A stretch of 64,000 nucleotides of DNA, taken from the IMG/VR virus record IMGVR_UViG_2822225849_000004; one strand, 5' to 3'. Each line of letters starts with the position of its first letter. The stretch's first letter is position 1. The stretch is from a virus. This document shows positions 1-64,000 of this stretch, one piece after another. The translations under genes were made by a program, and so were the position numbers. Below the pieces are notes generated by a model. The model did not search any database, was not told where the DNA came from, and saw nothing but the letters and a program-made list of their open reading frames with translations.

Positions 1-185
1 AGAATTCTTTTTTTGATCAGCGTTTTCAAAAATTTAAAGTGGGCGGGAAATGGTATTTTACGGCTAAAGAAACGAAGGTATTTTTATTAAATTGGCTAAC
101 AGAGAATGAGGTGTAAGAAAAGAAAGACTATCGTCTTAAAAAACAAATCTTATAGGAAAGTCTATTGTAGGGAGGAGGATTAAAC

Positions 186-470
186 ATGGTTTTTAAAGTG
201 ACAAAAAAACCAGGATATGTAAGCAAGAGTACTAATAAAAATGAAGAATTTAGTAATACTAGTTGTTTTGAATCGGAAAAACTTTCGAATAAACAGTTAA
301 AAATGATTTATGCCAAAATGCATATAATAGCATTGAAATATGATGGAGTAATATCAAAAGAAGAAATCAAAAATAAATTAAAAGAAAAACTTAAAATTCA
401 ATCACTGAGTGATCTTACAAGGAAGCAAGCTAATCAGGCTATACAAATATTAATAGGTTGGGAAATTTAA
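186..470 (+). CDS. Hypothetical phage early protein
   Basis: 94-aa ORF with strong RBS (agggaggagg), directly upstream of the replication initiator. Confidence 0.6.
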   Translation: MVFKVTKKPGYVSKSTNKNEEFSNTSCFESEKLSNKQLKMIYAKMHIIALKYDGVISKEEIKNKLKEKLKIQSLSDLTRKQANQAIQILIGWEI

Positions 471-534
471 AAGTTTTGGAGAATCAAACATTTAATATAT
501 AAGAAGTTTAATATATTGATTTTAAGAAAAAGTT

Positions 535-1314
535 ATGGAGGAAGATAAAATGAGTAGTTTGCTAATACAGGATGAGCCACTATTAGTATTACCTCGATTA
601 GCAAGTAAGATTGGGTTGAACGAGGCAATTTTTCTTCAACAAATACATTATTGGCTCAAGCGCTCGAAACATTATTATGATGATCGTTATTGGGTCTATA
701 ATAGCATTACAAATTGGCATAAACAATTCCCGTTTTGGAATGAAAGAACGTTGAAACGTATTGTTAAAAATCTTGAAGAGTTTAACTTATTGATAAGTGG
801 TAACTATAACAAATTAAAGTTTGATAAAACAAAATGGTATTCAATAAATTATAACAGACTAGTTGAATTAGAAATAGATAACGATTGTGACAAATTGTCT
901 CAACGAAAAGAACATATTGTCATGATGGAAAATGATAATATGTCTCAACCAATACCAGAGACTACACAAAAGATTAACACAGAGAATACCACTCAAAAAG
1001 ATATAGTAGAGATAATTAATTATCTCAACAGTGTATGTAATACAAGTTATCGTATTTCAACTAAAAAGACGCAAATGTTAATTAAATCTAGACTACAAGA
1101 GGGATTTAATATAAATGAATTTAAAGAAGTTATTGAGACGAAGGCGAAAGAATGGCTTTATACAGAACAAGCAAAATATTTAAGACCAGAAACCTTATTT
1201 GGAACTAAATTTGAGGGATATTTGCAACAGAGAAAGATGGTGAAATCAAATGGCTTTAACAAAGGTAACAGATATAGTACAAAGTCTTTCGAAGAGAATG
1301 AACTTCCTTTCTGA
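535..1314 (+). CDS. Phage replication initiator (replisome organiser) with conserved phage C-terminal domain
   Basis: N-terminal EPLLVLPRLASKIGLNEAIFLQQIHYWL winged-helix region; C-terminal EIINYLNSVC...YLRPETLFGTKFEGYL; followed by a DnaC-like loader. Confidence 0.85.
   Translation: MEEDKMSSLLIQDEPLLVLPRLASKIGLNEAIFLQQIHYWLKRSKHYYDDRYWVYNSITNWHKQFPFWNERTLKRIVKNLEEFNLLISGNYNKLKFDKTKWYSINYNRLVELEIDNDCDKLSQRKEHIVMMENDNMSQPIPETTQKINTENTTQKDIVEIINYLNSVCNTSYRISTKKTQMLIKSRLQEGFNINEFKEVIETKAKEWLYTEQAKYLRPETLFGTKFEGYLQQRKMVKSNGFNKGNRYSTKSFEENELPF
887..950 (+). repeat. Possible iterons (phage origin) inside the initiator gene
   Basis: Three related motifs about 22-23 bp apart (ttgtctcaac, ttgtcatgat, atgtctcaac) in the initiator linker, the lambda-like ori position. 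Confidence 0.35.
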
Positions 1315-2080
1315 TACATGTCTGATATGTAAGCAGGAGAGAAAGCGAATGGTAAGATTGATGGAGATTCAGGGTGAAACGATTTGTCCAGTATGTCGTT
1401 TAGAAGAAGAAAATAGAAGGTTAGAAAAAGAAATGAATGTTTTTCGTTATGAAAAAGAGGAAAGAAAACGTAAAAGTATATTTTACGATCATAGTCTTAT
1501 TAAAGATGAAACTATTAAATTAGCTAGATTTTCGACATTTATATCAGAGTGTGAAGAGGATGAAAACAATTTAATTTTAGCTAAAAAGGCTCTTACAGAC
1601 TATTTAAATGATATTCGATTTAATTTGATTCTCGTGGGTAAAGTTGGAGCTGGAAAAAGTCATATTGCATACTCTATAGCGCATGAAATGAATGAACAAA
1701 GTTCGAATAAAGTTATGTATGTTACAAGTTCAGAACTCTTTGATTACATACGTTCGACATTTAATACGCAATCATGTGAAACAGAGCATAGCATAACAAA
1801 TATGCTAATTTCTATGGATTTATTAGTCATTGATGATCTAGGAGCAGAGCTAGGGGATATGGATATTAATGATTTAAAAGCAACAGCATTTGTAAATCGT
1901 GTGTTATTTAAACTATTTGATGGACGCCAAGGGAAAAAAACAATTATCACAACGAATTTAACAGGTGAGGCAATTATAAAAGCGTACGATGAAAGAGTTA
2001 CATCTCGTATGTTTAATACATATCGACACATGGAATTTAAAAAAACAAGAGATAAGCGTAAGAGAAAATTACCTTTTTAA
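1250..2080 (+). CDS. DnaC/IstB-like ATPase, helicase loader
   Basis: Zn-binding CxxC...CPxC, Walker A GKVGAGKS, Walker B LLVIDDLGAE, TTN and R(V)TSRM motifs. Confidence 0.9.
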   Translation: MALTKVTDIVQSLSKRMNFLSDTCLICKQERKRMVRLMEIQGETICPVCRLEEENRRLEKEMNVFRYEKEERKRKSIFYDHSLIKDETIKLARFSTFISECEEDENNLILAKKALTDYLNDIRFNLILVGKVGAGKSHIAYSIAHEMNEQSSNKVMYVTSSELFDYIRSTFNTQSCETEHSITNMLISMDLLVIDDLGAELGDMDINDLKATAFVNRVLFKLFDGRQGKKTIITTNLTGEAIIKAYDERVTSRMFNTYRHMEFKKTRDKRKRKLPF

Positions 2081-2310
2081 GAAAAGAATATATATGGTGT
2101 AGGAAATATATATTCAGATAAAAACATATTGTTCAAGAAATTTGTACTGTATGAATTGGTTCTTTTAATTAGCGAGTAAGTGAAGTGATTCGGAAGTTAA
2201 GAAAGAATATGAGGAATGGAAAGAGCATTTGATCAGAAATTACACGTATGTACATTGAAAGTAGTTTTTAAGTTTATTTAATATGTTTTAAATAATTAAA
2301 TGGAGGCATC

Positions 2311-2931
2311 TTGAAAATGAGAACATATAAAGGATTTGAAGCAATTAAACGAATGAAAACAAATTGGATTACAACAGTACAAGAGACACCGATGTGTTGG
2401 AAAATAGAAGGTGAAAGAGTGATTGCTGATTATTTAGGTAAAAAAGAAAGCTATCAACAAATTAATTTCTTTTTTGAGAACGAATTTATAGATTGTAGAG
2501 AAACTATTCGAAAAGGAGAACTATTGTATATTGAAAATGAAAATAGTGAAAAATTTATCGCTGAATATTGTAAAGAAAATGAAAAAGAAATAAAGCATGG
2601 TAGTTGGTTCTGGATTAATGGAGAGGAGTTTTCTAATAATTATGGTCATTTTGAAAAGCGTACGAAATTAAAAATTAGGAAAGCTGAAAAAAGTGAAAAA
2701 TTATTATTTGAACGGGCAAAATTATTCGCTATCAAAGGGCGTAAAATAGATGAATTTAGACTCGGTGATGTAATTGAAAGAGATAATAAATTGTATAAAG
2801 TGGCTATTGTAAAAAGTGGAAGTGAATCTCAAATTGTAGTAGGATGTGTTCCAATTAATGGGGGCGCAATTTGTTATTATAATTCAAAAGATATTGAGAT
2901 TCAATTTTTCGTTGAAGATATGGTGGTGTAG
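2311..2931 (+). CDS. Hypothetical phage protein
   Basis: 206-aa ORF with RBS ggagg and TTG start, in the early region. Confidence 0.7.
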   Translation: MKMRTYKGFEAIKRMKTNWITTVQETPMCWKIEGERVIADYLGKKESYQQINFFFENEFIDCRETIRKGELLYIENENSEKFIAEYCKENEKEIKHGSWFWINGEEFSNNYGHFEKRTKLKIRKAEKSEKLLFERAKLFAIKGRKIDEFRLGDVIERDNKLYKVAIVKSGSESQIVVGCVPINGGAICYYNSKDIEIQFFVEDMVV

Positions 2932-2935
2932 CAAG

Positions 2936-3112
2936 ATGAAGTTATTTTTAATTAATCAACTTATTGAAAATGGAATTTACAAATATAAGGATAAACAATT
3001 GTACGAATTAAATAGTGATGAGTTAATAAAATTAATCAAAAATCATAAGGATAAGAAAATAAATGTTAGCAATACAATATATGAAATAATACATAAAGAA
3101 TGTAAGCCTTAG
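2936..3112 (+). CDS. Fur-regulated basic protein FbpA-like small protein
   Basis: From ATG 2936: LINQLIENGIYKYKDKQLYELNSDEL resembles the FbpA family; the track's 2846 start is probably too far upstream. Confidence 0.55.
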   Translation: MKLFLINQLIENGIYKYKDKQLYELNSDELIKLIKNHKDKKINVSNTIYEIIHKECKP

Positions 3113-3154
3113 TAGCAAATTAATATATGAAATTTAAATTATGGTTAAGGATAA

Positions 3155-3556
3155 ATGATAAGAAAGGGGCTTAACATGTTAAATATAGAATTACCAGTAT
3201 TAAATAAAGAAGCTACAAAAGAAAATGTACTGAAAGCTATAAAGAAATACAGATTATTTATGAAGTGTAATTATCTTAACGAAACGATACTCTCAAAAGA
3301 AAATATATTAAAAGAAAATGCGAAAGAAGAGCGGATCAATTATATTATTGCGATGAACAAAGGGTTAGAAAAGTTAGATATTGAAAGTGATAGAATAATT
3401 ATTCAAAAATATTTGTTAAAGAATCGAGTTAATAGATATGAGGTTATGAAAGAGTTGAATTTATCCGAGGGAGATTATTATAGAAAAAGAAATACCGCTT
3501 TTTACAACTATGCATATGCATTAGGGATTGAGGTTGAGGAGTGTAAAGATTACTAA
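3155..3556 (+). CDS. ArpU-family phage transcriptional regulator
   Basis: ELPVLNKEATKENV...IIIQKYL...VMKELNLSEGDYYRKRNTAFYNYAYALGIEV pattern. Confidence 0.8.
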   Translation: MIRKGLNMLNIELPVLNKEATKENVLKAIKKYRLFMKCNYLNETILSKENILKENAKEERINYIIAMNKGLEKLDIESDRIIIQKYLLKNRVNRYEVMKELNLSEGDYYRKRNTAFYNYAYALGIEVEECKDY

Positions 3557-3582
3557 TAATGAATAAGTTTTTAATACGGATT

Positions 3583-3619
3583 ATAACCACCTGTGTAAAC
3601 AAGCAGGTGGTTATTTTTA
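3583..3619 (+). terminator. Intrinsic terminator
   Basis: ataaccacctg / caggtggttat inverted repeat followed by a T-run. Confidence 0.7.
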
Positions 3620-3827
3620 TGTAAAAAAATGATGAAAAAGAGATAAAAACGAATCGTTATATACATATATCATATAAGTACAAAGTAGCAATGATAAATA
3701 GTATTAAGGAAGATTTTTTAAAAATAATTTTAGTTTTTGGTGAGAAAAAATAAATGGAAATTAAATGTAGATTTAGATGGTCTCTATTTTTAACAATTTT
3801 GCTTTGTTATAAGGGTGGGAATAGTAT

Positions 3828-4328
3828 ATGCGAGATTTAATTATCCAATATAAGGAAACATTATGTAAGTTAGAGCGTGCCAAAATAAGTGCAAAAGAAG
3901 AAGAAATTAAAATATTAACGAGTATGATTAGTGATGTCACATATGCTTTGGAGTGGATGAAGAATGCAAAGATGCCGGGTAATCGCCGGGGAATAGAACG
4001 TAGAGCTGCTTACCAACGAGAAAAATCATATGATTCCTTGTTAATGCAAAGATATTTTCGTAGTACTGATACAACATATGAATGGGATGATGAAAACAAG
4101 GAAAGTGTCATTTCAGAATGGGAGAGAATAAAACTAGAAGATGCGCTCTCTACTTTGACAAAATATGAAAGAGAAATATATATCATGTCAAGAGGAAGAG
4201 GCATTACACAAGAGAAAATTGCTAAATATTTGAATGTTTCAAGAAGCACAATTAAAACGATTCTATATAGATCTGAAATAAAAATTGCTAAACAAGTAAG
4301 AAAAAGTCTTTTCTGCGAAAGTAGTTAA
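3828..4328 (+). CDS. Sigma-70-like positive control factor (PBSX Xpf-like) for late genes
   Basis: MISDVTYALEWMKNAKMPGNRRGIERRAAYQRE N-terminus and C-terminal sigma region-4 HTH (TQEKIAKYLNVSRSTIKT). Confidence 0.85.
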   Translation: MRDLIIQYKETLCKLERAKISAKEEEIKILTSMISDVTYALEWMKNAKMPGNRRGIERRAAYQREKSYDSLLMQRYFRSTDTTYEWDDENKESVISEWERIKLEDALSTLTKYEREIYIMSRGRGITQEKIAKYLNVSRSTIKTILYRSEIKIAKQVRKSLFCESS

Positions 4329-4561
4329 GGCTTTTTCTTATTTACAAACACATTCTTGTCACCATAGTGCCACCTATAAATAGAGAGTAATAAAATAAGT
4401 TTAAATGAAATATAAAAAATGAAGAATGGATACTAGCAAAAAGAATGAATGACCCAAAGGATATCTATAAATTAAATGAGAGATTTTAAAAATGACGGCA
4501 TCTTTTTATTTACTACAAAATAGGCAGTAGTACATGAAAAACTACAGAAGGATGCGATTAG

Positions 4562-4747
4562 ATGTTAGAACAAGATATAGATAAAATGCCAATATGTTCA
4601 ATTTGCCTTGAAAAATGTTTGTGGGTTTTGAAATTTCCAATCACAATTCAGTATTGTGAACAAATGTTTATTCGTGAGGTAGTTGACGACAATATAACAA
4701 CAATATGTATTGAGTGTTTAGAAAAAGAAGTACAAATGATGAGTTAA
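4562..4747 (+). CDS. Small Cys-rich hypothetical protein
   Basis: 61 aa with two CxxC motifs, immediately before the small terminase. Confidence 0.55.
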   Translation: MLEQDIDKMPICSICLEKCLWVLKFPITIQYCEQMFIREVVDDNITTICIECLEKEVQMMS

Positions 4748-5256
4748 AACGGGAGGGACTGCTAGTGGCGCGACCAATGAAATTGAATGATGAGCTGATA
4801 AATAGGTTGACTCAATATATTAAAGTAGGAAATTATATTGAAACCGCATGTGCGTTAGTTGGAATTAGTAGAAGTATAGTTTATGTTTGGTTAAAACAAG
4901 GGCGTAGAGCAATTGAAACGAGTGAAAAGACAGGTGAAGTAGTACCGAGAAAAGATAAGATTTATGTGAAGTTAGTCATGGAAATTGATCAGGCATTAGC
5001 ATTTAGTGAGGCAAGAGACGTTGAGACAATCGGGGAGCATGCAAAATCTAATTGGAAAGCAGCGGCATGGAGATTAGAAAGAAAATTCCCAACTAAATGG
5101 GGAAGGAAAGATCAATTGCAAGCAAACGTAAATCATTCAGGAGAAATGAAAGTAGAGCATAATAAAATGGCCATGAAAATTGGGTGTGATGAGGAAATGC
5201 TTGATTTAGCTATGAAATTATTTGAAAAAGTTCAAGGGGGAGAATTACAATCATGA
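4714..5256 (+). CDS. Terminase small subunit
   Basis: ARPMKLN...HTH (ETACALVGISRSIVYVWL)...AAAWRLERKFPTKWGRKD; ATGA overlap with the next gene. Confidence 0.75.
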   Translation: MFRKRSTNDELKREGLLVARPMKLNDELINRLTQYIKVGNYIETACALVGISRSIVYVWLKQGRRAIETSEKTGEVVPRKDKIYVKLVMEIDQALAFSEARDVETIGEHAKSNWKAAAWRLERKFPTKWGRKDQLQANVNHSGEMKVEHNKMAMKIGCDEEMLDLAMKLFEKVQGGELQS

Positions 5257-6693
5257 CACGGATGAATGTGCATAAGTTAATAGATGAAAATACATTTAAA
5301 GAATTGGCAAAAGTGAACTACCCCTTTCTATGTTCAGTATACACATAAGGGATTCTATAAACATGCAAAACACACAAAATTAATAACAAAGATTTGCCAA
5401 GATTTAATTGAAGAGAAATTATCGACTAATAGATTAATGGTGTTTATGCCACCTAGGCATTCAAAATCACAGTCTATAACAGAAACATTGCCAAGTTGGT
5501 ATTTAGGAAAGTATCCAAATAAGAGAGTTATAGAGGTATCTTATGCATCAAGTTTAGCTGAAAAGTTTGGTAGAAGAAATCGTGCTAAGATTGAAGAGTT
5601 TGGTAAAGAAATATTTAACATTAGAATTGATGAGCGACAAGGTTCAGTAACAGATTGGGCACTACATAACCACTCTGGTGGAATGTTGTCTGTAGGAGTT
5701 GGTGGTTCGATTACAGGGGAAGGAGCAGATTTATTAATTATTGATGACCCTATTAAAAATCGCCAAGAGGCCGAATCAATTACATACCGAAATCGACTAT
5801 GGGATGAATGGGAAGATACTTTATCTACACGTTTACAAAAAGGTGCAAAGGTAATTCTAATTTTGACGCGATGGCATGAGGACGATTTAGCTGGTAGATT
5901 GTTAGAGAAAGAACAGGAGAAATGGACTGTGTTATCAATTCCTGCTATAGCAGAGTCAAAGGATGATCCATTAAACAGAGTAATAGGAAGAGGCTTATGG
6001 GTTGAACACTATGGCCAAAATTATTATGAAGATAAAAAGAAGTTTTCCTCTGCACGCTCATGGTTATCTTTATGGCAACAAAAACCATCAAGTGATATAG
6101 GGAATATTTTTAAAAGGAACTGGTTTCAATATTATGATGTATTACCAAATTGGGAACAATTTGATCAAATTATTACTTCCTGGGATATGGCTTTTGATAA
6201 CACTACAAATAAAAGTTCATTTGTGGTTGGACAGATTTGGGGAAAAGTAGATGGAGACAAATATTTAATTGATCAAGTGAGGGCGCAAATGAATTTCCTA
6301 GAAACAAAGAAAGCATTTGTTGTTTTTCATCATAAATATGAGTCGATTCTTCGGAATTCTGGGTTTAAAAAGTCCATTCCGAAATTAGTTGAAAAAAAAG
6401 CAAATGGCCCTGCCATTATTAGTTCATTAAAGAATGAAATAAGTGGAATCATCCCTATAAATCCACAGGGTTCAAAAGAAACACGTGCTGAGGCGATATC
6501 CCCTGAATTTCAATCTGGAAATGTATATATACCTAATCCTAAAATACAATCTTGGGTATATGATTATGTAGATGAATTAGCTTCTTTCCCATCTGGTAAA
6601 CATAATGATCAAGTAGATACAACGTCACAAGCCTTAGAATACTTTTTTACTAAGCAAAAAAAAATAATGGGTGGAAAAATAAAAAGAGTTTAG
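5253..6693 (+). pseudogene. terL: Terminase large subunit, interrupted by a +1 frameshift at CCCC 5321-5324
   Basis: ATG 5253 frame stops at TAA 5346-5348. Removing one C gives YPFYVQYTHKGFYKHAKH... in frame with ORF 5437-6693 (MPPRHSKS Walker A, IIDDPIKN Walker B, SWDMAF nuclease, HNDQVD). Confidence 0.85.
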
Positions 6694-6759
6694 CTGAACA
6701 TTACATGTTCAGCTTTTTTATATTGGTAAAGTTTTTATGAAAAACATTGAATAAATGAT

Positions 6760-8127
6760 TTGTATATGAAAGGAGGCATAGGTTTTATGGTTGAGAAAAA
6801 AGCAATTAAGAATGTGAAAGTACTTAAATTACAAAGTCGTGAGATGACTTTACATAATGAGGAACTTCAAAGTAAACAAATGGCAATTGATCCGTTTGCA
6901 CAAGTGTACGGTGATAAAGAACTAGTAAAGCCTCCATATGATATGCAAGTATTATTAAATTTGAGAGAAAGTAACCCTATTCACTCGGCATGTATTAGTG
7001 CAAAAGTAAATGATATTGCTGGTATGGGATTTGATTTTGCACCGCTAGATGAAGTGACAGAGGCAAATCAAGAACAATATAAAGAATTAAAGCGTTTTAT
7101 GAGATATTGCAACAATGAAATGACAAGTAGCGAAATACTTAGGGCAGTTTGGGAGGATTATGAAACTGTAGGTTGGGGAATTATAGAGGTTGTTCGTGAT
7201 TTGAAAGGAGAACCAGCGCAGCTTCACCATATTCCAGCACATACGGTACGTGCGCATAAAGATAAGATTCGATTTGCGCAAATTGTAAATAATGAGGAGA
7301 GATGGTTTAAACGATTTAGTTATCCATATGATTTTAGGTTAGTAGATGGAGAAACGATTAGTGATAGCTTAGATGAAAACTCGTTATTAGACACTGAAGA
7401 AAAAGCTGGTGAAGTTATTGTAATTCGTAAATTTGGTTCTAGATCATCATACTATGGTATTCCCGATTATGTGAGTTCTATTGGTTCCATTGTAGGATCA
7501 CAAGCTGTAAGAGATTACAATATTAATTATTTCACTGGTAAAACAATTCCAGATGCTGTTTTGTTTGTTGAGGGTGTTGATGAAATAGATGATTCAGTTG
7601 AAAGAGAATTAAAAACATTTTTCTCTGTTGAAACAAAAGGAGAACATCATAAGTTAGCAGTTGTTCCTGTCCCTGAAGGAGCAAAAGCTCGCTTAGAGAA
7701 ATTAGGGCCTGATGTCAAAGAAGCGAGCTTTCGTTTATATCGTCAAGATAATGCTATGGAAATTTGTGTAGCTCATCGGGTGCCACCATATAGAATTGGT
7801 TGGGCTATGACAGGATCACTTGGGCAGACGACAGCAAAAGAAATGAATGAAATGTATAAACGATCAATTATTGAACCAGGTCAACAAATTTTAGAACATC
7901 GATTAAATACACAATTATTTAAAGAGTTTACAGGGACATTAGGGGAATTGGACTGGCAGTTTCAATTAAATGAAATTGATACAGATGATCGAGCGAGTGA
8001 TATGCAATATGCAATAGATGGATACGAAAAGAGTATATTAACAAGAAATGAATGCCGAAAGGTCATTGGATACGAACCAGTTCTAGAAGGAGATAAATTT
8101 TTAAATGAAGATTCAAATTCGATTTAG
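6760..8127 (+). CDS. Portal protein (PBSX XkdE-like)
   Basis: VKPPYD, SPIHSACISAKVNDIAGMGF, YYGIPDY, NYFTGKTIPDA, ICVAHRVPPYRIG motifs; follows the terminase. Confidence 0.9.
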   Translation: MYMKGGIGFMVEKKAIKNVKVLKLQSREMTLHNEELQSKQMAIDPFAQVYGDKELVKPPYDMQVLLNLRESNPIHSACISAKVNDIAGMGFDFAPLDEVTEANQEQYKELKRFMRYCNNEMTSSEILRAVWEDYETVGWGIIEVVRDLKGEPAQLHHIPAHTVRAHKDKIRFAQIVNNEERWFKRFSYPYDFRLVDGETISDSLDENSLLDTEEKAGEVIVIRKFGSRSSYYGIPDYVSSIGSIVGSQAVRDYNINYFTGKTIPDAVLFVEGVDEIDDSVERELKTFFSVETKGEHHKLAVVPVPEGAKARLEKLGPDVKEASFRLYRQDNAMEICVAHRVPPYRIGWAMTGSLGQTTAKEMNEMYKRSIIEPGQQILEHRLNTQLFKEFTGTLGELDWQFQLNEIDTDDRASDMQYAIDGYEKSILTRNECRKVIGYEPVLEGDKFLNEDSNSI

Positions 8128-8155
8128 TAGTCTTGCTAGAAAGTAGGAATATATT

Positions 8156-9346
8156 ATGCCAAATGAATTGAAAAATGTAGAAATTAGTTATGTTTCATTA
8201 GTAACAAAGGGGGCTAATGGTAGGCCATTTGCAATTATGAAGGGTATGAACATGAATGGCTCTAATGTTTTGAAAAATGTTCCTATTTTAAAGAGGGAAG
8301 ATGAAAAACAACTTGTAACAGGGGTTGTTTATGAACCCAATATAGAAGATGCACATGGTGATATCATGACGGCTGAGGAAATTGAAAGAGCGGCTTATAA
8401 TTTTTTAGAGAAATATAGATACATAGATAAAAACCATGACGAGTTGGCAGGAAAAGGAACAGTAGTAGAAAGCTGGATTTCTAAAAATAATACGGTTGTT
8501 GGAAAACAAAATATTAAAAAAGGAACATGGCTTATGACTGTTCGAGTAGACGATAGTGAAACATGGAAAGAAATCAAAAAAGGGAAAATCACAGGCTTTT
8601 CGATGGGAGGGGTTGGAGAAAGAATGGAGATGCCACAAATGGATGAGTTTACACAAGATGAGAAAGGTGTAATTCGTAAGATGTTTAGTTTTTTTAAGTC
8701 ACAGTATGACGAGGAACAAACTCAGGAGATGGATAATCAGTCATTAAATAATAAACAAAACTCTAAGATGCAAAAGGTATTTAATTTGTTTGAAGATGTA
8801 TTTTATGTTGGGATTTGGGAGGGAAATGTAGATATTAAGCGGATGGTTTCCACCTTAGATGAAATGAAGGACATTTTAAATACAATGAAGGGTGGTGATA
8901 CAGATTTCTCGCCGGAAGATATTACTATTAATTCCATAAATGAAGTAGGCAAAATCTTATATAAGAAAAATGATAAAAAATTTGATGAAATGATTTCTTT
9001 GATGAACCAAATTAAAGAAAATAAGTTACAAAAAAACGCAGATCAAAATGTAGATGAAATTGCAGACATTGTAAAGAGAGAAATGGGTCCTTTTCTCGAG
9101 AGGTTACAGGAGTTGGAAGAACAGTTAAATAAAGAACTTGAATCAACTCATGATACTAATGAATTAGAAAATGACAGAGAATCTAAAAAGACAAGTGAAT
9201 TTATTCAGAAGGTAATAGACCCCATTTCAAAGAGACTTGAAGTAATTGAGCGATCAGCACAAGTTCGTAAAAGTCTTGGGGCTGATGCCAAACCAACAAA
9301 CGAGATGAGAAAACCAGTAAATAAATGGGTAGGATTAGATCTATAA
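8156..9346 (+). CDS. XkdF-like prohead protease/scaffold
   Basis: ISYVSLVTKGANGRPF, VTGVVYEPNIEDAHGD, KKGKITGFSMGG; coiled-coil C-terminus. Confidence 0.85.
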   Translation: MPNELKNVEISYVSLVTKGANGRPFAIMKGMNMNGSNVLKNVPILKREDEKQLVTGVVYEPNIEDAHGDIMTAEEIERAAYNFLEKYRYIDKNHDELAGKGTVVESWISKNNTVVGKQNIKKGTWLMTVRVDDSETWKEIKKGKITGFSMGGVGERMEMPQMDEFTQDEKGVIRKMFSFFKSQYDEEQTQEMDNQSLNNKQNSKMQKVFNLFEDVFYVGIWEGNVDIKRMVSTLDEMKDILNTMKGGDTDFSPEDITINSINEVGKILYKKNDKKFDEMISLMNQIKENKLQKNADQNVDEIADIVKREMGPFLERLQELEEQLNKELESTHDTNELENDRESKKTSEFIQKVIDPISKRLEVIERSAQVRKSLGADAKPTNEMRKPVNKWVGLDL

Positions 9347-10347
9347 AGATAAGGAGAAATGAATCTATGAATAATAAAGAATTATTAGCACGTATTGAAC
9401 GAATTGAAAAGAGTACAATGACAACAGGAGGAATGAAAGCGGGGCTATTATATCCGGAACAAAGTAAAGAATTTTTCCGAATGGTATTTGATGCAACTCC
9501 ATTTTCTCAATTGCATCGCAAAGAGATTCGTAAAGCGAAAAAAGGTGAATTAGATAAAATTGCAATCGGTGGTCGAATTTTACGTAGGAAAATGGAAAAT
9601 AGTGATGATGGCTATCGAGCAGGTGTAGAAACGTCGAAAGTTGAATATGATACAGTTTCTATTCGTTTACCATGGGAGATAACAGAGGAGCTACTTCGAG
9701 AAAATATCGAAGGTGAAGGATATGAAGATACTGTTATGACATTAATGTCAACACAGTTAGGTATTGACCTTGAAGACCTGCATTGGAATGGGGATGTAAC
9801 TTCAGAGGACCCATTTCTACAAATTAATGATGGCTGGTTAAAACAAATTAAACAATCAAGTAAATCTCATATTGTCGATCATTTTAAATTAGTGACGGGA
9901 ACGGGAGATGCTGAAGCTAGCGCTGGGTTTAGTAAAGACTCAATCTTTAATTTATCTAAGGCAATGCCTAATAAATATAAAAATGAAGGTTTAAAGTGGA
10001 TTATGTCACCTGCTCGTAGAGAGAAATGGATTGAATATTTAACAACTCGTTCAACTGGCTTAGGCGATGCTGCGTTATTAGGTACAGGGGATCAAGTTAA
10101 TAAGCCGTTGGGGTATGAGATTGTCACAGTTCCTTCTATTCAAGATGATGTAATTATTTTTGCAGATCCTAAAAACTTTATTGCGGTAAATACGTATGAC
10201 ACGCGAGTTCGTAAGACTGTAGAAGGTAAATCTGCTGTTATGGAAGATAAGCGATTCTATGTTATTCATTTGGATGATGATGCAGTTATTCAAGAAATGG
10301 ACGCAGTAGCAATTCTTACTAATATACCTGATAATTTTGGGAATTAA
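9325..10347 (+). CDS. Major capsid protein (XkdG-like, HK97 fold); likely start ATG 9367
   Basis: GLLYPEQSKEF, ELLRENIEGEGYEDT, QINDGWLK, YVIHLDDD motifs; position after the scaffold. Confidence 0.9.
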   Translation: MGRIRSIKIRRNESMNNKELLARIERIEKSTMTTGGMKAGLLYPEQSKEFFRMVFDATPFSQLHRKEIRKAKKGELDKIAIGGRILRRKMENSDDGYRAGVETSKVEYDTVSIRLPWEITEELLRENIEGEGYEDTVMTLMSTQLGIDLEDLHWNGDVTSEDPFLQINDGWLKQIKQSSKSHIVDHFKLVTGTGDAEASAGFSKDSIFNLSKAMPNKYKNEGLKWIMSPARREKWIEYLTTRSTGLGDAALLGTGDQVNKPLGYEIVTVPSIQDDVIIFADPKNFIAVNTYDTRVRKTVEGKSAVMEDKRFYVIHLDDDAVIQEMDAVAILTNIPDNFGN

Positions 10348-10363
10348 GTAAGGTAATTTGTAT

Positions 10364-10528
10364 ATGAAGATTATAGAATTAAAATTAGGCGGTACATATA
10401 CTGCATATGGCTATACTTTTTTTAACGGAGTAAAGGAAAAGGTTGCAAATGAAAAAGCAAACTATTTACTAAGTACAGGACATTTTAAGTTAATAGATAG
10501 TATAGAGGTTAAAAAGAAAGAGAAGTAA
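10364..10528 (+). CDS. YqbF-like small head-associated protein (below track cutoff)
   Basis: 54-aa ORF MKIIELKLGGTYTAYGYTFFNGVKEKVANEKANYLLSTGHF fills the capsid-connector gap. Confidence 0.6.
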   Translation: MKIIELKLGGTYTAYGYTFFNGVKEKVANEKANYLLSTGHFKLIDSIEVKKKEK

Positions 10529-10541
10529 AAGAGGTGGAAGG

Positions 10542-11075
10542 ATGGAAATTACTGTACAGGACATAAAGAACAGGGTAAATGTTCAACGAATGCCCGATAC
10601 GGTAATCCAGGAGCTCATTAGTCAATATGAATTGATTACTAAAAACTATTTGAGAAGTAAGCCAAGTAACCCAATGAAAGAGAAAGTTAGAACAAGTAAA
10701 TTGGCTTGGCTTTCTTTTCGAGTAGAAAATTTGATCAAGGTAATCCATATTGGTTCTGGGGAAGAAGTTACCAATTCAGTTTTTTCTGATGGATGCACTG
10801 TATATGGTTTAAGTGAGAATCAATTATATGAATTTGAGTATACGATACAAGATTATGATGGACTTTTGACTTTAATGAAAAAATGCATCATCGATATGAC
10901 GTGTTATGCGGTAATTCGAACAAATCTACAATATGAAAATATGAAAAAATCAGCAAATATCGGAGATTATTCATATGAAATAAATATTGAATCGCTAGAT
11001 GAGGAAACTGTAAATAAAAAGGTTTTAAAAGTATTAAAAAAATACCGAAGTAGAAACCCTTTAATAGCATTATGA
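10542..11075 (+). CDS. Head-tail connector/adaptor
   Basis: Position; C-terminal KSANIGDYSY motif typical of gp15-like adaptors. Confidence 0.7.
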   Translation: MEITVQDIKNRVNVQRMPDTVIQELISQYELITKNYLRSKPSNPMKEKVRTSKLAWLSFRVENLIKVIHIGSGEEVTNSVFSDGCTVYGLSENQLYEFEYTIQDYDGLLTLMKKCIIDMTCYAVIRTNLQYENMKKSANIGDYSYEINIESLDEETVNKKVLKVLKKYRSRNPLIAL

Positions 11076-11103
11076 ATGAAAGAATAGGCTGTGAACATTA
11101 GAT

Positions 11104-11430
11104 ATGGAAGAATTATATATACATGAAGTAACTGTGAAAAGGAATCAAAAGGTAAAGCAGCCGGCAGGAAATTTTAAAGAAGAGCCTGTCATTATTTATG
11201 AAAGAATGAAGTGTCGTGTAACAACACACACAGCGGTAGATAATGAAAGGTTAAAAAGAAATAAACAAAATTTTGAGCCGAATTTTAAAATTTATACTTC
11301 TGCAGAACATAACATCCACACAAATGATGTAATCTATTTTCATGATTATGTATTTGAGGTAAGAGGAGAACCAAGAAATCCATCATTTTTAAATCACCAT
11401 ATTGAATTGTATTGTGAGTTGTTGGAATAA
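11104..11430 (+). CDS. Head closure protein
   Basis: Position; YEV(R)GEPRNPSFLNHHIELYCE motif. Confidence 0.7.
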   Translation: MEELYIHEVTVKRNQKVKQPAGNFKEEPVIIYERMKCRVTTHTAVDNERLKRNKQNFEPNFKIYTSAEHNIHTNDVIYFHDYVFEVRGEPRNPSFLNHHIELYCELLE

Positions 11431-11848
11431 AATGACGAATACATCGGAATTCATGGTTACACGTAATTTAGAACAGGTTAAAGAACAACTTAATAAAATA
11501 ATGGTAGAAAGAATTATAAGTGCTTGCAATCAACTGCAACGAGAAATGAAACAAACAGTATCAGGTAGTCACAATGGTGTGAAGTATAAAATTCCACGAT
11601 CGAGTCGCACATATATTGCTTCAAAACCAGGAGAGACATTTGCTTCTAGAACGGGAGAATTACAAGATTCCATTAAATATGGCTTACATATTACAGATAC
11701 CGAAGTAGTAGGAACGATTGGAAGTGAATTAAAAAGAGCAGTGTATGTCGAAAATGGTACAAGTACTGTAGAAGCCCGACCTTTTTTCTTAAAAACGTTT
11801 GAAAAAGAGCGTGGGGAATTAAAAAGGACATTGGGAGGAGAACAATGA
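11402..11848 (+). CDS. HK97 gp10-like neck/tail completion protein (likely start 11432)
   Basis: ASKPGETFASRTGELQDSI, YVENGTSTVEARPFF. Confidence 0.75.
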   Translation: MNCIVSCWNKMTNTSEFMVTRNLEQVKEQLNKIMVERIISACNQLQREMKQTVSGSHNGVKYKIPRSSRTYIASKPGETFASRTGELQDSIKYGLHITDTEVVGTIGSELKRAVYVENGTSTVEARPFFLKTFEKERGELKRTLGGEQ

Positions 11849-12261
11849 CGACAAAAGCGATTGCAACAATCAGAAATATTATTGAGAAAGATACAATTGT
11901 GCAAAGTAATCTATCGAAATATGAAGGAGAGCCCGCTCTTACATTTCAAACTGCACAAAAAGATATGAAAATGCCTTATGCGGTAATGAGAATTGAATCT
12001 AATAATCCAGATGATATAGAGGTAATTGATCGGATGATCCTCACTTTTGATATATATTGTGGCCAAGGTGATTATGAAAAAGCGGATGTAATTTCAAGGC
12101 GAATAGAACATTTGTTAGACAGAGAAGCGGGATTGTTAAGAGATTCTGGTATTATTACAATTCATCGAGCAGGCAGTGTTGCAGTTCCGGATGAAGATCC
12201 ATCAATTATTCATATTAGTATTAAGTTTCTTGTACGGGTAGGAAGAATGGAATTATATTAA
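11845..12261 (+). CDS. Tail terminator
   Basis: KMPYAVM, LTFDIY motifs; directly precedes the major tail protein. Confidence 0.7.
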   Translation: MTTKAIATIRNIIEKDTIVQSNLSKYEGEPALTFQTAQKDMKMPYAVMRIESNNPDDIEVIDRMILTFDIYCGQGDYEKADVISRRIEHLLDREAGLLRDSGIITIHRAGSVAVPDEDPSIIHISIKFLVRVGRMELY

Positions 12262-12273
12262 GGAGGGAAAAAA

Positions 12274-12870
12274 ATGAGTTGGAAGCTTATTAATGGTGTA
12301 CGTGAGGGTACAACTGATAATTTTGTTATTGGACCGGGTGTAATGTATAAAGGTTTTAAAAGTGTAAAAGACCTAGGTGAGATGTTAGGAGCTACTACAG
12401 GTGGCTGTAAAGTGGGGTTTACTAGAGAATACTATGATGCTGATATTGATGGTGTTTTAGGAAAACTAGTTCGCGGAAAATGGCTATTAAAAGATGAACC
12501 ACATATGGAGGTTACACTTGTAGAATTTACGAAAGAAAATTTAGAGTTAGCTCTACCAGGCGTAGATGTAGATAGTACGACTGATAACGACTATAACATT
12601 GTAAAACCAACCAATGAAATTAAAGACACAAGTTATAGTGATATTGCAATAGTAGGTGTAGTTTCAGGAAGTGATATTCCGGTTATTTTTGTTATCCGAA
12701 ATGCAATGGTTGTTTCTTCTGTAGAAATTGATTTAAAAGATGGTAAAGGAACTGTAGGACTTAAATGCAAATTTATTGGTCATTATAGCGAAAGTTCGCC
12801 TAATACACCCCCTTATGAAATTTATTTACCAAAGAAAAAAGCACCTAAATTACCTACAACAAGTAAATAA
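12274..12870 (+). CDS. Major tail (tube) protein of a non-contractile tail
   Basis: NFVIGPGVMY...LGATTGGCKV...PPYEIYLPK; no sheath gene precedes it. Confidence 0.8.
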   Translation: MSWKLINGVREGTTDNFVIGPGVMYKGFKSVKDLGEMLGATTGGCKVGFTREYYDADIDGVLGKLVRGKWLLKDEPHMEVTLVEFTKENLELALPGVDVDSTTDNDYNIVKPTNEIKDTSYSDIAIVGVVSGSDIPVIFVIRNAMVVSSVEIDLKDGKGTVGLKCKFIGHYSESSPNTPPYEIYLPKKKAPKLPTTSK

Positions 12871-12912
12871 GTTGTAGGTTTTATTTTTAGGTCATAAAAG
12901 GAGATATTAAAT

Positions 12913-13410
12913 ATGACAACAATGCTAGAAAAAATGATGCATAATAGTACAGAAATTACAATTTCAGGCCAGAAGATGAAGATGAGACGTTTAAATGTAA
13001 AAGATGTTTGGCGTTTTACTAAGATTATTTCTAAAGTTGGTCGTCATGCAATGACTGATTTTATGGAGTTTGGGAAAGAAAAGAATGAAATCGATGAAAA
13101 AATCCAATTGGCCCAAATGAATGAAGAGCAACAAGAACAGTTAAATGAAATTGAAAAACAAAAAAAAGAAAAGGGTTTAGAGTTTGTCTTTCAATTATTG
13201 TCTATGATTCCGGAATGTGAAGATGAGTTCTCAGAATTTTTCTCTAGTCTATTACAGATTAAGCGTGAAGAATTCGATCAGTTACCACCAGAAGCTATGG
13301 TAGCAGTTATTGAAGGATTATTAGAAAGTGAAGATTTAATGTCTTTTTTCAATCAGGTCAAGGGTCTAATCAAATCTCAAAGTCTCAAGTGGAACAAACA
13401 AGAAATGTAG
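12913..13410 (+). CDS. Tail assembly chaperone (G-like)
   Basis: Acidic helical 165-aa ORF between the tube and tape measure genes. Confidence 0.75.
   Translation: MTTMLEKMMHNSTEITISGQKMKMRRLNVKDVWRFTKIISKVGRHAMTDFMEFGKEKNEIDEKIQLAQMNEEQQEQLNEIEKQKKEKGLEFVFQLLSMIPECEDEFSEFFSSLLQIKREEFDQLPPEAMVAVIEGLLESEDLMSFFNQVKGLIKSQSLKWNKQEM
13344..13350 (+). other. Candidate -1 programmed frameshift heptamer T TTT TTC
   Basis: In-frame X XXY YYZ at Ser-Phe-Phe codons. The -1 frame is open from 13332 and continues into ORF 13389-13793. Confidence 0.65.
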
Positions 13411-13793
13411 AAAATGATTCTAATAAATACATAGAAGAAACAGAGCAAAATATGCTAAGGGCTTTTGATAAAGTCCAAAAACGGTATGGATGGACAGATG
13501 ATTATGTCTTATCCATACCGTATTCTCGTTTAATGGACTTATTTTCTTTTATTAGTCAGGAAGAGCAGCAAGAAGAATTAAATGAATGGAAAAAGATGGC
13601 CTTTATCGGATTTCAAACAAGGCAATTAGAAGAAGGAACAACTTTTCATGACTATTTGCAAGCTTTTGGACTTACGGAATCTACGTCGGATGGGGAAGAA
13701 AATGAGACTATGGAAGTTTGGTCCAAAGAGGAATGTATCGACCATGCAAATAAGCTGATTGCAGAGTTTCAGTTTGAAGACGATCAGGAATAA
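13389..13793 (+). CDS. Tail assembly chaperone extension (T-like), -1 frame relative to upstream gene
   Basis: YGWTDDYVLSIPYSRL motif; overlaps the G-like gene in the -1 frame. Confidence 0.7.
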   Translation: MEQTRNVENDSNKYIEETEQNMLRAFDKVQKRYGWTDDYVLSIPYSRLMDLFSFISQEEQQEELNEWKKMAFIGFQTRQLEEGTTFHDYLQAFGLTESTSDGEENETMEVWSKEECIDHANKLIAEFQFEDDQE

Positions 13794-13823
13794 AAAACTT
13801 CCTAGTTAGAAAGGGGGGAGTGA

Positions 13824-16208
13824 ATGTTTACAGAAGTATTCCAGTTGTTCGGTACAATTGGAATTAAAGCAGATGAAGCTTATAAGGATTTAGCAAAGTT
13901 TGAGGAAAGTTTACAAAAGGCTTCTAAGAACATACAAGAAAAATTTCAAAAACCAGCAGAAGTACTTAATCAAATAAATGGCCAAATTCAAAAATTTGGT
14001 AACGGAGCGACCAATGTTTTTGGGAAGATTGGTAACAAAGCGGATCAGGCATATAAAGGTGTAGAAAAGTTTGAAGAGAGAGTGCAAAAAGCCTCTAATA
14101 CAATGCAAGAAAAAATCCAAAAATCAGCAGATTCTCTTGGGAATATTAGCAAGCAAATGCAAACGTTTGGTGACACTATTTCAAATAAAGTCACAAAACC
14201 GATAGAACAAGTCAATAGCAAAGCTTTACAATTTGCTAACGATGTGGAAGGTTCTCAAAAAAAACTACAGGATATGCTGGGGTTAACTGAAAAAGATGCA
14301 AAGAGTTTGGCTGGAACTATTCAACCTATCGCTCAACAAGTCGTGAAGATTTCTAATATAGTAATACCATCGTTGAAGCAAACGGTTGAGTTAATCAAAT
14401 CTGTTTCTGGTCTTATATCTAAGGCGAGTGAAATCATTGGTGGCCTTGTAAATATAGTTAAAACATTAATGCAAATACCGGGTGCAATTACGGCGATTAT
14501 TAAAGATGCCTTAAAACTAATTAAAGTTTTTAGTGAGTTTGCACAGATATTGACTGGTCTTGGAAAATCAATGTTTTCATTAGTATTAAGCCCATGGGGT
14601 TTTGCGATAATTGCAATGGTTGCTTTAGTATATGTGCTGTATAAAAATTGGGATTCAATTGTGAAATATACAAAGCAGGCAGTGCAATGGATCAGTGATA
14701 TTTGTTCTAAAGCCTGGGATGCTATTGTTAAAGTTGCGAAGTCAGTATGGGATAGCTTGTCAAAGTTTTTCTCAAGTTTTTGGGAAGGAACAAAAAAAGT
14801 ATTCCAATCTGCGGTATCGTTTATAGATAAAATACTTAGCGGGGCATGGAAAATAATTACTACTGTAATTACAATGTATATCAACATATGGAAAAAGACA
14901 TTTGAAATTGGTTGGAATTTAATAAAAACGATATTTAATACAGTGCTAAACGTAATAAAAAGTGTTGTTAAGTTTGCTTTAGAATTTATTAAAAGCTATA
15001 TCTCTACTGCTATTAAAATATGGCAAAATATTTTTAAAACTGGCTGGGATATTATAAAAACAGTTTTTACGACGGTGCTAAACTTTTTGAAATCATTTAT
15101 AAGTGGTGCATTTCAAGCGATTCGCAGCATAATTACGACTGTGATGAATGGGATAAAAACCGTCATTTCTACAGTGTGGAATGGAATAAAGGTAATTTTT
15201 ACGACTGTATTAAACTTCTTAAAATCAGTTGTAAGTAGTGTGTTTCAAGCAATTCATAGCATAATTACAACTGTAATGAATGGAATAAAGACGGTTATTT
15301 CTACGATTTGGAATGTAATTAAAACAGTTTTTATAACTGTATTAGAGACTATAAAGAATTTTGTGGTTACAGCATTTCATTTTATAAAAAACACAATTAC
15401 GACTGTAATGGATATCGTAAAGTCTATTATTGTAACCGCATGGAATTTTATTAAAGAAACAATAATAGTTGCTGTTCGGACATTTGTTAACTTTGTGGTG
15501 GATAACTTTAATAAGATAAAAAACACAATATTTAGTGTTGTTGGTGCTATTAAAGATTTCATAGTAAGTAACTTTGCAGCAATTAAAAAAGCTATCGTCG
15601 GAGCGTTTGACGGCGTTGTTGATACAGTAAAGGATGTATTCGGTAAAGTTGGTTCTATAGTTAAGGGGATAGCAAACGACGCTGTAAGCTGGGGGAAAGA
15701 TATTATTGCTGGTATTGGTAAAGGTATGACATCTATGGCTGGCTGGGTTGTTGATAAAGCTAAAGGCGTTGTAGACGGAATACCAAAAGCAGTTAAAAGT
15801 TTCTTTGGTATAAAATCTCCTTCGCGTCTAATGATGGAATACGGCGGATATATTACAGAAGGTCTTGGTGTAGGGATGGAAAAAATGATTCCGGCTGTAG
15901 ACAAGGCTTCTGGATTGTTAAATAAAGCGGTTGTTCCACCGAAACCGATGCAACTAGTAACGGATGTATCTACCCGAATTGGACAAATGGGGGCACATTC
16001 TGCTGATATGATTGGAAAAGCTGCACATCCATTTGCTGGGCAATCTTCTGTTGAAAAGAAAACAGATAAAGGTGTTACAATTCAAAATGCTACATTCAAA
16101 GTTGCTGTTGAAAAATTGCAAACCGCAGAGGATTTTGTGAAAATGAGAAAATTACTACAAAACGTAGTTGCTGACGATCTAATGGGAATGGCGGTGCGGA
16201 ATGTATGA
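13824..16208 (+). CDS. Tape measure protein
   Basis: 794 aa, helical with 11/22-aa Trp/Phe periodicity; FFGIKSPSRLM motif near the C-terminus. Confidence 0.9.
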   Translation: MFTEVFQLFGTIGIKADEAYKDLAKFEESLQKASKNIQEKFQKPAEVLNQINGQIQKFGNGATNVFGKIGNKADQAYKGVEKFEERVQKASNTMQEKIQKSADSLGNISKQMQTFGDTISNKVTKPIEQVNSKALQFANDVEGSQKKLQDMLGLTEKDAKSLAGTIQPIAQQVVKISNIVIPSLKQTVELIKSVSGLISKASEIIGGLVNIVKTLMQIPGAITAIIKDALKLIKVFSEFAQILTGLGKSMFSLVLSPWGFAIIAMVALVYVLYKNWDSIVKYTKQAVQWISDICSKAWDAIVKVAKSVWDSLSKFFSSFWEGTKKVFQSAVSFIDKILSGAWKIITTVITMYINIWKKTFEIGWNLIKTIFNTVLNVIKSVVKFALEFIKSYISTAIKIWQNIFKTGWDIIKTVFTTVLNFLKSFISGAFQAIRSIITTVMNGIKTVISTVWNGIKVIFTTVLNFLKSVVSSVFQAIHSIITTVMNGIKTVISTIWNVIKTVFITVLETIKNFVVTAFHFIKNTITTVMDIVKSIIVTAWNFIKETIIVAVRTFVNFVVDNFNKIKNTIFSVVGAIKDFIVSNFAAIKKAIVGAFDGVVDTVKDVFGKVGSIVKGIANDAVSWGKDIIAGIGKGMTSMAGWVVDKAKGVVDGIPKAVKSFFGIKSPSRLMMEYGGYITEGLGVGMEKMIPAVDKASGLLNKAVVPPKPMQLVTDVSTRIGQMGAHSADMIGKAAHPFAGQSSVEKKTDKGVTIQNATFKVAVEKLQTAEDFVKMRKLLQNVVADDLMGMAVRNV

Positions 16209-16888
16209 GTATATTAAAAACATTGCATAGAAGAGCTGGTTCATATCATCTCTTTTGGGATGCTACAGAATTAAAAAGTACAATTAAATATACTATTAAT
16301 TTTTCATGGCCTGGGACATATAATTTTTCTTTTATGTCCCAAGTTCCTATTGGTTCTGATGGTATGTTACCAGATAAATACTTTATTGTTCGCGTAAATG
16401 GTATTGAAAAATTTAGAGCAAGAGGTGCTTATGCCTGGGAAGCAAGAGAAATTTTTGTTGGCGCAGGGCCACAAACAATTGAATTTACAACAAGCGGTTA
16501 CGGTTCTTCTGACGTAGCCTATTTGCGTGATGTTTATTATCATGCATATGGACCTATACCTACAATTGCAATGATTGAACAAACGAAAATGCCTAAATCC
16601 TTAGACGGATTAAAAAATTACAATGTTATGCATGGATATCCTCGTTACCAGGGTACTGGTAATAAAGGATGTGAAGTAGAATTTACTGCTTTATTCAATG
16701 ATATCAGTCATTGGCGTGAGTTCATGGGGGAAATATATCGCCCTCATATTATTACAGGTGATTACGGTACCTACGGTGGTATTATTCCACCTAATGAAGT
16801 TGATGCAATACGTAAAGGAACGCTAGTAATAGCAAAGTGTAAATTAATATCTATGTCACAAGCAGGTATTGGAGTTGATGGAATGTGA
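16205..16888 (+). CDS. Putative distal tail protein
   Basis: Position immediately after the tape measure; ATGA overlap. Confidence 0.55.
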   Translation: MSILKTLHRRAGSYHLFWDATELKSTIKYTINFSWPGTYNFSFMSQVPIGSDGMLPDKYFIVRVNGIEKFRARGAYAWEAREIFVGAGPQTIEFTTSGYGSSDVAYLRDVYYHAYGPIPTIAMIEQTKMPKSLDGLKNYNVMHGYPRYQGTGNKGCEVEFTALFNDISHWREFMGEIYRPHIITGDYGTYGGIIPPNEVDAIRKGTLVIAKCKLISMSQAGIGVDGM

Positions 16889-18429
16889 GAGAAGGATCTA
16901 TTTCTTTAATCAGAATGTTGGGGAGCTATTTCCAAGTGGGGAATAATGCTCCTAATTTAATTGTTTATATGAAAAAAAGAGAATCTTCTTCTTATGTACA
17001 GATACAACATCGTGTAATGAGCCTGGAAGTGCAGGAGAACGCAGATCAGTTCGCAAGTACATTTTCTATTACCTTTGCTAATGAATATGGGCAAATGGCA
17101 CCTGATAACTGGTATGGTAAGTTTTCTTCCATTCAAGAATGGTTTTACAACAGTGAAGTAACAAACACAAACCAACTATATCCGCAGACTGAATTTAAGG
17201 TTTCTATCGGTTATGGCGAAGAAGCTTTACCGTATATACATGGTTTTGTATCTGACGTAAAGGTGAATGCCGAAAGCGGCACAATATCAGTTACCTGCAC
17301 AACATCGTATAAAAAGGTTCTACAAAAATCAGTAATTCCAACGCCGGGATCAGATGAAATTGTTGCACCGACTGGAAATGTGTATGATGTAGTGAAATTC
17401 TTCCTTGAAAAAGCAGGAGTTACATTACACGGAAGTAGGGTAAACATTCCTGGGACCAATGAAAGTTGGATTGTTGAAGGGGCAACTGGAAAGAGGTTTC
17501 AAAAGTGGGATGAAATTGTACGGGATATTATAGATACAACATTCCACTACATTAAACATGAACCAGATGGAAGTTGTACATTTATGAAAATGCCAGACTA
17601 CGAAATTAACGAACTTGCCAAATTTAGTTTTAGAGAAGGGGAAAACCTGATCTCTTTAGATATGCAATTAACAGATCAGGACATTAGTAATAGTATTGTT
17701 ATTAAATGTGGAGATTATGCTAATGGTTTTGTTAATTCATTCTTACTTAAAAACGTCTCTCTAGGGGATTTGCGAGAGGAAATGATAGAGGTACCTTGGG
17801 CAACAACATTCTTTGCAAGAAGGGCAGTTGCTGCAGCTTATCATTTAAAAGCGATTCAAAAATTCAGAACACTAACAGTTGCGGTGATAGGGAATCCGCG
17901 AATTCAATTGTTCGATGTGGTTTCCATTTACAATAGGGATTCTGGGCAACAATGGAACTACTTTGTTAAAGGAATTAACACAATGATTTCTGCTGATGAT
18001 GGATTCTATCAAACTTTAGATTTATCCGTTAACTATGGATATGAACCTACTCCGTATACCGATATAACAGGAATCACAGTAAATGTAGATACATTACGAT
18101 TAAAGCTGTGGGATTGGGATTATGAGGATGGAGATTTATTAAATATTTATTGTAATAACAAATTAATAGTGGAAAACTACTTTATCCGAAACAATCCTAC
18201 GTATGTTGATATACCACTTGAATATGGCGTGAATATTATTATTTTTGAAGCGGTGCGCACTCCTTTAGGAATACTTACCGGGCGATTACAAGTATTAGAT
18301 ACACAAAATAATATCTTATTTGATTATGGTTCTTTACCAGATTTAACGTTTGATGAAACAGATTTAAATGCAGATAGATATTATATTAAACGCCCAGCTA
18401 AAACGTGGCCTGTAACAAGGGTAAATTAG
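16885..18429 (+). CDS. Putative baseplate hub/Tal-like protein
   Basis: Hub-like pattern: EVQENADQFASTFSI, KHEPDGSCTF, GNPRIQLFDVV; C-terminal beta-sandwich. Confidence 0.6.
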   Translation: MREGSISLIRMLGSYFQVGNNAPNLIVYMKKRESSSYVQIQHRVMSLEVQENADQFASTFSITFANEYGQMAPDNWYGKFSSIQEWFYNSEVTNTNQLYPQTEFKVSIGYGEEALPYIHGFVSDVKVNAESGTISVTCTTSYKKVLQKSVIPTPGSDEIVAPTGNVYDVVKFFLEKAGVTLHGSRVNIPGTNESWIVEGATGKRFQKWDEIVRDIIDTTFHYIKHEPDGSCTFMKMPDYEINELAKFSFREGENLISLDMQLTDQDISNSIVIKCGDYANGFVNSFLLKNVSLGDLREEMIEVPWATTFFARRAVAAAYHLKAIQKFRTLTVAVIGNPRIQLFDVVSIYNRDSGQQWNYFVKGINTMISADDGFYQTLDLSVNYGYEPTPYTDITGITVNVDTLRLKLWDWDYEDGDLLNIYCNNKLIVENYFIRNNPTYVDIPLEYGVNIIIFEAVRTPLGILTGRLQVLDTQNNILFDYGSLPDLTFDETDLNADRYYIKRPAKTWPVTRVN

Positions 18430-18439
18430 GGGTGATTCT

Positions 18440-18823
18440 ATGATAATGCAAAAGAATTTATATGATCCTATTATGTATTTAATGAAAGGATTAATTGATA
18501 GAGAATTTTACAGCGGTGGAAAACCGATGCCTGGTAACGATCCAAATGATGTTTTTAAAGAAGGTATGACCGAGGGGTATACACTGGTTCGTGATGGTGC
18601 TCGGTTATCGGCAGTTGATGGAGATAAATATCTGCACTACGACTTGGTTTTTAATGGACAAGCACTGCTTGAAAAGGTCCTTATATCCCATAAAATAACG
18701 GGTAAAAAGATGGAGATGCAACTAATTTATAACGCAAACAAACAATTAGATCGAGTACAACCAAGGCTTATTAATAAAGGTAGCGGTATGTTATCTGATT
18801 TACCAATTCCCGATGTGTCGTAA
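18440..18823 (+). CDS. Tail-tip hypothetical protein
   Basis: ORF with RBS within the tail operon. Confidence 0.6.
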   Translation: MIMQKNLYDPIMYLMKGLIDREFYSGGKPMPGNDPNDVFKEGMTEGYTLVRDGARLSAVDGDKYLHYDLVFNGQALLEKVLISHKITGKKMEMQLIYNANKQLDRVQPRLINKGSGMLSDLPIPDVS

Positions 18824-18867
18824 TGATGCATGGGGATTTTTTAATACAATAAAAAGGGTGATTACCT

Positions 18868-19242
18868 TTGTTTGAAACAACGTATATAGCTGGTGGTCGA
18901 TTAGATGCGCCATTTTATCCAACGAAAACCTTTCCGTATATGAAAGGTTTTATAATGGATTCTAAAGCATGGACAGAAGATAAGATGGAATACGTATTAC
19001 CAATTGACATGGAGTTTTATGCCATTAGTGTGAGTAGTTCTATGTATGAAATCGATGATAAATGGTCGCTTATTGTAAATGACGGTATTGTCTGTGAGGA
19101 TATTTATACAAAAAAAATACCAGAAGGTATAAGTCTTATGTCCTATATGCAATTAAAGGCTGGAGATAAAATTATTTTTAAATTTCATAACCAAGGAATT
19201 AATAATAAGCAAGTATGGATTGCTTTACAGTTTTTGAAGTAA
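18868..19242 (+). CDS. Tail-tip protein, paralog A
   Basis: AGGRLDAPFYPTKT N-terminus shared with the next gene. Confidence 0.65.
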   Translation: MFETTYIAGGRLDAPFYPTKTFPYMKGFIMDSKAWTEDKMEYVLPIDMEFYAISVSSSMYEIDDKWSLIVNDGIVCEDIYTKKIPEGISLMSYMQLKAGDKIIFKFHNQGINNKQVWIALQFLK

Positions 19243-19255
19243 TTGGAGGGAGATT

Positions 19256-19633
19256 ATGAGTTTTGCTGTAAATTATATGGCTGGTGGCCGATTAGATGCT
19301 CCATACTTTCCAACCAAAACGATTCCTTTTATAAAAGGAAGAAGAATAGGTGTTTATGAAAATATTCATCATAATGAATTTATAGCACCAGTTGATATGG
19401 AGATGATTGCATTTTCTATTGGTGCATCAAAATATAACGATAATGACTATTGGAATTTATATATTAATAATGAAAAAATAGCAGATGAAATTTATATGAA
19501 AGATGTTCCCGAAGGATTTAATTTTTCTGTTGTTAAACAGATTCCTGCCAAAGCGATTATCCGTTTTGAATATATAAATAAATCTTTGGAGAAAAAAGCT
19601 ATTTGGCTTAATTATCAATTTTTAAAAGATTAG
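19256..19633 (+). CDS. Tail-tip protein, paralog B
   Basis: AGGRLDAPYFPTKT; co-linear with 18868-19242. Confidence 0.65.
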   Translation: MSFAVNYMAGGRLDAPYFPTKTIPFIKGRRIGVYENIHHNEFIAPVDMEMIAFSIGASKYNDNDYWNLYINNEKIADEIYMKDVPEGFNFSVVKQIPAKAIIRFEYINKSLEKKAIWLNYQFLKD

Positions 19634-19645
19634 GAGTGAAGTAAA

Positions 19646-20977
19646 GTGGCGTTTATTGAAAAGGTATTTCAAGAAGGAAGTTTCTTAGATGATCTTGTAA
19701 ATCTAGCAACAAGTAACGGATGGGAAAAGGTGAAAAAGTTTCAAAAGGCGGGGTATTCCTTACAACTAAGAAATAATTATTATGATAGAGACAGTTTAAT
19801 TAAATTTGGTTTAGCAGAACACACAATTATTAAAAATGTAGAAGGAACTATGTATGGATTAGTTCAAATTGCTTCTTGGGATATACCTAAAAAAGATGTT
19901 ACTTATAAATTTGATACAGAAGAGGATAAGGCGGAGTTTATTAAGGATGCAAAATCAAGATATAGTAGAAATCTTGATCGTTCTTGTTTTTATATTTATA
20001 TGATTGAAAAAGAACCGGTATTTAAAGAAGGAACAGCATCAGTTGTGACTTTTGATACTTTTCCAAAAGGCCTAATAGATGTAGAAGTGAGTAAAACAGA
20101 CATTAATATGAAGGATGGTTCCCCGGTTATCGCCTATACTGATGCTAATACAGACGTTATGATGTCACCATTTGTAAAAATAACATTACGAAACCCAAAC
20201 TTACAAGGTGTTGATGTGAAAACAAATTGGTGGCCTGATTCATTAGTTAGAGTAACTGGCCAAGTTGATAAGGATCGTGTGGTTTTATTAATTCAAGCAG
20301 ATAATACACCTGCATTTGAAAATAATGTAGTTCCGGTTACACCTTTATATATGGGCAAAATTGAAAGCTATGCGAAAGATGATCAAATTGGTGACGCACT
20401 TTGGGCAGGGACAGCATTTGATACAGGTGCAGAAAATAGCTCACATGCATTTGATTTTAATGATAAGAAACCATATAGAAATGTGAATGATAGCTTGCCA
20501 ATTTTAAAAACATATCCTAAATCACCAGGTAATGGTATTGATAACGTTATTATTAAGCGCTCGCGATTAGGGGCTAGATATCAAGCTCATTATATTGCTT
20601 GGAATGTTGCTCCGAATGAGATGCCGCCTGATAGAAAAGGAGTAAATGGTGGTCAATATCCACTAGCTTGGCAGTCTCATGATAATGATGAATATAAGTA
20701 TCAATTTAATCCTTCGGTATATAGTGGTCGCGTTCATACATCTCGTGCTTATGTTGTTCATCCAGATGAAGGTGTGCGAGGTTTCTTACCTCATATGGTT
20801 TTACTATCACCTTTAGGATTATTGAATGGGGATAAGTTAAAAGTACGAAAGAATACTTGTCCAGATACATTTGATATTTATCGTTTTTATAATGTTGATG
20901 CGATTTCGCCAATTACAAAAAGACCAGCGACACCGTATCGTCCAGCTGGATTAGGAATTTATGAGAAGTCAATGTAA
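19646..20977 (+). CDS. Tail-tip structural protein (five-member paralog family)
   Basis: N-terminal helix ending NGW; C-terminal FNPSVYSG...GVRG...GDKL motif. Confidence 0.65.
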   Translation: MAFIEKVFQEGSFLDDLVNLATSNGWEKVKKFQKAGYSLQLRNNYYDRDSLIKFGLAEHTIIKNVEGTMYGLVQIASWDIPKKDVTYKFDTEEDKAEFIKDAKSRYSRNLDRSCFYIYMIEKEPVFKEGTASVVTFDTFPKGLIDVEVSKTDINMKDGSPVIAYTDANTDVMMSPFVKITLRNPNLQGVDVKTNWWPDSLVRVTGQVDKDRVVLLIQADNTPAFENNVVPVTPLYMGKIESYAKDDQIGDALWAGTAFDTGAENSSHAFDFNDKKPYRNVNDSLPILKTYPKSPGNGIDNVIIKRSRLGARYQAHYIAWNVAPNEMPPDRKGVNGGQYPLAWQSHDNDEYKYQFNPSVYSGRVHTSRAYVVHPDEGVRGFLPHMVLLSPLGLLNGDKLKVRKNTCPDTFDIYRFYNVDAISPITKRPATPYRPAGLGIYEKSM

Positions 20978-20992
20978 AGGGGAGAGAAAAAC

Positions 20993-22729
20993 ATGTGGTT
21001 TGATAAAGTAGCTTATTTACAAACATTACCAGTTGAATTAGAGAAAATGATTACAGAGCGAGGATGGAGTCGAAAGTTATACTTTAAAATTAGAAGTGGT
21101 ATCAATAAATTTATTGATGTTCGATTATTTGAATCGTTAGGTAGCGATGGAGAATGGCGCAGATTTGGAGTGGCAAATGCTTATGATACGAGCGATTCTG
21201 ATTTTACAGATGGTAGATTTATTCCTGTGGATTCTCCATTAGGGAAGCTAGGAATGGGAGATGGAGTGAAAAAGGAATTTCAAATTCCGACATTTCCTGT
21301 AGTTGAAAGTTCTTTATTAGTGTATGTAAATAGCATTTTACTAGAAAAGGATAAATATAAAGTTGATGCTAAAGCGGGAAAAGTTATTTTTAATCAAGCG
21401 ATTGCAAAAGGAGATAAAATCACCTGTGAGTATCGATTAACAAATGATGCATACGAACCGAATAATGATATGATTTTCTTTACATTTAACCAGTATTTTA
21501 TTGAGAAGGAAGTAAAGTTATCAGATGCTGAAAGTGATTTAGGAAACGGTACCGGTTCTAAAAAATCATTTAATTTGCCATTTTCAAATTTTGATGAAAA
21601 TCGTTTTATGGTTTATAGAAACAATCAAATGGTTGATCCCGGGGAATATACAGTTTCAGATACAGCAATTGAATTTCAAACTGCCCCAAAAAGTTCCGAG
21701 AACATTAAATTTTCTGGAGTGTATTTTCTAGCACCAAAGGCAGACGGAACGTTGGATACTTTAGTAGCGAAGACGTCATTTGACGTGCAAAAAATGGAAA
21801 GTATTATGGCTGAAGTATATTCTACAGTTAATTTTGTAAATCCTTCGCCTTATACACCGATTAGTTTTACACCAGAAGCCCGTTTTACAAAAGATTGGAA
21901 ACGTGATTCTGTCGTTTATATGTATGGAAATGGAAATAAAGACCGTATTGTTATGTTTATGCGTGTAGATCCAACACCAAGTCCTGTTCGAGCATTATTT
22001 GTACCATTATATATTGGAAGAATGTACACATTTGATAATGCACCGCGTAAAAACACTGTAATTATTGGTGGTTGTCGTAACGGGGATCAATATAATTATG
22101 CGCCTAATAAAAAAATTGGAAATGCAAATTTAGACTACGGAGAAAATACAGGTAATGGAAATGATTCTGTATTATTAGCTCAATCATACACAGGTGCAAT
22201 GTATCAAAAACATTATTTATCATTTATTACTCACGATATGGATATTGATAGTGGACAAGGTCGATTTAATCCATCTGTCTATAGTGGGAAATATCATTTG
22301 TCACAGATTTATATCGTTCATCCTAATGATGGATATGTTGGGAAATTAGATGATGTCTATGCTGTTCACCCAAAAAATATTCAACAGGCCGATGAATTGG
22401 AAATTGAAAAGGAAGTTACAAGTGAATCTTTAGGAAAAGGAAATGGAATGAGAAAAGTTTTCCATTTAGAGCATAAACCAAAAGCAGGAACACTTAAGTT
22501 GTTCAATGCATGTACTCTAGTTCCTAATACTGACTTTGTTTTAAATGAAGATGATAAAACAGTGACGTTTAAAGAAATCCCAATTAATGGGGTAGAGATT
22601 ACAGCAAGTTATGAATTTGCACAATTATATCGTTATACGTTGCCGACTACCGCAGTTTCTCCGATGACACAAGCGAAAGCAACGCCATTTAATCCGATTG
22701 GTCTAGCTATTTATAAAGAAGATATTTAA
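20993..22729 (+). CDS. Tail-tip structural protein with three inserted GxGxG beta-sandwich repeats (paralog family)
   Basis: LGMGDGVKKEF / LGNGTGSKKSF / LGKGNGMRKVF repeats; FNPSVYSG motif. Confidence 0.65.
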   Translation: MWFDKVAYLQTLPVELEKMITERGWSRKLYFKIRSGINKFIDVRLFESLGSDGEWRRFGVANAYDTSDSDFTDGRFIPVDSPLGKLGMGDGVKKEFQIPTFPVVESSLLVYVNSILLEKDKYKVDAKAGKVIFNQAIAKGDKITCEYRLTNDAYEPNNDMIFFTFNQYFIEKEVKLSDAESDLGNGTGSKKSFNLPFSNFDENRFMVYRNNQMVDPGEYTVSDTAIEFQTAPKSSENIKFSGVYFLAPKADGTLDTLVAKTSFDVQKMESIMAEVYSTVNFVNPSPYTPISFTPEARFTKDWKRDSVVYMYGNGNKDRIVMFMRVDPTPSPVRALFVPLYIGRMYTFDNAPRKNTVIIGGCRNGDQYNYAPNKKIGNANLDYGENTGNGNDSVLLAQSYTGAMYQKHYLSFITHDMDIDSGQGRFNPSVYSGKYHLSQIYIVHPNDGYVGKLDDVYAVHPKNIQQADELEIEKEVTSESLGKGNGMRKVFHLEHKPKAGTLKLFNACTLVPNTDFVLNEDDKTVTFKEIPINGVEITASYEFAQLYRYTLPTTAVSPMTQAKATPFNPIGLAIYKEDI

Positions 22730-22750
22730 TCATTAATCATATAAGGGGAA

Positions 22751-25700
22751 ATGCAGAGAGTGAGTGAGAAAATTTATTCTATTGCTTCCCCTTCTTTATG
22801 TACGAAAAAGAAGAGTCATGTTGTTTCGATTCCTTTGGGATCAACAATGAAGAAAACATATAGTCTCTCGCTTTCTGTTTTAAATCCTTTTGTAAAAAAT
22901 GCGAATAATTTTCCAGTCAGTTTGCCGCCATATTCAAGATTCAAAGCTGTTAAGGAAGAAGATGCTGGGGTATTTGCAACCAAGATAGTTAAGGGAAAAG
23001 GTATATTAACAGACCTTGTTGTAGAGGCAATAAGGCAAGTTGAGGTGACTGCTAATATTGCTAAAGTGGATATTGCAAACCTAATGCGGAGTATCAACAT
23101 GGAACTGTTAAGCATACAGGATTCTAAACCGCTTAAAGAAATTCTTGCAGATGTTCATTACTATCAGAAAGCAATGCAACATGACCGAACTTTTGATATG
23201 GAACATATGGAAGGGAACAATGGAAGCAGATTAGATACAAAGTATGCAGATGTAACAGAAATGTCTAGTACAGATCGTAAGATATATAAAGCAGGTAATA
23301 TGCTCCCAATTGAGCAAGAGAGAGTAAAACAGAAATTACGAGAATTTGCAACCAATGTAGATGAAATACCGCGATGGGTACAGGTTGCACGTATTTTATA
23401 TGGCGAAGGATTTTATGAAACAATATTGACTGAAAGAAGAGAAAAAGAAATATGTAGTACTGTAGTTAGAAATGTGGATCATGTAGAGATTAGCCAAAAA
23501 GAATTACCTGTACAAGAGATAAGTGATTTTGAGCTTTATAATAACTTGCCAAGAGAAGTAACTACTTCTTATGAGGAATTTGATTTATTTACTGATACAG
23601 GAATTCCGGTTTATATGCCAGATTATGATTTGTTTGCTCGTAAACAAAGAGAAATACAGACTCGTAATATAAATTACAATACAGCGAATAGAAATGCCAT
23701 TCAGCGGAATGGTGAAATGAATTATTTTGAATTTGTAAATAGAAAAGCACTGAAGATAGATGGCAGATTTATTAATATAGAAGATTTAGAGCGTAAAAAG
23801 TTAGAACTTCAAACTAATGAATATGATGTGTCATATGCGGACCGCATAATACAAGACATATATACATATGGTGGCCATGTATATAATAACGCTCAAAAAC
23901 TATTAATAGAATATGATTCATCTCACATAGAAATGAATGAAATGAATCATATAACGCATGAATATGAAAGTAAATTCATAAGTGAATATGAGTTATTGGA
24001 AAGACAGTACCATTCTAATGAGGTAAATTTAGTAGAAACATTGATGGTATCAAGTCAGAATCATTTGTACATGGATTATAATCTTCCAGAAATGATACAG
24101 AGTGATGTGCTCACAAAAGAAGTAGAAGTAAAATTAGCTAAAGACGAACAAGTTAATAAGAAAACGAAACATGTATGGACTGAATATATACACCATGAGG
24201 AAATGGACCTAATACATAAACAATTATTTGGGACTATTCAAGATAACTATGAATTTGCTAGTAGACAAATCAAAAAATTGACCGGATTTTATGAGGAATT
24301 TGATCTATTTAATAGTTTAGGAATCCCAGTTTATATGCCAGACTATGATTTATTTGCTCGTGTACAGAGAGAACTACAAGCGAAACAAATAACAGTTAAT
24401 TCAGCTAAAAGAGACATACGTTCAGTATATGGTAATGTTCGTGATACGGATCTAGCAGATAGAAGCATGCAAGAGAAAGAGGGAGTCTTTTTTGATGTAG
24501 CTGCTATAGATAGAAAAGTATTACAAATGGAAGTGAATGTACCTTCTTATGAATTTTCTAATCGAGTTATAGATGAGCAAGAAGCAATAGGTATATATGG
24601 ATATGAACGTTTTAATCGAGTAAATGGACAGTATAATACTGCCCAAGCGGATATATCTTCCATGGATCGGATTCTAGGTGAAGTAGAAACTCCATTTACA
24701 AATGTGTATGAATTAGCAAAGCGCGACCTTCATGAGTTGTTAGTGGAGGATGATAGAATAGCAGAGTCTGTATTGTATGATCGATTGTTTATAAGTGAAG
24801 AAAGTAATGAACCAATAACAGGTGAACGAGTTAAAGTCGATATTGAAACCGAATGGACAAACCCTGTAGAGTTTACAAAGCAAGAACAATTGATAGCACA
24901 GAATGAAGAAGGATATGACATTGTTAATAGACATGTAAAAGAACAGGACTCTCGTTACGAAGAATTTGATCTTTTTGATTTAATAGGAACTCCAGTTTAC
25001 TTACCGGAGTATGATTTGTTCGCAAGGATTCAAAGGGAATTACTAACGAATATAGAGACAGCTGAAATAGCAAATAGAGAAGATAATATAGAAGCAGAAA
25101 TTAATACGGTTGATTCGATTGGTAATCTAGTTAAAGAAGTAGCAACTAATATAATTGATAGTAATGATATAGGATATATTGAGAAAGAGTTACAAACTAG
25201 TATTGAACAATATGAAATCGCAACGAATGATAGGAATTGGTATGCAGAAAGTACTATATCTGATCCGATGACAAAGCGAGTGCCAGAAATAGATACGAAT
25301 ATAATCGCTACTGATCAACTCGAGAGAATAATAAAAGAACGTAATACAAATGTAATCAAGGATGAAGAGTTAGAACGCCTTACGAAACAACTCATAATGA
25401 AAATTAAGCATTTTGATGATATGCGACAAATTAATAATGAGTACGAGTCAAATGTTTTTGAAGCAGACGAATGGCAAAGAAAAGCAGATAATAAAGCATC
25501 AATACATGAATATGATGTAAGTGAGTCTGAAAGAGAACTAGCGAGTGAAGAAATCCGTACAACTTTAACGAATAAGTACAATACTTTTAATACTACTATT
25601 TGTGACATAGAACAATCCAGCCGAACAGTAGACAGCGAAAGTATACTTGTTGAAAGTGATACTTTTGTATTAGAAAAGGAACTAGAAGCATCGTATGAAG

Positions 25701-26593
25701 AGTTTGATCTATTCGAAGGATTAGGGATTACAGTTTACTTACCAGATTATGATTTGTTTGCAAGAATCCAAAGAGAATTACAAACAAATATAGATACGTA
25801 TGAAATAATGAATAAAGAAAATGAAACAAGAGCAGAAATTAGTTCATTCTATCAGTTTGGTAATGCCTTGCAAGAAGTTGATGCGACTGTTGCAACGATA
25901 GATAATGTAAAAGTCGTAAAAGAATTAGCTGCAAAAATGATCGATAAAGAGAATTTTAAGATCATTGACAGAGAGTTACAGATTAGTATTGAACAATATG
26001 AAACTGCAATGAATGATCGAAACTGGTATGTAAAGAATATTACATCTGCCCCAATGGAAAAGCTTATAAAAGAGGTAGAGGCAAATATAGTAGTAACGGA
26101 TCAATCTCATAAAGGTGTAAGAGAATTTAATACAAATGTAGTGAAGAATGAAGAATTAGATCGTACAGTACGAAATGTAATGATGAATATTGTGGAATTG
26201 AAGGATATGCATCGAAAGTCAATTGAAGAGGCTTCAAATATTCATGAGCTATATGAATGGGAAAGAAATTCAAATCATAAAGCATCCATAAATACATACG
26301 GTGTTTTTGAAAATGTCAGAGAATTATCTAGTATAGAGATCCAAACAACTCCAGTGAATAGAAGAGATCTCGTTCATACGAATATAGATGAAATAGAACA
26401 ATTTAATCGCATTTTAGACAACGAAAGTATACTTGTTGAAGACGATACGTTTAAATTAGAAAATATTTTTCAGGCAGAAGAACCAGTTGGATTTGAGGAA
26501 AGCGATATATTAATCGAAGAAGAACCAAAAATATGGTTAAAACATAGCCGGGAATCTTGGTGGAATAATTGGAATTGGAAGAAAACGAGATAA
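22751..26593 (+). CDS. Large acidic repetitive tail-associated protein
   Basis: 1280 aa; four copies of YEEFDLFxxxGxPVY(M/L)PDYDLFARxQRE. Confidence 0.7.
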   Translation: MQRVSEKIYSIASPSLCTKKKSHVVSIPLGSTMKKTYSLSLSVLNPFVKNANNFPVSLPPYSRFKAVKEEDAGVFATKIVKGKGILTDLVVEAIRQVEVTANIAKVDIANLMRSINMELLSIQDSKPLKEILADVHYYQKAMQHDRTFDMEHMEGNNGSRLDTKYADVTEMSSTDRKIYKAGNMLPIEQERVKQKLREFATNVDEIPRWVQVARILYGEGFYETILTERREKEICSTVVRNVDHVEISQKELPVQEISDFELYNNLPREVTTSYEEFDLFTDTGIPVYMPDYDLFARKQREIQTRNINYNTANRNAIQRNGEMNYFEFVNRKALKIDGRFINIEDLERKKLELQTNEYDVSYADRIIQDIYTYGGHVYNNAQKLLIEYDSSHIEMNEMNHITHEYESKFISEYELLERQYHSNEVNLVETLMVSSQNHLYMDYNLPEMIQSDVLTKEVEVKLAKDEQVNKKTKHVWTEYIHHEEMDLIHKQLFGTIQDNYEFASRQIKKLTGFYEEFDLFNSLGIPVYMPDYDLFARVQRELQAKQITVNSAKRDIRSVYGNVRDTDLADRSMQEKEGVFFDVAAIDRKVLQMEVNVPSYEFSNRVIDEQEAIGIYGYERFNRVNGQYNTAQADISSMDRILGEVETPFTNVYELAKRDLHELLVEDDRIAESVLYDRLFISEESNEPITGERVKVDIETEWTNPVEFTKQEQLIAQNEEGYDIVNRHVKEQDSRYEEFDLFDLIGTPVYLPEYDLFARIQRELLTNIETAEIANREDNIEAEINTVDSIGNLVKEVATNIIDSNDIGYIEKELQTSIEQYEIATNDRNWYAESTISDPMTKRVPEIDTNIIATDQLERIIKERNTNVIKDEELERLTKQLIMKIKHFDDMRQINNEYESNVFEADEWQRKADNKASIHEYDVSESERELASEEIRTTLTNKYNTFNTTICDIEQSSRTVDSESILVESDTFVLEKELEASYEEFDLFEGLGITVYLPDYDLFARIQRELQTNIDTYEIMNKENETRAEISSFYQFGNALQEVDATVATIDNVKVVKELAAKMIDKENFKIIDRELQISIEQYETAMNDRNWYVKNITSAPMEKLIKEVEANIVVTDQSHKGVREFNTNVVKNEELDRTVRNVMMNIVELKDMHRKSIEEASNIHELYEWERNSNHKASINTYGVFENVRELSSIEIQTTPVNRRDLVHTNIDEIEQFNRILDNESILVEDDTFKLENIFQAEEPVGFEESDILIEEEPKIWLKHSRESWWNNWNWKKTR

Positions 26594-26885
26594 TAAAGTA
26601 GAGTGCTAGATTAGCTTTTATTTAAGTATATGATATTGAATATTCGTACTTCATGACATTATGTAATTTCTAAAATTGAACTGCTAGAGCTGTTGTAAAA
26701 ATAAAGGCTTAAGCAGTTCAATTGAATTTTAAATGTTTTTTAGTAAGTAAATTAGTTCCTTTCTGTTATGCATGAAATATTTAAATTTATTGATCCGTCA
26801 AGCTGTTAGTACAAATGTTTAAGGCATAGTAATTGCTACTGATGGAGCAATTGAAATTATTTTAAGATAAAAATGGAGAGGTGAT

Positions 26886-29800
26886 ATGATGGTGAGAGTA
26901 TTAACTCAGCCCGAACCAGGGTGGCAGCGTATTGATGATAGCGATAGGAATATTATCTTTGAAGGAGAAAATTGGCTTAGTGGATACTCTAAATATTCTG
27001 ATGATTATTCGAAAACATTCCACTATAAAGAGTCTAGTCACCCATCAAACCTAGTATATATTAAATTTTCTTTCGTAGGTACTAAACTTCGCATTATTGG
27101 ACTTGCCAATAATGGTGGTTATGATAGCTATGCAACAATCACTATTGATGGTAATCCTGAGAGATTAGATTACTATGCATGGGAGGGGAAAAGGCAAGCT
27201 GTTATATATGAGAAAATAAATCTTAATAAAGAGCCGCATACAGTAACGATTCGAGGTATATACTTAAATCTTGATGCAATTGATATCGATTCTGATGGTT
27301 ATGTATTTACACCAAAAAAAGTAGGGGAGATATTAGATAAACCTGATCCTGGTTGGATTCGTTTCGATGATGCTGATTCATTAATTAAGTATGGTGATGG
27401 TGCTTGGAATAGAGTAACTGATAATAGGTACTATAATAGTACAGTGGTATATTCTCTTACCAAATCAGTTGTAGAATTTTCGTTTAAGGGTACAGGTGTC
27501 AGACTTGTTTCTAAAAGTGTTAATTTAGGTTATGGTCCTGTAGATATAACGATCGACGGTGTCAAAGAATCATACAATCCAGTACTAGGTTCAGATAACT
27601 GGAAAGTTCTACTTTACAATAAAGAAGGTCTAAAAAATGAAGTTCATTCAGTTAAAATTGAGGGTCTTGAAGGAATTATAATGGATGCTATTGACATACT
27701 TGATGGAGAATTAGTGAAAACTGCTAAAGTAGGTGACGTTCTGCTTCAACCTGAAATTGGTTGGAAACGAATTGATGATACTGATGTTAATATTAAGTAT
27801 TCAGGTAATTGGACGTTAATAAACAATCTTCCTGACTACCACAATTCTACTGCTCGATTTAAGCATGCAAAGCAAAGTTCGGTTGACAATAGTGCTATGT
27901 CTGTAACATTCAAGTTTAAAGGAACTAAACTTCGAGTTATCGGTGTTTCTAATAACACTTACGATAGGGAAGCTCAAATAATTATTGATGGTAAACCTGA
28001 AACAATTAGCTTTTATGCTGATAGAGATGTTTCACCGAGTAGAGTACTATTATTTGATAAGCAAGGTTTAACTGATGAAATGCATACTGTTGAGTTAAAG
28101 GGTGTATTCATGCACCTAGATGCTATTGATATTGATGAAACTGGGTCAATGGTACCACCTACTAAAGTAGGGGATGTTTTACTTCAACCTGAAGCAGGAT
28201 GGAAACGCATTGATGACACTGATTCAAATATTCAGTATACCGGTAATTGGTCATTGATAGATAATCAACCTCTTGCCTATAATTCTACAATACGATTTAA
28301 AAACTCTAAAAATCCAGAACCTGTTGACAATAGTTCTATGTCACTTACATTCAGGTTTAAAGGGACTAAGCTTCGAGTTATTGGTGTTTCTAATAACACG
28401 TATGATAAAGATGCTCAAATAATTATTGATGGTAAGCCAGAAACGATTAGCTTCTACGCTGATAGAGATATTTCCCCCCATAGAACTCTATTATTTGATA
28501 AACAAGGTTTAACTGATGAAATGCATACTGTTGAGTTAAACGGTGTATTTATGGTTCTAGATGCTATTGATATTGATGAAACTGGGTCAATGGTACCACC
28601 TGCTAAAGTAGGGGATGTTTTACTCCAACCGGAAAGTAGATGGACTCGAATCGATGATAGACATTCATTGATTAAATATGGTTCAGGTACATGGGAGCTA
28701 GCAACGGATTCTAGGTACTCCAATTCAACAAATACATTTTCTAAAGTTAGTTGTGACATAGAATTCAGCTTTAAAGGAACTGGTTTGCGAATTGTTTCTA
28801 AAATGATTACTACTACTTCCGGTTATGGTCCTGTAGATGTATTAATTGATGGGGTTACTGAGAAATACAGTATTACAGGTTCTTCAGACCAATGGCAAAC
28901 ACTTCTATATGAGAAACAAGGATTACCGGACGCAGTGCACTCAGTTAAGCTAGTAGCACCTAACGGAATCATAATGGATGCTATTGACGTTTTAGATGGT
29001 CAATTAGAAAAAACGTCAGCTAAAGTGGGAGACCAATTACTTCAACCTGAAGATGGTTGGAAACGAATTGATGATACAGATGAAAATATTAAGTATTTAG
29101 GTAACTGGAAAACGACTAAAGAAAGTAATAATTACAATAGCACGATACATTATAATACTACTTCAGGGGTTCAGGTAAGTTATCAGTTTGAATTTTCAGG
29201 TTCAAAACTTCGAATTATAGGATTCGGAGACACGGGTTATGATAAGAGTGCTAAAATAACAATTGACGGCATAACTGAGGATATTGTTTATTATCAGTCT
29301 AAGTCAGGTTCACAAATTATTGTGTATGAGAAATTGAACTTAAAGCTGGGAACGCACACTGTAAAAGTAGAAGGCTCTATTATATCATTAGACGCAATTG
29401 ATATTGAAGATACTGGTTCAATGGTAAAATCTCCAGTTGAAGTGGGTGATATATTATTACAACCTGAATTCGGTTGGGATCGCCTCAATAATTCAGACCC
29501 TTCAATTACCTACACTAAGTTCATTCGCAATACGGATGATAATGGTATACGAAAATGCTATATGAATGACTATCACTACGCACCTAACGAAGGTACAGTA
29601 AATTTAGAATTTACAGGAACAGGTTTCAGAGTTCTTGGTATCGTGTATAGAGGTTATTCTAGTAATATTTCTATTGAGATAGATGGAGTTAAAGCTACAT
29701 TTTCTGAAGATTATCCAATTGTAGGTGAATACCTTCAAGGAAGCACATTAGTTTATGAGATGATAAATCTTGAAAATAAGAAGCATACTGTCAAGATTTA

Positions 29801-32660
29801 TAATTCTGATATTACAAAAGGATTGGGGTTTGATGCGTTTGATATTAAATCAGGTGACACTGTAAAATCACCTGCTAAAGTGGGTGACATTTTACTTGAA
29901 CCAGAACCTGAATGGAAGCGAATTGATGATGCAGATACTAATATTAAGTATGATGGAAAATGGGCATTATATAAAGGTGATGAGTACTACAATTCAACAC
30001 TTCATTACAAATATAAAACTATCGGTACAGACCCAGCATCAATACGTTTTAATTTCTACGGTACTAAATTAAGAATTATAGGCATATTAGCAAAAGACTA
30101 TGATTCTAATGCTACTATAACTATTGATGGAAAAACCGAAACAATTAATTTTTCTGCAACTCAGCCTAAAATTCAAGCTATTGTTTATGAGAAGCTTAAC
30201 CTACCGTTAGGAGATCACTCAGTTAAATTAGACGGAATTTTTATGAACCTAGATGCTATCGATATTGATTCAGATGATTCGATGGTAAAACCAACTGTTA
30301 AAGTGGGGGACCAATTATTAGCACCTGAAGACGGTTGGAAACGTTATGACGACAACGCATCTGAAATCTTCTATGATGCTAACTGGGCTAAGAATGTTGC
30401 GTACTCAGGTGCTTACGGTGGAAAGAGTACAAGTGCTCATAAAGGTAAAAATTCTAGTTTCCGATTTAAGTTCAAGGGTACTAAATTTAGAATAATTGTC
30501 GGTTGTTCTACTACAGAATTTTACTCAGATAAAATATCCGTAAGAATTGACGACTTACCTCTTGAATTCTTTAATGCTAATGCACCTAAAGATACTAACC
30601 AAGTCTTGAAATATGAAAAGCTAGGTTTAGAGGATAAGGAGCATGAAGTGAAGGTATCGGTTGTAACAAGCCAACCCGGTGCGGCATCTTATGACTATCG
30701 TTTTGATGCATTAGACATTGATGATACAGGAAGTCTTATCAAGATTAATACAGTAGGAAATGTGTTAACTGAACCGGAAAAAGGTTGGAAACGAATTGAT
30801 GATACTGATCCATTAATTCGTTATATCGGTAACTGGAAAACGGCTATTGGTAATGTGGATCATTACAATAAAACAACTCATTACAATCTCGACAAGACAC
30901 TTGACACGAGTTTCGAATTTGAGTTCGTAGGTACTAAACTTAGACTTCTAGCTTATGGCGACAGTGGTTACGATGCAACTTCTAAAGTACTTATTGATGG
31001 TAAAGAAGAAACTATGGTTTACAATAGTCCTTCAGGTAACCAGGTCATACGTTACGAGAAAATAGGTTTAGACAGTGGTAAGCATACTGTAAAAGTGATT
31101 GGTAAAGCTATGTCGTTAGATTCCATTGACATTGACGCTGACGGATACTTACTTGCTAGATTAGGTGACAAGTTAGTTGAGCCGGAACCTGGTTGGGTAC
31201 GTTTCGATGATACTCATAAGAATATTGAATACAACGGTTTCTGGAAAACAACTGAAGCTTATGTTAGTTGCTACAATAATACTCATCATTGGAAGAGTAA
31301 GGAAGACAATAACGATAGCACCATATCAGCTAGATTTGTATTCAAGGGTACTAAGTTCCGATTAATTAGTATGACAAGTCCATCTTATCCGGAAGACATT
31401 GAATTGAAAATCGATGACCAAAAGGAAATCCTTAAACTTTCAGGAGAAGGTATGCAATATCAAACGTTTGCATATGAAAAGAAAAACCTTGAAGATATGA
31501 TTCACGTTGTTGAGTTGTCAGGGAAATACATCAGTATCGATGCTATTGACTTAGAAGAAGGTGCAACACTATTAAAACTACCTGATGAGAAATTAAAACC
31601 ATATCAAATAAGAGGTGGTTTAATCTTTAGGGATGATTTTGATACGTATGATTCCAGATGGATTGCATCTCCTGTCGGCAGCTATTCTTTAATTGATCGA
31701 AAAGGAAATTTTAGAATGCTACACAATGTTTCGCGTGACACATTATTACTTGCAGATCTTCCAAATGAGGAAGAATTCGCATTTGAAGTATCTGCTGATT
31801 ATACGCCAACCCATGAAGATGACAAAGGCGGTATTATCGTTTGGAAAAACGGTGAGGAGAATATCGAGTTTTTAGAAACAGAAGATGGTACTCGAGAAAC
31901 AACTGAATTGAAGTGGATGGCGTGCAAAGATAGTGAAGATTGGACGTTTTTTTCTGATTATGGCGAAGGTTTTAATTTTTACGACTCAGATAGAATGAAC
32001 TGTAGTAAGTTTGGTGTCGTATTAAAAAAAGGATCGAATTCAAAGTTTATAAATCTTGATATTGATTCCATTATTGCTACAAGAGGAAGAAAGTTAACAA
32101 TTGCTAATATAGCGCCGAATATAAGTGTGGAGATGGAAGATGAATTTGGGAGAATTATATTCAATGGAAATACAGGGTATAACACTGGTATTCAAATTAC
32201 TCTCCCGTCACTAGAATTTGCAGGTAAAGTTATTTTGAAAAATGTAGAAGGTAAAGAATTAGGTGTTATTAAGACTACATTTTATGGTGGAGATTTATAT
32301 GGATTCGGATCTAATTTAGAAATTAAATTTTCAGGTGAGGAGCTTTCAACACTAGCACAAACTCGATTGCCAGATATGATATCAGGGAAATCAGAAATTA
32401 TGCTAGAACTTGTGAATCCTTCAGTTGCACGAGCGAATAATGTAAATTTAAGTATTGCCCAATATGAAGATAAATTTGGATGGTCATGGGCGGATCTTGC
32501 GCTAGACAGTAATGGTAAACCAGGTCAATATCAAGATAGTATCAATATTCCTTATGTAAATCCAGAAAACACAATGAAGTTTTGGTTAAAAGTAACAAAG
32601 GGAACAGATTATGTTGGTCTTGCTCCATTACAATTTCAAATACATCTTGAACATGAGTAG
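26886..32660 (+). CDS. Giant putative receptor-binding/adhesin protein: 11 beta-sandwich (carbohydrate-binding-like) repeats plus a unique C-terminal region
   Basis: 11 copies of KVGDxLLxPExGWKRIDDxD...FxGTxLRII...LYEK.GL...HTV...LDAIDI; strong RBS; no signal peptide. Confidence 0.8.
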   Translation: MMVRVLTQPEPGWQRIDDSDRNIIFEGENWLSGYSKYSDDYSKTFHYKESSHPSNLVYIKFSFVGTKLRIIGLANNGGYDSYATITIDGNPERLDYYAWEGKRQAVIYEKINLNKEPHTVTIRGIYLNLDAIDIDSDGYVFTPKKVGEILDKPDPGWIRFDDADSLIKYGDGAWNRVTDNRYYNSTVVYSLTKSVVEFSFKGTGVRLVSKSVNLGYGPVDITIDGVKESYNPVLGSDNWKVLLYNKEGLKNEVHSVKIEGLEGIIMDAIDILDGELVKTAKVGDVLLQPEIGWKRIDDTDVNIKYSGNWTLINNLPDYHNSTARFKHAKQSSVDNSAMSVTFKFKGTKLRVIGVSNNTYDREAQIIIDGKPETISFYADRDVSPSRVLLFDKQGLTDEMHTVELKGVFMHLDAIDIDETGSMVPPTKVGDVLLQPEAGWKRIDDTDSNIQYTGNWSLIDNQPLAYNSTIRFKNSKNPEPVDNSSMSLTFRFKGTKLRVIGVSNNTYDKDAQIIIDGKPETISFYADRDISPHRTLLFDKQGLTDEMHTVELNGVFMVLDAIDIDETGSMVPPAKVGDVLLQPESRWTRIDDRHSLIKYGSGTWELATDSRYSNSTNTFSKVSCDIEFSFKGTGLRIVSKMITTTSGYGPVDVLIDGVTEKYSITGSSDQWQTLLYEKQGLPDAVHSVKLVAPNGIIMDAIDVLDGQLEKTSAKVGDQLLQPEDGWKRIDDTDENIKYLGNWKTTKESNNYNSTIHYNTTSGVQVSYQFEFSGSKLRIIGFGDTGYDKSAKITIDGITEDIVYYQSKSGSQIIVYEKLNLKLGTHTVKVEGSIISLDAIDIEDTGSMVKSPVEVGDILLQPEFGWDRLNNSDPSITYTKFIRNTDDNGIRKCYMNDYHYAPNEGTVNLEFTGTGFRVLGIVYRGYSSNISIEIDGVKATFSEDYPIVGEYLQGSTLVYEMINLENKKHTVKIYNSDITKGLGFDAFDIKSGDTVKSPAKVGDILLEPEPEWKRIDDADTNIKYDGKWALYKGDEYYNSTLHYKYKTIGTDPASIRFNFYGTKLRIIGILAKDYDSNATITIDGKTETINFSATQPKIQAIVYEKLNLPLGDHSVKLDGIFMNLDAIDIDSDDSMVKPTVKVGDQLLAPEDGWKRYDDNASEIFYDANWAKNVAYSGAYGGKSTSAHKGKNSSFRFKFKGTKFRIIVGCSTTEFYSDKISVRIDDLPLEFFNANAPKDTNQVLKYEKLGLEDKEHEVKVSVVTSQPGAASYDYRFDALDIDDTGSLIKINTVGNVLTEPEKGWKRIDDTDPLIRYIGNWKTAIGNVDHYNKTTHYNLDKTLDTSFEFEFVGTKLRLLAYGDSGYDATSKVLIDGKEETMVYNSPSGNQVIRYEKIGLDSGKHTVKVIGKAMSLDSIDIDADGYLLARLGDKLVEPEPGWVRFDDTHKNIEYNGFWKTTEAYVSCYNNTHHWKSKEDNNDSTISARFVFKGTKFRLISMTSPSYPEDIELKIDDQKEILKLSGEGMQYQTFAYEKKNLEDMIHVVELSGKYISIDAIDLEEGATLLKLPDEKLKPYQIRGGLIFRDDFDTYDSRWIASPVGSYSLIDRKGNFRMLHNVSRDTLLLADLPNEEEFAFEVSADYTPTHEDDKGGIIVWKNGEENIEFLETEDGTRETTELKWMACKDSEDWTFFSDYGEGFNFYDSDRMNCSKFGVVLKKGSNSKFINLDIDSIIATRGRKLTIANIAPNISVEMEDEFGRIIFNGNTGYNTGIQITLPSLEFAGKVILKNVEGKELGVIKTTFYGGDLYGFGSNLEIKFSGEELSTLAQTRLPDMISGKSEIMLELVNPSVARANNVNLSIAQYEDKFGWSWADLALDSNGKPGQYQDSINIPYVNPENTMKFWLKVTKGTDYVGLAPLQFQIHLEHE

Positions 32661-32674
32661 TTGGAGGTGAAGAG

Positions 32675-33064
32675 ATGGGAACATCAATGGTCGTAAATCG
32701 ATATTATAAGCAAGAAGAACAAACAGAAAATATTTTTCCAAAGCTTATCGAAAAAAAAATAAAGGTTGAGATTAATAGTAATGAAAAGAAGTATATACCT
32801 ATTGAACTAGGTATAAACAAGTATGAACTTAGGACAATCTTTATTGAAAATACAGCAAATAATGATTATGAGTGTGCAATTTTTGATAAACAAAAAGATG
32901 GACAAATTCAGTACAGCAGTATTAAAGAAAAAAGAACATACGATATAATCAATATTCCTTGTGACGATAAAGATCAAATAAAGTCTTGTCACCTATTTAT
33001 TGAAAATTTCAGTAATGTACCTTCTTTGTATACTGTGGTATTAAAAGTAACGACATTAATTTAG
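32675..33064 (+). CDS. Tail-tip cassette 1 small protein
   Basis: Paralog of 36156-36524 (KEKRTYDIINIPCDDKD vs SEKRTYDILAIPCEDKD). Confidence 0.7.
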   Translation: MGTSMVVNRYYKQEEQTENIFPKLIEKKIKVEINSNEKKYIPIELGINKYELRTIFIENTANNDYECAIFDKQKDGQIQYSSIKEKRTYDIINIPCDDKDQIKSCHLFIENFSNVPSLYTVVLKVTTLI

Positions 33065-33076
33065 AGGTGAAATTAA

Positions 33077-33991
33077 ATGACTAAGGCTATTTTTACTAAA
33101 GGGACGTGTAAACGGTTTGAATTATTTGATACGTTTATACAAGTAGCTTTAAATGCAGGTTGGAGACTACGTGAAGGAGCGGATTTAACAAATAGGTTAG
33201 TTGAAATATATACTGATGGCTATAATGGTGATAAGCACTTGGCCGTACAGCTAAATGCTTTTGATGGTGATTGGGGTGAAGGTTATGATTGTAGAAAAAC
33301 AGATTACGCAGACGCAACTATGAGAATGGGAGTATTGAATTCTCCAACAACCTTTTATACCGTAGATGGATTTGATACTTTTTGTTTTTTTCCCGGAAGA
33401 CAATATGATAGCAATAATTATACTGGGGCAAGAAAATATAATAGATTGTGGGAAATGGAATATTTTTACTATGCTGATAAAGAGGTTATTATTTTTTTAG
33501 TTAAACCTTTTAGATACACGGGCCTAGGTAATACCCTTATATATTTAGGTTTTCCAGAACAATCGTTTATTGAAGAAAGCAAGAGAAATGAACGTAAACC
33601 ATATTCAGGTGCTATTTATGCTAATAGTGGCCATTCTGGAAGATTTACAGGGCAGAATAAGTGTAAGGTGTCAGATAATCCTAAGAATTTACTAGAGGTG
33701 GAAAATGCAATAACTATTGCACAACCAACGATGAGCATAATTTCACCTTTATCACCTAATGTTGATAATAAATTTGTACTAAGTGAAGTGTTTTATGGTG
33801 ACAGCAATACTGGAACTAGGGGGCGATTAGGTAGAGTGTATTTTTTACAGCCAGGTGGTATGCTGGATGGTGATATAATTCACATTGAAGTAAATAATGA
33901 GATTCAAAAGTACAGATATACAACATTGGGAGGTTCTAGTAATAATTACACGTCTTTTCCTACTCAAGCAGTAGCATTAAGAATAGAATGA
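33077..33991 (+). CDS. Cassette 1 variable tail-tip protein (paralog family)
   Basis: N-terminal ...NAGW; C-terminal GTRGRL...DGDII...ALRIE. Confidence 0.7.
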   Translation: MTKAIFTKGTCKRFELFDTFIQVALNAGWRLREGADLTNRLVEIYTDGYNGDKHLAVQLNAFDGDWGEGYDCRKTDYADATMRMGVLNSPTTFYTVDGFDTFCFFPGRQYDSNNYTGARKYNRLWEMEYFYYADKEVIIFLVKPFRYTGLGNTLIYLGFPEQSFIEESKRNERKPYSGAIYANSGHSGRFTGQNKCKVSDNPKNLLEVENAITIAQPTMSIISPLSPNVDNKFVLSEVFYGDSNTGTRGRLGRVYFLQPGGMLDGDIIHIEVNNEIQKYRYTTLGGSSNNYTSFPTQAVALRIE

Positions 33992-34002
33992 GGTGATATA
34001 AA

Positions 34003-34986
34003 GTGAGTATCATTTATAAAAGAGAAACATGTTTAAGGAAGGATTTATTTGATTCATTTATAAGAATGTTTGTAGAAGCTGGATGGGAAGTTCTTGAGGA
34101 TAATGGTACAGAGAAAGACTATCGAATTGTAATACATTCTAAAGGAAGCAATGGAAGATCACCAATGTATTTAGCTTTTTACCCTTATTCGGGACAAGAT
34201 GCACTTGGAAAACCGGGTTATGATATTAGAAAAAGTAATTCAACGGATGGACTTTTTAAGTGGATTAGGGAATGGGATTATGAAAATAAAAAAGAAATAA
34301 GTATTTATGGGAATTGGAATAGGTTGAATTTCTTTTATCGAAGCCCCAAGCTAACTTATGGTGGTGAACTAACATTGAGCCAAGATCTGGAAATGGAATA
34401 CTATTGTTATGCTGATTTAGATAGAGTTGTTTTTATAGCTATACCAAATGAGACGATTTTAAAGCAGCAAAAACCAGGTCAAGCTGTGCAACCAATAGTA
34501 CACTTTTTTGGTATACCTGAAGAAACATATGTTGAAGAAAAAAATGAACCATCCTATTCCTGTGCGATACATGCAAGCAGTAGCACGTCGTATTCTGGTA
34601 TGGATTATGCTTTCCTTACATGTAATACACCTAAAAGGCTTTTAGATAATTTTGCATATCAAAATAAATTTACGTATTTAACATGTTATCCTGCACCTGC
34701 AGAAGGTGGGTCAAATAATGGGACAATTATGTTATGGGACTTATATATAGCAGAGGAGAATGTTGGTTTAAGGGCTAAATTGGGATTTTTACAATGCTTT
34801 AAACCTAATGGTAAGATTATAGCTGATGGAAGAAGTGGAGATACAATTGAAATTGAAACTGAGAATGGTATTGAAGTTTATTTACCATTTTGGACAAATT
34901 ATTTTTCATACGGTAGTGAATCCAGTTCCAAAACTACTTCTTCATTTGGTAGTGAAATATCATATTTGGCTATAAGAATAAGATGA
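34003..34986 (+). CDS. Cassette 1 second variable tail-tip protein (paralog family)
   Basis: N-terminal ...EAGW; C-terminal GLRAKL...GDTIEI...LAIRIR. Confidence 0.7.
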   Translation: MSIIYKRETCLRKDLFDSFIRMFVEAGWEVLEDNGTEKDYRIVIHSKGSNGRSPMYLAFYPYSGQDALGKPGYDIRKSNSTDGLFKWIREWDYENKKEISIYGNWNRLNFFYRSPKLTYGGELTLSQDLEMEYYCYADLDRVVFIAIPNETILKQQKPGQAVQPIVHFFGIPEETYVEEKNEPSYSCAIHASSSTSYSGMDYAFLTCNTPKRLLDNFAYQNKFTYLTCYPAPAEGGSNNGTIMLWDLYIAEENVGLRAKLGFLQCFKPNGKIIADGRSGDTIEIETENGIEVYLPFWTNYFSYGSESSSKTTSSFGSEISYLAIRIR

Positions 34987-34995
34987 GGGATATGA

Positions 34996-35454
34996 ATGAT
35001 GGCTACTTATAGAGGAATAAAATTAACTGTCAGTCACCAAGGTAATAAACCAGGAATTCGAATTAATGATAAAACAATGGGAAAGATAGTACCTGAAGTT
35101 AATATGAAGGAACAGGGTAAACGGATAATTACAAAAACAAGTGGTAAAGTGTTACCTCAGATTATGGTGGAAAATTATGGGGAACGAGAAGTTAGAAAGA
35201 CTGCTGGACAAGAAGTTTCGAATCCGATATACGTAATTAAAGGGAGTCGTGTAAAAACAAAGGTAATAAGTACTTTTCTTCCTATCCCATTTTTAACAGG
35301 GGGGGTTCGAGTTCCAAATGGGACATGTGAAGGTTTTTTTCAGCAAAATCAGTATATATCTGAAGAACAAATCCGTAATCAAGCACTACCAAGAAAAGAA
35401 CCATTAGAATCACCATGGAAAAAGCGAACATATAGCAAAAAGAATTTTAATTAA
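34996..35454 (+). CDS. Cassette 1 small repeat protein
   Basis: ~21-aa internal repeats; C-terminal PRKEPLESPWKK shared with 37491-37871. Confidence 0.6.
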   Translation: MMATYRGIKLTVSHQGNKPGIRINDKTMGKIVPEVNMKEQGKRIITKTSGKVLPQIMVENYGEREVRKTAGQEVSNPIYVIKGSRVKTKVISTFLPIPFLTGGVRVPNGTCEGFFQQNQYISEEQIRNQALPRKEPLESPWKKRTYSKKNFN

Positions 35455-35460
35455 AACAAT

Positions 35461-36012
35461 AGCGTGCCAAAGCAGGCTTTTTTATTTTGCTTTGAAATGT
35501 AAAAAGGGGGGTGAAAGTTTTGAACGGATTCATGAGCTTGTAAAAACATTAAATGTACTGGACGTTATTAATACCACCCAATTTAAAGTTGCTTCTTTAA
35601 TTAGTGGGGGATTGGGGACTATATTTAATTTTTTATATGGTAAATCTAATTTAATTTGAATTATCATTTTGGTATGGGTAGTTGTATTAGATTGGATAAC
35701 TGGTAGTAAGGCTTCAAAATTAGATGGTACGTATTCATCACAATATGGAATTGAGGGCATTGCACGAACTGTGGTGCTTTTTTTATTACCTTCTTTAGCG
35801 TATTTATTTGATATTGCATTTAAACTACCAGAGTTTTTCTTTTTTATGGTAACGGGTGGTTTAATTTATCATATTTTTAATAGCTTTACAGCCAATTGTG
35901 TACGGATTAGCTGGGATAAATGGATTCCTACTTGGTTGTTAGAAAGTGTATCTTCTGAAATTGAGGCGAAAATTAGAAGATCAAAATCTAGAAAAGAAAA
36001 AAATTAAATAAA
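35461..36012 (+). repeat. Direct repeat copy 1 (holin region, ~552 bp)
   Basis: Near-identical to 37890-38440, from agcgtgccaaagcagg to ttaaataaa. Confidence 0.95.
35519..36007 (+). pseudogene. Inactivated holin copy
   Basis: Relative to copy 2, the start TTG is TTT (35519-21) and a Trp TGG is TGA (35657-59). Confidence 0.9.
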
Positions 36013-36131
36013 TACAGATTGATTCAGTAGCTGCACAAAGTATGCGAGATTTTTGGATAAAGGTTGTGAAGGATACAAATGTCCTAGCATTTGTACCAAT
36101 TTATTTTAATGTTCATCTAAAACATAATTGA
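36012..36131 (+). pseudogene. 3' remnant (39 codons) of a divergent homolog of the 26886-32660 gene
   Basis: IQIDSVAAQSMRDFWIKVVKDTNVLAFVPIYFNVHLKHN* aligns without gaps to INIPYVNPENTMKFWLKVTKGTDYVGLAPLQFQIHLEHE*. Confidence 0.85.
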
Positions 36132-36155
36132 GGTGAATACAATATAGGAACTGTA

Positions 36156-36524
36156 ATGAAATTATATAGATATACATCCGAAAGTGAGATTACACCATCA
36201 ATCCTTATTGAGAGGAATGTACAAATTACAATTGAACCAGAAAAAGTTCTATATGCTCCACAGGATGTAGGTTGTAACAAATACGATATTCGTACAATTC
36301 AAGTTACAAATGATTCAAACGTTGAAGCAATGTTATTTATGTACGATCAAAAAGAGAATGGGAATCAAGTCTATAAAAGCTTATCAGAAAAAAGAACATA
36401 TGATATTTTGGCTATTCCTTGTGAGGATAAAGATCATACAAACAAGGTACATCTTTATATAGAAAATAGGGGCGTAGCAAACTCTACTTTTAATGTTTCT
36501 ATAAAAGCAATACGTTTAAATTAA
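36156..36524 (+). CDS. Tail-tip cassette 2 small protein
   Basis: Paralog of 32675-33064. Confidence 0.7.
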   Translation: MKLYRYTSESEITPSILIERNVQITIEPEKVLYAPQDVGCNKYDIRTIQVTNDSNVEAMLFMYDQKENGNQVYKSLSEKRTYDILAIPCEDKDHTNKVHLYIENRGVANSTFNVSIKAIRLN

Positions 36525-36539
36525 GGAGGAACATATAAA

Positions 36540-37475
36540 ATGACAAATAAAATTTGTAAGTTACACAGACTAGAGCGCAGAGAAGTCTTTATGAAGATTA
36601 TCGATGAAATGAAAAAGGCTGGGTGGCAGCAATTAAATGCTGACAAACCGGATAAGAATAATATTTTTGTTATGTATTCTACAGGTAATGATGGAACCAA
36701 AAACAATTATATTGAGCTGCGTCCTTATGATAATCTTGCAAAAAATTCTTCATTATCAAGTCAGTATGACATAAGAGAACCGAATGTGAAATATACAGAT
36801 GGTAGTTACAGACTAATCAGAGGTTATGATAAAGAGGGTGGGAGTGGAACTGGAGAAGAAGTTTGGTTCCCTTTAGTATTCCATCAGGGGAAAGCAAATT
36901 ATTCTAGTGGGGCAATTGCTTTAAATTATGAAAAGTATATGGTTGACCTATATCTATACGTCGATAAAGATACTGTTATTTATTGTGTATATGCAAATGA
37001 TGATGAAATCCCATCTCACAAAGGAAAGACAGTGATTGGTTTTATAGGCCTTCCAGACGAATACTATCAACCGGAATTATTTTCACCGTATTCTTGCCCG
37101 TTCAGTGTTATGTTTAGCTGCGGTTCTCGCAGTCAAACAGCTACACATATAACTGATAGAAGTAAATTTTCAGGTACCGTTCTATATTCTGATACAAACT
37201 CTACATTTTATTGGGATAAAGTCTTTCTAAAGGCACCCTCTAATGAAGGAAAGATAGTTTTCACTCCTTTATACATGGGAGATAGTCGTGAAGGATTTAG
37301 AGGGAAGTACGATGGCTTTTACATCTATAGAGGTAGCGGTTTTATTTATGGTGATATTACAGAGATTGTTGAAAATGGGGAAATTCATAAGTACAAATTA
37401 TTTTACACGTCGGCCCCTATAGCTAATCAATATAATTCATTTAGTGATTACTATGTAGCTTTACGGATTGAATAA
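36540..37475 (+). CDS. Cassette 2 variable tail-tip protein (paralog family)
   Basis: N-terminal ...KAGW; C-terminal GFRGKY...YGDITEI...ALRIE. Confidence 0.7.
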   Translation: MTNKICKLHRLERREVFMKIIDEMKKAGWQQLNADKPDKNNIFVMYSTGNDGTKNNYIELRPYDNLAKNSSLSSQYDIREPNVKYTDGSYRLIRGYDKEGGSGTGEEVWFPLVFHQGKANYSSGAIALNYEKYMVDLYLYVDKDTVIYCVYANDDEIPSHKGKTVIGFIGLPDEYYQPELFSPYSCPFSVMFSCGSRSQTATHITDRSKFSGTVLYSDTNSTFYWDKVFLKAPSNEGKIVFTPLYMGDSREGFRGKYDGFYIYRGSGFIYGDITEIVENGEIHKYKLFYTSAPIANQYNSFSDYYVALRIE

Positions 37476-37490
37476 GTAGGAGGTAAGTAT

Positions 37491-37871
37491 ATGGCAGTAC
37501 TTCAAGGTATGATCATCTCTCCAACAAATCTATACTGTACGGGAACACGCGAAATTAATACACATCAGGGTATAATCATATCTCCAACAACGCTATATCA
37601 TGATGGAATACGTGAAATCAATACACATCGTCAAGGGATTATTGTTAATCCAATCGATTTTTCACATACAGGCGTTAGGCAACTCCTAACACATCGAGGG
37701 GGTATTTTAAATCCCGATGATTGGATACGAACAGGTATTAGGCAGATTTCCACCCGTCAAGGTGTTATGCACAATTTATCTCAAGGTAAGAAAGGAACTA
37801 CTGAAAAAGAAGTAATGAAGCAACCACGAACTGAACCACTAGAGTATGCGTGGAAGAAAATGAACATATAA
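37491..37871 (+). CDS. Cassette 2 small repeat protein
   Basis: About 4.5 repeats of QGIIISPxxLxxTGxRxIxTH; C-terminal PRTEPLEYAWKK. Confidence 0.65.
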   Translation: MAVLQGMIISPTNLYCTGTREINTHQGIIISPTTLYHDGIREINTHRQGIIVNPIDFSHTGVRQLLTHRGGILNPDDWIRTGIRQISTRQGVMHNLSQGKKGTTEKEVMKQPRTEPLEYAWKKMNI

Positions 37872-37889
37872 ATAACTTTATCAAAATCG

Positions 37890-38440
37890 AGCGTGCCAAA
37901 GCAGGCTTTTTTATTTTGCTTTGAAATGTAAAAAGGGGGTGAAAGTTTGGAACGGATTCATGAGCTTGTAAAAACATTAAATGTACTGGATGTTATTAAT
38001 ACCACCCAATTTAAAGTTGCTTCTGTAATTAGTGGGGGATTGGGAACTATATTTAATTTTTTATATGGTAAATCTAATTTAATTTGGATTATCATTTTGG
38101 TATGGGTAGTTGTATTAGATTGGATAACTGGTAGTAAGGCTTCAAAATTAGATGGTACGTATTCATCACAATATGGAATTGAGGGCATTGCACGAACTGT
38201 GGTGCTTTTTTTATTACCTTCTTTAGCGCATTTATTTGATATTGCATTTAAACTACCAGAGTTTTTCTTTTTTATGGTAACTGGTGGTTTGATTTATCAT
38301 ATTTTTAATAGCTTTACAGCCAATTGTGTACGTATTAGCTGGGATAAATGGATTCCTACTTGGTTGTTAGAAAGTGTATCTTCTGAAATAGAGGCGAAAA
38401 TTAGAAGATCAAAATCTAGAAAAGAAAAAAATTAAATAAA
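37890..38440 (+). repeat. Direct repeat copy 2 (holin region, ~551 bp)
   Basis: Near-identical to 35461-36012. Confidence 0.95.
37947..38435 (+). CDS. Holin (toxin secretion/phage lysis holin family)
   Basis: Hydrophobic helices, LDWITG...YSSQYGIEGI motif, basic C-terminus; directly upstream of the endolysin. Confidence 0.85.
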   Translation: MERIHELVKTLNVLDVINTTQFKVASVISGGLGTIFNFLYGKSNLIWIIILVWVVVLDWITGSKASKLDGTYSSQYGIEGIARTVVLFLLPSLAHLFDIAFKLPEFFFFMVTGGLIYHIFNSFTANCVRISWDKWIPTWLLESVSSEIEAKIRRSKSRKEKN

Positions 38441-38527
38441 GACAAATATAAAAAATGATAGCAAAAGGAGCAGCCTCAATTGAGGTGCTCTTTTTGTTTA
38501 TGCAAATATTAAAGGGGAAAATACGAA

Positions 38528-39574
38528 ATGAAAAAATTATTGAAACAATGTAGCGCGTTATTTATCATGTGTATTATTTTATTTTCTTTTTCTGCAAGTG
38601 CTTTTGCAGATAGAGAAATGATTATTCCAGATTTACCTAAGCAAGGATACAGATATGGTGTGGGTGCATATGAGGGAGTAGTAGCACATTCCACAGCGAC
38701 ACCAGAAGCACCTGCTATCAATATTAGAAATTATGAAGCTAGAACATGGAGAAATGCATTCGTTCATTATGCAACGGATTGGGATGAAACAATTCAAATC
38801 GCTTCTACTAAATATCGTGCATGGGGTGCAGGTCCAGCGGCAAATGCTAGATTTGTACATGTAGAACTTTCTGAGACTAGTGACCCAATTAAATTCAAAA
38901 AATCGTATGAAAGATATGTAAAGTTACTTTCGAAAATTTTAAAAGATAGAAATATCCATCCGAGTGTTGGATTATGGACTCATAAAGATATCACATACAA
39001 ATTAGGCGGTACAGATCATGAGGATCCACAGGGGTATCTTGCTTCACATGGTGTATCAGAAGCTCAATTCCGTTCTGATGTTTTAAAGGCGTATAATGGT
39101 CATTCTGTCACTATGGAAGTAAAACCACAACAACCATCTAAAAGTGTAACGGATGTAACAGGAGTAGCTTATATCGATGGTTTAAATGTAAACCTTCGAT
39201 CTGGACCATCCACAAGCAATGATGTAATTCGTAAGCTACAAAAGGGTGAATCATATAAAGTCTGGGGTAAAGTAGGAAACTGGTTGAATCTTGGAGGGAA
39301 TCAGTGGGTTTATAACGATTCATCATACATTCGCTATAAAGAAGAATCTTCATCTGTGGAAGGTAAACGTGTAGTTTCTAAAGTGAATGACTTACGGTTC
39401 TATTCAAAAGCTTCCTGGGCTGATAGCGATGTTGTAGGAACTGTCGATGAAGGTTTAGGGTTCACTATCGTTGATAAAGTATCTGTAAATGGTTCACCAC
39501 AATATAAAGTGAAGAATAGTAGAGGTAATGTGTTCTATATTACAGCTAGTTCTTATTATGTATATGTGAAGTAG
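38528..39574 (+). CDS. Endolysin: N-acetylmuramoyl-L-alanine amidase (Amidase_2) with SH3-like cell-wall-binding domains and an N-terminal signal peptide
   Basis: VVAHSTA, FVHY, VHVELSE, THKDI...DHEDP catalytic motifs; NVNLRSGPST SH3b; MKK-hydrophobic-AFA leader. Confidence 0.92.
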   Translation: MKKLLKQCSALFIMCIILFSFSASAFADREMIIPDLPKQGYRYGVGAYEGVVAHSTATPEAPAINIRNYEARTWRNAFVHYATDWDETIQIASTKYRAWGAGPAANARFVHVELSETSDPIKFKKSYERYVKLLSKILKDRNIHPSVGLWTHKDITYKLGGTDHEDPQGYLASHGVSEAQFRSDVLKAYNGHSVTMEVKPQQPSKSVTDVTGVAYIDGLNVNLRSGPSTSNDVIRKLQKGESYKVWGKVGNWLNLGGNQWVYNDSSYIRYKEESSSVEGKRVVSKVNDLRFYSKASWADSDVVGTVDEGLGFTIVDKVSVNGSPQYKVKNSRGNVFYITASSYYVYVK

Positions 39575-39584
39575 TGAGTAATGG

Positions 39585-39623
39585 AAAAGAAGGATTTAAT
39601 AGGAGTATTGAATCCTTCTTTTT
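39585..39623. terminator. Bidirectional intrinsic terminator between convergent endolysin and DUF2691 genes
   Basis: aaaagaaggatt / aatccttctttt inverted repeat. Confidence 0.75.
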
Positions 39624-39632
39624 AAGATCTAG

Positions 39633-40100
39633 TTAAAAAGTTCCTGCAGTACGTTCTGTTAAATACTTAGTATCTAAATAACCTAGGTCTTGAACATGTT
39701 GATGTAACTTCTGAAGTAAGTGCTTATCTTTGCATAAAATACTAATATCAAAACCATCAACTATACTCAATAAAAATTCACAATCACTAGTATTAAAATC
39801 TGATGCTGTTCTTATCCATGTTGGGCTGTTTTTTTTCATATCAGGAAAAGCACACATTGTTAAGAAGACTAAAAAGTATTTTTTGTTTATTAAAGTTTGT
39901 TTTAACTTATTTTCAGTTATGAAACGTTCGTCGCCGAGTAATTGTTCAAATGTAAAGTTATCATGAGAGTCTTTTAGGTATATTTCGGCAGTATCTATTT
40001 GCCAAATGAAATTGTTAGAATTAAAAAGTTCTAGTAATTTTAATATGGACAAATTAAAGTTTTCATCTTCTGGAGCGTGAAAATGTATTCCTATATTCAT
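39633..40100 (-). CDS. DUF2691-like protein
   Basis: FLTMCAFP...DFNTSDCEFLLSIVDG.DISILCKD pattern; RBS aggggag. Confidence 0.65.
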   Translation of the reverse strand: MNIGIHFHAPEDENFNLSILKLLELFNSNNFIWQIDTAEIYLKDSHDNFTFEQLLGDERFITENKLKQTLINKKYFLVFLTMCAFPDMKKNSPTWIRTASDFNTSDCEFLLSIVDGFDISILCKDKHLLQKLHQHVQDLGYLDTKYLTERTAGTF

Positions 40101-40335
40101 TGTATGCTAGTCTCCCTTTATTTATATTATTTAAGGAAATTGCCAGCTCTTAATTGAGGCGGCTTTTTTTGTTTTAACCAATATTTTCTTGAAAACCCCT
40201 TCTAAAAGAACGTTATTATCATATAAGAGTCAGGTGTTTTAAGTCTTTTAAGACTGATTCCCCGGTTGCTGTGAAATAGAAAAATAATAGACTATATTCT
40301 GAGGGAATCTAGAATAGAGTCTGTTATTATAGGTT

Positions 40336-42171
40336 TTAAAACATTAATTCAGGGATTTTTAACTGATTTTTAAGTAAGTTCCAAGTCTCATCTAGAATGG
40401 GTTTTGGTGGTATGTAAATAATTGTTCCATCTCGCCCTCTTGTTAAAATAACTCTATATGCATTTAGTTTAATTTGGAACGGATCTTCGACACCCCATTG
40501 ATAGTGCTGCCCCTTCCAAGCCCCATTCTGTAGATAAAGATCATCATCCCAATGAACGAGCGTCATATCTAGTTCAAGTCCTTGTGTTTGAAATTCAGTT
40601 GAGCTGTAGTTGAGGGTTTTACAATAGTATTGAGACCCGGGATAGTTAAAGTATTGAGCAATCTTACTAGGGCGTTCATATCGTTCATCTCGTGGTAAAA
40701 CAGGGACTTCTTTTTGACGATCAGCGCCACCAGCACAGACGACACCAACTGTTTTTGTATCATCCTTATAAAGCTGATTTAAAGTGATTTTTGCTTTGTC
40801 TAAATCACGCGTAATAAAAAGCTGATAATGTTCCTTTGGTAGGTTATGAATAAGCTGTTTCGTTTGTTCAAAACTAACATCTAATAAAGTATTAATAATT
40901 TCATAGTATTTTAAAGCTGCATGAGCACGGAAAGATGAGTTTAAATGTAGCTGAGAATGAGTTCTATAATGTGCTGCATTTGTAAATACAGAATTAGGGT
41001 GTTTCGAGTGAACAGTAACATTTTTTCCAGCGATCGCTGTATTCCACAGAGGGAGACCGCCTTCTTCCCCAGAATAGATCTCTTGACCTTCACCAATTAA
41101 TCCAATTGTTACACTCCACGGCTTATTATTTGTCGTAATATTCATTATAATATCCGGTTCACTTAAGTGTTGGGCTTTTCGCTTTCTTCGAGTGAGTGAT
41201 TGGTCGACTTTTTTTGTATCCCATGCTCGTTGTGCTTCATCAAAAATGATAATTTGTTCTTTTGGAATCATTTTCTTTTCGAGAAAATCCATTTTATATA
41301 CATATAGACCTTGTACGAACGTTCTATTTTTCAAAGTATCTTGTAATACGTCTACTAATGGCCCGTTACCAGATAAATAAACTGCATTTTTCATTTCATG
41401 TGCAATGGTCAGACCCAAATATGTTTTCCCTGCTCCTGGCTCACCAGATACTAAAATTAAGTGATGGGTATTTGTATTTTGTGCTTCTTGAATAATTGTG
41501 CGTATAGTTTGTTGTACTTTTGGAAAATTACTGCTTGATATTGCTCTAATGTCAGGGAGTGGTTCATTATGTAAAATGGAACGAGCAGCTTCTAGCATAG
41601 AAGGTGAAGGTTCATAGAAACCATTGATTATTTCCTCTAGCGTCAAAGTTTGTACTTCTGTTTTATCTAATATTCGTTTAATAATACTTTCCAATCCATC
41701 AACTGTTGAAAGGGTTACTTGAAAATCTTTTTGGAATTCCCATTGTTCACCTTCATAGTTTGTAAGCAGTAGAACACCTATGACTTGCATGTTAGATTGT
41801 TGAATAGCTGAGTGATAATGCTGGAGATCACGCATATAAAGTGATGTTTGAATGTATTCAGAAGGTGAAACGTGATTATAACTTTTACACTCGATGACTA
41901 TCAAATAACCATTGATTAATAAAAGTATATCTGGACGGCGGCCACCTCCGCGTAAAATCTCATATTCAAAAATAAGTGATGCATCTAAATTAGGAAATCG
42001 ATTAAATAAATCTTGTAGTTTATTGTAACTATCAATCCATGCTCTCTTTTGAGAAGCTATTTTGGGATCAGTTGCATTGGTTTTATAAACATGATATTGC
42101 AATTGTTTAATGAATAATTCTAAATCTAATTCTTTAAATTGTTCAATAGTTCCAGCCCAGCCATAGTTCAA
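40336..42171 (-). CDS. PD-(D/E)xK-like nuclease fused to DUF2075 (Schlafen group-3-like) helicase/ATPase
   Basis: RPDILLLINGYLIVIECKS; Walker A GEPGAGKT; IFDEAQRAW; FQTQGLELD...NAYRVILTRGRDG. Confidence 0.85.
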   Translation of the reverse strand: MNYGWAGTIEQFKELDLELFIKQLQYHVYKTNATDPKIASQKRAWIDSYNKLQDLFNRFPNLDASLIFEYEILRGGGRRPDILLLINGYLIVIECKSYNHVSPSEYIQTSLYMRDLQHYHSAIQQSNMQVIGVLLLTNYEGEQWEFQKDFQVTLSTVDGLESIIKRILDKTEVQTLTLEEIINGFYEPSPSMLEAARSILHNEPLPDIRAISSSNFPKVQQTIRTIIQEAQNTNTHHLILVSGEPGAGKTYLGLTIAHEMKNAVYLSGNGPLVDVLQDTLKNRTFVQGLYVYKMDFLEKKMIPKEQIIIFDEAQRAWDTKKVDQSLTRRKRKAQHLSEPDIIMNITTNNKPWSVTIGLIGEGQEIYSGEEGGLPLWNTAIAGKNVTVHSKHPNSVFTNAAHYRTHSQLHLNSSFRAHAALKYYEIINTLLDVSFEQTKQLIHNLPKEHYQLFITRDLDKAKITLNQLYKDDTKTVGVVCAGGADRQKEVPVLPRDERYERPSKIAQYFNYPGSQYYCKTLNYSSTEFQTQGLELDMTLVHWDDDLYLQNGAWKGQHYQWGVEDPFQIKLNAYRVILTRGRDGTIIYIPPKPILDETWNLLKNQLKIPELMF

Positions 42172-42449
42172 GATAAAGTCCTCCTTGAGGTGTATTAAGA
42201 AATATACATATCCTTATTATAAGGAATAATATAACTAGTTTGGAATAAGGAAAGAGTTAATCCATATTTTTCATAAAGTATTGTGTTTCAATATATGATT
42301 AATGAGGCAAAATTTCAACATAATACATAAGAAATACCTAGAAAAATTGCCCATTAAGTGTTAGATGTACTTTAATACTTAAGGCAATTAATACTGCTTT
42401 TAATAAATTGTAAATAGAGTTATAAATAAATTTGATAGTTTTTTGATAA

Positions 42450-42776
42450 TTAACTTATCCATTTTTTTATTTTATCTAATAAACTATCCTGATAGCGTTC
42501 CCTAAATATCACAGTAGTTTTTACGTCTTCTTTTTTTAGAATTCTTGTGTAGTTATTGTTAGGGTTATTTTTGTCTATTTTCTTTAAACGTGGGTGACTA
42601 TATCCTAAAATTTCAAGTTTATTTAGACTTTTTATTAGATATATTTTTGCATCATCATCTTGTTTAATATAATATGCATCTTTACCTAGTGGATCAGAAA
42701 GGTAAGGGATGTATATTTCAAGTACAAGTATCGTACTTACTAAAAGCGAAACTATAATAAAACCTAAAATTTCATT
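42450..42776 (-). CDS. Small membrane-anchored hypothetical protein (not in supplied track)
   Basis: Open 108-aa frame read manually: MKILGFIIVSLLVSTILVLEIYIPY...KKWIS*. Confidence 0.4.
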   Translation of the reverse strand, partial: NEILGFIIVSLLVSTILVLEIYIPYLSDPLGKDAYYIKQDDDAKIYLIKSLNKLEILGYSHPRLKKIDKNNPNNNYTRILKKEDVKTTVIFRERYQDSLLDKIKKWIS

Positions 42777-42849
42777 AATATTAGATATACTTAACGATCT
42801 ATCCGAAAATATATAGAAATATAATATGGTGACTGGTGTTATGAATATT

Positions 42850-44420
42850 GCGAAAATAATAATGTGAAGTATTTGGATAAGTAAAATTTTCTCTTATTGC
42901 AGCCTTTGAAGAATACAAAGAAGGAGCGAATGAGAAACGATTAATAGAAGCGAGAACTGAAACGAGAAATAACTTTAGAACATGGGCGAAGGAAATCCAA
43001 AATAATACCTTAAATAAAAAAGAGGAATTGTTAAAGAAAATACACGATAAAGAGTTGGAGAATATAAATAATCGTATTAATTCATTAAGAAACGAAGAGA
43101 TGCTCCAAAGTAAACAATCAAAGTCATTATTAGAGTTACAGAGTAGAATTGACAGTATAACAAAACGAATAAATGAAAATTTATAAGAGATTTGGATTTG
43201 GGCTAATATCCCTCTCGTCTCTTTATATTCCATTTATTAGGACTTGCTGTGACATCAACAAGCAAAAAAACTTGTATAAATGGTTTCCAAAACAACGAAT
43301 GAAAATTGGAATACCTGTCCAGATTTTCTTGTTGTTTTAATTTATTTTGGGATCAAAAAATTGGGAAACATCATTGAAGGGGGTGAATGATGGAGATTTT
43401 AAAATACTTGGATAGTTTTTTAAGTCAACTTGATTCTTATATAGCTCAAACAAATGGTAAAATAAACTTGCCAAGAAATATTCCAAATTCAAAGCGAAAT
43501 AACAGAAAGAATATCAAGATATTCTAAGAGTAAAGCGAATTTTACGGGGTTTTCCGAAATGCTAATATACCAATCTATATCGTATTATTATTTAATTGAA
43601 ATAAAAAATGGGGAAATCAAAATAGAAGCAGGTAAAAAGTATTTGGGAAAGAGAAGTTTATTTAAGAAGGTAAAACGGATTTATGTAGAAACAGAAGAAC
43701 CGAAGCCCCAACATCCTGATATAACCATTGAAAAGATAAAAAGATATTTCTTTTATTATCTATAAAAAAACAAATAGGTTATAAAGATTCAAAGCCAGAA
43801 GACATATACAGCAGCACTGTAAAGGAATTGTTGTTAAGAGATATAAAATGGAAAGAAAAGGTTGATAATCTTAATATTGGGGATAAGATACCATTGCCAA
43901 TACAAGATATTAACCACATAGAAAACTTGTATGAGAAATGCGGTTATTTTAAAGCAGTTACTATTTATTATAATAAACCTACAAAAGATAATATTGAATG
44001 GCTTAACCGTATATAAGGAAAAGTATCTTTGGTGTGATTATATCTCCTTACAGGATAACGGAGAGAAATCATTTATAGATTTGTTAGATAAAAAAGTGAA
44101 TTTAAAAAAGATATGTTCTATTTGATGAGGCCTCTGTTATATTGGGCGCATGAATGGGATCTATTTAGATGAAAAATTCAAGATAATAAACTATGGAAAG
44201 TTAGAAGAGTTGTTTTCAAATATCAATAAACAAGGTTTAGGACCCTTTATACAGAACACACTACAGATAAAGGGGACGAGAATGCTACAGTTATTCATGT
44301 GTATGTTGATGTTTTAAAAGAGAAAAGACGAAAAATAGCTGGGGCTGCGCATAAGAACTAAATTTTTATAGATACCTTAATATAGTGATTGTGGGATTAT
44401 CATAACTGATTTATATAAAC
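42850..44420 (+). pseudogene. Degraded gene fragments
   Basis: Several short + strand frames with protein-like composition (e.g. coiled-coil FEEYKEGANEKRLIEAR...; 43559-44125 pieces) separated by stops and frameshifts. Confidence 0.45.
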
Positions 44421-45466
44421 AGAATTCTATTAAAAAAGCGGTGGTTATTGTAATTTCTGTGACCATTTGTGACCACAAAATTATGCTCTTAACTGTCTGT
44501 ATAATGGTGAGAGATAGTTATTTTGCTATCAGGAACTATACTGATTTTCGATGGAACTATTGTTTTAGTAGGTATTGTTACAGTAGAACTTGAGGAAGGA
44601 AAAAGAATAGCTCTTCTATGATTAGTTGTAAGGGATTCGATATTAGCACATCGAGTTCTTTTTGTTATATGTATTATTAAATTAATATAATGTTTTATCA
44701 CTGATACAGTAAAATTTATTTCTGCATATTAAGTCTCATATAATTATGAAAAGCGGGAGGCTCTTATCTCAAAACATTTAATGAAATATTGCTTTTATTA
44801 TTTACTGGGATTATGGAAGCAGTTCACAGTATTTTTTATTATCTGGTTTAGTAGTCATATGTTTGTATATAGATAGGGGGAAACTAGCTGTGAGAGGTTA
44901 TTTTTTATAGTAGAATATAGACAACCTTATTCAATAACATGCATGGATATAGGTGAAATTCAACTGAATGAAAGAATATGAAGAAATAAACATTACAATA
45001 ACTAGAATCCCATTTATAGGAATCAGCGGACATAATGAGAGAGAATTTTAATTCTTTTGAGTATAAAAACTAATAAAACCCGTCTTTTATGTTGTTGAAT
45101 ACAACAACATAACTAGGTTAGTGTGGGTTGATATTCAGCAAAAAATATTATGTGCGTTAGGGAGGTAGTATATACGGGTACGCATGACAATGATTTCAAG
45201 AGAGTAGTACCTAAACTCATTGTCATGCTCTTTTAGTATTGATGTGGTATGATTTTCCTGTATAAAATTACAATGGAAAGGCTATTAGTAAATTGGCAAA
45301 AATGAAAGCTAATAATTGGTGCAATGCAAGAGATATGTATCAAGAGTAGACTTGTTCAAGAAAGATATCCAATTCACTGAGTGGCAAGATATTTTATTTT
45401 TATACACTGTCTTGAGCAAGGAGGTTAACATAAACAAAAAGCATATTAATATTTGGGGGCTAAAAC

Positions 45467-46660
45467 ATGACTAATCGTGATGAATTTTCTGCATCTGTTA
45501 AAAAGAAACTTGCAAGTCGGGCAGGGTATGTATGTTCCTTTCCTGCTTGTGATGAGTTAACAATTGGTCCAGCTAGTAATGAACAAGGAACAGTAATGAC
45601 AGGAGAAGCAGCGCATATTACAGCTGCGTCACCCAATGGACCAAGATATGATCCAATGATGTCACCTATAGAAAGAAAATCAGTATCAAATGGAATATGG
45701 ATGTGTAAAAAACACGCGAGAGTAATAGATGTAGACAAAACTCAATATACGGTTCCAGAACTCAAAAAGTGGAAGGAAAGTCACGAAACGAAAATTAAGT
45801 ACCAGCAGCAGGGGATTAAAATTAATAAAGGATTCCTAACAAAAATAAAAATTTCTAATATAGCAAGAATACATGGAGAGGAAAATGTTGATTTAGGAAA
45901 AAACACTTTACTATTTGGTAATATGAGTACAGGAAAAAGTATAATATGTGAACTTATAGCAGGATTAGAAAAAAACCAATTATTGTGGCGTTGGAAACAA
46001 AAACGGAATGTTGGGAATACATATGCAGAAATTGAAATTTTCGATGGGGAAATAACTTCCTTCATGGTATATGTTTATGAAAAACAAATAAGATATTATG
46101 TTAATAGCAATGAGTACCCATTAATTAATCCCACGTATAGTGTAGTGTATTTAAATGAAACATTTAGATACAACTCGGAGGCTTCCAAACCATTTATTGA
46201 GCAATACGCAGATTATTTTAATTTAACCGTGAATGACATGTTAAATGTAATTAATTTAAAGGGGGATATTGGCATAAAATTAGTAAGTGATTATTATTTT
46301 AAAGATAATGATTTATTAGTTCGTGAGTATCCATCACAAACAAATGCACTTGATTATAAGGCCCTTTCAAGTAGTGAAAAACAACGAATAAATATTGAGA
46401 TAGGTAGTAAAGTAGCACATGTACTTTCTAACTCTAAACCAACAATTTTGATTATAGAGCATGATAGTTTTTCTAGCTTTGATAAATCTAATAGAGAAAC
46501 ACTATTTACAACAATAAATAATAGTAAGCTGCCTTATCAAACCTTGTTAACTGTATATAGTTATGATGATACTATTGAAATGAATAACTTCAATATTTAT
46601 GAGCATAAGGAAATAAACGGAACTGTCAAAATAATGAAAAATAATTCAAATGATATTTAA
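45467..46660 (+). CDS. HNH endonuclease fused to an ABC/SMC-like ATPase domain; candidate defence protein
   Basis: N-terminal CSFPAC...GEAAHI...NGIWMCKKHARVID; then GNMSTGKS (Walker A), ALSSSEKQRI (signature-like), ILIIEHD (degenerate Walker B). Confidence 0.75.
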   Translation: MTNRDEFSASVKKKLASRAGYVCSFPACDELTIGPASNEQGTVMTGEAAHITAASPNGPRYDPMMSPIERKSVSNGIWMCKKHARVIDVDKTQYTVPELKKWKESHETKIKYQQQGIKINKGFLTKIKISNIARIHGEENVDLGKNTLLFGNMSTGKSIICELIAGLEKNQLLWRWKQKRNVGNTYAEIEIFDGEITSFMVYVYEKQIRYYVNSNEYPLINPTYSVVYLNETFRYNSEASKPFIEQYADYFNLTVNDMLNVINLKGDIGIKLVSDYYFKDNDLLVREYPSQTNALDYKALSSSEKQRINIEIGSKVAHVLSNSKPTILIIEHDSFSSFDKSNRETLFTTINNSKLPYQTLLTVYSYDDTIEMNNFNIYEHKEINGTVKIMKNNSNDI

Positions 46661-46824
46661 CATTAAAAGCTTTTTTTGTTGTTAGTAGATAATTTTTTTA
46701 GTAGCCATACATATCGATATATGAAGTCAATCTAATAATAAAGGGCGATTTCTTTCTTACGGTTCCCATTTTTTCAGCTCATATTGAAGGGATTATTGCT
46801 CAAGGTTTTGCACATCATGGGAAA

Positions 46825-47091
46825 ATGGGTGGGAATAAACTTCAAAAATATTTAGAAACATTATTAGTTAATGATGGGGTTTTTTCATTTGACAAACAGA
46901 TTCAAACATTTTATTTAAATACTATTTTAATTGGGTTTGAACACGGAGAATCACTAAAGTCTAAATTAAGTAGAAATGCCATTCTACATGGAGCGGATTT
47001 GGAATATGGTACCGAAGAAAACTCGTTAAAAAGTATTTTGATTTTTGATTACATTCTTGATAGATTAACTGAAAATAGCATAACCGAGTAG
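46825..47091 (+). pseudogene. C-terminal fragment of a HEPN-like protein
   Basis: SRNAILHG..YGTEENSLK contains an RxxxxH motif; only 88 aa and lacks a plausible N-terminus. Confidence 0.4.
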
Positions 47092-48368
47092 GTTGGAGTT
47101 CATAATGAGCATACATATTAGGTTGCAGCTAGTTGCATTATATCTAAATTGATAATGATATTAATGATTTTATAAATATAGACAGAGGGCAATTTATAAT
47201 CCCTCTGTCTTAGTTATTTAAATCGAGAGAGTAAACGTAAAGCTACTACTAGAAAACCATGATGACAGCAACATCGAATGTTTCAAAAGGGGTGTAAAGA
47301 TTAGTGAACGCTTTAAGCATTTATGAAAATGGTGTGGATCTTAACGAACTTTACTACGATCAGGTAGGTGACATCGCACTTGATAACAGGGGCTTAGTTT
47401 TACAAGGAAAGATAGACGAAAGTGCAATCGATTTACAATCATTAGCAACCATGAACGTAATCGACTTCCTACTCGCTATCTCACCAATTAAAAAGAATTG
47501 CTACTTAGAAAACGTAAGCGTATGTTCGCTATACTAATCGACTACTTCGGCTTAGAAACATTATTTGATCGTATTTGGTATTGGGTAGTGTTTGGCGCAG
47601 GTGAGGCTTTATTTTTAATCGACATGGCGATTGCGTTTATTTTATAAATCTGAGAAGGTGAGTCATTAGGATCTTGTATTTTAGGCATATACATGTGCCA
47701 CGATCGAAGTCGTGCGTTAAGGTAGCATGGAGATATGAAACGGCAACCTCGTAGTTGTGTGTGTTCAGCATCGGCCTATAATTAAAAAGAAGTTAAAATA
47801 TATCCGCTTATATCATAAGAACTATCATATACCTACACATCGTTCGTAAATAGCCTACAAGATGATTTTACGGGACAGGAAGAGGTCAAAGAACAAAGAA
47901 AGACGCGTAAGTAAAGCAAATTCATTAAACCAGAGAACATGAGTGAGTAATACATTGAGGCGTAATTAAACTTAGAGCAAGCCTACATATGTTTTATGTG
48001 AGCTTTATTTTAATCTACAGGCAAGTCTTTCGGCAATAAGCCTTCCTCGCTCAACTCTTTTATAGATTTTTTATCAAAATATTTTTTAAATAATCTTGTA
48101 TCAATTTTACCACTTGTAGTTGTAAGCAAATTTTTCAACTGTAAACCAGACAAAGGCTTTTCAGCTTGTAAAAAACTATCGTAAGCAGAGTCTACTTGTT
48201 TTTTTATAGTTGCTGATTTAATAATAAGCATCTTTACTTCTGCTTAATCTATTTTCATTTATATAACAATGAAATACGTGTACAATATATATAATAAAGG
48301 GAACTATAAATGATTAATAATGAAAAAGAGTTTCGAGTCGATTGATGAACTATACGGAGGGAATTTGA

Positions 48369-51083
48369 ATGGTTGAAGAAAGTAGAAGTGAATTATTAAA
48401 TAAAGCATTGGCATTTGTTAAAGAACATGAAAATGATAGTGATGAAAAACAACAAGCTCAAATGTGGGTAAGAGATTTTTTAGAAACATTTGGAGTGCCA
48501 TATCAAAAGATTAAGTTAGGTTTCGAATGGCGTGTAAATATAGATGGGAACACTAAATTTGTTGACCACTTGCTAAACGGAACATTATTAATAGAAATGA
48601 AGTCTAGAGACAAAGACTTGGATAAAGCAAAGTCACAAGCTTATCGTTATGTAATGAATTTATCTAATGAGGACTTACCAAAATATGTGATGCTTTGTAA
48701 TTTTAATCGTATCCGTTTATATGATCTTGCTAGTGATAATGTATGGGAGTTCTCTGTAACTGATTTATCTAAATATATAGATTTATTTGGTTTTTTAGTA
48801 GGGAAACAAATAAACGTAGAAATTCCAAAAAACCCTGTAAATGAGCAAGCCGCTAAGATGATGGAAGCTCTTCATAAAAAGTTACTAGAATCCAAGTATC
48901 CACGTAACTATGCAGATTTACTTATGACACGTATTATATTCTGTTTATTCGCAGATGATAGCGGTATTTTCCAGCAAAATCAGTTTACAAATTATTTGAT
49001 GAACGAAACTAGAGAAGATGGGAGCGATCTTGTAGATCGTTTAGCTGTTCTATTCCAAGTATTAAACACCCCTGAAAATGAGCGTTTTCAAGCTGATGTA
49101 TTAAAAAAATTTCCTTATATCAATGGTGGCTTATTTGAACATCCTCAACTTACTGGATTACCATTAACCACAGAAATACGAACGCACTTGATTGAAACTT
49201 CAATACTTGATTGGAGCCGAATCTCACCAGTAATCTTTGGTTCTATGTTTGAAGCAGCTATGGATGATACTCGTAGACATAATTTAGGAGCGCACTATAC
49301 ATCTGAAATCAACATCATGAAGGTTATCAATAGTTTATTCCTAGAAGATCTAAAAAAGGAATTTGAGCACCTTTGCACATTGAAACACGGTCGTGAAAGT
49401 AGATTAAAAGAGTTTCATGATAAACTATCAAATTTGAAATTCCTCGATCCGGCGTGTGGTTCAGGAAACTTTCTTATCGTTGCATATCGTGAACTAAGAA
49501 GACTAGAACATGAGGTTATTGATGAGATTGTTCAGGGACAAATGGTACTTGATATTAATGAATTAATTAAAGTTGAGGTAGCACAGTTCTACGGAATAGA
49601 GATTGTACCTTACGCTGTTTCTATTGCTAAAGTTGGCTTATGGCTTATGGATCATTTGATGAATGTTGAAGCCAGTGAATTATTCGGACGATTATTCTTA
49701 CGATTACCATTGCATGCGGGGGCGAACGTAGTAAATGCTGATGCACTAGAAGTAGATTGGCAAGAAATTATTCCAACGGATGAATTGGATTACATTTTAG
49801 GAAACCCTCCGTTTTTAGGCGCAAAAAAAATGACTAAAGAAAATAAAGAAACATTAAGTAAAATCGCCCCTAAAATGAAGGGCATTAAAAATTTGGACTT
49901 TGTTGCTGGCTGGTTTATTAAGTCAGCTAGATTAATGAATGAAAATCCAAATATAAAATCCGCTTTAGTTTCAACAAATTCCATTGCACAAGGAATTCAA
50001 GCGACATTGTTGTGGAGAGAGCTGCGAACTTTAAACATCAATATAAATTTTGCCCATCAGACTTTTGTTTGGGATAATGAAGCAAATGTTATGGTAGTTA
50101 TAATCGGTTTCTCAATGCATAATTCAAAAGAAAAACATTTATTTACCTATCCAAACATGAAAGATGCTCCTATTATTAATGGTGTAAATTCTATTAATGA
50201 ATATCTAATTGATGAGCAATTTTTATTAATAGATCCTAATACTAGAACTCAAGTTTCGGGTTATCCACCAATGACTTTGGGAAGTCTTCCTTTAGATAAT
50301 CAACAATACATAGTCTCGGAAGATCGAAAAGATGAAATCATTAAAAAATACCCTGAGATGGTAAGCTATATTCACCCTTACTTTGGCAGCCAGGAACTGC
50401 TTGAACCTAACAAGCATAAAAGGTTTATTATTTACACTAAAGATATTCCGTTTAAATTACTAACGAAAATGCCTGATATACAAAAACGTGTAGAAAACGT
50501 GAAGGAGTTCAGGCTGACTGTTGCTGAAGAGGATAGAAAATTAAGCAAAACACCTTTGGTATTTAAGCGTGATAGGTATTGGAAACAAGATGTACTGATT
50601 GTTCCTAGAACGAGTTCAGGCGCAAGAGATTACGTTCCAATGGGCTATTTTGATTCAAGTGTAATTGTTAGTGATGCTGCTTATCAAGTAGCTGATGCTT
50701 CTTTATTATTGTTTGGCTTCCTAGAATCTAAAATGCACACTGTATGGATTAATCTGGTTGCAGGGAAGCTAAAATCAGATTTTAGGTATTCTAATACCCT
50801 TTGTTACAATACTTTCCCAATACCAAATGTTAATGATAAAGATCAAGAAAAGATTAAAAATATATCTAAACAAATATTAGATACAAGAGAAAAATACTTC
50901 AAGGAAGGAAATAGTCTTCGGGATTTATATGGTAGAATTATGCCAACCGATCTACAGTTGTTACATGAGAGGTTGGATAAAGCAATTGAAATTTTGTATA
51001 GAAAAGCAGCATTTAATTCGGACGTGGAAAGAGTAAAGCATCTAATCAAACTATATCAAAAACTAGTTAGTAAAAAAATATAA
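48369..51083 (+). CDS. MmeI-like type IIL restriction-modification enzyme (endonuclease + N6-adenine MTase + TRD)
   Basis: LLIEMKS nuclease motif; GAHYT; FLDPACGSGNFL (motif I); ILGNPPF (motif IV); C-terminal RYSNTLCYNTFPIP. Confidence 0.9.
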   Translation: MVEESRSELLNKALAFVKEHENDSDEKQQAQMWVRDFLETFGVPYQKIKLGFEWRVNIDGNTKFVDHLLNGTLLIEMKSRDKDLDKAKSQAYRYVMNLSNEDLPKYVMLCNFNRIRLYDLASDNVWEFSVTDLSKYIDLFGFLVGKQINVEIPKNPVNEQAAKMMEALHKKLLESKYPRNYADLLMTRIIFCLFADDSGIFQQNQFTNYLMNETREDGSDLVDRLAVLFQVLNTPENERFQADVLKKFPYINGGLFEHPQLTGLPLTTEIRTHLIETSILDWSRISPVIFGSMFEAAMDDTRRHNLGAHYTSEINIMKVINSLFLEDLKKEFEHLCTLKHGRESRLKEFHDKLSNLKFLDPACGSGNFLIVAYRELRRLEHEVIDEIVQGQMVLDINELIKVEVAQFYGIEIVPYAVSIAKVGLWLMDHLMNVEASELFGRLFLRLPLHAGANVVNADALEVDWQEIIPTDELDYILGNPPFLGAKKMTKENKETLSKIAPKMKGIKNLDFVAGWFIKSARLMNENPNIKSALVSTNSIAQGIQATLLWRELRTLNININFAHQTFVWDNEANVMVVIIGFSMHNSKEKHLFTYPNMKDAPIINGVNSINEYLIDEQFLLIDPNTRTQVSGYPPMTLGSLPLDNQQYIVSEDRKDEIIKKYPEMVSYIHPYFGSQELLEPNKHKRFIIYTKDIPFKLLTKMPDIQKRVENVKEFRLTVAEEDRKLSKTPLVFKRDRYWKQDVLIVPRTSSGARDYVPMGYFDSSVIVSDAAYQVADASLLLFGFLESKMHTVWINLVAGKLKSDFRYSNTLCYNTFPIPNVNDKDQEKIKNISKQILDTREKYFKEGNSLRDLYGRIMPTDLQLLHERLDKAIEILYRKAAFNSDVERVKHLIKLYQKLVSKKI

Positions 51084-52317
51084 ATATTTAAATGCATCAC
51101 TAATTAATTAGTTATATGAAGATCCATAAAACTCTAATTAATTTGCTGTTTAGATGATTGTTTTTAAGATTTAAAATAAATTCACAATAAAATATCAATT
51201 TCATTTTTAATAGAAAAAAGGGAAATCGTATCAGTGTATTTTTACAAATATGATTTCCCTTTTTATTTAGGTTATCAAGAAAGTTTTCAGATTGAATCGT
51301 ATAGACTTTTAGAAGTTAAGTTGATGATTTGTATTTGATCTTCATAAAAATCAACAGTGAGCGTTAGAGGGCTTTTGATATAATTTGAGATTATGAAAGT
51401 TACTTTTCACCTCAATAGTCTACATGAATTCCTTTTTTATCTATTAGATTGTAGTATTCATCATATAAAATATCCAATAACATCCATTTTTCTTCATTAC
51501 TTAAAATTTGGATAGCTTCTACTACATCCTTAGCAGTAATCTCAATTTCATCATAAGTCCTTCTGCATTTTATCATTCCATCTCCCAAATTAATCGCTTC
51601 TTAATTTGTTTGATAAGAATTTCCTTTATTGATTGTACTGATTATTATGAGGATTAAAAAATGTTAATTTTCATTTTACGTTCGTCGTCTTCTCTATATA
51701 AGTAATATCAGGAGGGATTAAATTGCTTCCAACAAAAGAACAGTTGACAAAATATTTATCTGATAAGATGACAAACCAAGATATTACGAAGATTTACAAC
51801 ATAACTTTCCAAGAAATAATTTAACTTATAAAGAAATATAAGGTTGATCTAAATGAACTTCGAAAGGTAAACAAATATATTGTCTATGGGCATTGGCTTG
51901 CGCCTTATATTTTTATATTTTTATATTTTTATATAATAAAATACAATTTGTAACTATAAGGTAAATACTGTTAAAATATAATTACAATGGAGGTGTTTAG
52001 ATTGAACAAGATGACTTTGGTCTTACTTTTGTTTCAGTAGGTATTACATTCTTACTGCTATCATTAACAGTATCGTTACCAACTGTATCATGGGCAGTTT
52101 CACTTGGTACAAGTATTGTACTGAATTTCACAGGTACTGCAATTTTAATGCAGTTTATCAAAACAACAAAAGAGAGTATATTGTGAAGTGACAATAAATT
52201 CATTTAAGAACAAATAAAGTTGTTTAACGAAGATGGATATAACATTAGGTTTTTATGCCATTTTTCATTTCTTTGTATAATAAGAAAAGAATATTTCGAT
52301 ATTCAGTAATTGAATAA

Positions 52318-53802
52318 ATGGGCGGTAATTTTAACTTACTTGGGGGAATGAAGGTGCAACACGATATTCGATTGAAAATTATTGACTTAAATTTAGGTCT
52401 AAAAATATTAAAAGGATTTGAAGATAATTGGATTTATGTAAAGATGGTGTCATTTGCTTCAAATGACAATGATAATTGTGCTTATTTTAAATTTAAATTA
52501 AAAAATTTTGAGATTTTTGATAATAACTTATTCTTTTATGGCAATGAAGATGAGGATAGATTGTTTTTAAACAAAAAAAATATTTTACAAACAGAATGTT
52601 CCTTTAATGAAGATGAAATCCTTTTTATAATGAATTCTTCAGATGGAATTATAGAGGTATTTATAAAAAAATATCTTCCTATTTTAAATGTAAGATTAGA
52701 AGAGTTAACTAACCCAAGGAGTAATATAATTATTACCGAAGGTCAAACGGATTGGAAACATTTAAAACACGCCCTGAAGAAGTTAAATGAAAACGATATG
52801 TTTAGTGAGTTAAATATATCATTTTTGGAATACGATCAAAAAACAGACATGGGCAATTTTACTTTAAAAAAAATTCGTGACTATCATGCACTATTGGAAA
52901 ATGAGTATTGTAAAATATTTATTTTTGATAGAGATGTTGATGAGATTAATAATGAATTTGGAAATAAGGAAGTGCTCTATCATGGAAATAACGTTTATTC
53001 TATGTTATTGCCAGTACCAGAACATCGTAAAAACACACCTAATATTAGTATTGAACACTATTATTTGGACAAGGATTTATTTAGAAAAGATAATAATGGC
53101 CGAAGACTATATATGGTAAAAGAATTCGATAAAATTACGAAAAAACATCTTCTACTTCCTAATTTATATGCTACAAAGATAAAAAAAGAACATAGTGATA
53201 TACGTATTTTGGATGAAAGAATTATGAAGTACGAAGAGCAAGAAATAGATTTTTCAAAAATAGCTCAAAACGGTATAAATATTGCCTTAAGTAAAAGTAA
53301 TTTTACTAAATGTATTGAAAATGAAGAATTTAAAGAAGTAGATTTAACAGTATTTACACCAGTATTTTTATTGATTGAAGAGATTTTAAAAGATCATATG
53401 CAAAAAAATTATGGGGAAATAGAGATAAGTAAAAATGTATATTTGAAAGAATATCCTTCAGGTATAAATGTTTTATCTTTATATTCGGAAATAAAAGAAG
53501 AACTATTACTTCTTTATAAAGGTACAAATTCATTACGTATTGCACCTTTTGTATTAAAAAAACAGAATAAATTAATAATAAATGTAGAAGCTTATATTAA
53601 TGAAGAATATCGTCAAATTATAGCTTTTCCTATAGATATCAATCCTAGCTTAAAGAATTTTGTAATAAATAAAAATAATAATAGATTTAATCGTATAGAG
53701 CTTCATTTATTTAACCCGAATAGAAAAATAAGTTCCTCAAGGGAAATTCTGAAAGACGATATTTCAGGAATGCTCTTATTAAGAGAGCTTGATATGATAT
53801 AG
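52318..53802 (+). CDS. TOPRIM-domain protein of the retron/OLD effector type, with unknown N- and C-terminal domains
   Basis: IIITEGQTDWKHL, IFIFDRD (DxD), ISIEHYY..D...GRRLY, LSKSNF motifs. Confidence 0.7.
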   Translation: MGGNFNLLGGMKVQHDIRLKIIDLNLGLKILKGFEDNWIYVKMVSFASNDNDNCAYFKFKLKNFEIFDNNLFFYGNEDEDRLFLNKKNILQTECSFNEDEILFIMNSSDGIIEVFIKKYLPILNVRLEELTNPRSNIIITEGQTDWKHLKHALKKLNENDMFSELNISFLEYDQKTDMGNFTLKKIRDYHALLENEYCKIFIFDRDVDEINNEFGNKEVLYHGNNVYSMLLPVPEHRKNTPNISIEHYYLDKDLFRKDNNGRRLYMVKEFDKITKKHLLLPNLYATKIKKEHSDIRILDERIMKYEEQEIDFSKIAQNGINIALSKSNFTKCIENEEFKEVDLTVFTPVFLLIEEILKDHMQKNYGEIEISKNVYLKEYPSGINVLSLYSEIKEELLLLYKGTNSLRIAPFVLKKQNKLIINVEAYINEEYRQIIAFPIDINPSLKNFVINKNNNRFNRIELHLFNPNRKISSSREILKDDISGMLLLRELDMI

Positions 53803-54092
53803 AGGACTATATTTAATATTTCTACTCATATATGCTTAAACTAAGTGACCTAATAATTGAGGGAACTTAGTTTTTTGCTATAAAAATCAATATCATTGTT
53901 ATTGATTGTAAGAACTTTCTACAATGTTAAGGACTATTGATATGCACTTTATGAGTTAGGGTGTAGAGGGCAGCAAGCGAAGCGCGGTAGTGAATGAACA
54001 ACTTCATAGTAGGGTGACCAGAGAGTTTTTGATGGCCTTAGAATTGAGAAGTATAAAATAAAAGCCCCTTGACATTCAAGGAGTTTCTCGTA

Positions 54093-54139
54093 TGATTCCG
54101 AATGGGTTCGAACCAACGACCTCCACCCTGTCAAGGTGG
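54093..54139 (-). other. att site: 3' half of tRNA-Val(GAC)
   Basis: Reverse complement reads ccaccttgacagggtggaggtcgttggttcgaacccattcggaatca (anticodon arm, T-arm, acceptor 3' strand); similarity stops at the anticodon stem. Confidence 0.85.
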
Positions 54140-54354
54140 AGGTTTATTTATTCACGTTTCTTATAACGGTTAAACCGTTGATATAACTGTATTTCAAAGT
54201 GTTTTTCATGGTTTGTAATTTTATTTTCAACCTCAATACTCTTCGGCTAAATACCTCTAACACTTTGTTCAATAATTTTTGTAATTATTCAATTCTAGGG
54301 CGTCTGTATGAAGCGATATGAACGTTAAAAAATGCACTAAAAAACAAAACAGCG

Positions 54355-54825
54355 ACAAAAGTGTTTTGTAAAGCACTAATATATGAGGGGTATTTTATAT
54401 AAACATAAAATGTTCAATTTTTGGTCTAGTTAAGCACTTAATATATGAGGGGGTTATTTCTTAAAGCAAAAAATACGAACAAAATGCCTGACTTAGGGGC
54501 TTTATTAATGAAGACATTGTTTATAAATACAAAACACATACAAAAGTACTTTGTAAAGCACTAATATATGAGGGATATTTTTCAAATAAGTAAAACAGCA
54601 ACAAAACACCTTATTTGAAGGTGTTTTGTATGAAGGGTGCTTTTACTTAGATATGAAAGGTTAACAAAAGTGTTTTGAAAACCACTAATACATGAAGGGT
54701 TATTTATACAATGGTTGCAAAAGTGCCTTCATAAACACTATATTAATGAGTGGTATTTTATTTGAAGTATCAAAAGGTTAACAAAATACCTTTGTTGAAG
54801 GCATTATTAATGAGAGGTGTTTTTT
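54355..54825. repeat. Array of 8 degenerate ~61-bp units, most with an internal dyad
   Basis: ATGA(G/A)G motif at 54383, 54445, 54508, 54568, 54630, 54692, 54746 and 54810; ACAAAA 22-23 nt upstream in most units. Confidence 0.85.
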
Positions 54826-55428
54826 TTCTATTCAATTCAGATTATTGAGTGTGAAGTATAACTCCTCGGAAAAACTAATTATATTTTTTCTTACGATAGC
54901 CATTAGTTTATTCCTTTTTGTAGAAAGGTGGATATTCACACCCTTCTTTTTTATTTTCAATTTCTAATGGAGGTTAAATCAAATGAAAGAAATTATTATC
55001 AACAAGGTTGATGTTATTAAAGATATTGATTCTGTGAAAGAAGATGAGATGGGTTAGATACCGTTTTAGCAGAGAGTGAACGTATCTTGAATAAAGTTAA
55101 TATGCGTCTTGAACGTATTGAGCAAAGGCACAAGGAAATAGAAGATAAAGTAATGGAATTGAATGATTTATTTTCTTAGGTAGAAATCACAAAAAAAGAA
55201 ATAGGGTGATGAGCAAGGATGTTAGAATTAGTTTTAATAACTGCTACAACTGTTTTTGCTATGTTGTTTGTTGGGTTACTTTCTGTTACTAAGAAAGATT
55301 CATTTAATCGTGAAGAACGCCTTTTAAATCATATTGAAAAACAGGAAATAAAAAAGGTGAAGGTAACCATGATGACTGTGTAATTGCTATTGCGTTAGCG
55401 GTTCAAGGGAAAAAAGTGAATAAATGGT

Positions 55429-56064
55429 ATGTTTAAGCAATATAATGTTATTTTGTTTTGTATAATATATAAATATTGTAAAAGAAGGGAGCAGGGGGAA
55501 ATGAGTGTTCATAGAGTAGATTTAGAATTTAATTACAAAGGTAGAATAATTTCAGCCAGACAAGACATGTTTTTTATTGATGGTAAAAGAGTAAAAGATA
55601 AACTTATATTCAGATACAATGATATTAATGTATCGGTATCCTTTGATAGTGATATAGATATTACAGAACGTGTTGGAGAAAATGAATGTAGCATAATAGA
55701 CAAACTAGGAAAAGAAGATTATAAAACACTTGAAAATTTCAGAGAGAGAATAAGAGGAATTGAGAAATCACATGTTGTCATAAATAACAAGGTTTATAAC
55801 TATCAACATGATAATTCTACAGGGTATCATATAATGGTATTACCGATGCAAGATGGTACTCGTATTTTGGGTGATTCGCCAATTGAATATATAAATAATC
55901 TAGTTAGAAAAGATAAACAAAAGACGTTTGAAAATTTAGTTTACAATGTTAAGCGGTATCATAAAGAAACAGGGATAGAACCAGATGAGATGGCTGTAGA
56001 TGAGAAATTAACGTTGGAATATATGGAGATACAGATTTGGATTAATAGGAAAATTAAAGAGTAA
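55429..56064 (+). CDS. Hypothetical protein (likely start ATG 55501)
   Basis: Open frame with RBS gggagcaggggg before 55501. Confidence 0.55.
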   Translation: MFKQYNVILFCIIYKYCKRREQGEMSVHRVDLEFNYKGRIISARQDMFFIDGKRVKDKLIFRYNDINVSVSFDSDIDITERVGENECSIIDKLGKEDYKTLENFRERIRGIEKSHVVINNKVYNYQHDNSTGYHIMVLPMQDGTRILGDSPIEYINNLVRKDKQKTFENLVYNVKRYHKETGIEPDEMAVDEKLTLEYMEIQIWINRKIKE

Positions 56065-56122
56065 AACTAAACATCCTTATATTAAGGATGTTTTTGCCTT
56101 ATAAGAAGGAATTTGTCTTCTT

Positions 56123-56449
56123 TTGCCGAATTTAAGGTTCGGAAGGAGAGAAATCGTTATGACTTTAGAAGAATTATTATCTTATGATGGGTACGATTAT
56201 AATAAAATTCATAATTTTGTTGTTACAAAAGGTTTGCAAAATGTAACTCCTGATGATTTAGATAAGATTGTTGAGAAGTATGGAAAAGATGTATTAGGAA
56301 TTGTGGATTTTTTTAATTTGTATAGTATTGTTTCAACTAATTATGCGAACAAAACAATGAAAAAGTGGACAATCTGTACAGGGATAATGACTATAATTGT
56401 AACAATTGCTACAGTTATCAATTTAATATTATTCGCAAGTACCCTTTAA
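56123..56449 (+). CDS. Hypothetical protein with a C-terminal transmembrane helix
   Basis: RBS ggaaggag before ATG 56159; hydrophobic C-terminus. Confidence 0.55.
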   Translation: MPNLRFGRREIVMTLEELLSYDGYDYNKIHNFVVTKGLQNVTPDDLDKIVEKYGKDVLGIVDFFNLYSIVSTNYANKTMKKWTICTGIMTIIVTIATVINLILFASTL

Positions 56450-56453
56450 TAGG

Positions 56454-57330
56454 GTGCTTTTTATTTTGGAAAGGAAGAAAGAAATGTATATTCAAGATTA
56501 TATTAAAGCTGTTCACAATGGTAATCCATTCTGGTTTAAGAATGAAGTGAATAATTATGAAAATCAAAAACGTGTTTTAGACATTATTCGTAAAAGAGAA
56601 TATCTAGATGGGAAACACGCTATTTTAAATCGTGGGGGGGAAGAACTATAACGGAAAACCATACGAACCACGTAAAATTTTACTTCAATATGGTAAATTA
56701 ATTGTCAATTTGGAGGCAACGTATCTACTGAAAAATCCTGTAACAGTGATAGGAGATGAGAAAATTATAGTCGATTTTAAGAAGGTTTATAAGAAGGGGA
56801 AATATGACAAGGTTGATTTTGACATTCTTATTCATATTGTCAAATACGGTAACGTATATGAATATGTTTACGTAAATAAAAAAGGGCAATTTACAATGAT
56901 GAATTAGAAATGGTTGCCAGAAACATCAATGAAGATTCTTTATCAGTTGGCAGACATGAAGGCAGGTATTAATTAGAAGTTTATGCGTGAAGGTTTACGA
57001 GAACGCTTTGAGAAGATTGCAACCTTGTTAGAGCGAATGGGTAAATCATATGAAGAAGATGATATTGATTCATTAGACATTGTGTTCCATTATGCTAGTC
57101 CAGTGAATGAGAGTGATGTTATTGATAACCTTATAAAGTTACATGGTAGGAGTGTAATTAGTGATAAGAGTATTATTGACATTACTCCATATATTACAGA
57201 TACATATGTTGAGTTAGAACGGATTAAACAGCAAGCAACAGCACGTAAGGTTGTGGAGCAACCTAATGTATCTAATGAAGGTGCAGACAAAGAGCATGTG
57301 ACGGATAAGAGCGAAGAAGTAACAAAGTAA
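56454..57330 (+). pseudogene. SPP1 gp6-like portal protein, frameshifted and internally deleted
   Basis: Pieces REYLDGKHAIL / YGKLIVN..ATYLLKNPV...KYGNVYEY / GLRERF...DIVFHYASPVNESDVI...TPYITDTYVELERI are the N- and C-terminal ends of a portal. Confidence 0.75.
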
Positions 57331-58264
57331 CATAAAGTATAGAGGATATGTTATAGCGTTAGTGTAATAGAGAACGTGTCAACAGAAGGGGGTAGAGAGG
57401 TGAGGGGATATACCTTTTAGTACACACCTATTAAATATATAACATGTAACAATGAAGCAGATGATGTGAACAAAGAGGAGGGCAAAAAGAGACATCAACA
57501 TCAAGCAACGTAGATCATCACTGAAAGGCATCGAAGGCAAAAGGTGAGAGACAATGATCTGTTATCATAGTGTGAGTATTGAACAGATAGGGAGAATCCT
57601 TGTGTTTAAAGGGGAATATGGCGTGAATTAGATGTAATTATAATAACCGAACAATGGAATTTTAGTGATGAGGTTGTTGTATATGCGATTTTAGTTAACA
57701 TACTTACACTTATAGGAAGTTATTTAATATAAATGTGATGTGTAAATATTGTTATATCAAAGTTTATATTTGGTTTTTCGGAGATTATATTATAAAAAAG
57801 TACGTTCATTTACATAAGTGAAAGATGCGAACATTAATATTTATATCGTTATCATTGTTCGTTAATTAATTTGTGATAAGTATTCCTATAAGATACGTTA
57901 TAAGGTACTTTGTAAGTGGAATTGTTAAAATGTATGTTTTACTCCATAAATTAAAAAGTTGCGTCTAGCCACCCCCTCAACACACTCTCAAAAAAATTAG
58001 ACATGTCCACAAAGAAAGGAGGTAAAATCGTTGAGTGATTTTGAGTCCACAACATCATATATTGAATCTGTTATAAATCTACCAAAGCAATCATTCTCAT
58101 TTTTGAAAAAATGTATCCTCTCACAATTCCCAATGCTAAAACTAATCAAGAATAAACATCCATTTATTACAACGTAACAATATAAAGTTTTATACCCTTA
58201 TGTTGCAGATTACTTATTAAAAGATATCAACCTTTATGATGTAACGGTTCTTCACTACGAAGAT

Positions 58265-58885
58265 ATGGATTCTAAAAATCATACTCTCAATGGTTTTATC
58301 TTAGTTAATAATACAACATGGGAACATCACAATTTTATTTTCACTTATGATTGCGATTGGTTATATAATAAACAATCTTTTGAAGTAGAACAACACATTC
58401 AAGAGCGTATAAACAAATTGGTTTATAACACTTACGAATGTTTAATATATAACAAATCTTTAGTAAAGGAGAATCTTTTTATGAGTAATATTCAAAGATT
58501 GAAAATGGAAATCGCAGGTATCGAATTACCTAATGAAGAGTTACTTATTTATTTGGAGGAAAGTAATTTGAATGGTGATATGGAATATAATTCAGCATCT
58601 AAGATACACAAAAGAGCAATCTATGAAACAGTTGTAACTCCAATGGATATTAAAGCGTTTGGTGAAACAACTAAAGATTCGGATGGTGTGGTTACTTATA
58701 CATGGGGTAAAGATATTAATGCTGAAAATTATTCTGGTTTTGTTGGTTATACTCTTTACTTGTATCAGAATGGTACTTATTCTCATTTGATAAATTTTAA
58801 TAAAGATACAACGTCTTATAAATGGATTAACAGAAGTAAAGGTAATTATTCTGGTCAGATTGTAGTTAGGTTTGTTGATGGTTAG
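58265..58885 (+). pseudogene. Chimeric remnant of phage structural genes (head-tail adaptor-like part plus beta-rich part)
   Basis: Internal MSNIQRLKMEI...YLEESNL adaptor-like segment; the upstream frame is broken by a stop. Confidence 0.4.
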
Positions 58886-58966
58886 ACCACAATGCTGGGC
58901 TCTATAAAGTATTTTGAAAATGCTATTGTGCAAGACAAATTTATAGAAAACCCTTGGTAATTTGGA

Positions 58967-58995
58967 TTGACAATACAGAGAAAATATGACAATTT
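58967..58995 (+). promoter_or_regulatory. Sigma-A promoter for the ncRNA-SLATT-RT cassette
   Basis: Perfect TTGACA (58967-72), 17-bp spacer, extended -10 TGnCAATTT; predicted start site ~59001-59002, the first base of the RNA stem. Confidence 0.55.
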
Positions 58996-59001
58996 AATAT
59001 A

Positions 59002-59121
59002 AGGTAAGGAAAAGTTTTCTATTCGACTTTGTACTTATATACAAGGTATTACTAATCAATTACATAAAATGATTCCATTAGGAATATTAATCGTAACCAT
59101 TTGTAAACTCTTTCCTTACCT
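59002..59121 (+). ncRNA. Predicted RT-associated structured ncRNA
   Basis: Closing stem aggtaaggaaaagttt (59002-17) with aaactctttccttacct (59105-21, one bulge); internal hairpins 59027-46 and 59072-85. Confidence 0.75.
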
Positions 59122-59151
59122 AATTAATACTAAATAGTCATAGGAGTTAAA

Positions 59152-59799
59152 ATGATAAAATATAAGAGAGTAACGTATAAGAGGGTACCTAGTAAAAAAA
59201 GTAAAATAATCCTAACAGATGTTGAGGAAGACATCATTAAACTCAGAGATAATAAAATCTATGTAACAAAGAAATCAAGAATGATAGCAGAAGCAAGAAT
59301 GAATGATAACCATGTTTTCTCTCAATTCTTAGTTAACTATTATACTTTTGTTGTTTTAGCACTTTCTATTGCGATATTAATTATTGAAGATAAGGATAAA
59401 ACGATTTCTTTATTAACAGTTATTGCTTCAGTTGGCTTATTTGGAGTTTCTTTGTTTCTTTCAAATATGAGTTATAAAGAAAGGGCTTTAAAGTATAAAG
59501 AATCGTATCTGAGTTTAGGTGAGTTAGAATCTAAACTAAGTCTTTTGCTAAGGAAGAATAATTTAAATTCTACTCAAATGATTGATGTGTTTGAGAAATA
59601 TCAGCAAGAATATCATAATATATTATCAAAAACAGATAATCATGACGAAATAGATTATATAAAAGTCAAGATTGATCAAAGTCCCAATCAGGATTTTATC
59701 ATTAAATATTATAAATATTTAATAACAAAGAATTTTTATCGCTTTTTATTTGTAATTTTCCCCATTTTACTCTATATTTTACCGAAACTAGGTGTTTAA
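59152..59799 (+). CDS. SLATT-family (SLATT_5-like) transmembrane effector
   Basis: YVTKKSRMIAEAR-TM-TM-YKERA..Y..L..L...TDNHDEIDY pattern plus a C-terminal TM. Confidence 0.8.
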   Translation: MIKYKRVTYKRVPSKKSKIILTDVEEDIIKLRDNKIYVTKKSRMIAEARMNDNHVFSQFLVNYYTFVVLALSIAILIIEDKDKTISLLTVIASVGLFGVSLFLSNMSYKERALKYKESYLSLGELESKLSLLLRKNNLNSTQMIDVFEKYQQEYHNILSKTDNHDEIDYIKVKIDQSPNQDFIIKYYKYLITKNFYRFLFVIFPILLYILPKLGV

Positions 59800-61168
59800 G
59801 ATGACAGAAAGTGTTCGTTTAGAGGATTTTTTTTCAATAAACTCTTTACATGATACCTTAAAAAAATATATAAAGTTTAATACTGCTATTGGGATTGATA
59901 AAATGACATATCAATCCTTTTTAAATCAAAATGATGAACAAATACGAATAATTAATAAGGGAGTTTTAAATGGCACATATAAATTTACTCCTTATAGAGA
60001 ACATCTAATTATTAAAAGTAGGGATTCTGCACCACGATTAATTTCAATACCAACTATTCGGGATAAGTTAGTATTAAAATCTTTGCACATTGTATTAAAA
60101 GATATTTTTAAAAATATAGAGCAAAAGTTGCCGCAAGCACACATACAAGAAATGAAAAATACATTAAAAGATTATGATTATTTTATAAAATTAGATATCT
60201 CTAATTTTTTTGGGGGTATTAAGCATGGAATTCTTTTTAATGAACTTGCCAAAAAAATAGAGGATGATGTTGTAATAAATTTAATTAAGAAATCTATTAC
60301 AACGTTAACCGTATCAGATGATAATAAAAGAGATGACATAATCACACAAGGTGTTCCACAGGGATTGCCCATTTCGAATATATTGGCTAACATATATATT
60401 AGTGGTTTAGATGAAAAATTGCGTGAAGAAGCCCATATAAAATATATACGTTATGTTGATGATATTTTAATTCTATGCAAAAAAAACGATTTTTCTAAAG
60501 TGTATAGAGAAATTAAGTATGAGATAGAAGGGATTTATAATTTAAATTTAAATGAAAAAAAATATAAACATGGATTAATTAAGGATGGATTTGATTTTTT
60601 AGGTTACAGAATTGAACAAATAAAAGAGAACAGAGTAGGTTTAACTGTCAGAGAAGATAATAAAAGACGGCATGAAGATTCTATAGTTAAGATTTTCACT
60701 AATTACAAATTTAATAAGGACAAGATAAAACCAGAGCAATTCATATTTAAATTAAATAATAAAATAACAGGTTCAATTAGTGAGAAAGTCGAAGGTAATT
60801 CCACAAGAGAATTTAAGTACGGATGGTTATTTTATTATTCTCAAATGGATGATACTGGTTTTCTATACCATTTAGATTGGCTTGTAAAAAAATTATTAAA
60901 GGAATTTCAATTTAACCATATTAATCCTCAAGATATAAAAAGTTATTTTACAACATATTATGAGATAAAATATAATATCAAAAATACTAAGTATATACAT
61001 CGCCCCGATGAGTTAACACACAAAGAACAAAAAGAATTATTAATAAAGGTATTTAATATACATTCATCAAAGTTAAGGGATTCTCAAGAAATTGAAAGAT
61101 TATATTATAAATTTGTTTATAAACCTATTAGGGATTATGAAAAAGATATACAAAAACTGTTGTCTTAA
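59792..61168 (+). CDS. Defence-associated reverse transcriptase (DRT10/UG17-like); likely start ATG 59801
   Basis: AIGID, PRLISIPTIRDKL, KLDISNFF, GVPQGLPISNILANIY, YIRYVDD, FDFLGY; C-terminal YGWLFYYSQMDD; no maturase/HNH or Cas1 domain. Confidence 0.9.
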   Translation: MFKMTESVRLEDFFSINSLHDTLKKYIKFNTAIGIDKMTYQSFLNQNDEQIRIINKGVLNGTYKFTPYREHLIIKSRDSAPRLISIPTIRDKLVLKSLHIVLKDIFKNIEQKLPQAHIQEMKNTLKDYDYFIKLDISNFFGGIKHGILFNELAKKIEDDVVINLIKKSITTLTVSDDNKRDDIITQGVPQGLPISNILANIYISGLDEKLREEAHIKYIRYVDDILILCKKNDFSKVYREIKYEIEGIYNLNLNEKKYKHGLIKDGFDFLGYRIEQIKENRVGLTVREDNKRRHEDSIVKIFTNYKFNKDKIKPEQFIFKLNNKITGSISEKVEGNSTREFKYGWLFYYSQMDDTGFLYHLDWLVKKLLKEFQFNHINPQDIKSYFTTYYEIKYNIKNTKYIHRPDELTHKEQKELLIKVFNIHSSKLRDSQEIERLYYKFVYKPIRDYEKDIQKLLS

Positions 61169-61175
61169 TCACAGT

Positions 61176-61210
61176 AAGAAAGTGTCCAATTACAGGACAC
61201 TTTTTCTTTT
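61176..61210. terminator. Bidirectional terminator between RT and convergent integrase
   Basis: aagaaagtgtcc / ggacactttttctt inverted repeat with T-run. Confidence 0.75.
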
Positions 61211-62228
61211 ACAAATTATTAATTATACTGTGTTTATTATGCTGAATAATAATATCCTTACTTGTCATATTGACACACTTTTTCACCATCTCAATTGATG
61301 AATGACCTAGAATTTTTTGTAACGTCATAATATCACCATTGTTGAGTAAGTAATATTTTGCAAATGTATGTCTAAGGTATGAGGTGACACTCTGACACCT
61401 TTGATTCTTGCACCCTCACCCATATACTTTTAATCGCTGTCTAAATCGTGCAGGGTCAACAGTGTTGCCATAAACAGTTACAAATATATAGGTTGTTTCA
61501 AATTCCTCTATTTCAACAAATAGTTCTCTTAATAGTTTACTTGTCTTTTGAGTAAATGGTACATAACAGGTTTTGCGTTTTTTTGTGTTAGTACCTTTTA
61601 ACTCAATTACATTCGTTTTGAAATCAATGTCCTCTTGTTGAAGATTTAATGCTTCACTAATTCGCATACCTGTATCAGTAAGCAACATCATTAATACATA
61701 ATCTCTAAAACTTGCATATGTTCGTTGGTCTGGTTGTTTAAGTAAGGTTTTCAACTAGTCAATGGACAATGCTTCTATATTATCTTGCGTTCCTTTTAAT
61801 TATTTGATTTTTGTAAATGGATTTGTTTGTACATATTCTTCTTTAACGAGGAAGTTGTAGAATGCTTTCATATGTTTCATGATAGTATTTATATAAGAAA
61901 CTGAAACACCAACGGGTTTATATTTTTCCTTAACGCAATAATTATTTTTATGTTTAACATGGTCATTCTTCAAGTGATGTAAAAATTTTTTAATAGTATT
62001 TGTATCGAGTGAGTTAGTGGTTACGTCTTCATGATGCTCTTCTAAGTATCGCTGAAACACTAGAAAGTAACCGTTCTTATTCTCAAGTGTTCATGTTGCA
62101 AGCCCTTCTGCATCTTTTGCGAACATATTGATGTTAAATAACTCTTGAAATGTATAAGTTTCAATCTTTGTAACTTCAATGCTTGTACGCCCTAACTTTG
62201 CTTTACCTCTTTTACCTGTTCTAGACAA
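61209..62228 (-). pseudogene. Tyrosine integrase, multiply disrupted
   Basis: Fragments KDAEGLA, LLTDTGMRISEAL, then out-of-frame VSPHT.RHTFAK...LQKILGHSSIEMV; in-frame stop near 61755 and several frameshifts. Confidence 0.85.
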
Positions 62229-62395
62229 AATAAAACGCCTCCCTATATCGGTAATTTGGTTTACCGTATAAGAAGACGTGAATGACTTGCAACCTAAAAA
62301 GTAAACGACCGCAACACTAGGGTAACATTTGATGTGCAAAGGATAAAACCTTAACACTTACAAATCCTTGTAGAATAAGGTCTCTTAAACCTGTC

Positions 62396-62468
62396 TGATC
62401 CCGACTGGCCCCGAACCATCGATCTACACCCTGTCAATGTGGCGCTCTCCTAGTTAAATTACGGGGAG
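62396..62468 (-). pseudogene. Degenerate full-length tRNA-Val(GAC)
   Basis: Reverse complement ctccccgtaatttaactaggagagcgccacattgacagggtgtagatcgatggttcggggccagtcgggatca; GAC loop kept but acceptor, D and anticodon stems are mismatched. Confidence 0.8.
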
Positions 62469-62572
62469 TAACTACTGTTCAGTCTTCAAACCTAATCCAC
62501 AAAATCTATTAATCTACACCCAATTACTTCCTTCTTTTCTCCTCATATTCTATAATTAATCTATAAAATTAA

Positions 62573-64000
62573 ATGGGGGTAATTTCCAAAATGAAGCTTC
62601 AAATCGTGACCCAAAAAGCTACTGAATTTGAACCCGATATTTCATTGCTTTCTGAAAAAGAATCAGGACGCCAAGAATTCGTAAAACGTTTCCCGTTAGA
62701 ATCCTTAAGAAATCTAACCGTAGAAGAATATGCCAATACTAAAACAAAAAATTGTTTCAATTACTGGCTCGAGCGAAAAAATATATTAGGCGGCATTGGT
62801 GGAGCCAATTCTGCTAAATTCGGTATTTATCTTGCTAAAATTGGTGAGTACTGTAAAAGTTACGGTAAACAAAAAGTGGTATTAAAAGATGAACAGTTAC
62901 AAGAAGAATTTAGAGCTCTAAAAGAGGGTATTTGTGAAGCGATTCAACTTGCAAAGGAAGGCCGCATTTCTGAAATTGTTACATTAAATTTACCAATTTA
63001 TAATATGGTACTGCTAAAAATTTTAAATATTTATGTTCCAGAGAAGTTTTTTAATATTTATTCACCACCAATATTGATTGAGCTTGGGAAGGAATTACAT
63101 ATAAAAGATGAATTGCTTACTCCTCAGAATGCAATTGAGTTGAATCATGCAGTGTTGCATGCTATTAAGAAAGACGATGTTTTTTAGGTTGGTCTAATGA
63201 AAAAATTTCAAGATTTATTTGGGATACATTTTCCGAACGAGATAAATCGCTTGATAAGAGTTTAAACTATTGGTTAGCTGGCCATACATATGGAAAAGAT
63301 CGTTCCATTCAAGATTTTTTATTGAAAAACAATTGCATAGCGATAGGCTTTTTACATGAGGATTTATCATCTTTTCTAGAAGAAGAAAATATTGAAGATA
63401 TCATAGATGAGAAAGAAGAAACACCAGCAGGACAAAAAGCATTAAAGCAATTTTTAAAAATGAAAGAAGGAGAGCTTGTTGCTTTAAAAACATCTTTTAC
63501 TCGTAAGGTTGATGGGAAGACAAGATCAGTGTTACGAGTTAGTGCTGTTGGAAAAATTACTAAAGATACTATTGATGGTTATGAATTCTCTGAAGAGTAC
63601 GGACATCTACTTCCTGTTGAGTGGATTAATACTGAAGAGAGAGAGTTCATAGGTTACGGAGGATATCGTAGTACATTAAATGAAGTGAAAAATAAGAATG
63701 TAATTAACTTAGTATTTATGCAGGGAAAGGAAATTAGCAATACGCCCCAAGAATCTAGTGAAGTATTAGATACAGATCCAAGAAACTATGTATTTTTTGG
63801 TCTACCTGGAACGGGGAAAACATATCAAATTGTTGAACGTGCTCTTGAATTAATTGATAAAAGAACATATGAGGAACTAAAATCAAATGGACGAGAGGCA
63901 TTGCAACAAGAATTTTCACGTTTAACTAAAGAAGGGAACATTCATCTCGTGACATTCCATCAGTCCTATGGCTATGAAGATTTTATAGAAGGATTGAAAT
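62573..64000 (+). pseudogene. mcrB: McrB-like AAA+ GTPase of a type IV restriction system, frameshifted at T6 63180-63185; runs off the window
   Basis: First frame stops at TAG 63185-87. The frame from 63187 is open to the window end and contains FFGLPGTGKT and VTFHQSYGYEDFIEGL. Confidence 0.8.

What the first reader, a model, noticed from the sequence alone, without database searches (positions are those of the whole stretch)
58967..61210. Complete promoter-ncRNA-SLATT-RT antiviral cassette intact inside a dead prophage relic
Seen: a sigma-A promoter, a 120-nt self-closing structured RNA, a SLATT membrane effector, a translationally coupled YVDD reverse transcriptase and a terminator. All are uninterrupted, while the neighbouring integrase, portal and tRNA have decayed. 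Established: an ncRNA + SLATT + RT arrangement is what is described for DRT10/UG17, and SLATT also occurs with some DRT9/UG28 relatives. Inference: this is a functional Bacillus member of that group kept under selection. The ncRNA would be missed by standard annotation.
Basis: partly seen in the sequence, partly recalled or inferred. Interest (0 to 1): 0.85.

Follow-up and report, generated by a model that had tools for sequence, protein, structure and literature searches.

The report
Intact Bacillus DRT10 (UG17) defence cassette
This is a complete copy of a known anti-phage system (DRT10/UG17: a small structured RNA, a membrane protein and a reverse transcriptase) in a Bacillus cereus-group genome, a well-preserved new member of a family first described in 2025-26 rather than a new kind of system.

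Summary

- **Promoter:** it is conserved in relatives (TTGACA, a TRTG "-16" element, a weak -10).
- **RNA:** a 121-nt structured RNA lies at 59000-59120.
- **SLATT_5 gene:** 59152-59799.
- **RT gene:** it starts 1 nt after the SLATT stop (59801-61168) and carries YVDD and a C-terminal serine.
- **Terminator:** a strong intrinsic terminator follows.

The RT matches the PADLOC RT_UG17 model end to end (464 bits; next model 150). The RNA fold is supported by covariation in Bacillales relatives. A model built from it finds unseeded relatives only upstream of SLATT, and nothing in 150 other Bacilli genomes.

Against a 95%-identical B. mycoides copy, the RNA is 121/121 identical. Synonymous sites differ by about 12%, and dN/dS is 0.13-0.15.

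The neighbouring integrase and portal are truly broken. No tRNA remnant was found. The cassette sits in a defence island beside an intact-looking prophage, so "dead prophage relic" is only partly right.

DRT10, its Bacillota subtype (UG17-C) and its ncRNA are already published, so this is a new member of a known kind. The template and repeat product are predicted only. No expression data were found.

The parts
58895..62242 (.). Unit shared at ~95% identity with a Bacillus mycoides contig (L082): promoter, ncRNA, SLATT, RT, terminator and integrase remnant. The flanks differ in the two genomes.
   Evidence: blastn window vs L082; junctions read; per-segment identities.
58967..58972 (+). -35 hexamer TTGACA
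   Evidence: Read. The same hexamer lies at the same distance from the RNA in 10 relatives.
58985..58995 (+). TATG (TRTG '-16'/extended -10 element) followed by the weak -10 hexamer CAATTT. The predicted transcript start is about 59000-59003 (inferred).
   Evidence: TRTG plus xAxxxT is conserved in all relatives. The role of TRTG in Gram-positive sigma-A promoters is background knowledge. No 5'-end data exist.
59000..59120 (+). DRT10-type ncRNA. Elements: closing stem P1 (59003-59017 with 59105-59120, C59110 bulged); conserved single-stranded UUUCUAUUCG; hairpin SL2 (59026-33 with 59040-47); loop A (59048-58, containing the invariant CUAAU); weak SL3 (59059-61 with 59068-70); hairpin SL5 (59072-76 with 59081-85); loop B (59086-59104).
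   Evidence: MFE and z-score. Covariation on a MAFFT alignment: 82% paired against 39-51% for slid partners, 19 pairs changed on both sides, 0 of 500 shuffles. CM R1 scores 86 bits here, and it is the only hit in the window. The RNA is 121/121 identical to L082.
59086..59104 (+). Loop B, the predicted template loop (19 nt, between SL5 and P1). Candidate A-B-A' layouts are UAA-UCG-UAA (59088-96, 6-nt unit, 2-nt linker after SL5) and GUAA-CCAUUU-GUAA (59093-59106, 10-nt unit).
   Evidence: The position is homologous to the loop that keeps AACU-AUUC-AACU in relatives, where A and A' change together. The patterns in this window alone are at chance level. This is an inference from PMC12632851 and 10.64898/2026.06.29.735271.
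59048..59063 (+). Alternative template candidate in loop A: AUUAC-UAAUCA-AUUAC (11-nt unit).
Evidence: It is at chance level by shuffling, and its A' overlaps SL3.
59152..59799 (+). SLATT_5 membrane effector gene (215 aa), with RBS AGGAG at 59142-46.
   Evidence: Pfam PF18160 2e-25 and PADLOC RTasSLATT 1e-46. Hydrophobic helices at about residues 58-79, 85-106 and 195-215. dN/dS 0.13 against L082.
59801..61168 (+). UG17 reverse transcriptase gene (455 aa plus stop). The start lies 1 nt after the SLATT stop, with RBS AGGTG at 59790-94. YVDD is at 60452-60463 and the terminal Ser455 codon at 61163-65.
   Evidence: PADLOC RT_UG17 1e-139, positions 1-427 of 429. Pfam RVT_1. YVDD and the C-terminal Ser are conserved. 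The tree places it in a Bacillales SLATT-RT clade. dN/dS 0.15.
61174..61212 (+). Intrinsic terminator: core stem 61178-87 with 61195-204, 7-nt loop, then a U-run. It lies back to back with the 3' end of the integrase remnant.
   Evidence: Fold -14.2 kcal/mol, z -5.5, 0 of 200 shuffles as good.
61213..62357 (-). Tyrosine integrase pseudogene, with four in-frame stops (TGA, TAA, TAG, TGA) and a compensating frameshift pair around the ...SPHTL/RHTFA motif.
   Evidence: PHROG integrase hits on the fragments. Three-frame reading and codons read. L082 has a further ~400-nt deletion here.
56632..57330 (+). Two fragments of a phage portal gene (context only, not part of the cassette).
   Evidence: phrog_64 positions 116-198 and 413-519 of 547. 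A separate intact portal lies at 6760-8127.

Best explanation
The stretch 58967-61212 is an intact DRT10 (UG17, class 2 UG/Abi) anti-phage operon of the Bacillota SLATT-RT type (UG17-C-like).

Shown here:
- A conserved sigma-A-type promoter precedes a ~120-nt structured RNA, which is followed without a terminator by a SLATT_5 gene and a tightly coupled UG17 RT gene, then a terminator.
- The RNA fold, both ORFs, the YVDD site and the C-terminal serine are conserved and under purifying selection.

Inferred from the E. coli systems:
- The RNA, probably cut out of the operon's 5' leader, binds RT protomers.
- The RT primes on its own terminal Ser455 and repeatedly copies a short A-B-A' template in the loop between hairpin SL5 and the closing stem.
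- The product is a protein-linked tandem-repeat single-stranded DNA. The best guess is (CGATTA)n from UAAUCG-UAA. The alternatives are (AAATGGTTAC)n, or (TGATTAGTAAT)n from loop A.
- A phage-induced change in the amount or protection of this DNA activates the SLATT membrane protein, which stops the infected cell.

The cassette travelled with a now-dead tyrosine integrase as a ~3.3-kb unit and sits in a defence island next to a prophage.
For: - RT family: RT_UG17 464 bits over the full length, against <=150 for all other RT models.
- Effector: SLATT_5/RTasSLATT.
- Coupling: the stop-to-start gap is 1 nt, as in relatives.
- RNA pairing: cognate P1 strands pair at a mean of -16.8 kcal/mol, against -10.1 non-cognate.
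- RNA covariation: 82% paired against 39-51% for slid partners, and 0 of 500 shuffles. On the wider CM alignment, 26 of 32 pairs change on both sides.
- RNA model specificity: CM R1 finds unseeded L003 (87 bits) and L002, L004, L005 and L006, all upstream of SLATT. It gives one hit in a whole 2.9-Mb genome, at its UG17 locus, and none in 150 other Bacilli genomes.
- Promoter: conserved in all relatives.
- Catalytic and priming residues: YVDD, and a terminal Ser in 31 of 35 homologues. This matches the C-terminal Ser/Tyr priming requirement (10.64898/2026.06.29.735271).
- Selection: dN/dS 0.13-0.15 and a 121/121 identical ncRNA at dS ~0.125.
- Phylogeny: a 98%-supported Bacillales SLATT-RT clade, separate from the Pseudomonadota clade.
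- Literature on the mechanism.
Against: - There is no transcript evidence. No RNA run holds the ncRNA, and the one RNA contig covers only 61167-61300.
- The -10 hexamer is weak, and the generic scan misses the promoter.
- This copy's loop B has diverged from the AACU-AUUC-AACU of its clade.
- Its A-B-A' patterns are no more than chance gives: 0.80 for >=3 nt, 0.38 for >=4 nt.
- The selection test rests on a single close relative.
- In the papers read, no Bacillota (UG17-C) system has been tested for defence or cDNA. The mechanism is therefore carried over from E. coli UG17-A systems at ~35% RT identity.
- The published UG17-C covariance model could not be run here.
Confidence: 0.82

Rival explanations
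1. The cassette is an inert passenger. It was acquired recently with the integrase, is still uninterrupted by chance, and is no longer a working defence, for example because the template loop has drifted.
For: The integrase next to it is dead. Loop B differs from that of all other clade members. A-B-A' is at chance level. No expression data were found.
Against: dN/dS is 0.13-0.15 over ~2 kb. The ncRNA has zero changes in 121 nt, where ~11-15 are expected at the neighbouring neutral rate. DRT10 tolerates many template sequences (PMC12632851).
Confidence: 0.08
2. It is true phage cargo: a prophage moron used for superinfection exclusion and packaged with the phage, rather than part of a chromosomal island.
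For: The window is an IMG/VR provirus record with CheckV completeness 89%. Phage replication, packaging, tail and lysis genes fill 1-39.6 kb. A few other IMG/VR contigs carry UG17 near their ends.
Against: About 19 kb of defence genes and broken phage genes lie between the lysis module and the cassette. No full-length UG17 RT occurs in 50,697 GenBank phage genomes, and only 14 occur in 2.9 million viral contigs. The same unit lies in a different, non-phage context in B. mycoides (RES, KAP NTPase). No att repeats were found.
Confidence: 0.12
3. The RT belongs to another retroelement class (group II intron, retron, or DRT9/UG28) and the upstream RNA is an intron, msr-msd or poly-U template RNA.
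For: By sequence, the nearest solved structures are group II intron and retron-type RT cores (E ~1e-19). Sources label some homologues 'retron-type'.
Against: Those matches cover only the RT core (residues ~6-270). RT_UG17 covers 4-455 at 464 bits, and Drt9 scores 53 bits. There is no maturase domain. No group II intron, retron or other Rfam family is found at E<=1 in 56-64 kb. A SLATT_5 partner and a C-terminal Ser are present.
Confidence: 0.02

Closest known systems
UG17-C subtype of DRT10 (Sanchez-Nieto et al. 2026, bioRxiv 10.64898/2026.04.29.721553; representative Exiguobacterium sp. AT1b)
   Same: Both are Bacillota. Both have the SLATT-then-RT order with adjoining stop and start, a SLATT_5 partner, and a short structured ncRNA upstream of SLATT that only subtype-specific covariance models detect.
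   Different: Membership of their subtype C was not tested against their tree or model. The placement rests on taxonomy, gene order and my own tree. The paper reports RNA-seq support for its representative, and none was found for this locus.
Eco3DRT10 / Eco1DRT10 (UG17-A; Tang et al. 2025, PMC12632851; Ramirez et al. 2026, 10.64898/2026.06.29.735271)
   Same: Both are tripartite: ncRNA, SLATT and RT. Both have a closing stem with several small hairpins, a 19-nt loop between the last hairpin and the closing stem, YVDD, and a C-terminal hydroxyl residue (Ser). Some copies have a tyrosine recombinase next door.
   Different: RT identity to enterobacterial relatives is only ~34-36%. The RNA sequence is not alignable. 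Here ~10 conserved nucleotides (UUUCUAUUCG) lie between the closing stem and the first hairpin, where Eco3 has 4. The template and product are unknown, and defence is untested.
DRT9 / UG28 (poly-dA synthesising RT with ncRNA)
   Same: It is a class 2 UG RT, protein-primed, with an ncRNA of similar overall shape according to PMC12632851.
   Different: The Drt9 HMM scores only 53 bits. DRT9 lacks an obligatory SLATT partner and uses a conserved poly-U template, which is not seen here.
Telomerase (TERT plus telomerase RNA)
   Same: The analogy comes from the literature: repeat addition from a short internal RNA template with a realignment segment and a template-boundary helix.
   Different: Nothing here tests this. 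The bacterial enzyme primes on protein, not on a chromosome end.

Membership tests
DRT10 / UG17 | RT belongs to the UG17 clade of UG/Abi reverse transcriptases | tested here: met
   PADLOC RT_UG17 E 1e-139, 464 bits, profile positions 1-427 of 429. The next model scores 150 bits.
DRT10 / UG17 | Adjacent SLATT (SLATT_5) membrane protein gene, tightly coupled to the RT gene | tested here: met
   PF18160 2e-25 and RTasSLATT 1e-46. The stop is at 59797-99 and the RT ATG at 59801.
DRT10 / UG17 | Structured ncRNA encoded upstream of SLATT, conserved within the subtype | tested here: met
   Covariation. CM R1 hits unseeded relatives upstream of SLATT only, and has no hit in 150 other Bacilli genomes. 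The authors' own model was not available.
DRT10 / UG17 | A-B-A' template in the loop just 3' of a stable hairpin | tested here: inconclusive
   Candidates exist (59088-96; 59093-106), but such repeats arise by chance in 38-80% of shuffled loops. Relatives keep AACU...AACU with matched changes.
DRT10 / UG17 | Catalytic YxDD and a priming Ser/Tyr at the extreme C-terminus | tested here: met
   YVDD at 218-221. Terminal Ser455 is shared by 31 of 35 homologues. The requirement is described in 10.64898/2026.06.29.735271. Priming itself was not tested.
DRT10 / UG17 | RT-dependent tandem-repeat cDNA and phage defence needing all three parts | not testable with these tools
   This needs expression, miniprep-seq or cDIP-seq, and plaque assays.
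UG17-C subtype | Falls in the Bacillota-restricted RT group with SLATT-RT order and matches the subtype C ncRNA model | tested here: inconclusive
   My tree puts it in a 98%-supported Bacillales SLATT-RT clade apart from Pseudomonadota. The reference sequences and model of the paper were not in hand.
Group II intron / retron RT | Maturase/X domain with intron RNA, or msr-msd RNA | tested here: not met
   Pfam finds only RVT_1. No Rfam intron or retron family is found at E<=1.

The most novel reading that the evidence does not exclude
In this Bacillus lineage the RNA may carry realignment (A-B-A') layouts in both single-stranded loops: 59048-63 in loop A and 59088-96 in loop B. If so, the two RT protomers of the 2:1 complex would each make a different tandem-repeat DNA. 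So far this two-product DRT10 has only been obtained with engineered E. coli RNAs. In addition, the promoter-ncRNA-SLATT-RT-integrase block may be a self-contained ~3.3-kb mobile 'defence islet'.
Probability: 0.12. Interest if true: 0.5.

Novelty: new member of a known kind. Interest (0 to 1): 0.3.

Why it matters
DRT10 has been dissected only in E. coli. The Bacillota subtype has been described by bioinformatics and RNA-seq, but in the papers read it has not been tested for defence or product.

This locus gives a compact, apparently selected Bacillus cereus-group example of about 2.3 kb. It has mapped RNA helices, a candidate priming serine and explicit product predictions, and it could be moved into a Bacillus laboratory strain to test whether the telomerase-like mechanism holds in Gram-positives.

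It also shows that the RNA is the most constrained part of the unit: 0 changes in 121 nt against ~12% at synonymous sites.

For annotation, standard pipelines label the RT generically and do not report the RNA.

None of this changes the picture of the family.

Tried and rejected
- **Single-protein locus search:** it found no relatives in genome contigs. The alignment-based search worked.
- **Pattern scan for the RNA core across 596 Gb:** it gave 7 hits in unrelated phyla. By my own estimate about 25 are expected by chance. I discarded them.
- **Rfam:** no family matches the RNA. A 23-bit ctRNA_p42d match on the terminator is noise.
- **tRNA relic:** ARAGORN and Rfam find nothing in the window or in the B. 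mycoides locus.
- **att-type direct repeats flanking the 58895-62242 unit:** none found.
- **RNA evidence:** no RNA run holds the ncRNA. The one metatranscriptome contig covers only 61167-61300.
- **PDB by sequence:** no DRT10 entry matched. The top matches are group II intron RT cores.
- **GenBank phages:** no DNA match to the cassette or to the 55.4-58.9 kb relic, and no full-length UG17 RT.
- **A-B-A' statistics:** not above chance in this copy.
- **Recoding as an explanation for the integrase's in-frame stops:** rejected, because three different stop codons and a frameshift pair are involved.
Full report
**What is there**

The ORF list and the sequence show two same-strand ORFs.

- **First ORF (59152-59799, 215 aa).** It is a SLATT_5 protein: Pfam PF18160 2e-25 and PADLOC RTasSLATT 1e-46. 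It has two central hydrophobic helices and one at the C-terminus.
- **Second ORF.** It starts at ATG 59801, one base after the SLATT stop, behind an AGGTG ribosome-binding site. It ends at 61168.
- **RT family.** It matches the PADLOC RT_UG17 profile over 427 of 429 positions (464 bits, E 1e-139). The next RT model reaches 150 bits and Drt9 reaches 53. The same hit is recovered from the genome record.
- **Other domains.** Pfam sees only RVT_1 and no maturase domain.
- **Terminator.** Downstream, 61178-61204 forms a 10-bp hairpin followed by a U-run (z -5.5).

**The RNA**

The stretch 59000-59120 folds into a closed multi-hairpin shape (MFE -25.5 kcal/mol, z -3.6). Rfam 15 has no family for it.

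I fetched relatives of the RT (1016 proteins at E<=1e-20, mostly Bacillota, the closest at 95% identity in B. mycoides) together with their DNA. In ten Bacillales loci at 55-60% RT identity, the SLATT-upstream region keeps several features:

- invariant single-stranded motifs: UUUCUAUUCG, GGUA, CUAAU, GAUUC...GAAUAU
- hairpins whose sequences differ but still pair

The evidence for the fold is as follows.

- **Closing-stem strands.** Cognate pairs bind at a mean of -16.8 kcal/mol, against -10.1 for non-cognate pairs.
- **MAFFT alignment not fitted to any structure.** My four-helix structure has 82% of cells paired, against 39-51% when partners are slid. Nineteen pairs change on both sides, and 0 of 500 shuffles reach the observed values.
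- **Covariance model R1.** It finds five relatives not used to build it: L003 at 87 bits, plus L002, L004, L005 and L006. Each lies upstream of its SLATT gene. It also gave one borderline hit (L069, 19.7 bits, E 0.22), whose position I did not check. It finds only one site in the window.
- **Wider CM alignment.** Twenty-six of 32 pairs change on both sides. This alignment leans towards the model.
- **Specificity.** In a whole 2.9-Mb genome the only hit is the UG17 locus. In 150 other Bacilli genomes there is none.

**The promoter**

The generic scan misses the promoter. All relatives nevertheless carry TTGAC[AT], 14-15 nt, TRTG, one base, then xAxxxT, ending 7-10 nt before the closing stem.

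From background knowledge, this is the Gram-positive extended -10 ("-16 TRTG") type of sigma-A promoter. No terminator and no second promoter lie between the RNA and the SLATT start (31 nt). The RNA is therefore probably the 5' leader of the operon transcript and is cut out of it. This step is an inference.

**Selection**

The window and a B. mycoides contig (L082) share 58895-62242 at about 95% identity, with unrelated flanks. Within this unit:

| Segment | Result |
|---|---|
| ncRNA | 121/121 identical |
| SLATT | 96.5% identical, dN/dS 0.13 |
| RT | 96.2% identical, dN/dS 0.15 |
| Synonymous divergence (dS) | ~0.125 |
| 72 nt upstream of the promoter | 87.5% identical |
| Integrase remnant | 90.8% identical, with indels |

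At the average divergence, zero changes in 121 nt has probability ~0.003. This supports "kept under selection", although it rests on one pair of sequences.

**RT features tied to the mechanism**

YVDD lies at residues 218-221. The protein ends in ...EKDIQKLLS, and a serine is the last residue in 31 of 35 aligned homologues. The DRT10 literature shows that DNA synthesis is primed on a Ser or Tyr at the extreme C-terminus, and that this placement is a strict requirement.

**Placement**

A maximum-likelihood tree of 86 UG17 RTs puts the window with B. mycoides in a 98%-supported clade of 13 sequences. The named members are Bacillales, and all 13 have the SLATT-RT order. This clade is separate from the Pseudomonadota clade that holds the enterobacterial systems.

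This fits the published subtype UG17-C, which is Bacillota-restricted, has the SLATT-RT order and has its own ncRNA. I could not run the authors' model or tree. Bacillus loci are already in the published UG17 dataset.

**Mechanism**

What is shown here is the anatomy and its conservation. The rest is carried over from E. coli DRT10:

- Two RT protomers sit on a pseudo-symmetric RNA.
- Synthesis is protein-primed.
- A short A-B-A' template just 3' of a boundary hairpin is copied repeatedly.
- A long single-stranded tandem-repeat DNA results.
- The SLATT effector is activated on infection.

By position, the template loop here is 59086-59104. It is 19 nt long and lies between hairpin SL5 and the closing stem. 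In relatives this loop reads AACU-AUUC-AACU. One relative has AACU-ACGG-AACU and another has AAACU-AUUC-AAACU, so A and A' stay matched while B or the length changes.

In the window and in B. mycoides the loop has diverged. There are three candidate templates:

- UAA-UCG-UAA, with a 2-nt linker after the hairpin as in Eco3, which predicts (CGATTA)n
- GUAA-CCAUUU-GUAA, which predicts (AAATGGTTAC)n

Shuffling shows that such repeats are expected by chance (0.80, 0.38 and 0.82). The product is therefore a prediction, not a finding.

**Surroundings**

The window is the minus strand of a 65-kb IMG/VR provirus record with CheckV completeness 89%.

- **1-39.6 kb:** uninterrupted phage genes. These are DnaD- and DnaC-like loaders, small and large terminase, a 455-aa portal, protease, capsid, tape measure and amidase.
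- **39.6-55 kb:** defence genes. These are PDC-S41 (a Schlafen-like helicase), an HNH effector-like protein, a type IIG restriction-modification enzyme and a Toprim protein.
- **Further downstream:** two portal fragments, the DRT10 cassette, the integrase pseudogene and a PD-T4-1-like ORF.

No full-length UG17 RT occurs in 50,697 GenBank phage genomes, and only 14 relatives occur in 2.9 million viral contigs. I therefore read the cassette as part of a defence island beside a prophage. It arrived with its own integrase, which is now dead.

Relatives also sit next to recombinases. An intact tyrosine integrase lies in L084 and L091, and a resolvase in L085 and L087. Tang et al. report a dispensable tyrosine recombinase beside two E. 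coli systems.

**What could not be confirmed**

- The decayed tRNA was not found.
- No evidence of transcription was found.

**Verdict**

The family, its Bacillota subtype and its ncRNA are already published, so this is a new member of a known kind, of modest interest.

Noticed in passing
window 62360-62480 (and L082 3456-3560): A G+C-richer ~110-nt non-coding segment lies just beyond the 5' end of the integrase remnant. A loosely similar segment stands at the same place in the B. mycoides locus. By eye it has tRNA-like stems, but ARAGORN and Rfam give nothing.
   Followed up: partly
window 61213-62357 (-): The integrase pseudogene keeps one reading frame through four in-frame stops of three kinds (TGA, TAA, TAG, TGA). 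It also has a short compensating frameshift pair at the SPHTL/RHTFA motif. The B. mycoides copy has lost a further ~400 nt.
   Followed up: yes
relatives L084-L091, 5' segment vs loop B: In most clade members the invariant 5' segment CUAUUCGAC nearly repeats the loop-B template CUAUUCAAC on the other side of the RNA. This may be the sequence trace of the pseudo-symmetry described for E. coli DRT10 RNAs. The window keeps only the 5' copy.
   Followed up: no
window 39633-53802: A defence island lies between the prophage lysis module and the cassette: a DUF2691 protein, PDC-S41 (Schlafen-like helicase, 376 bits), an HNH effector-like protein (45467-46660), a MmeI-type type IIG restriction-modification enzyme (981 bits), and an orphan Toprim protein resembling the C-terminal part of retron type I-C RT-Toprim proteins. 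Long ORF-free gaps lie between them.
   Followed up: partly
window 62573-63999: A 204-aa ORF matches only the N-terminal half of the PD-T4-1 profile (positions 13-183 of 383). It is followed by an ORF with a P-loop (GLPGTGKT) that runs off the window. This may be another defence gene pair, or a split gene.
   Followed up: no
loci L011, L018, L030, L031, L039, L061: Six UG17 loci, including Paenibacillus and other Bacillota, have the opposite RT-then-SLATT order. Gene order is therefore not strictly tied to phylum.
   Followed up: no
loci L084, L091 (integrase); L085, L087 (resolvase): Close relatives of the cassette are followed by an intact tyrosine integrase or a serine resolvase. This suggests that these cassettes commonly travel as small recombinase-linked units.
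   Followed up: partly

Follow-up and report, generated by a model that had tools for sequence, protein, structure and literature searches.

A reduced DRT10 noncoding RNA in a virus-borne Bacillota-type locus and its probable template loop

Introduction

Which part of a defence-system RNA is copied into DNA over and over again, and can this be read from the RNA itself? DRT10 defence systems consist of a UG17 reverse transcriptase (RT), a SLATT protein and an upstream noncoding RNA (ncRNA). The question arises here for positions 59002..59121 (+) of a 64,000-nucleotide stretch of DNA, hereafter the window, from the virus record IMGVR_UViG_2822225849_000004, which comprises 65,023 bases in all. 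A first-pass annotation of this stretch had noticed two copies of ATTAC between two hairpins and proposed them to be a telomerase-like template that yields an 11-nt tandem-repeat cDNA.

Repeat addition of this kind, relying on an A-B-A′ pattern in the ncRNA, was published for DRT10 in 2025-26 (Tang, Sanchez-Nieto, Ramirez, Chen), so the telomerase-like idea is a known rather than a new one. Tang et al. found that the RT, primed on its C-terminal serine, makes kilobase-long tandem-repeat single-stranded DNA: once A-B has been copied up to a hairpin boundary, the cDNA shifts back to realign on A′, and the cycle starts again (PMC12632851). Mutating either A or A′ abolished the repeats and mutating both in step restored them, meaning that the mutation and rescue tests suggested in the first-pass annotation are those already performed by these authors (PMC12632851). 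Sanchez-Nieto et al. found that two ACU triplets program a 7-nt repeat, and they propose that SLATT is activated through the accumulation of cDNA (10.64898/2026.04.29.721553).

Structurally, two RT monomers sit on one pseudo-symmetric RNA (Ramirez et al., 10.64898/2026.06.29.735271; Chen et al.), and both of them are active (10.64898/2026.06.29.735271). The 19-nt Loop B of Eco3 is the processive template, while its 12-nt Loop A, because it does not contain an A-B-A′ pattern, gives only an abortive product of ~10 nt (10.64898/2026.06.29.735271; Chen et al.). The 5′ template boundary is geometric, being set by the base of the hairpin and a linker of 2 nt that stays uncopied (10.64898/2026.06.29.735271). 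Either loop turns processive once it is given A-B-A′, i.e. the RNA sequence alone decides (Ramirez et al., 10.64898/2026.06.29.735271).

The mechanism inferred in the first-pass annotation is thus right for the UG17/DRT10 family on the strength of published experiments (PMC12632851; 10.64898/2026.04.29.721553; 10.64898/2026.06.29.735271), although it had been published before. Its suggestion that the DNA itself, and no neo-gene product, would be the signal for SLATT likewise agrees with the current published model. What the locus leaves to be decided is the loop, and here the choice of the middle one was probably mistaken.

A complete DRT10 system in a virus record

The virus record carries a complete DRT10 system of the Bacillota subtype, arranged in the order ncRNA, SLATT, RT, with the two genes tightly coupled. 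The ncRNA segment lies within a 266-nt gap that has an unannotated ORF on one side and the SLATT-RT pair on the other. The first gene of this pair (59152..59799, +; ribosome-binding site AGGAG at 59142-46) encodes a SLATT_5 two-transmembrane effector (Pfam PF18160, 2e-25; PADLOC RTasSLATT, 1e-46) and ends with a stop codon at 59797-99. For the RT gene (59792..61168, +), both an ATG at 59801 and a GTG at 59792 are candidate starts; the true start is probably the ATG, which abuts the SLATT stop and corresponds to the gene call of the 95%-identical homologue L097.

Family membership of the RT can be read directly from the profile searches. The PADLOC RT_UG17 model matches at 1e-139, covering 4-455 of 458 aa, compared to 1e-44 for the next-best PADLOC model and to far weaker matches of the DRT9 and DRT2 models (5e-15 and 5e-17); RVT_1 (2e-27) is the sole Pfam match. 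The active site is intact, with an invariant YVDD motif and invariant R220, Y221, D223 and D224 among 39 homologues. Like 36 of these homologues, which have it at the identical alignment position, the protein ends in a serine (the remaining three comprise one with a terminal tyrosine and two with short C-terminal extensions), and this residue is predicted to act as the primer by analogy with the published serine primer. The closest RT, at 95% identity, comes from Bacillus mycoides, and the other close homologues, at <=60% identity, are from Bacillota as well. Since the close homologues are all from Bacillota, the sequence places the RT in subtype ‘UG17-C’ of Sanchez-Nieto et al.

Several neighbouring features deserve mention. 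Immediately 5′ of the cassette, a 206-aa ORF (58265-58885, +) has no Pfam or PADLOC match. Beside the cassette lies the split remnant of a tyrosine recombinase (61416..62060, -), whose catalytic core and SAM-like N-domain fall into separate ORFs; in the core ORF, Phage_integrase is matched over positions 9-115 of its 172-position profile. The cassette upstream is intact. A recombinase also adjoins two of the three E. coli systems of Tang et al. (PMC12632851). Further along, an ORF at 63322-63999 (+) that runs off the window end contains the P-loop GLPGTGKTY; the 226 aa present in the window match no Pfam family significantly, and the ORF may be another defence-island gene. A blastn search of the cassette against a phage collection and a search of genome contigs with the window's single RT as query each returned no match. 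Among the collected loci, SLATT lies downstream of the RT in L010, L017, L025, L029, L032, L033, L039, L065, L073 and L079, which include Paenibacillus and other Bacillota. This arrangement is the one assigned to UG17-B.

A reduced ncRNA with two hairpins and two loops

To define the RNA, we took the loci of the closest RT homologues (L097-L108, L145, L146, L001, L002) and aligned the DNA that precedes SLATT in each. The putative promoter at 58967..58995 (+) consists of a -35 element TTGACA (58967-72), a TRTG ‘-16’ motif (58985-88) and a weak -10 element CAATTT (58990-95). All 12 of 12 aligned upstream regions agree in TTGACA, in T-TG and in the A at position 2 of the -10 element. A consensus promoter scan did not list this conserved promoter, because its -10 element is too weak. 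Transcription is predicted to start near 59002, just where the stem that closes the RNA begins on its 5′ side.

The ncRNA, of ~120 nt and UG17-C type, is closed by pairing of its own 5′ and 3′ ends (P1) and contains, from 5′ to 3′, a 5′ loop, SL-a, Loop A, SL-b, Loop B and the 3′ strand of P1. Its fold has a z-score of -4.3, with none of 200 shuffles being as stable. In the consensus fold of 12 relatives, 14 of the 21 pairs have compensatory changes, the pair counts in the alignment exceed those of all 500 of 500 shuffles, and P1, SL-a and SL-b all covary. A covariance model of this RNA (R1) places it upstream of SLATT in 14 loci with E-values of 1e-15 to 1e-30; a weak match elsewhere in the window (24212-24340, E=0.33) was taken as chance.

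Within this fold, a conserved single-stranded segment, CTATTCG (59018..59025, +), forms part of the near-invariant TTTCTATTCGAC, its columns being invariant or nearly so. SL-a (59026..59047, +), the 5′ anchor hairpin of Loop A, has 8 bp, with 88.8% of alignment cells paired and six pairs changed on both sides. SL-b (59072..59085, +; ATTCC/GGAAT), directly 5′ of Loop B, is paired in 96.9% of cells and is, by analogy, the counterpart of the published template-boundary stem SL5. The 23-nt middle loop, Loop A (59048..59070, +), includes the invariant CTAAT at 59052-56 and is free of G. The last loop, Loop B (59086..59104, +), measures 19 nt if a weak extension of P1, paired in 69% of the alignment, forms.

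Because the flanking helices covary, the first-pass description of the ATTAC segment as single-stranded and lying between two hairpins is correct. The repeat is there, too: ATTAC at 59048-59052 and at 59059-59063, with the spacer TAATCA (59053-58) in between and hence a period of 11, without possible extension on either side (T/A before, T/A after). Reverse-complementing ATTACTAATCA gives the predicted cDNA unit, which is the unit GTAATTGATTA of the first-pass annotation in circularly permuted form. By computation, an 11-nt concatemer of this kind has stop codons in all three frames of both strands, as had been claimed, which holds for that product. The accompanying caveat that a 5-nt repeat may arise by chance was justified, as the first 5 loop nt recur within 18 nt in ~10% of loop shuffles and in ~9% of equally AT-rich 23-mers from the window, so the repeat alone is within chance expectation.

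Both single-stranded loops, of 23 and 19 nt, are preceded by a hairpin with like flanks (G59025-[SL-a]-A59048 and G59071-[SL-b]-A59086), and similar motifs recur in relatives. Such motifs occur in the 5′ strand (CTATTCGAC), in Loop A (CTAATCAAT) and in Loop B of relatives (CTATTCAAC), corresponding to 59018-59026, 59052-59060 and 59089-59098 of the window, and are also found in L102 and its relatives. Together with the shared G-[stem]-A flanks, they fit the published pseudo-symmetry of DRT10 RNAs and hint at an internal duplication.

Some candidates and searches led elsewhere. A 4-bp pairing of TTAC (59060-63) with GTAA (59093-96), suggested by the single-sequence fold, was rejected as it is missing from the relatives' consensus fold. 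A pattern of the ncRNA core gave 0 matches in viral contigs and 35 loci in metagenome contigs, the latter judged to be chance, as none had the SL-b motif and most had no evident hairpin. No relevant family was found by an Rfam scan of 58000-62000. Scanning 105 genomes from a single Bacillus family with the covariance model returned no match and is uninformative, because only 32 of ~5000 candidates per genome were scored. Among public sequencing runs, no RNA run was listed as containing this DNA; the sole DNA source is a Logan contig, probably the source assembly itself, in which neither junctions nor free ends occur at the template, a result that speaks neither for nor against expression or cDNA.

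Which loop is which

The family to which this RNA belongs offers a guide to its loops. A CUAAU loop lies between SL3 and SL4 both in UG17-C RNAs with five hairpins and in those of UG17-A, and the published template loop comes later. Folding individual RNAs puts CUAAU in the earlier loop in L008, L009, L013, L021 and L081 (UG17-C, five hairpins) as well as in L066 and L083 (UG17-A). Similarly, Table S2 of Tang et al. has a conserved CAACUAAU loop between SL3 and SL4 that is not the template, and the template loop predicted there is the last one before the closing stem (PMC12632851).

In the window, the CTAAT of the middle loop is invariant in 13 of 13 aligned relatives, and positions 1-13 of this loop match the CUAAU loop of L008 at 11 of 13 positions in a by-eye alignment. 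The last loop has an 11-mer, TAATCGTAACC, in common with the last loop of L009. On these sequence grounds, the middle loop is the homologue of Loop A and 59086-59104 that of Loop B. The ATTAC repeat therefore sits in the Loop A homologue, since CUAAU occupies the earlier, non-template loop of related RNAs. In the DRT10 literature surveyed, UG17-C has no sequenced cDNA and no experimentally defined template, which is why the loop assignment rests on homology.

Direct repeats across relatives

The distribution of direct repeats can be compared among eight lineages with differing loop sequences, namely the window, L098, L145, L102, L002, L001, L003 and L005. In the last loop, a direct repeat of >=3 nt begins at loop position 3-4 in eight of eight lineages, with sequences and periods that differ: TAA/6, ACA/4, ATCTA/4, AACT/8, AAACT/9, TGA/5, TCCA/4 and CCATC/9. 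In shuffles the count has P=0.0008, and the summed length is reached in 0/5000, values that are uncorrected for 18 anchor scans and refer to an anchor chosen post hoc. In the AACT group, A and A′ are kept and B varies (ATTC, ACGG, ATCT). The last loop of L002 has the exact layout of Eco3, with A at position 3, A′ at position 12, a period of 9 and a length of 19 nt. The Eco3 template itself, CAATGATTCCAAT, was sought in the collected loci and found in none.

The middle loop gives a different picture. A direct repeat at the anchor used in the first-pass annotation is present in just four of the eight lineages (P=0.28, shuffles). This annotation had counted the lack of a repeat in homologues against its own proposal, and the result is divided: four lineages retain an anchored repeat and four do not. 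Relatives carry a different repeat at this anchor, (T)AAGC...(T)AAGC with a period of 13. In relatives of this AAGC type, A is unchanged while A′ decays, reading AAGT in L145 and AAAC in L108 and being lost from L107 and L098, so A/A′ identity is not maintained in the middle loop.

In a sister clade (L003, L004, L005, L014), the CUAAU loop is followed by an additional hairpin, GGTAC...GTACC, and the last loop has the strong 5-nt repeat CCATC-CAAA-CCATC. The second ATTAC of the window appears, on comparison with L003, to be the end of the conserved CTAATCAAT joined to the remnant of such a lost hairpin. The window RNA has A-B-A′ direct repeats in both of its loops: the 11-nt arrangement in Loop A and, in Loop B, TAA (59088-90), TCG (59091-93) and TAA (59094-96), with GTAA at 59093-96 and 59103-06 as an alternative.

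Weighing the candidate templates

We infer, with somewhat better than even confidence, that Loop B of this DRT10 ncRNA (UG17, Bacillota UG17-C) is the processive template; like this choice of loop, every product sequence given here is a prediction. As in its Eco1 and Eco3 homologues, two RT molecules would bind one pseudo-symmetric ncRNA, and each, using the serine at its own C-terminus as primer, would copy the loop presented to it. Copying would halt a fixed few nt short of the upstream hairpin; where the copied end matches a short repeat downstream, the DNA would slip back and the unit be added anew. The outcome would be a long single-stranded tandem-repeat DNA, which is thought to license the SLATT membrane effector. 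From Loop B (59086-59104), TAA-TCG-TAA would give a 6-nt unit and the product (CGATTA)n, and the ATTAC...ATTAC of the middle loop would lie in the equivalent of the Loop A that Eco3 copies just abortively. Loop B is favoured because of homology and geometry: it is the final loop before the closing stem, as in Table S2 of Tang et al., and its 19 nt compare with those of Eco3 Loop B. Within the window, the lengths of the repeats speak against it, the Loop B repeat having 3 nt (2 nt under strict geometry) and that of Loop A being a perfect 5 nt.

This imbalance is what keeps the middle loop in contention, either alone or alongside Loop B. Copying would then start at about C59063 and proceed toward SL-a, with the cDNA realigning on the second ATTAC to produce the 11-nt unit TGATTAGTAAT (identical to GTAATTGATTA). 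We regard this as unlikely, though worth keeping in view, because an engineered A-B-A′ works in Loop A. The two RT monomers are both active, and a Loop A provided with A-B-A′ makes tandem repeats (10.64898/2026.06.29.735271). The A/A′ pair starts straight after a covarying hairpin and leaves a 7-nt 3′ flank before SL-b, the relatives' (T)AAGC repeat occupies the identical anchor, and lengths of 5 nt for A and 6 nt for B are within Tang's detection ranges (PMC12632851). The loop is also large enough for a template, as Loop A measures 21-24 nt in this clade versus 12 nt in Eco3. Yet the published geometry of a stem plus a 2-nt linker counts against an 11-nt product: with the linker uncopied, the RT would reach just TAC or AC of the A copy, which would lengthen B to 8-9 nt, close to where repeat addition drops. 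The patchy distribution of the anchored repeat among the lineages and its chance frequency for this loop alone weigh in the same direction, as do the decay of A′ next to an unchanged A and the seemingly composite origin of A′ described above. In addition, this loop, with its invariant CUAAU, is conserved in sequence, unlike the published template loops (PMC12632851). Of the first-pass template prediction, the class of mechanism has therefore stood, and the segment chosen, being the Loop A homologue, is probably not the processive loop.

The middle-loop repeat might also be a mere by-product of RNA structure, with a mini-helix around CUAAU, formed by ATT/AAT in the window and AAG/CTT in relatives, and the palindromes AATT and CTTAAG giving the appearance of direct repeats. 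On either side of CTAAT, most of the 13 aligned RNAs have AAG...CTT or ATT...AAT, as does the L003 group; these flanks are kept even in L098 and L107, both of which have no direct repeat, and have a parallel in the CAA...TTG around CUAAU in UG17-A RNAs. Such a helix would comprise just 3 bp, most of them A-U, and the consensus fold does not contain it; it is missing in L001, L002 and L008, and the pattern was read off alignments by eye, leaving this account with a slim chance. About equally doubtful is a Loop B template that realigns via GTAA (59093-96) and GTAA (59103-06) across the spacer CCATTT to make the 10-nt product (AAATGGTTAC)n. With 4 nt and a period of 10, it exceeds in length every other direct repeat of the RNA's 3′ part, and the ~6 nt remaining up to the closing stem proper resemble the 3′ flanks described by Chen et al. 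It would begin, however, at loop position 8 as opposed to 3-4 in all relatives and Eco3, its second copy overlaps the P1 extension, in which A59105-06 pair, and the close relative L145 has TAACCATTTG, too, but not the second GTAA. The 10-nt GTAA unit is hence less likely than the 6-nt TAA unit. A concatemer of AAATGGTTAC would contain an ATG and no stop in any frame of the cDNA strand, with stops in all frames of the complement, a superficial likeness to the never-ending ORF of DRT2 that is probably a coincidence.

Finally, both loops might possess a working A-B-A′, making this a natural dual-template system in which the two RT monomers would produce an 11-nt and a 6- or 10-nt repeat DNA. This state has so far been reached only by engineering (Ramirez et al. 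2026, 10.64898/2026.06.29.735271), and we consider its natural occurrence here improbable. Processive copying of Loop B alone is our preferred reading.

Significance

With a telomerase-like template already established for DRT10, little is gained from restating the idea for this locus. Its value lies elsewhere, as the reduced two-hairpin RNA constitutes a compact test case for UG17-C, the branch whose template awaits experimental definition in the DRT10 literature surveyed. Since the Loop A repeat is better than that of Loop B here, the window RNA lends itself to a natural test of whether RNA sequence alone sets the processive monomer. More generally, the position of the Loop B repeat in relatives, 3-4 past the hairpin, could serve to predict the products of Firmicutes DRT10 systems.

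Comparison with known systems

The closest characterised relatives, Eco3DRT10 and Eco1DRT10, have the ncRNA-SLATT-RT order, the RT family, the C-terminal serine, the 5′/3′ closing stem and two single-stranded loops, each downstream of a hairpin, in common with the window. The 19-nt last loop is another trait of Eco3DRT10, as is a direct repeat that, in relatives of the window RNA, begins 2-3 nt past the hairpin. The window RT, however, is only ~32-36% identical to those of the enterobacterial loci in our set, and its ncRNA has two internal hairpins instead of four to five, with SL2 replaced by a conserved single strand. Its Loop A differs from that of Eco3 in having 23 rather than 12 nt and a 5-nt direct repeat of its own. 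For those Bacillota loci checked, Table S1 of Tang et al. has the flag FALSE, which we read as no ncRNA match, i.e. their covariance models apparently missed the ncRNAs of these loci (PMC12632851).

UG17-C itself, represented by Exiguobacterium sp. AT1b, is described by Sanchez-Nieto et al. as Bacillota-restricted, with SLATT-RT order and a subtype-specific ncRNA 5′ of SLATT (10.64898/2026.04.29.721553), all of which agrees with the window. The AT1b RT is among the homologues of the window RT (P0088, 40% identity), and the window differs from this representative in belonging to a sub-branch with a reduced RNA. The system characterised by these authors is of the UG17-A type, with a 7-nt AGTAATA repeat, and the part of their work available to us defines no UG17-C template (10.64898/2026.04.29.721553).

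Among other Class 2 UG RTs, DRT9 (UG28) and DRT2 (UG2) likewise copy an upstream ncRNA repetitively, but DRT9 makes poly-dA and the DRT2 concatemer encodes the Neo protein, in contrast to what would be expected for the window. The likeness to telomerase, finally, comprises an internal RNA template, a structured 5′ boundary, an alignment segment that equals the template start and repeat addition by realignment. It is a resemblance in mechanism, as argued in PMC12632851: the DRT10 RT is not TERT, is protein-primed, works without a chromosome end, acts as a dimer on one RNA and serves in defence.
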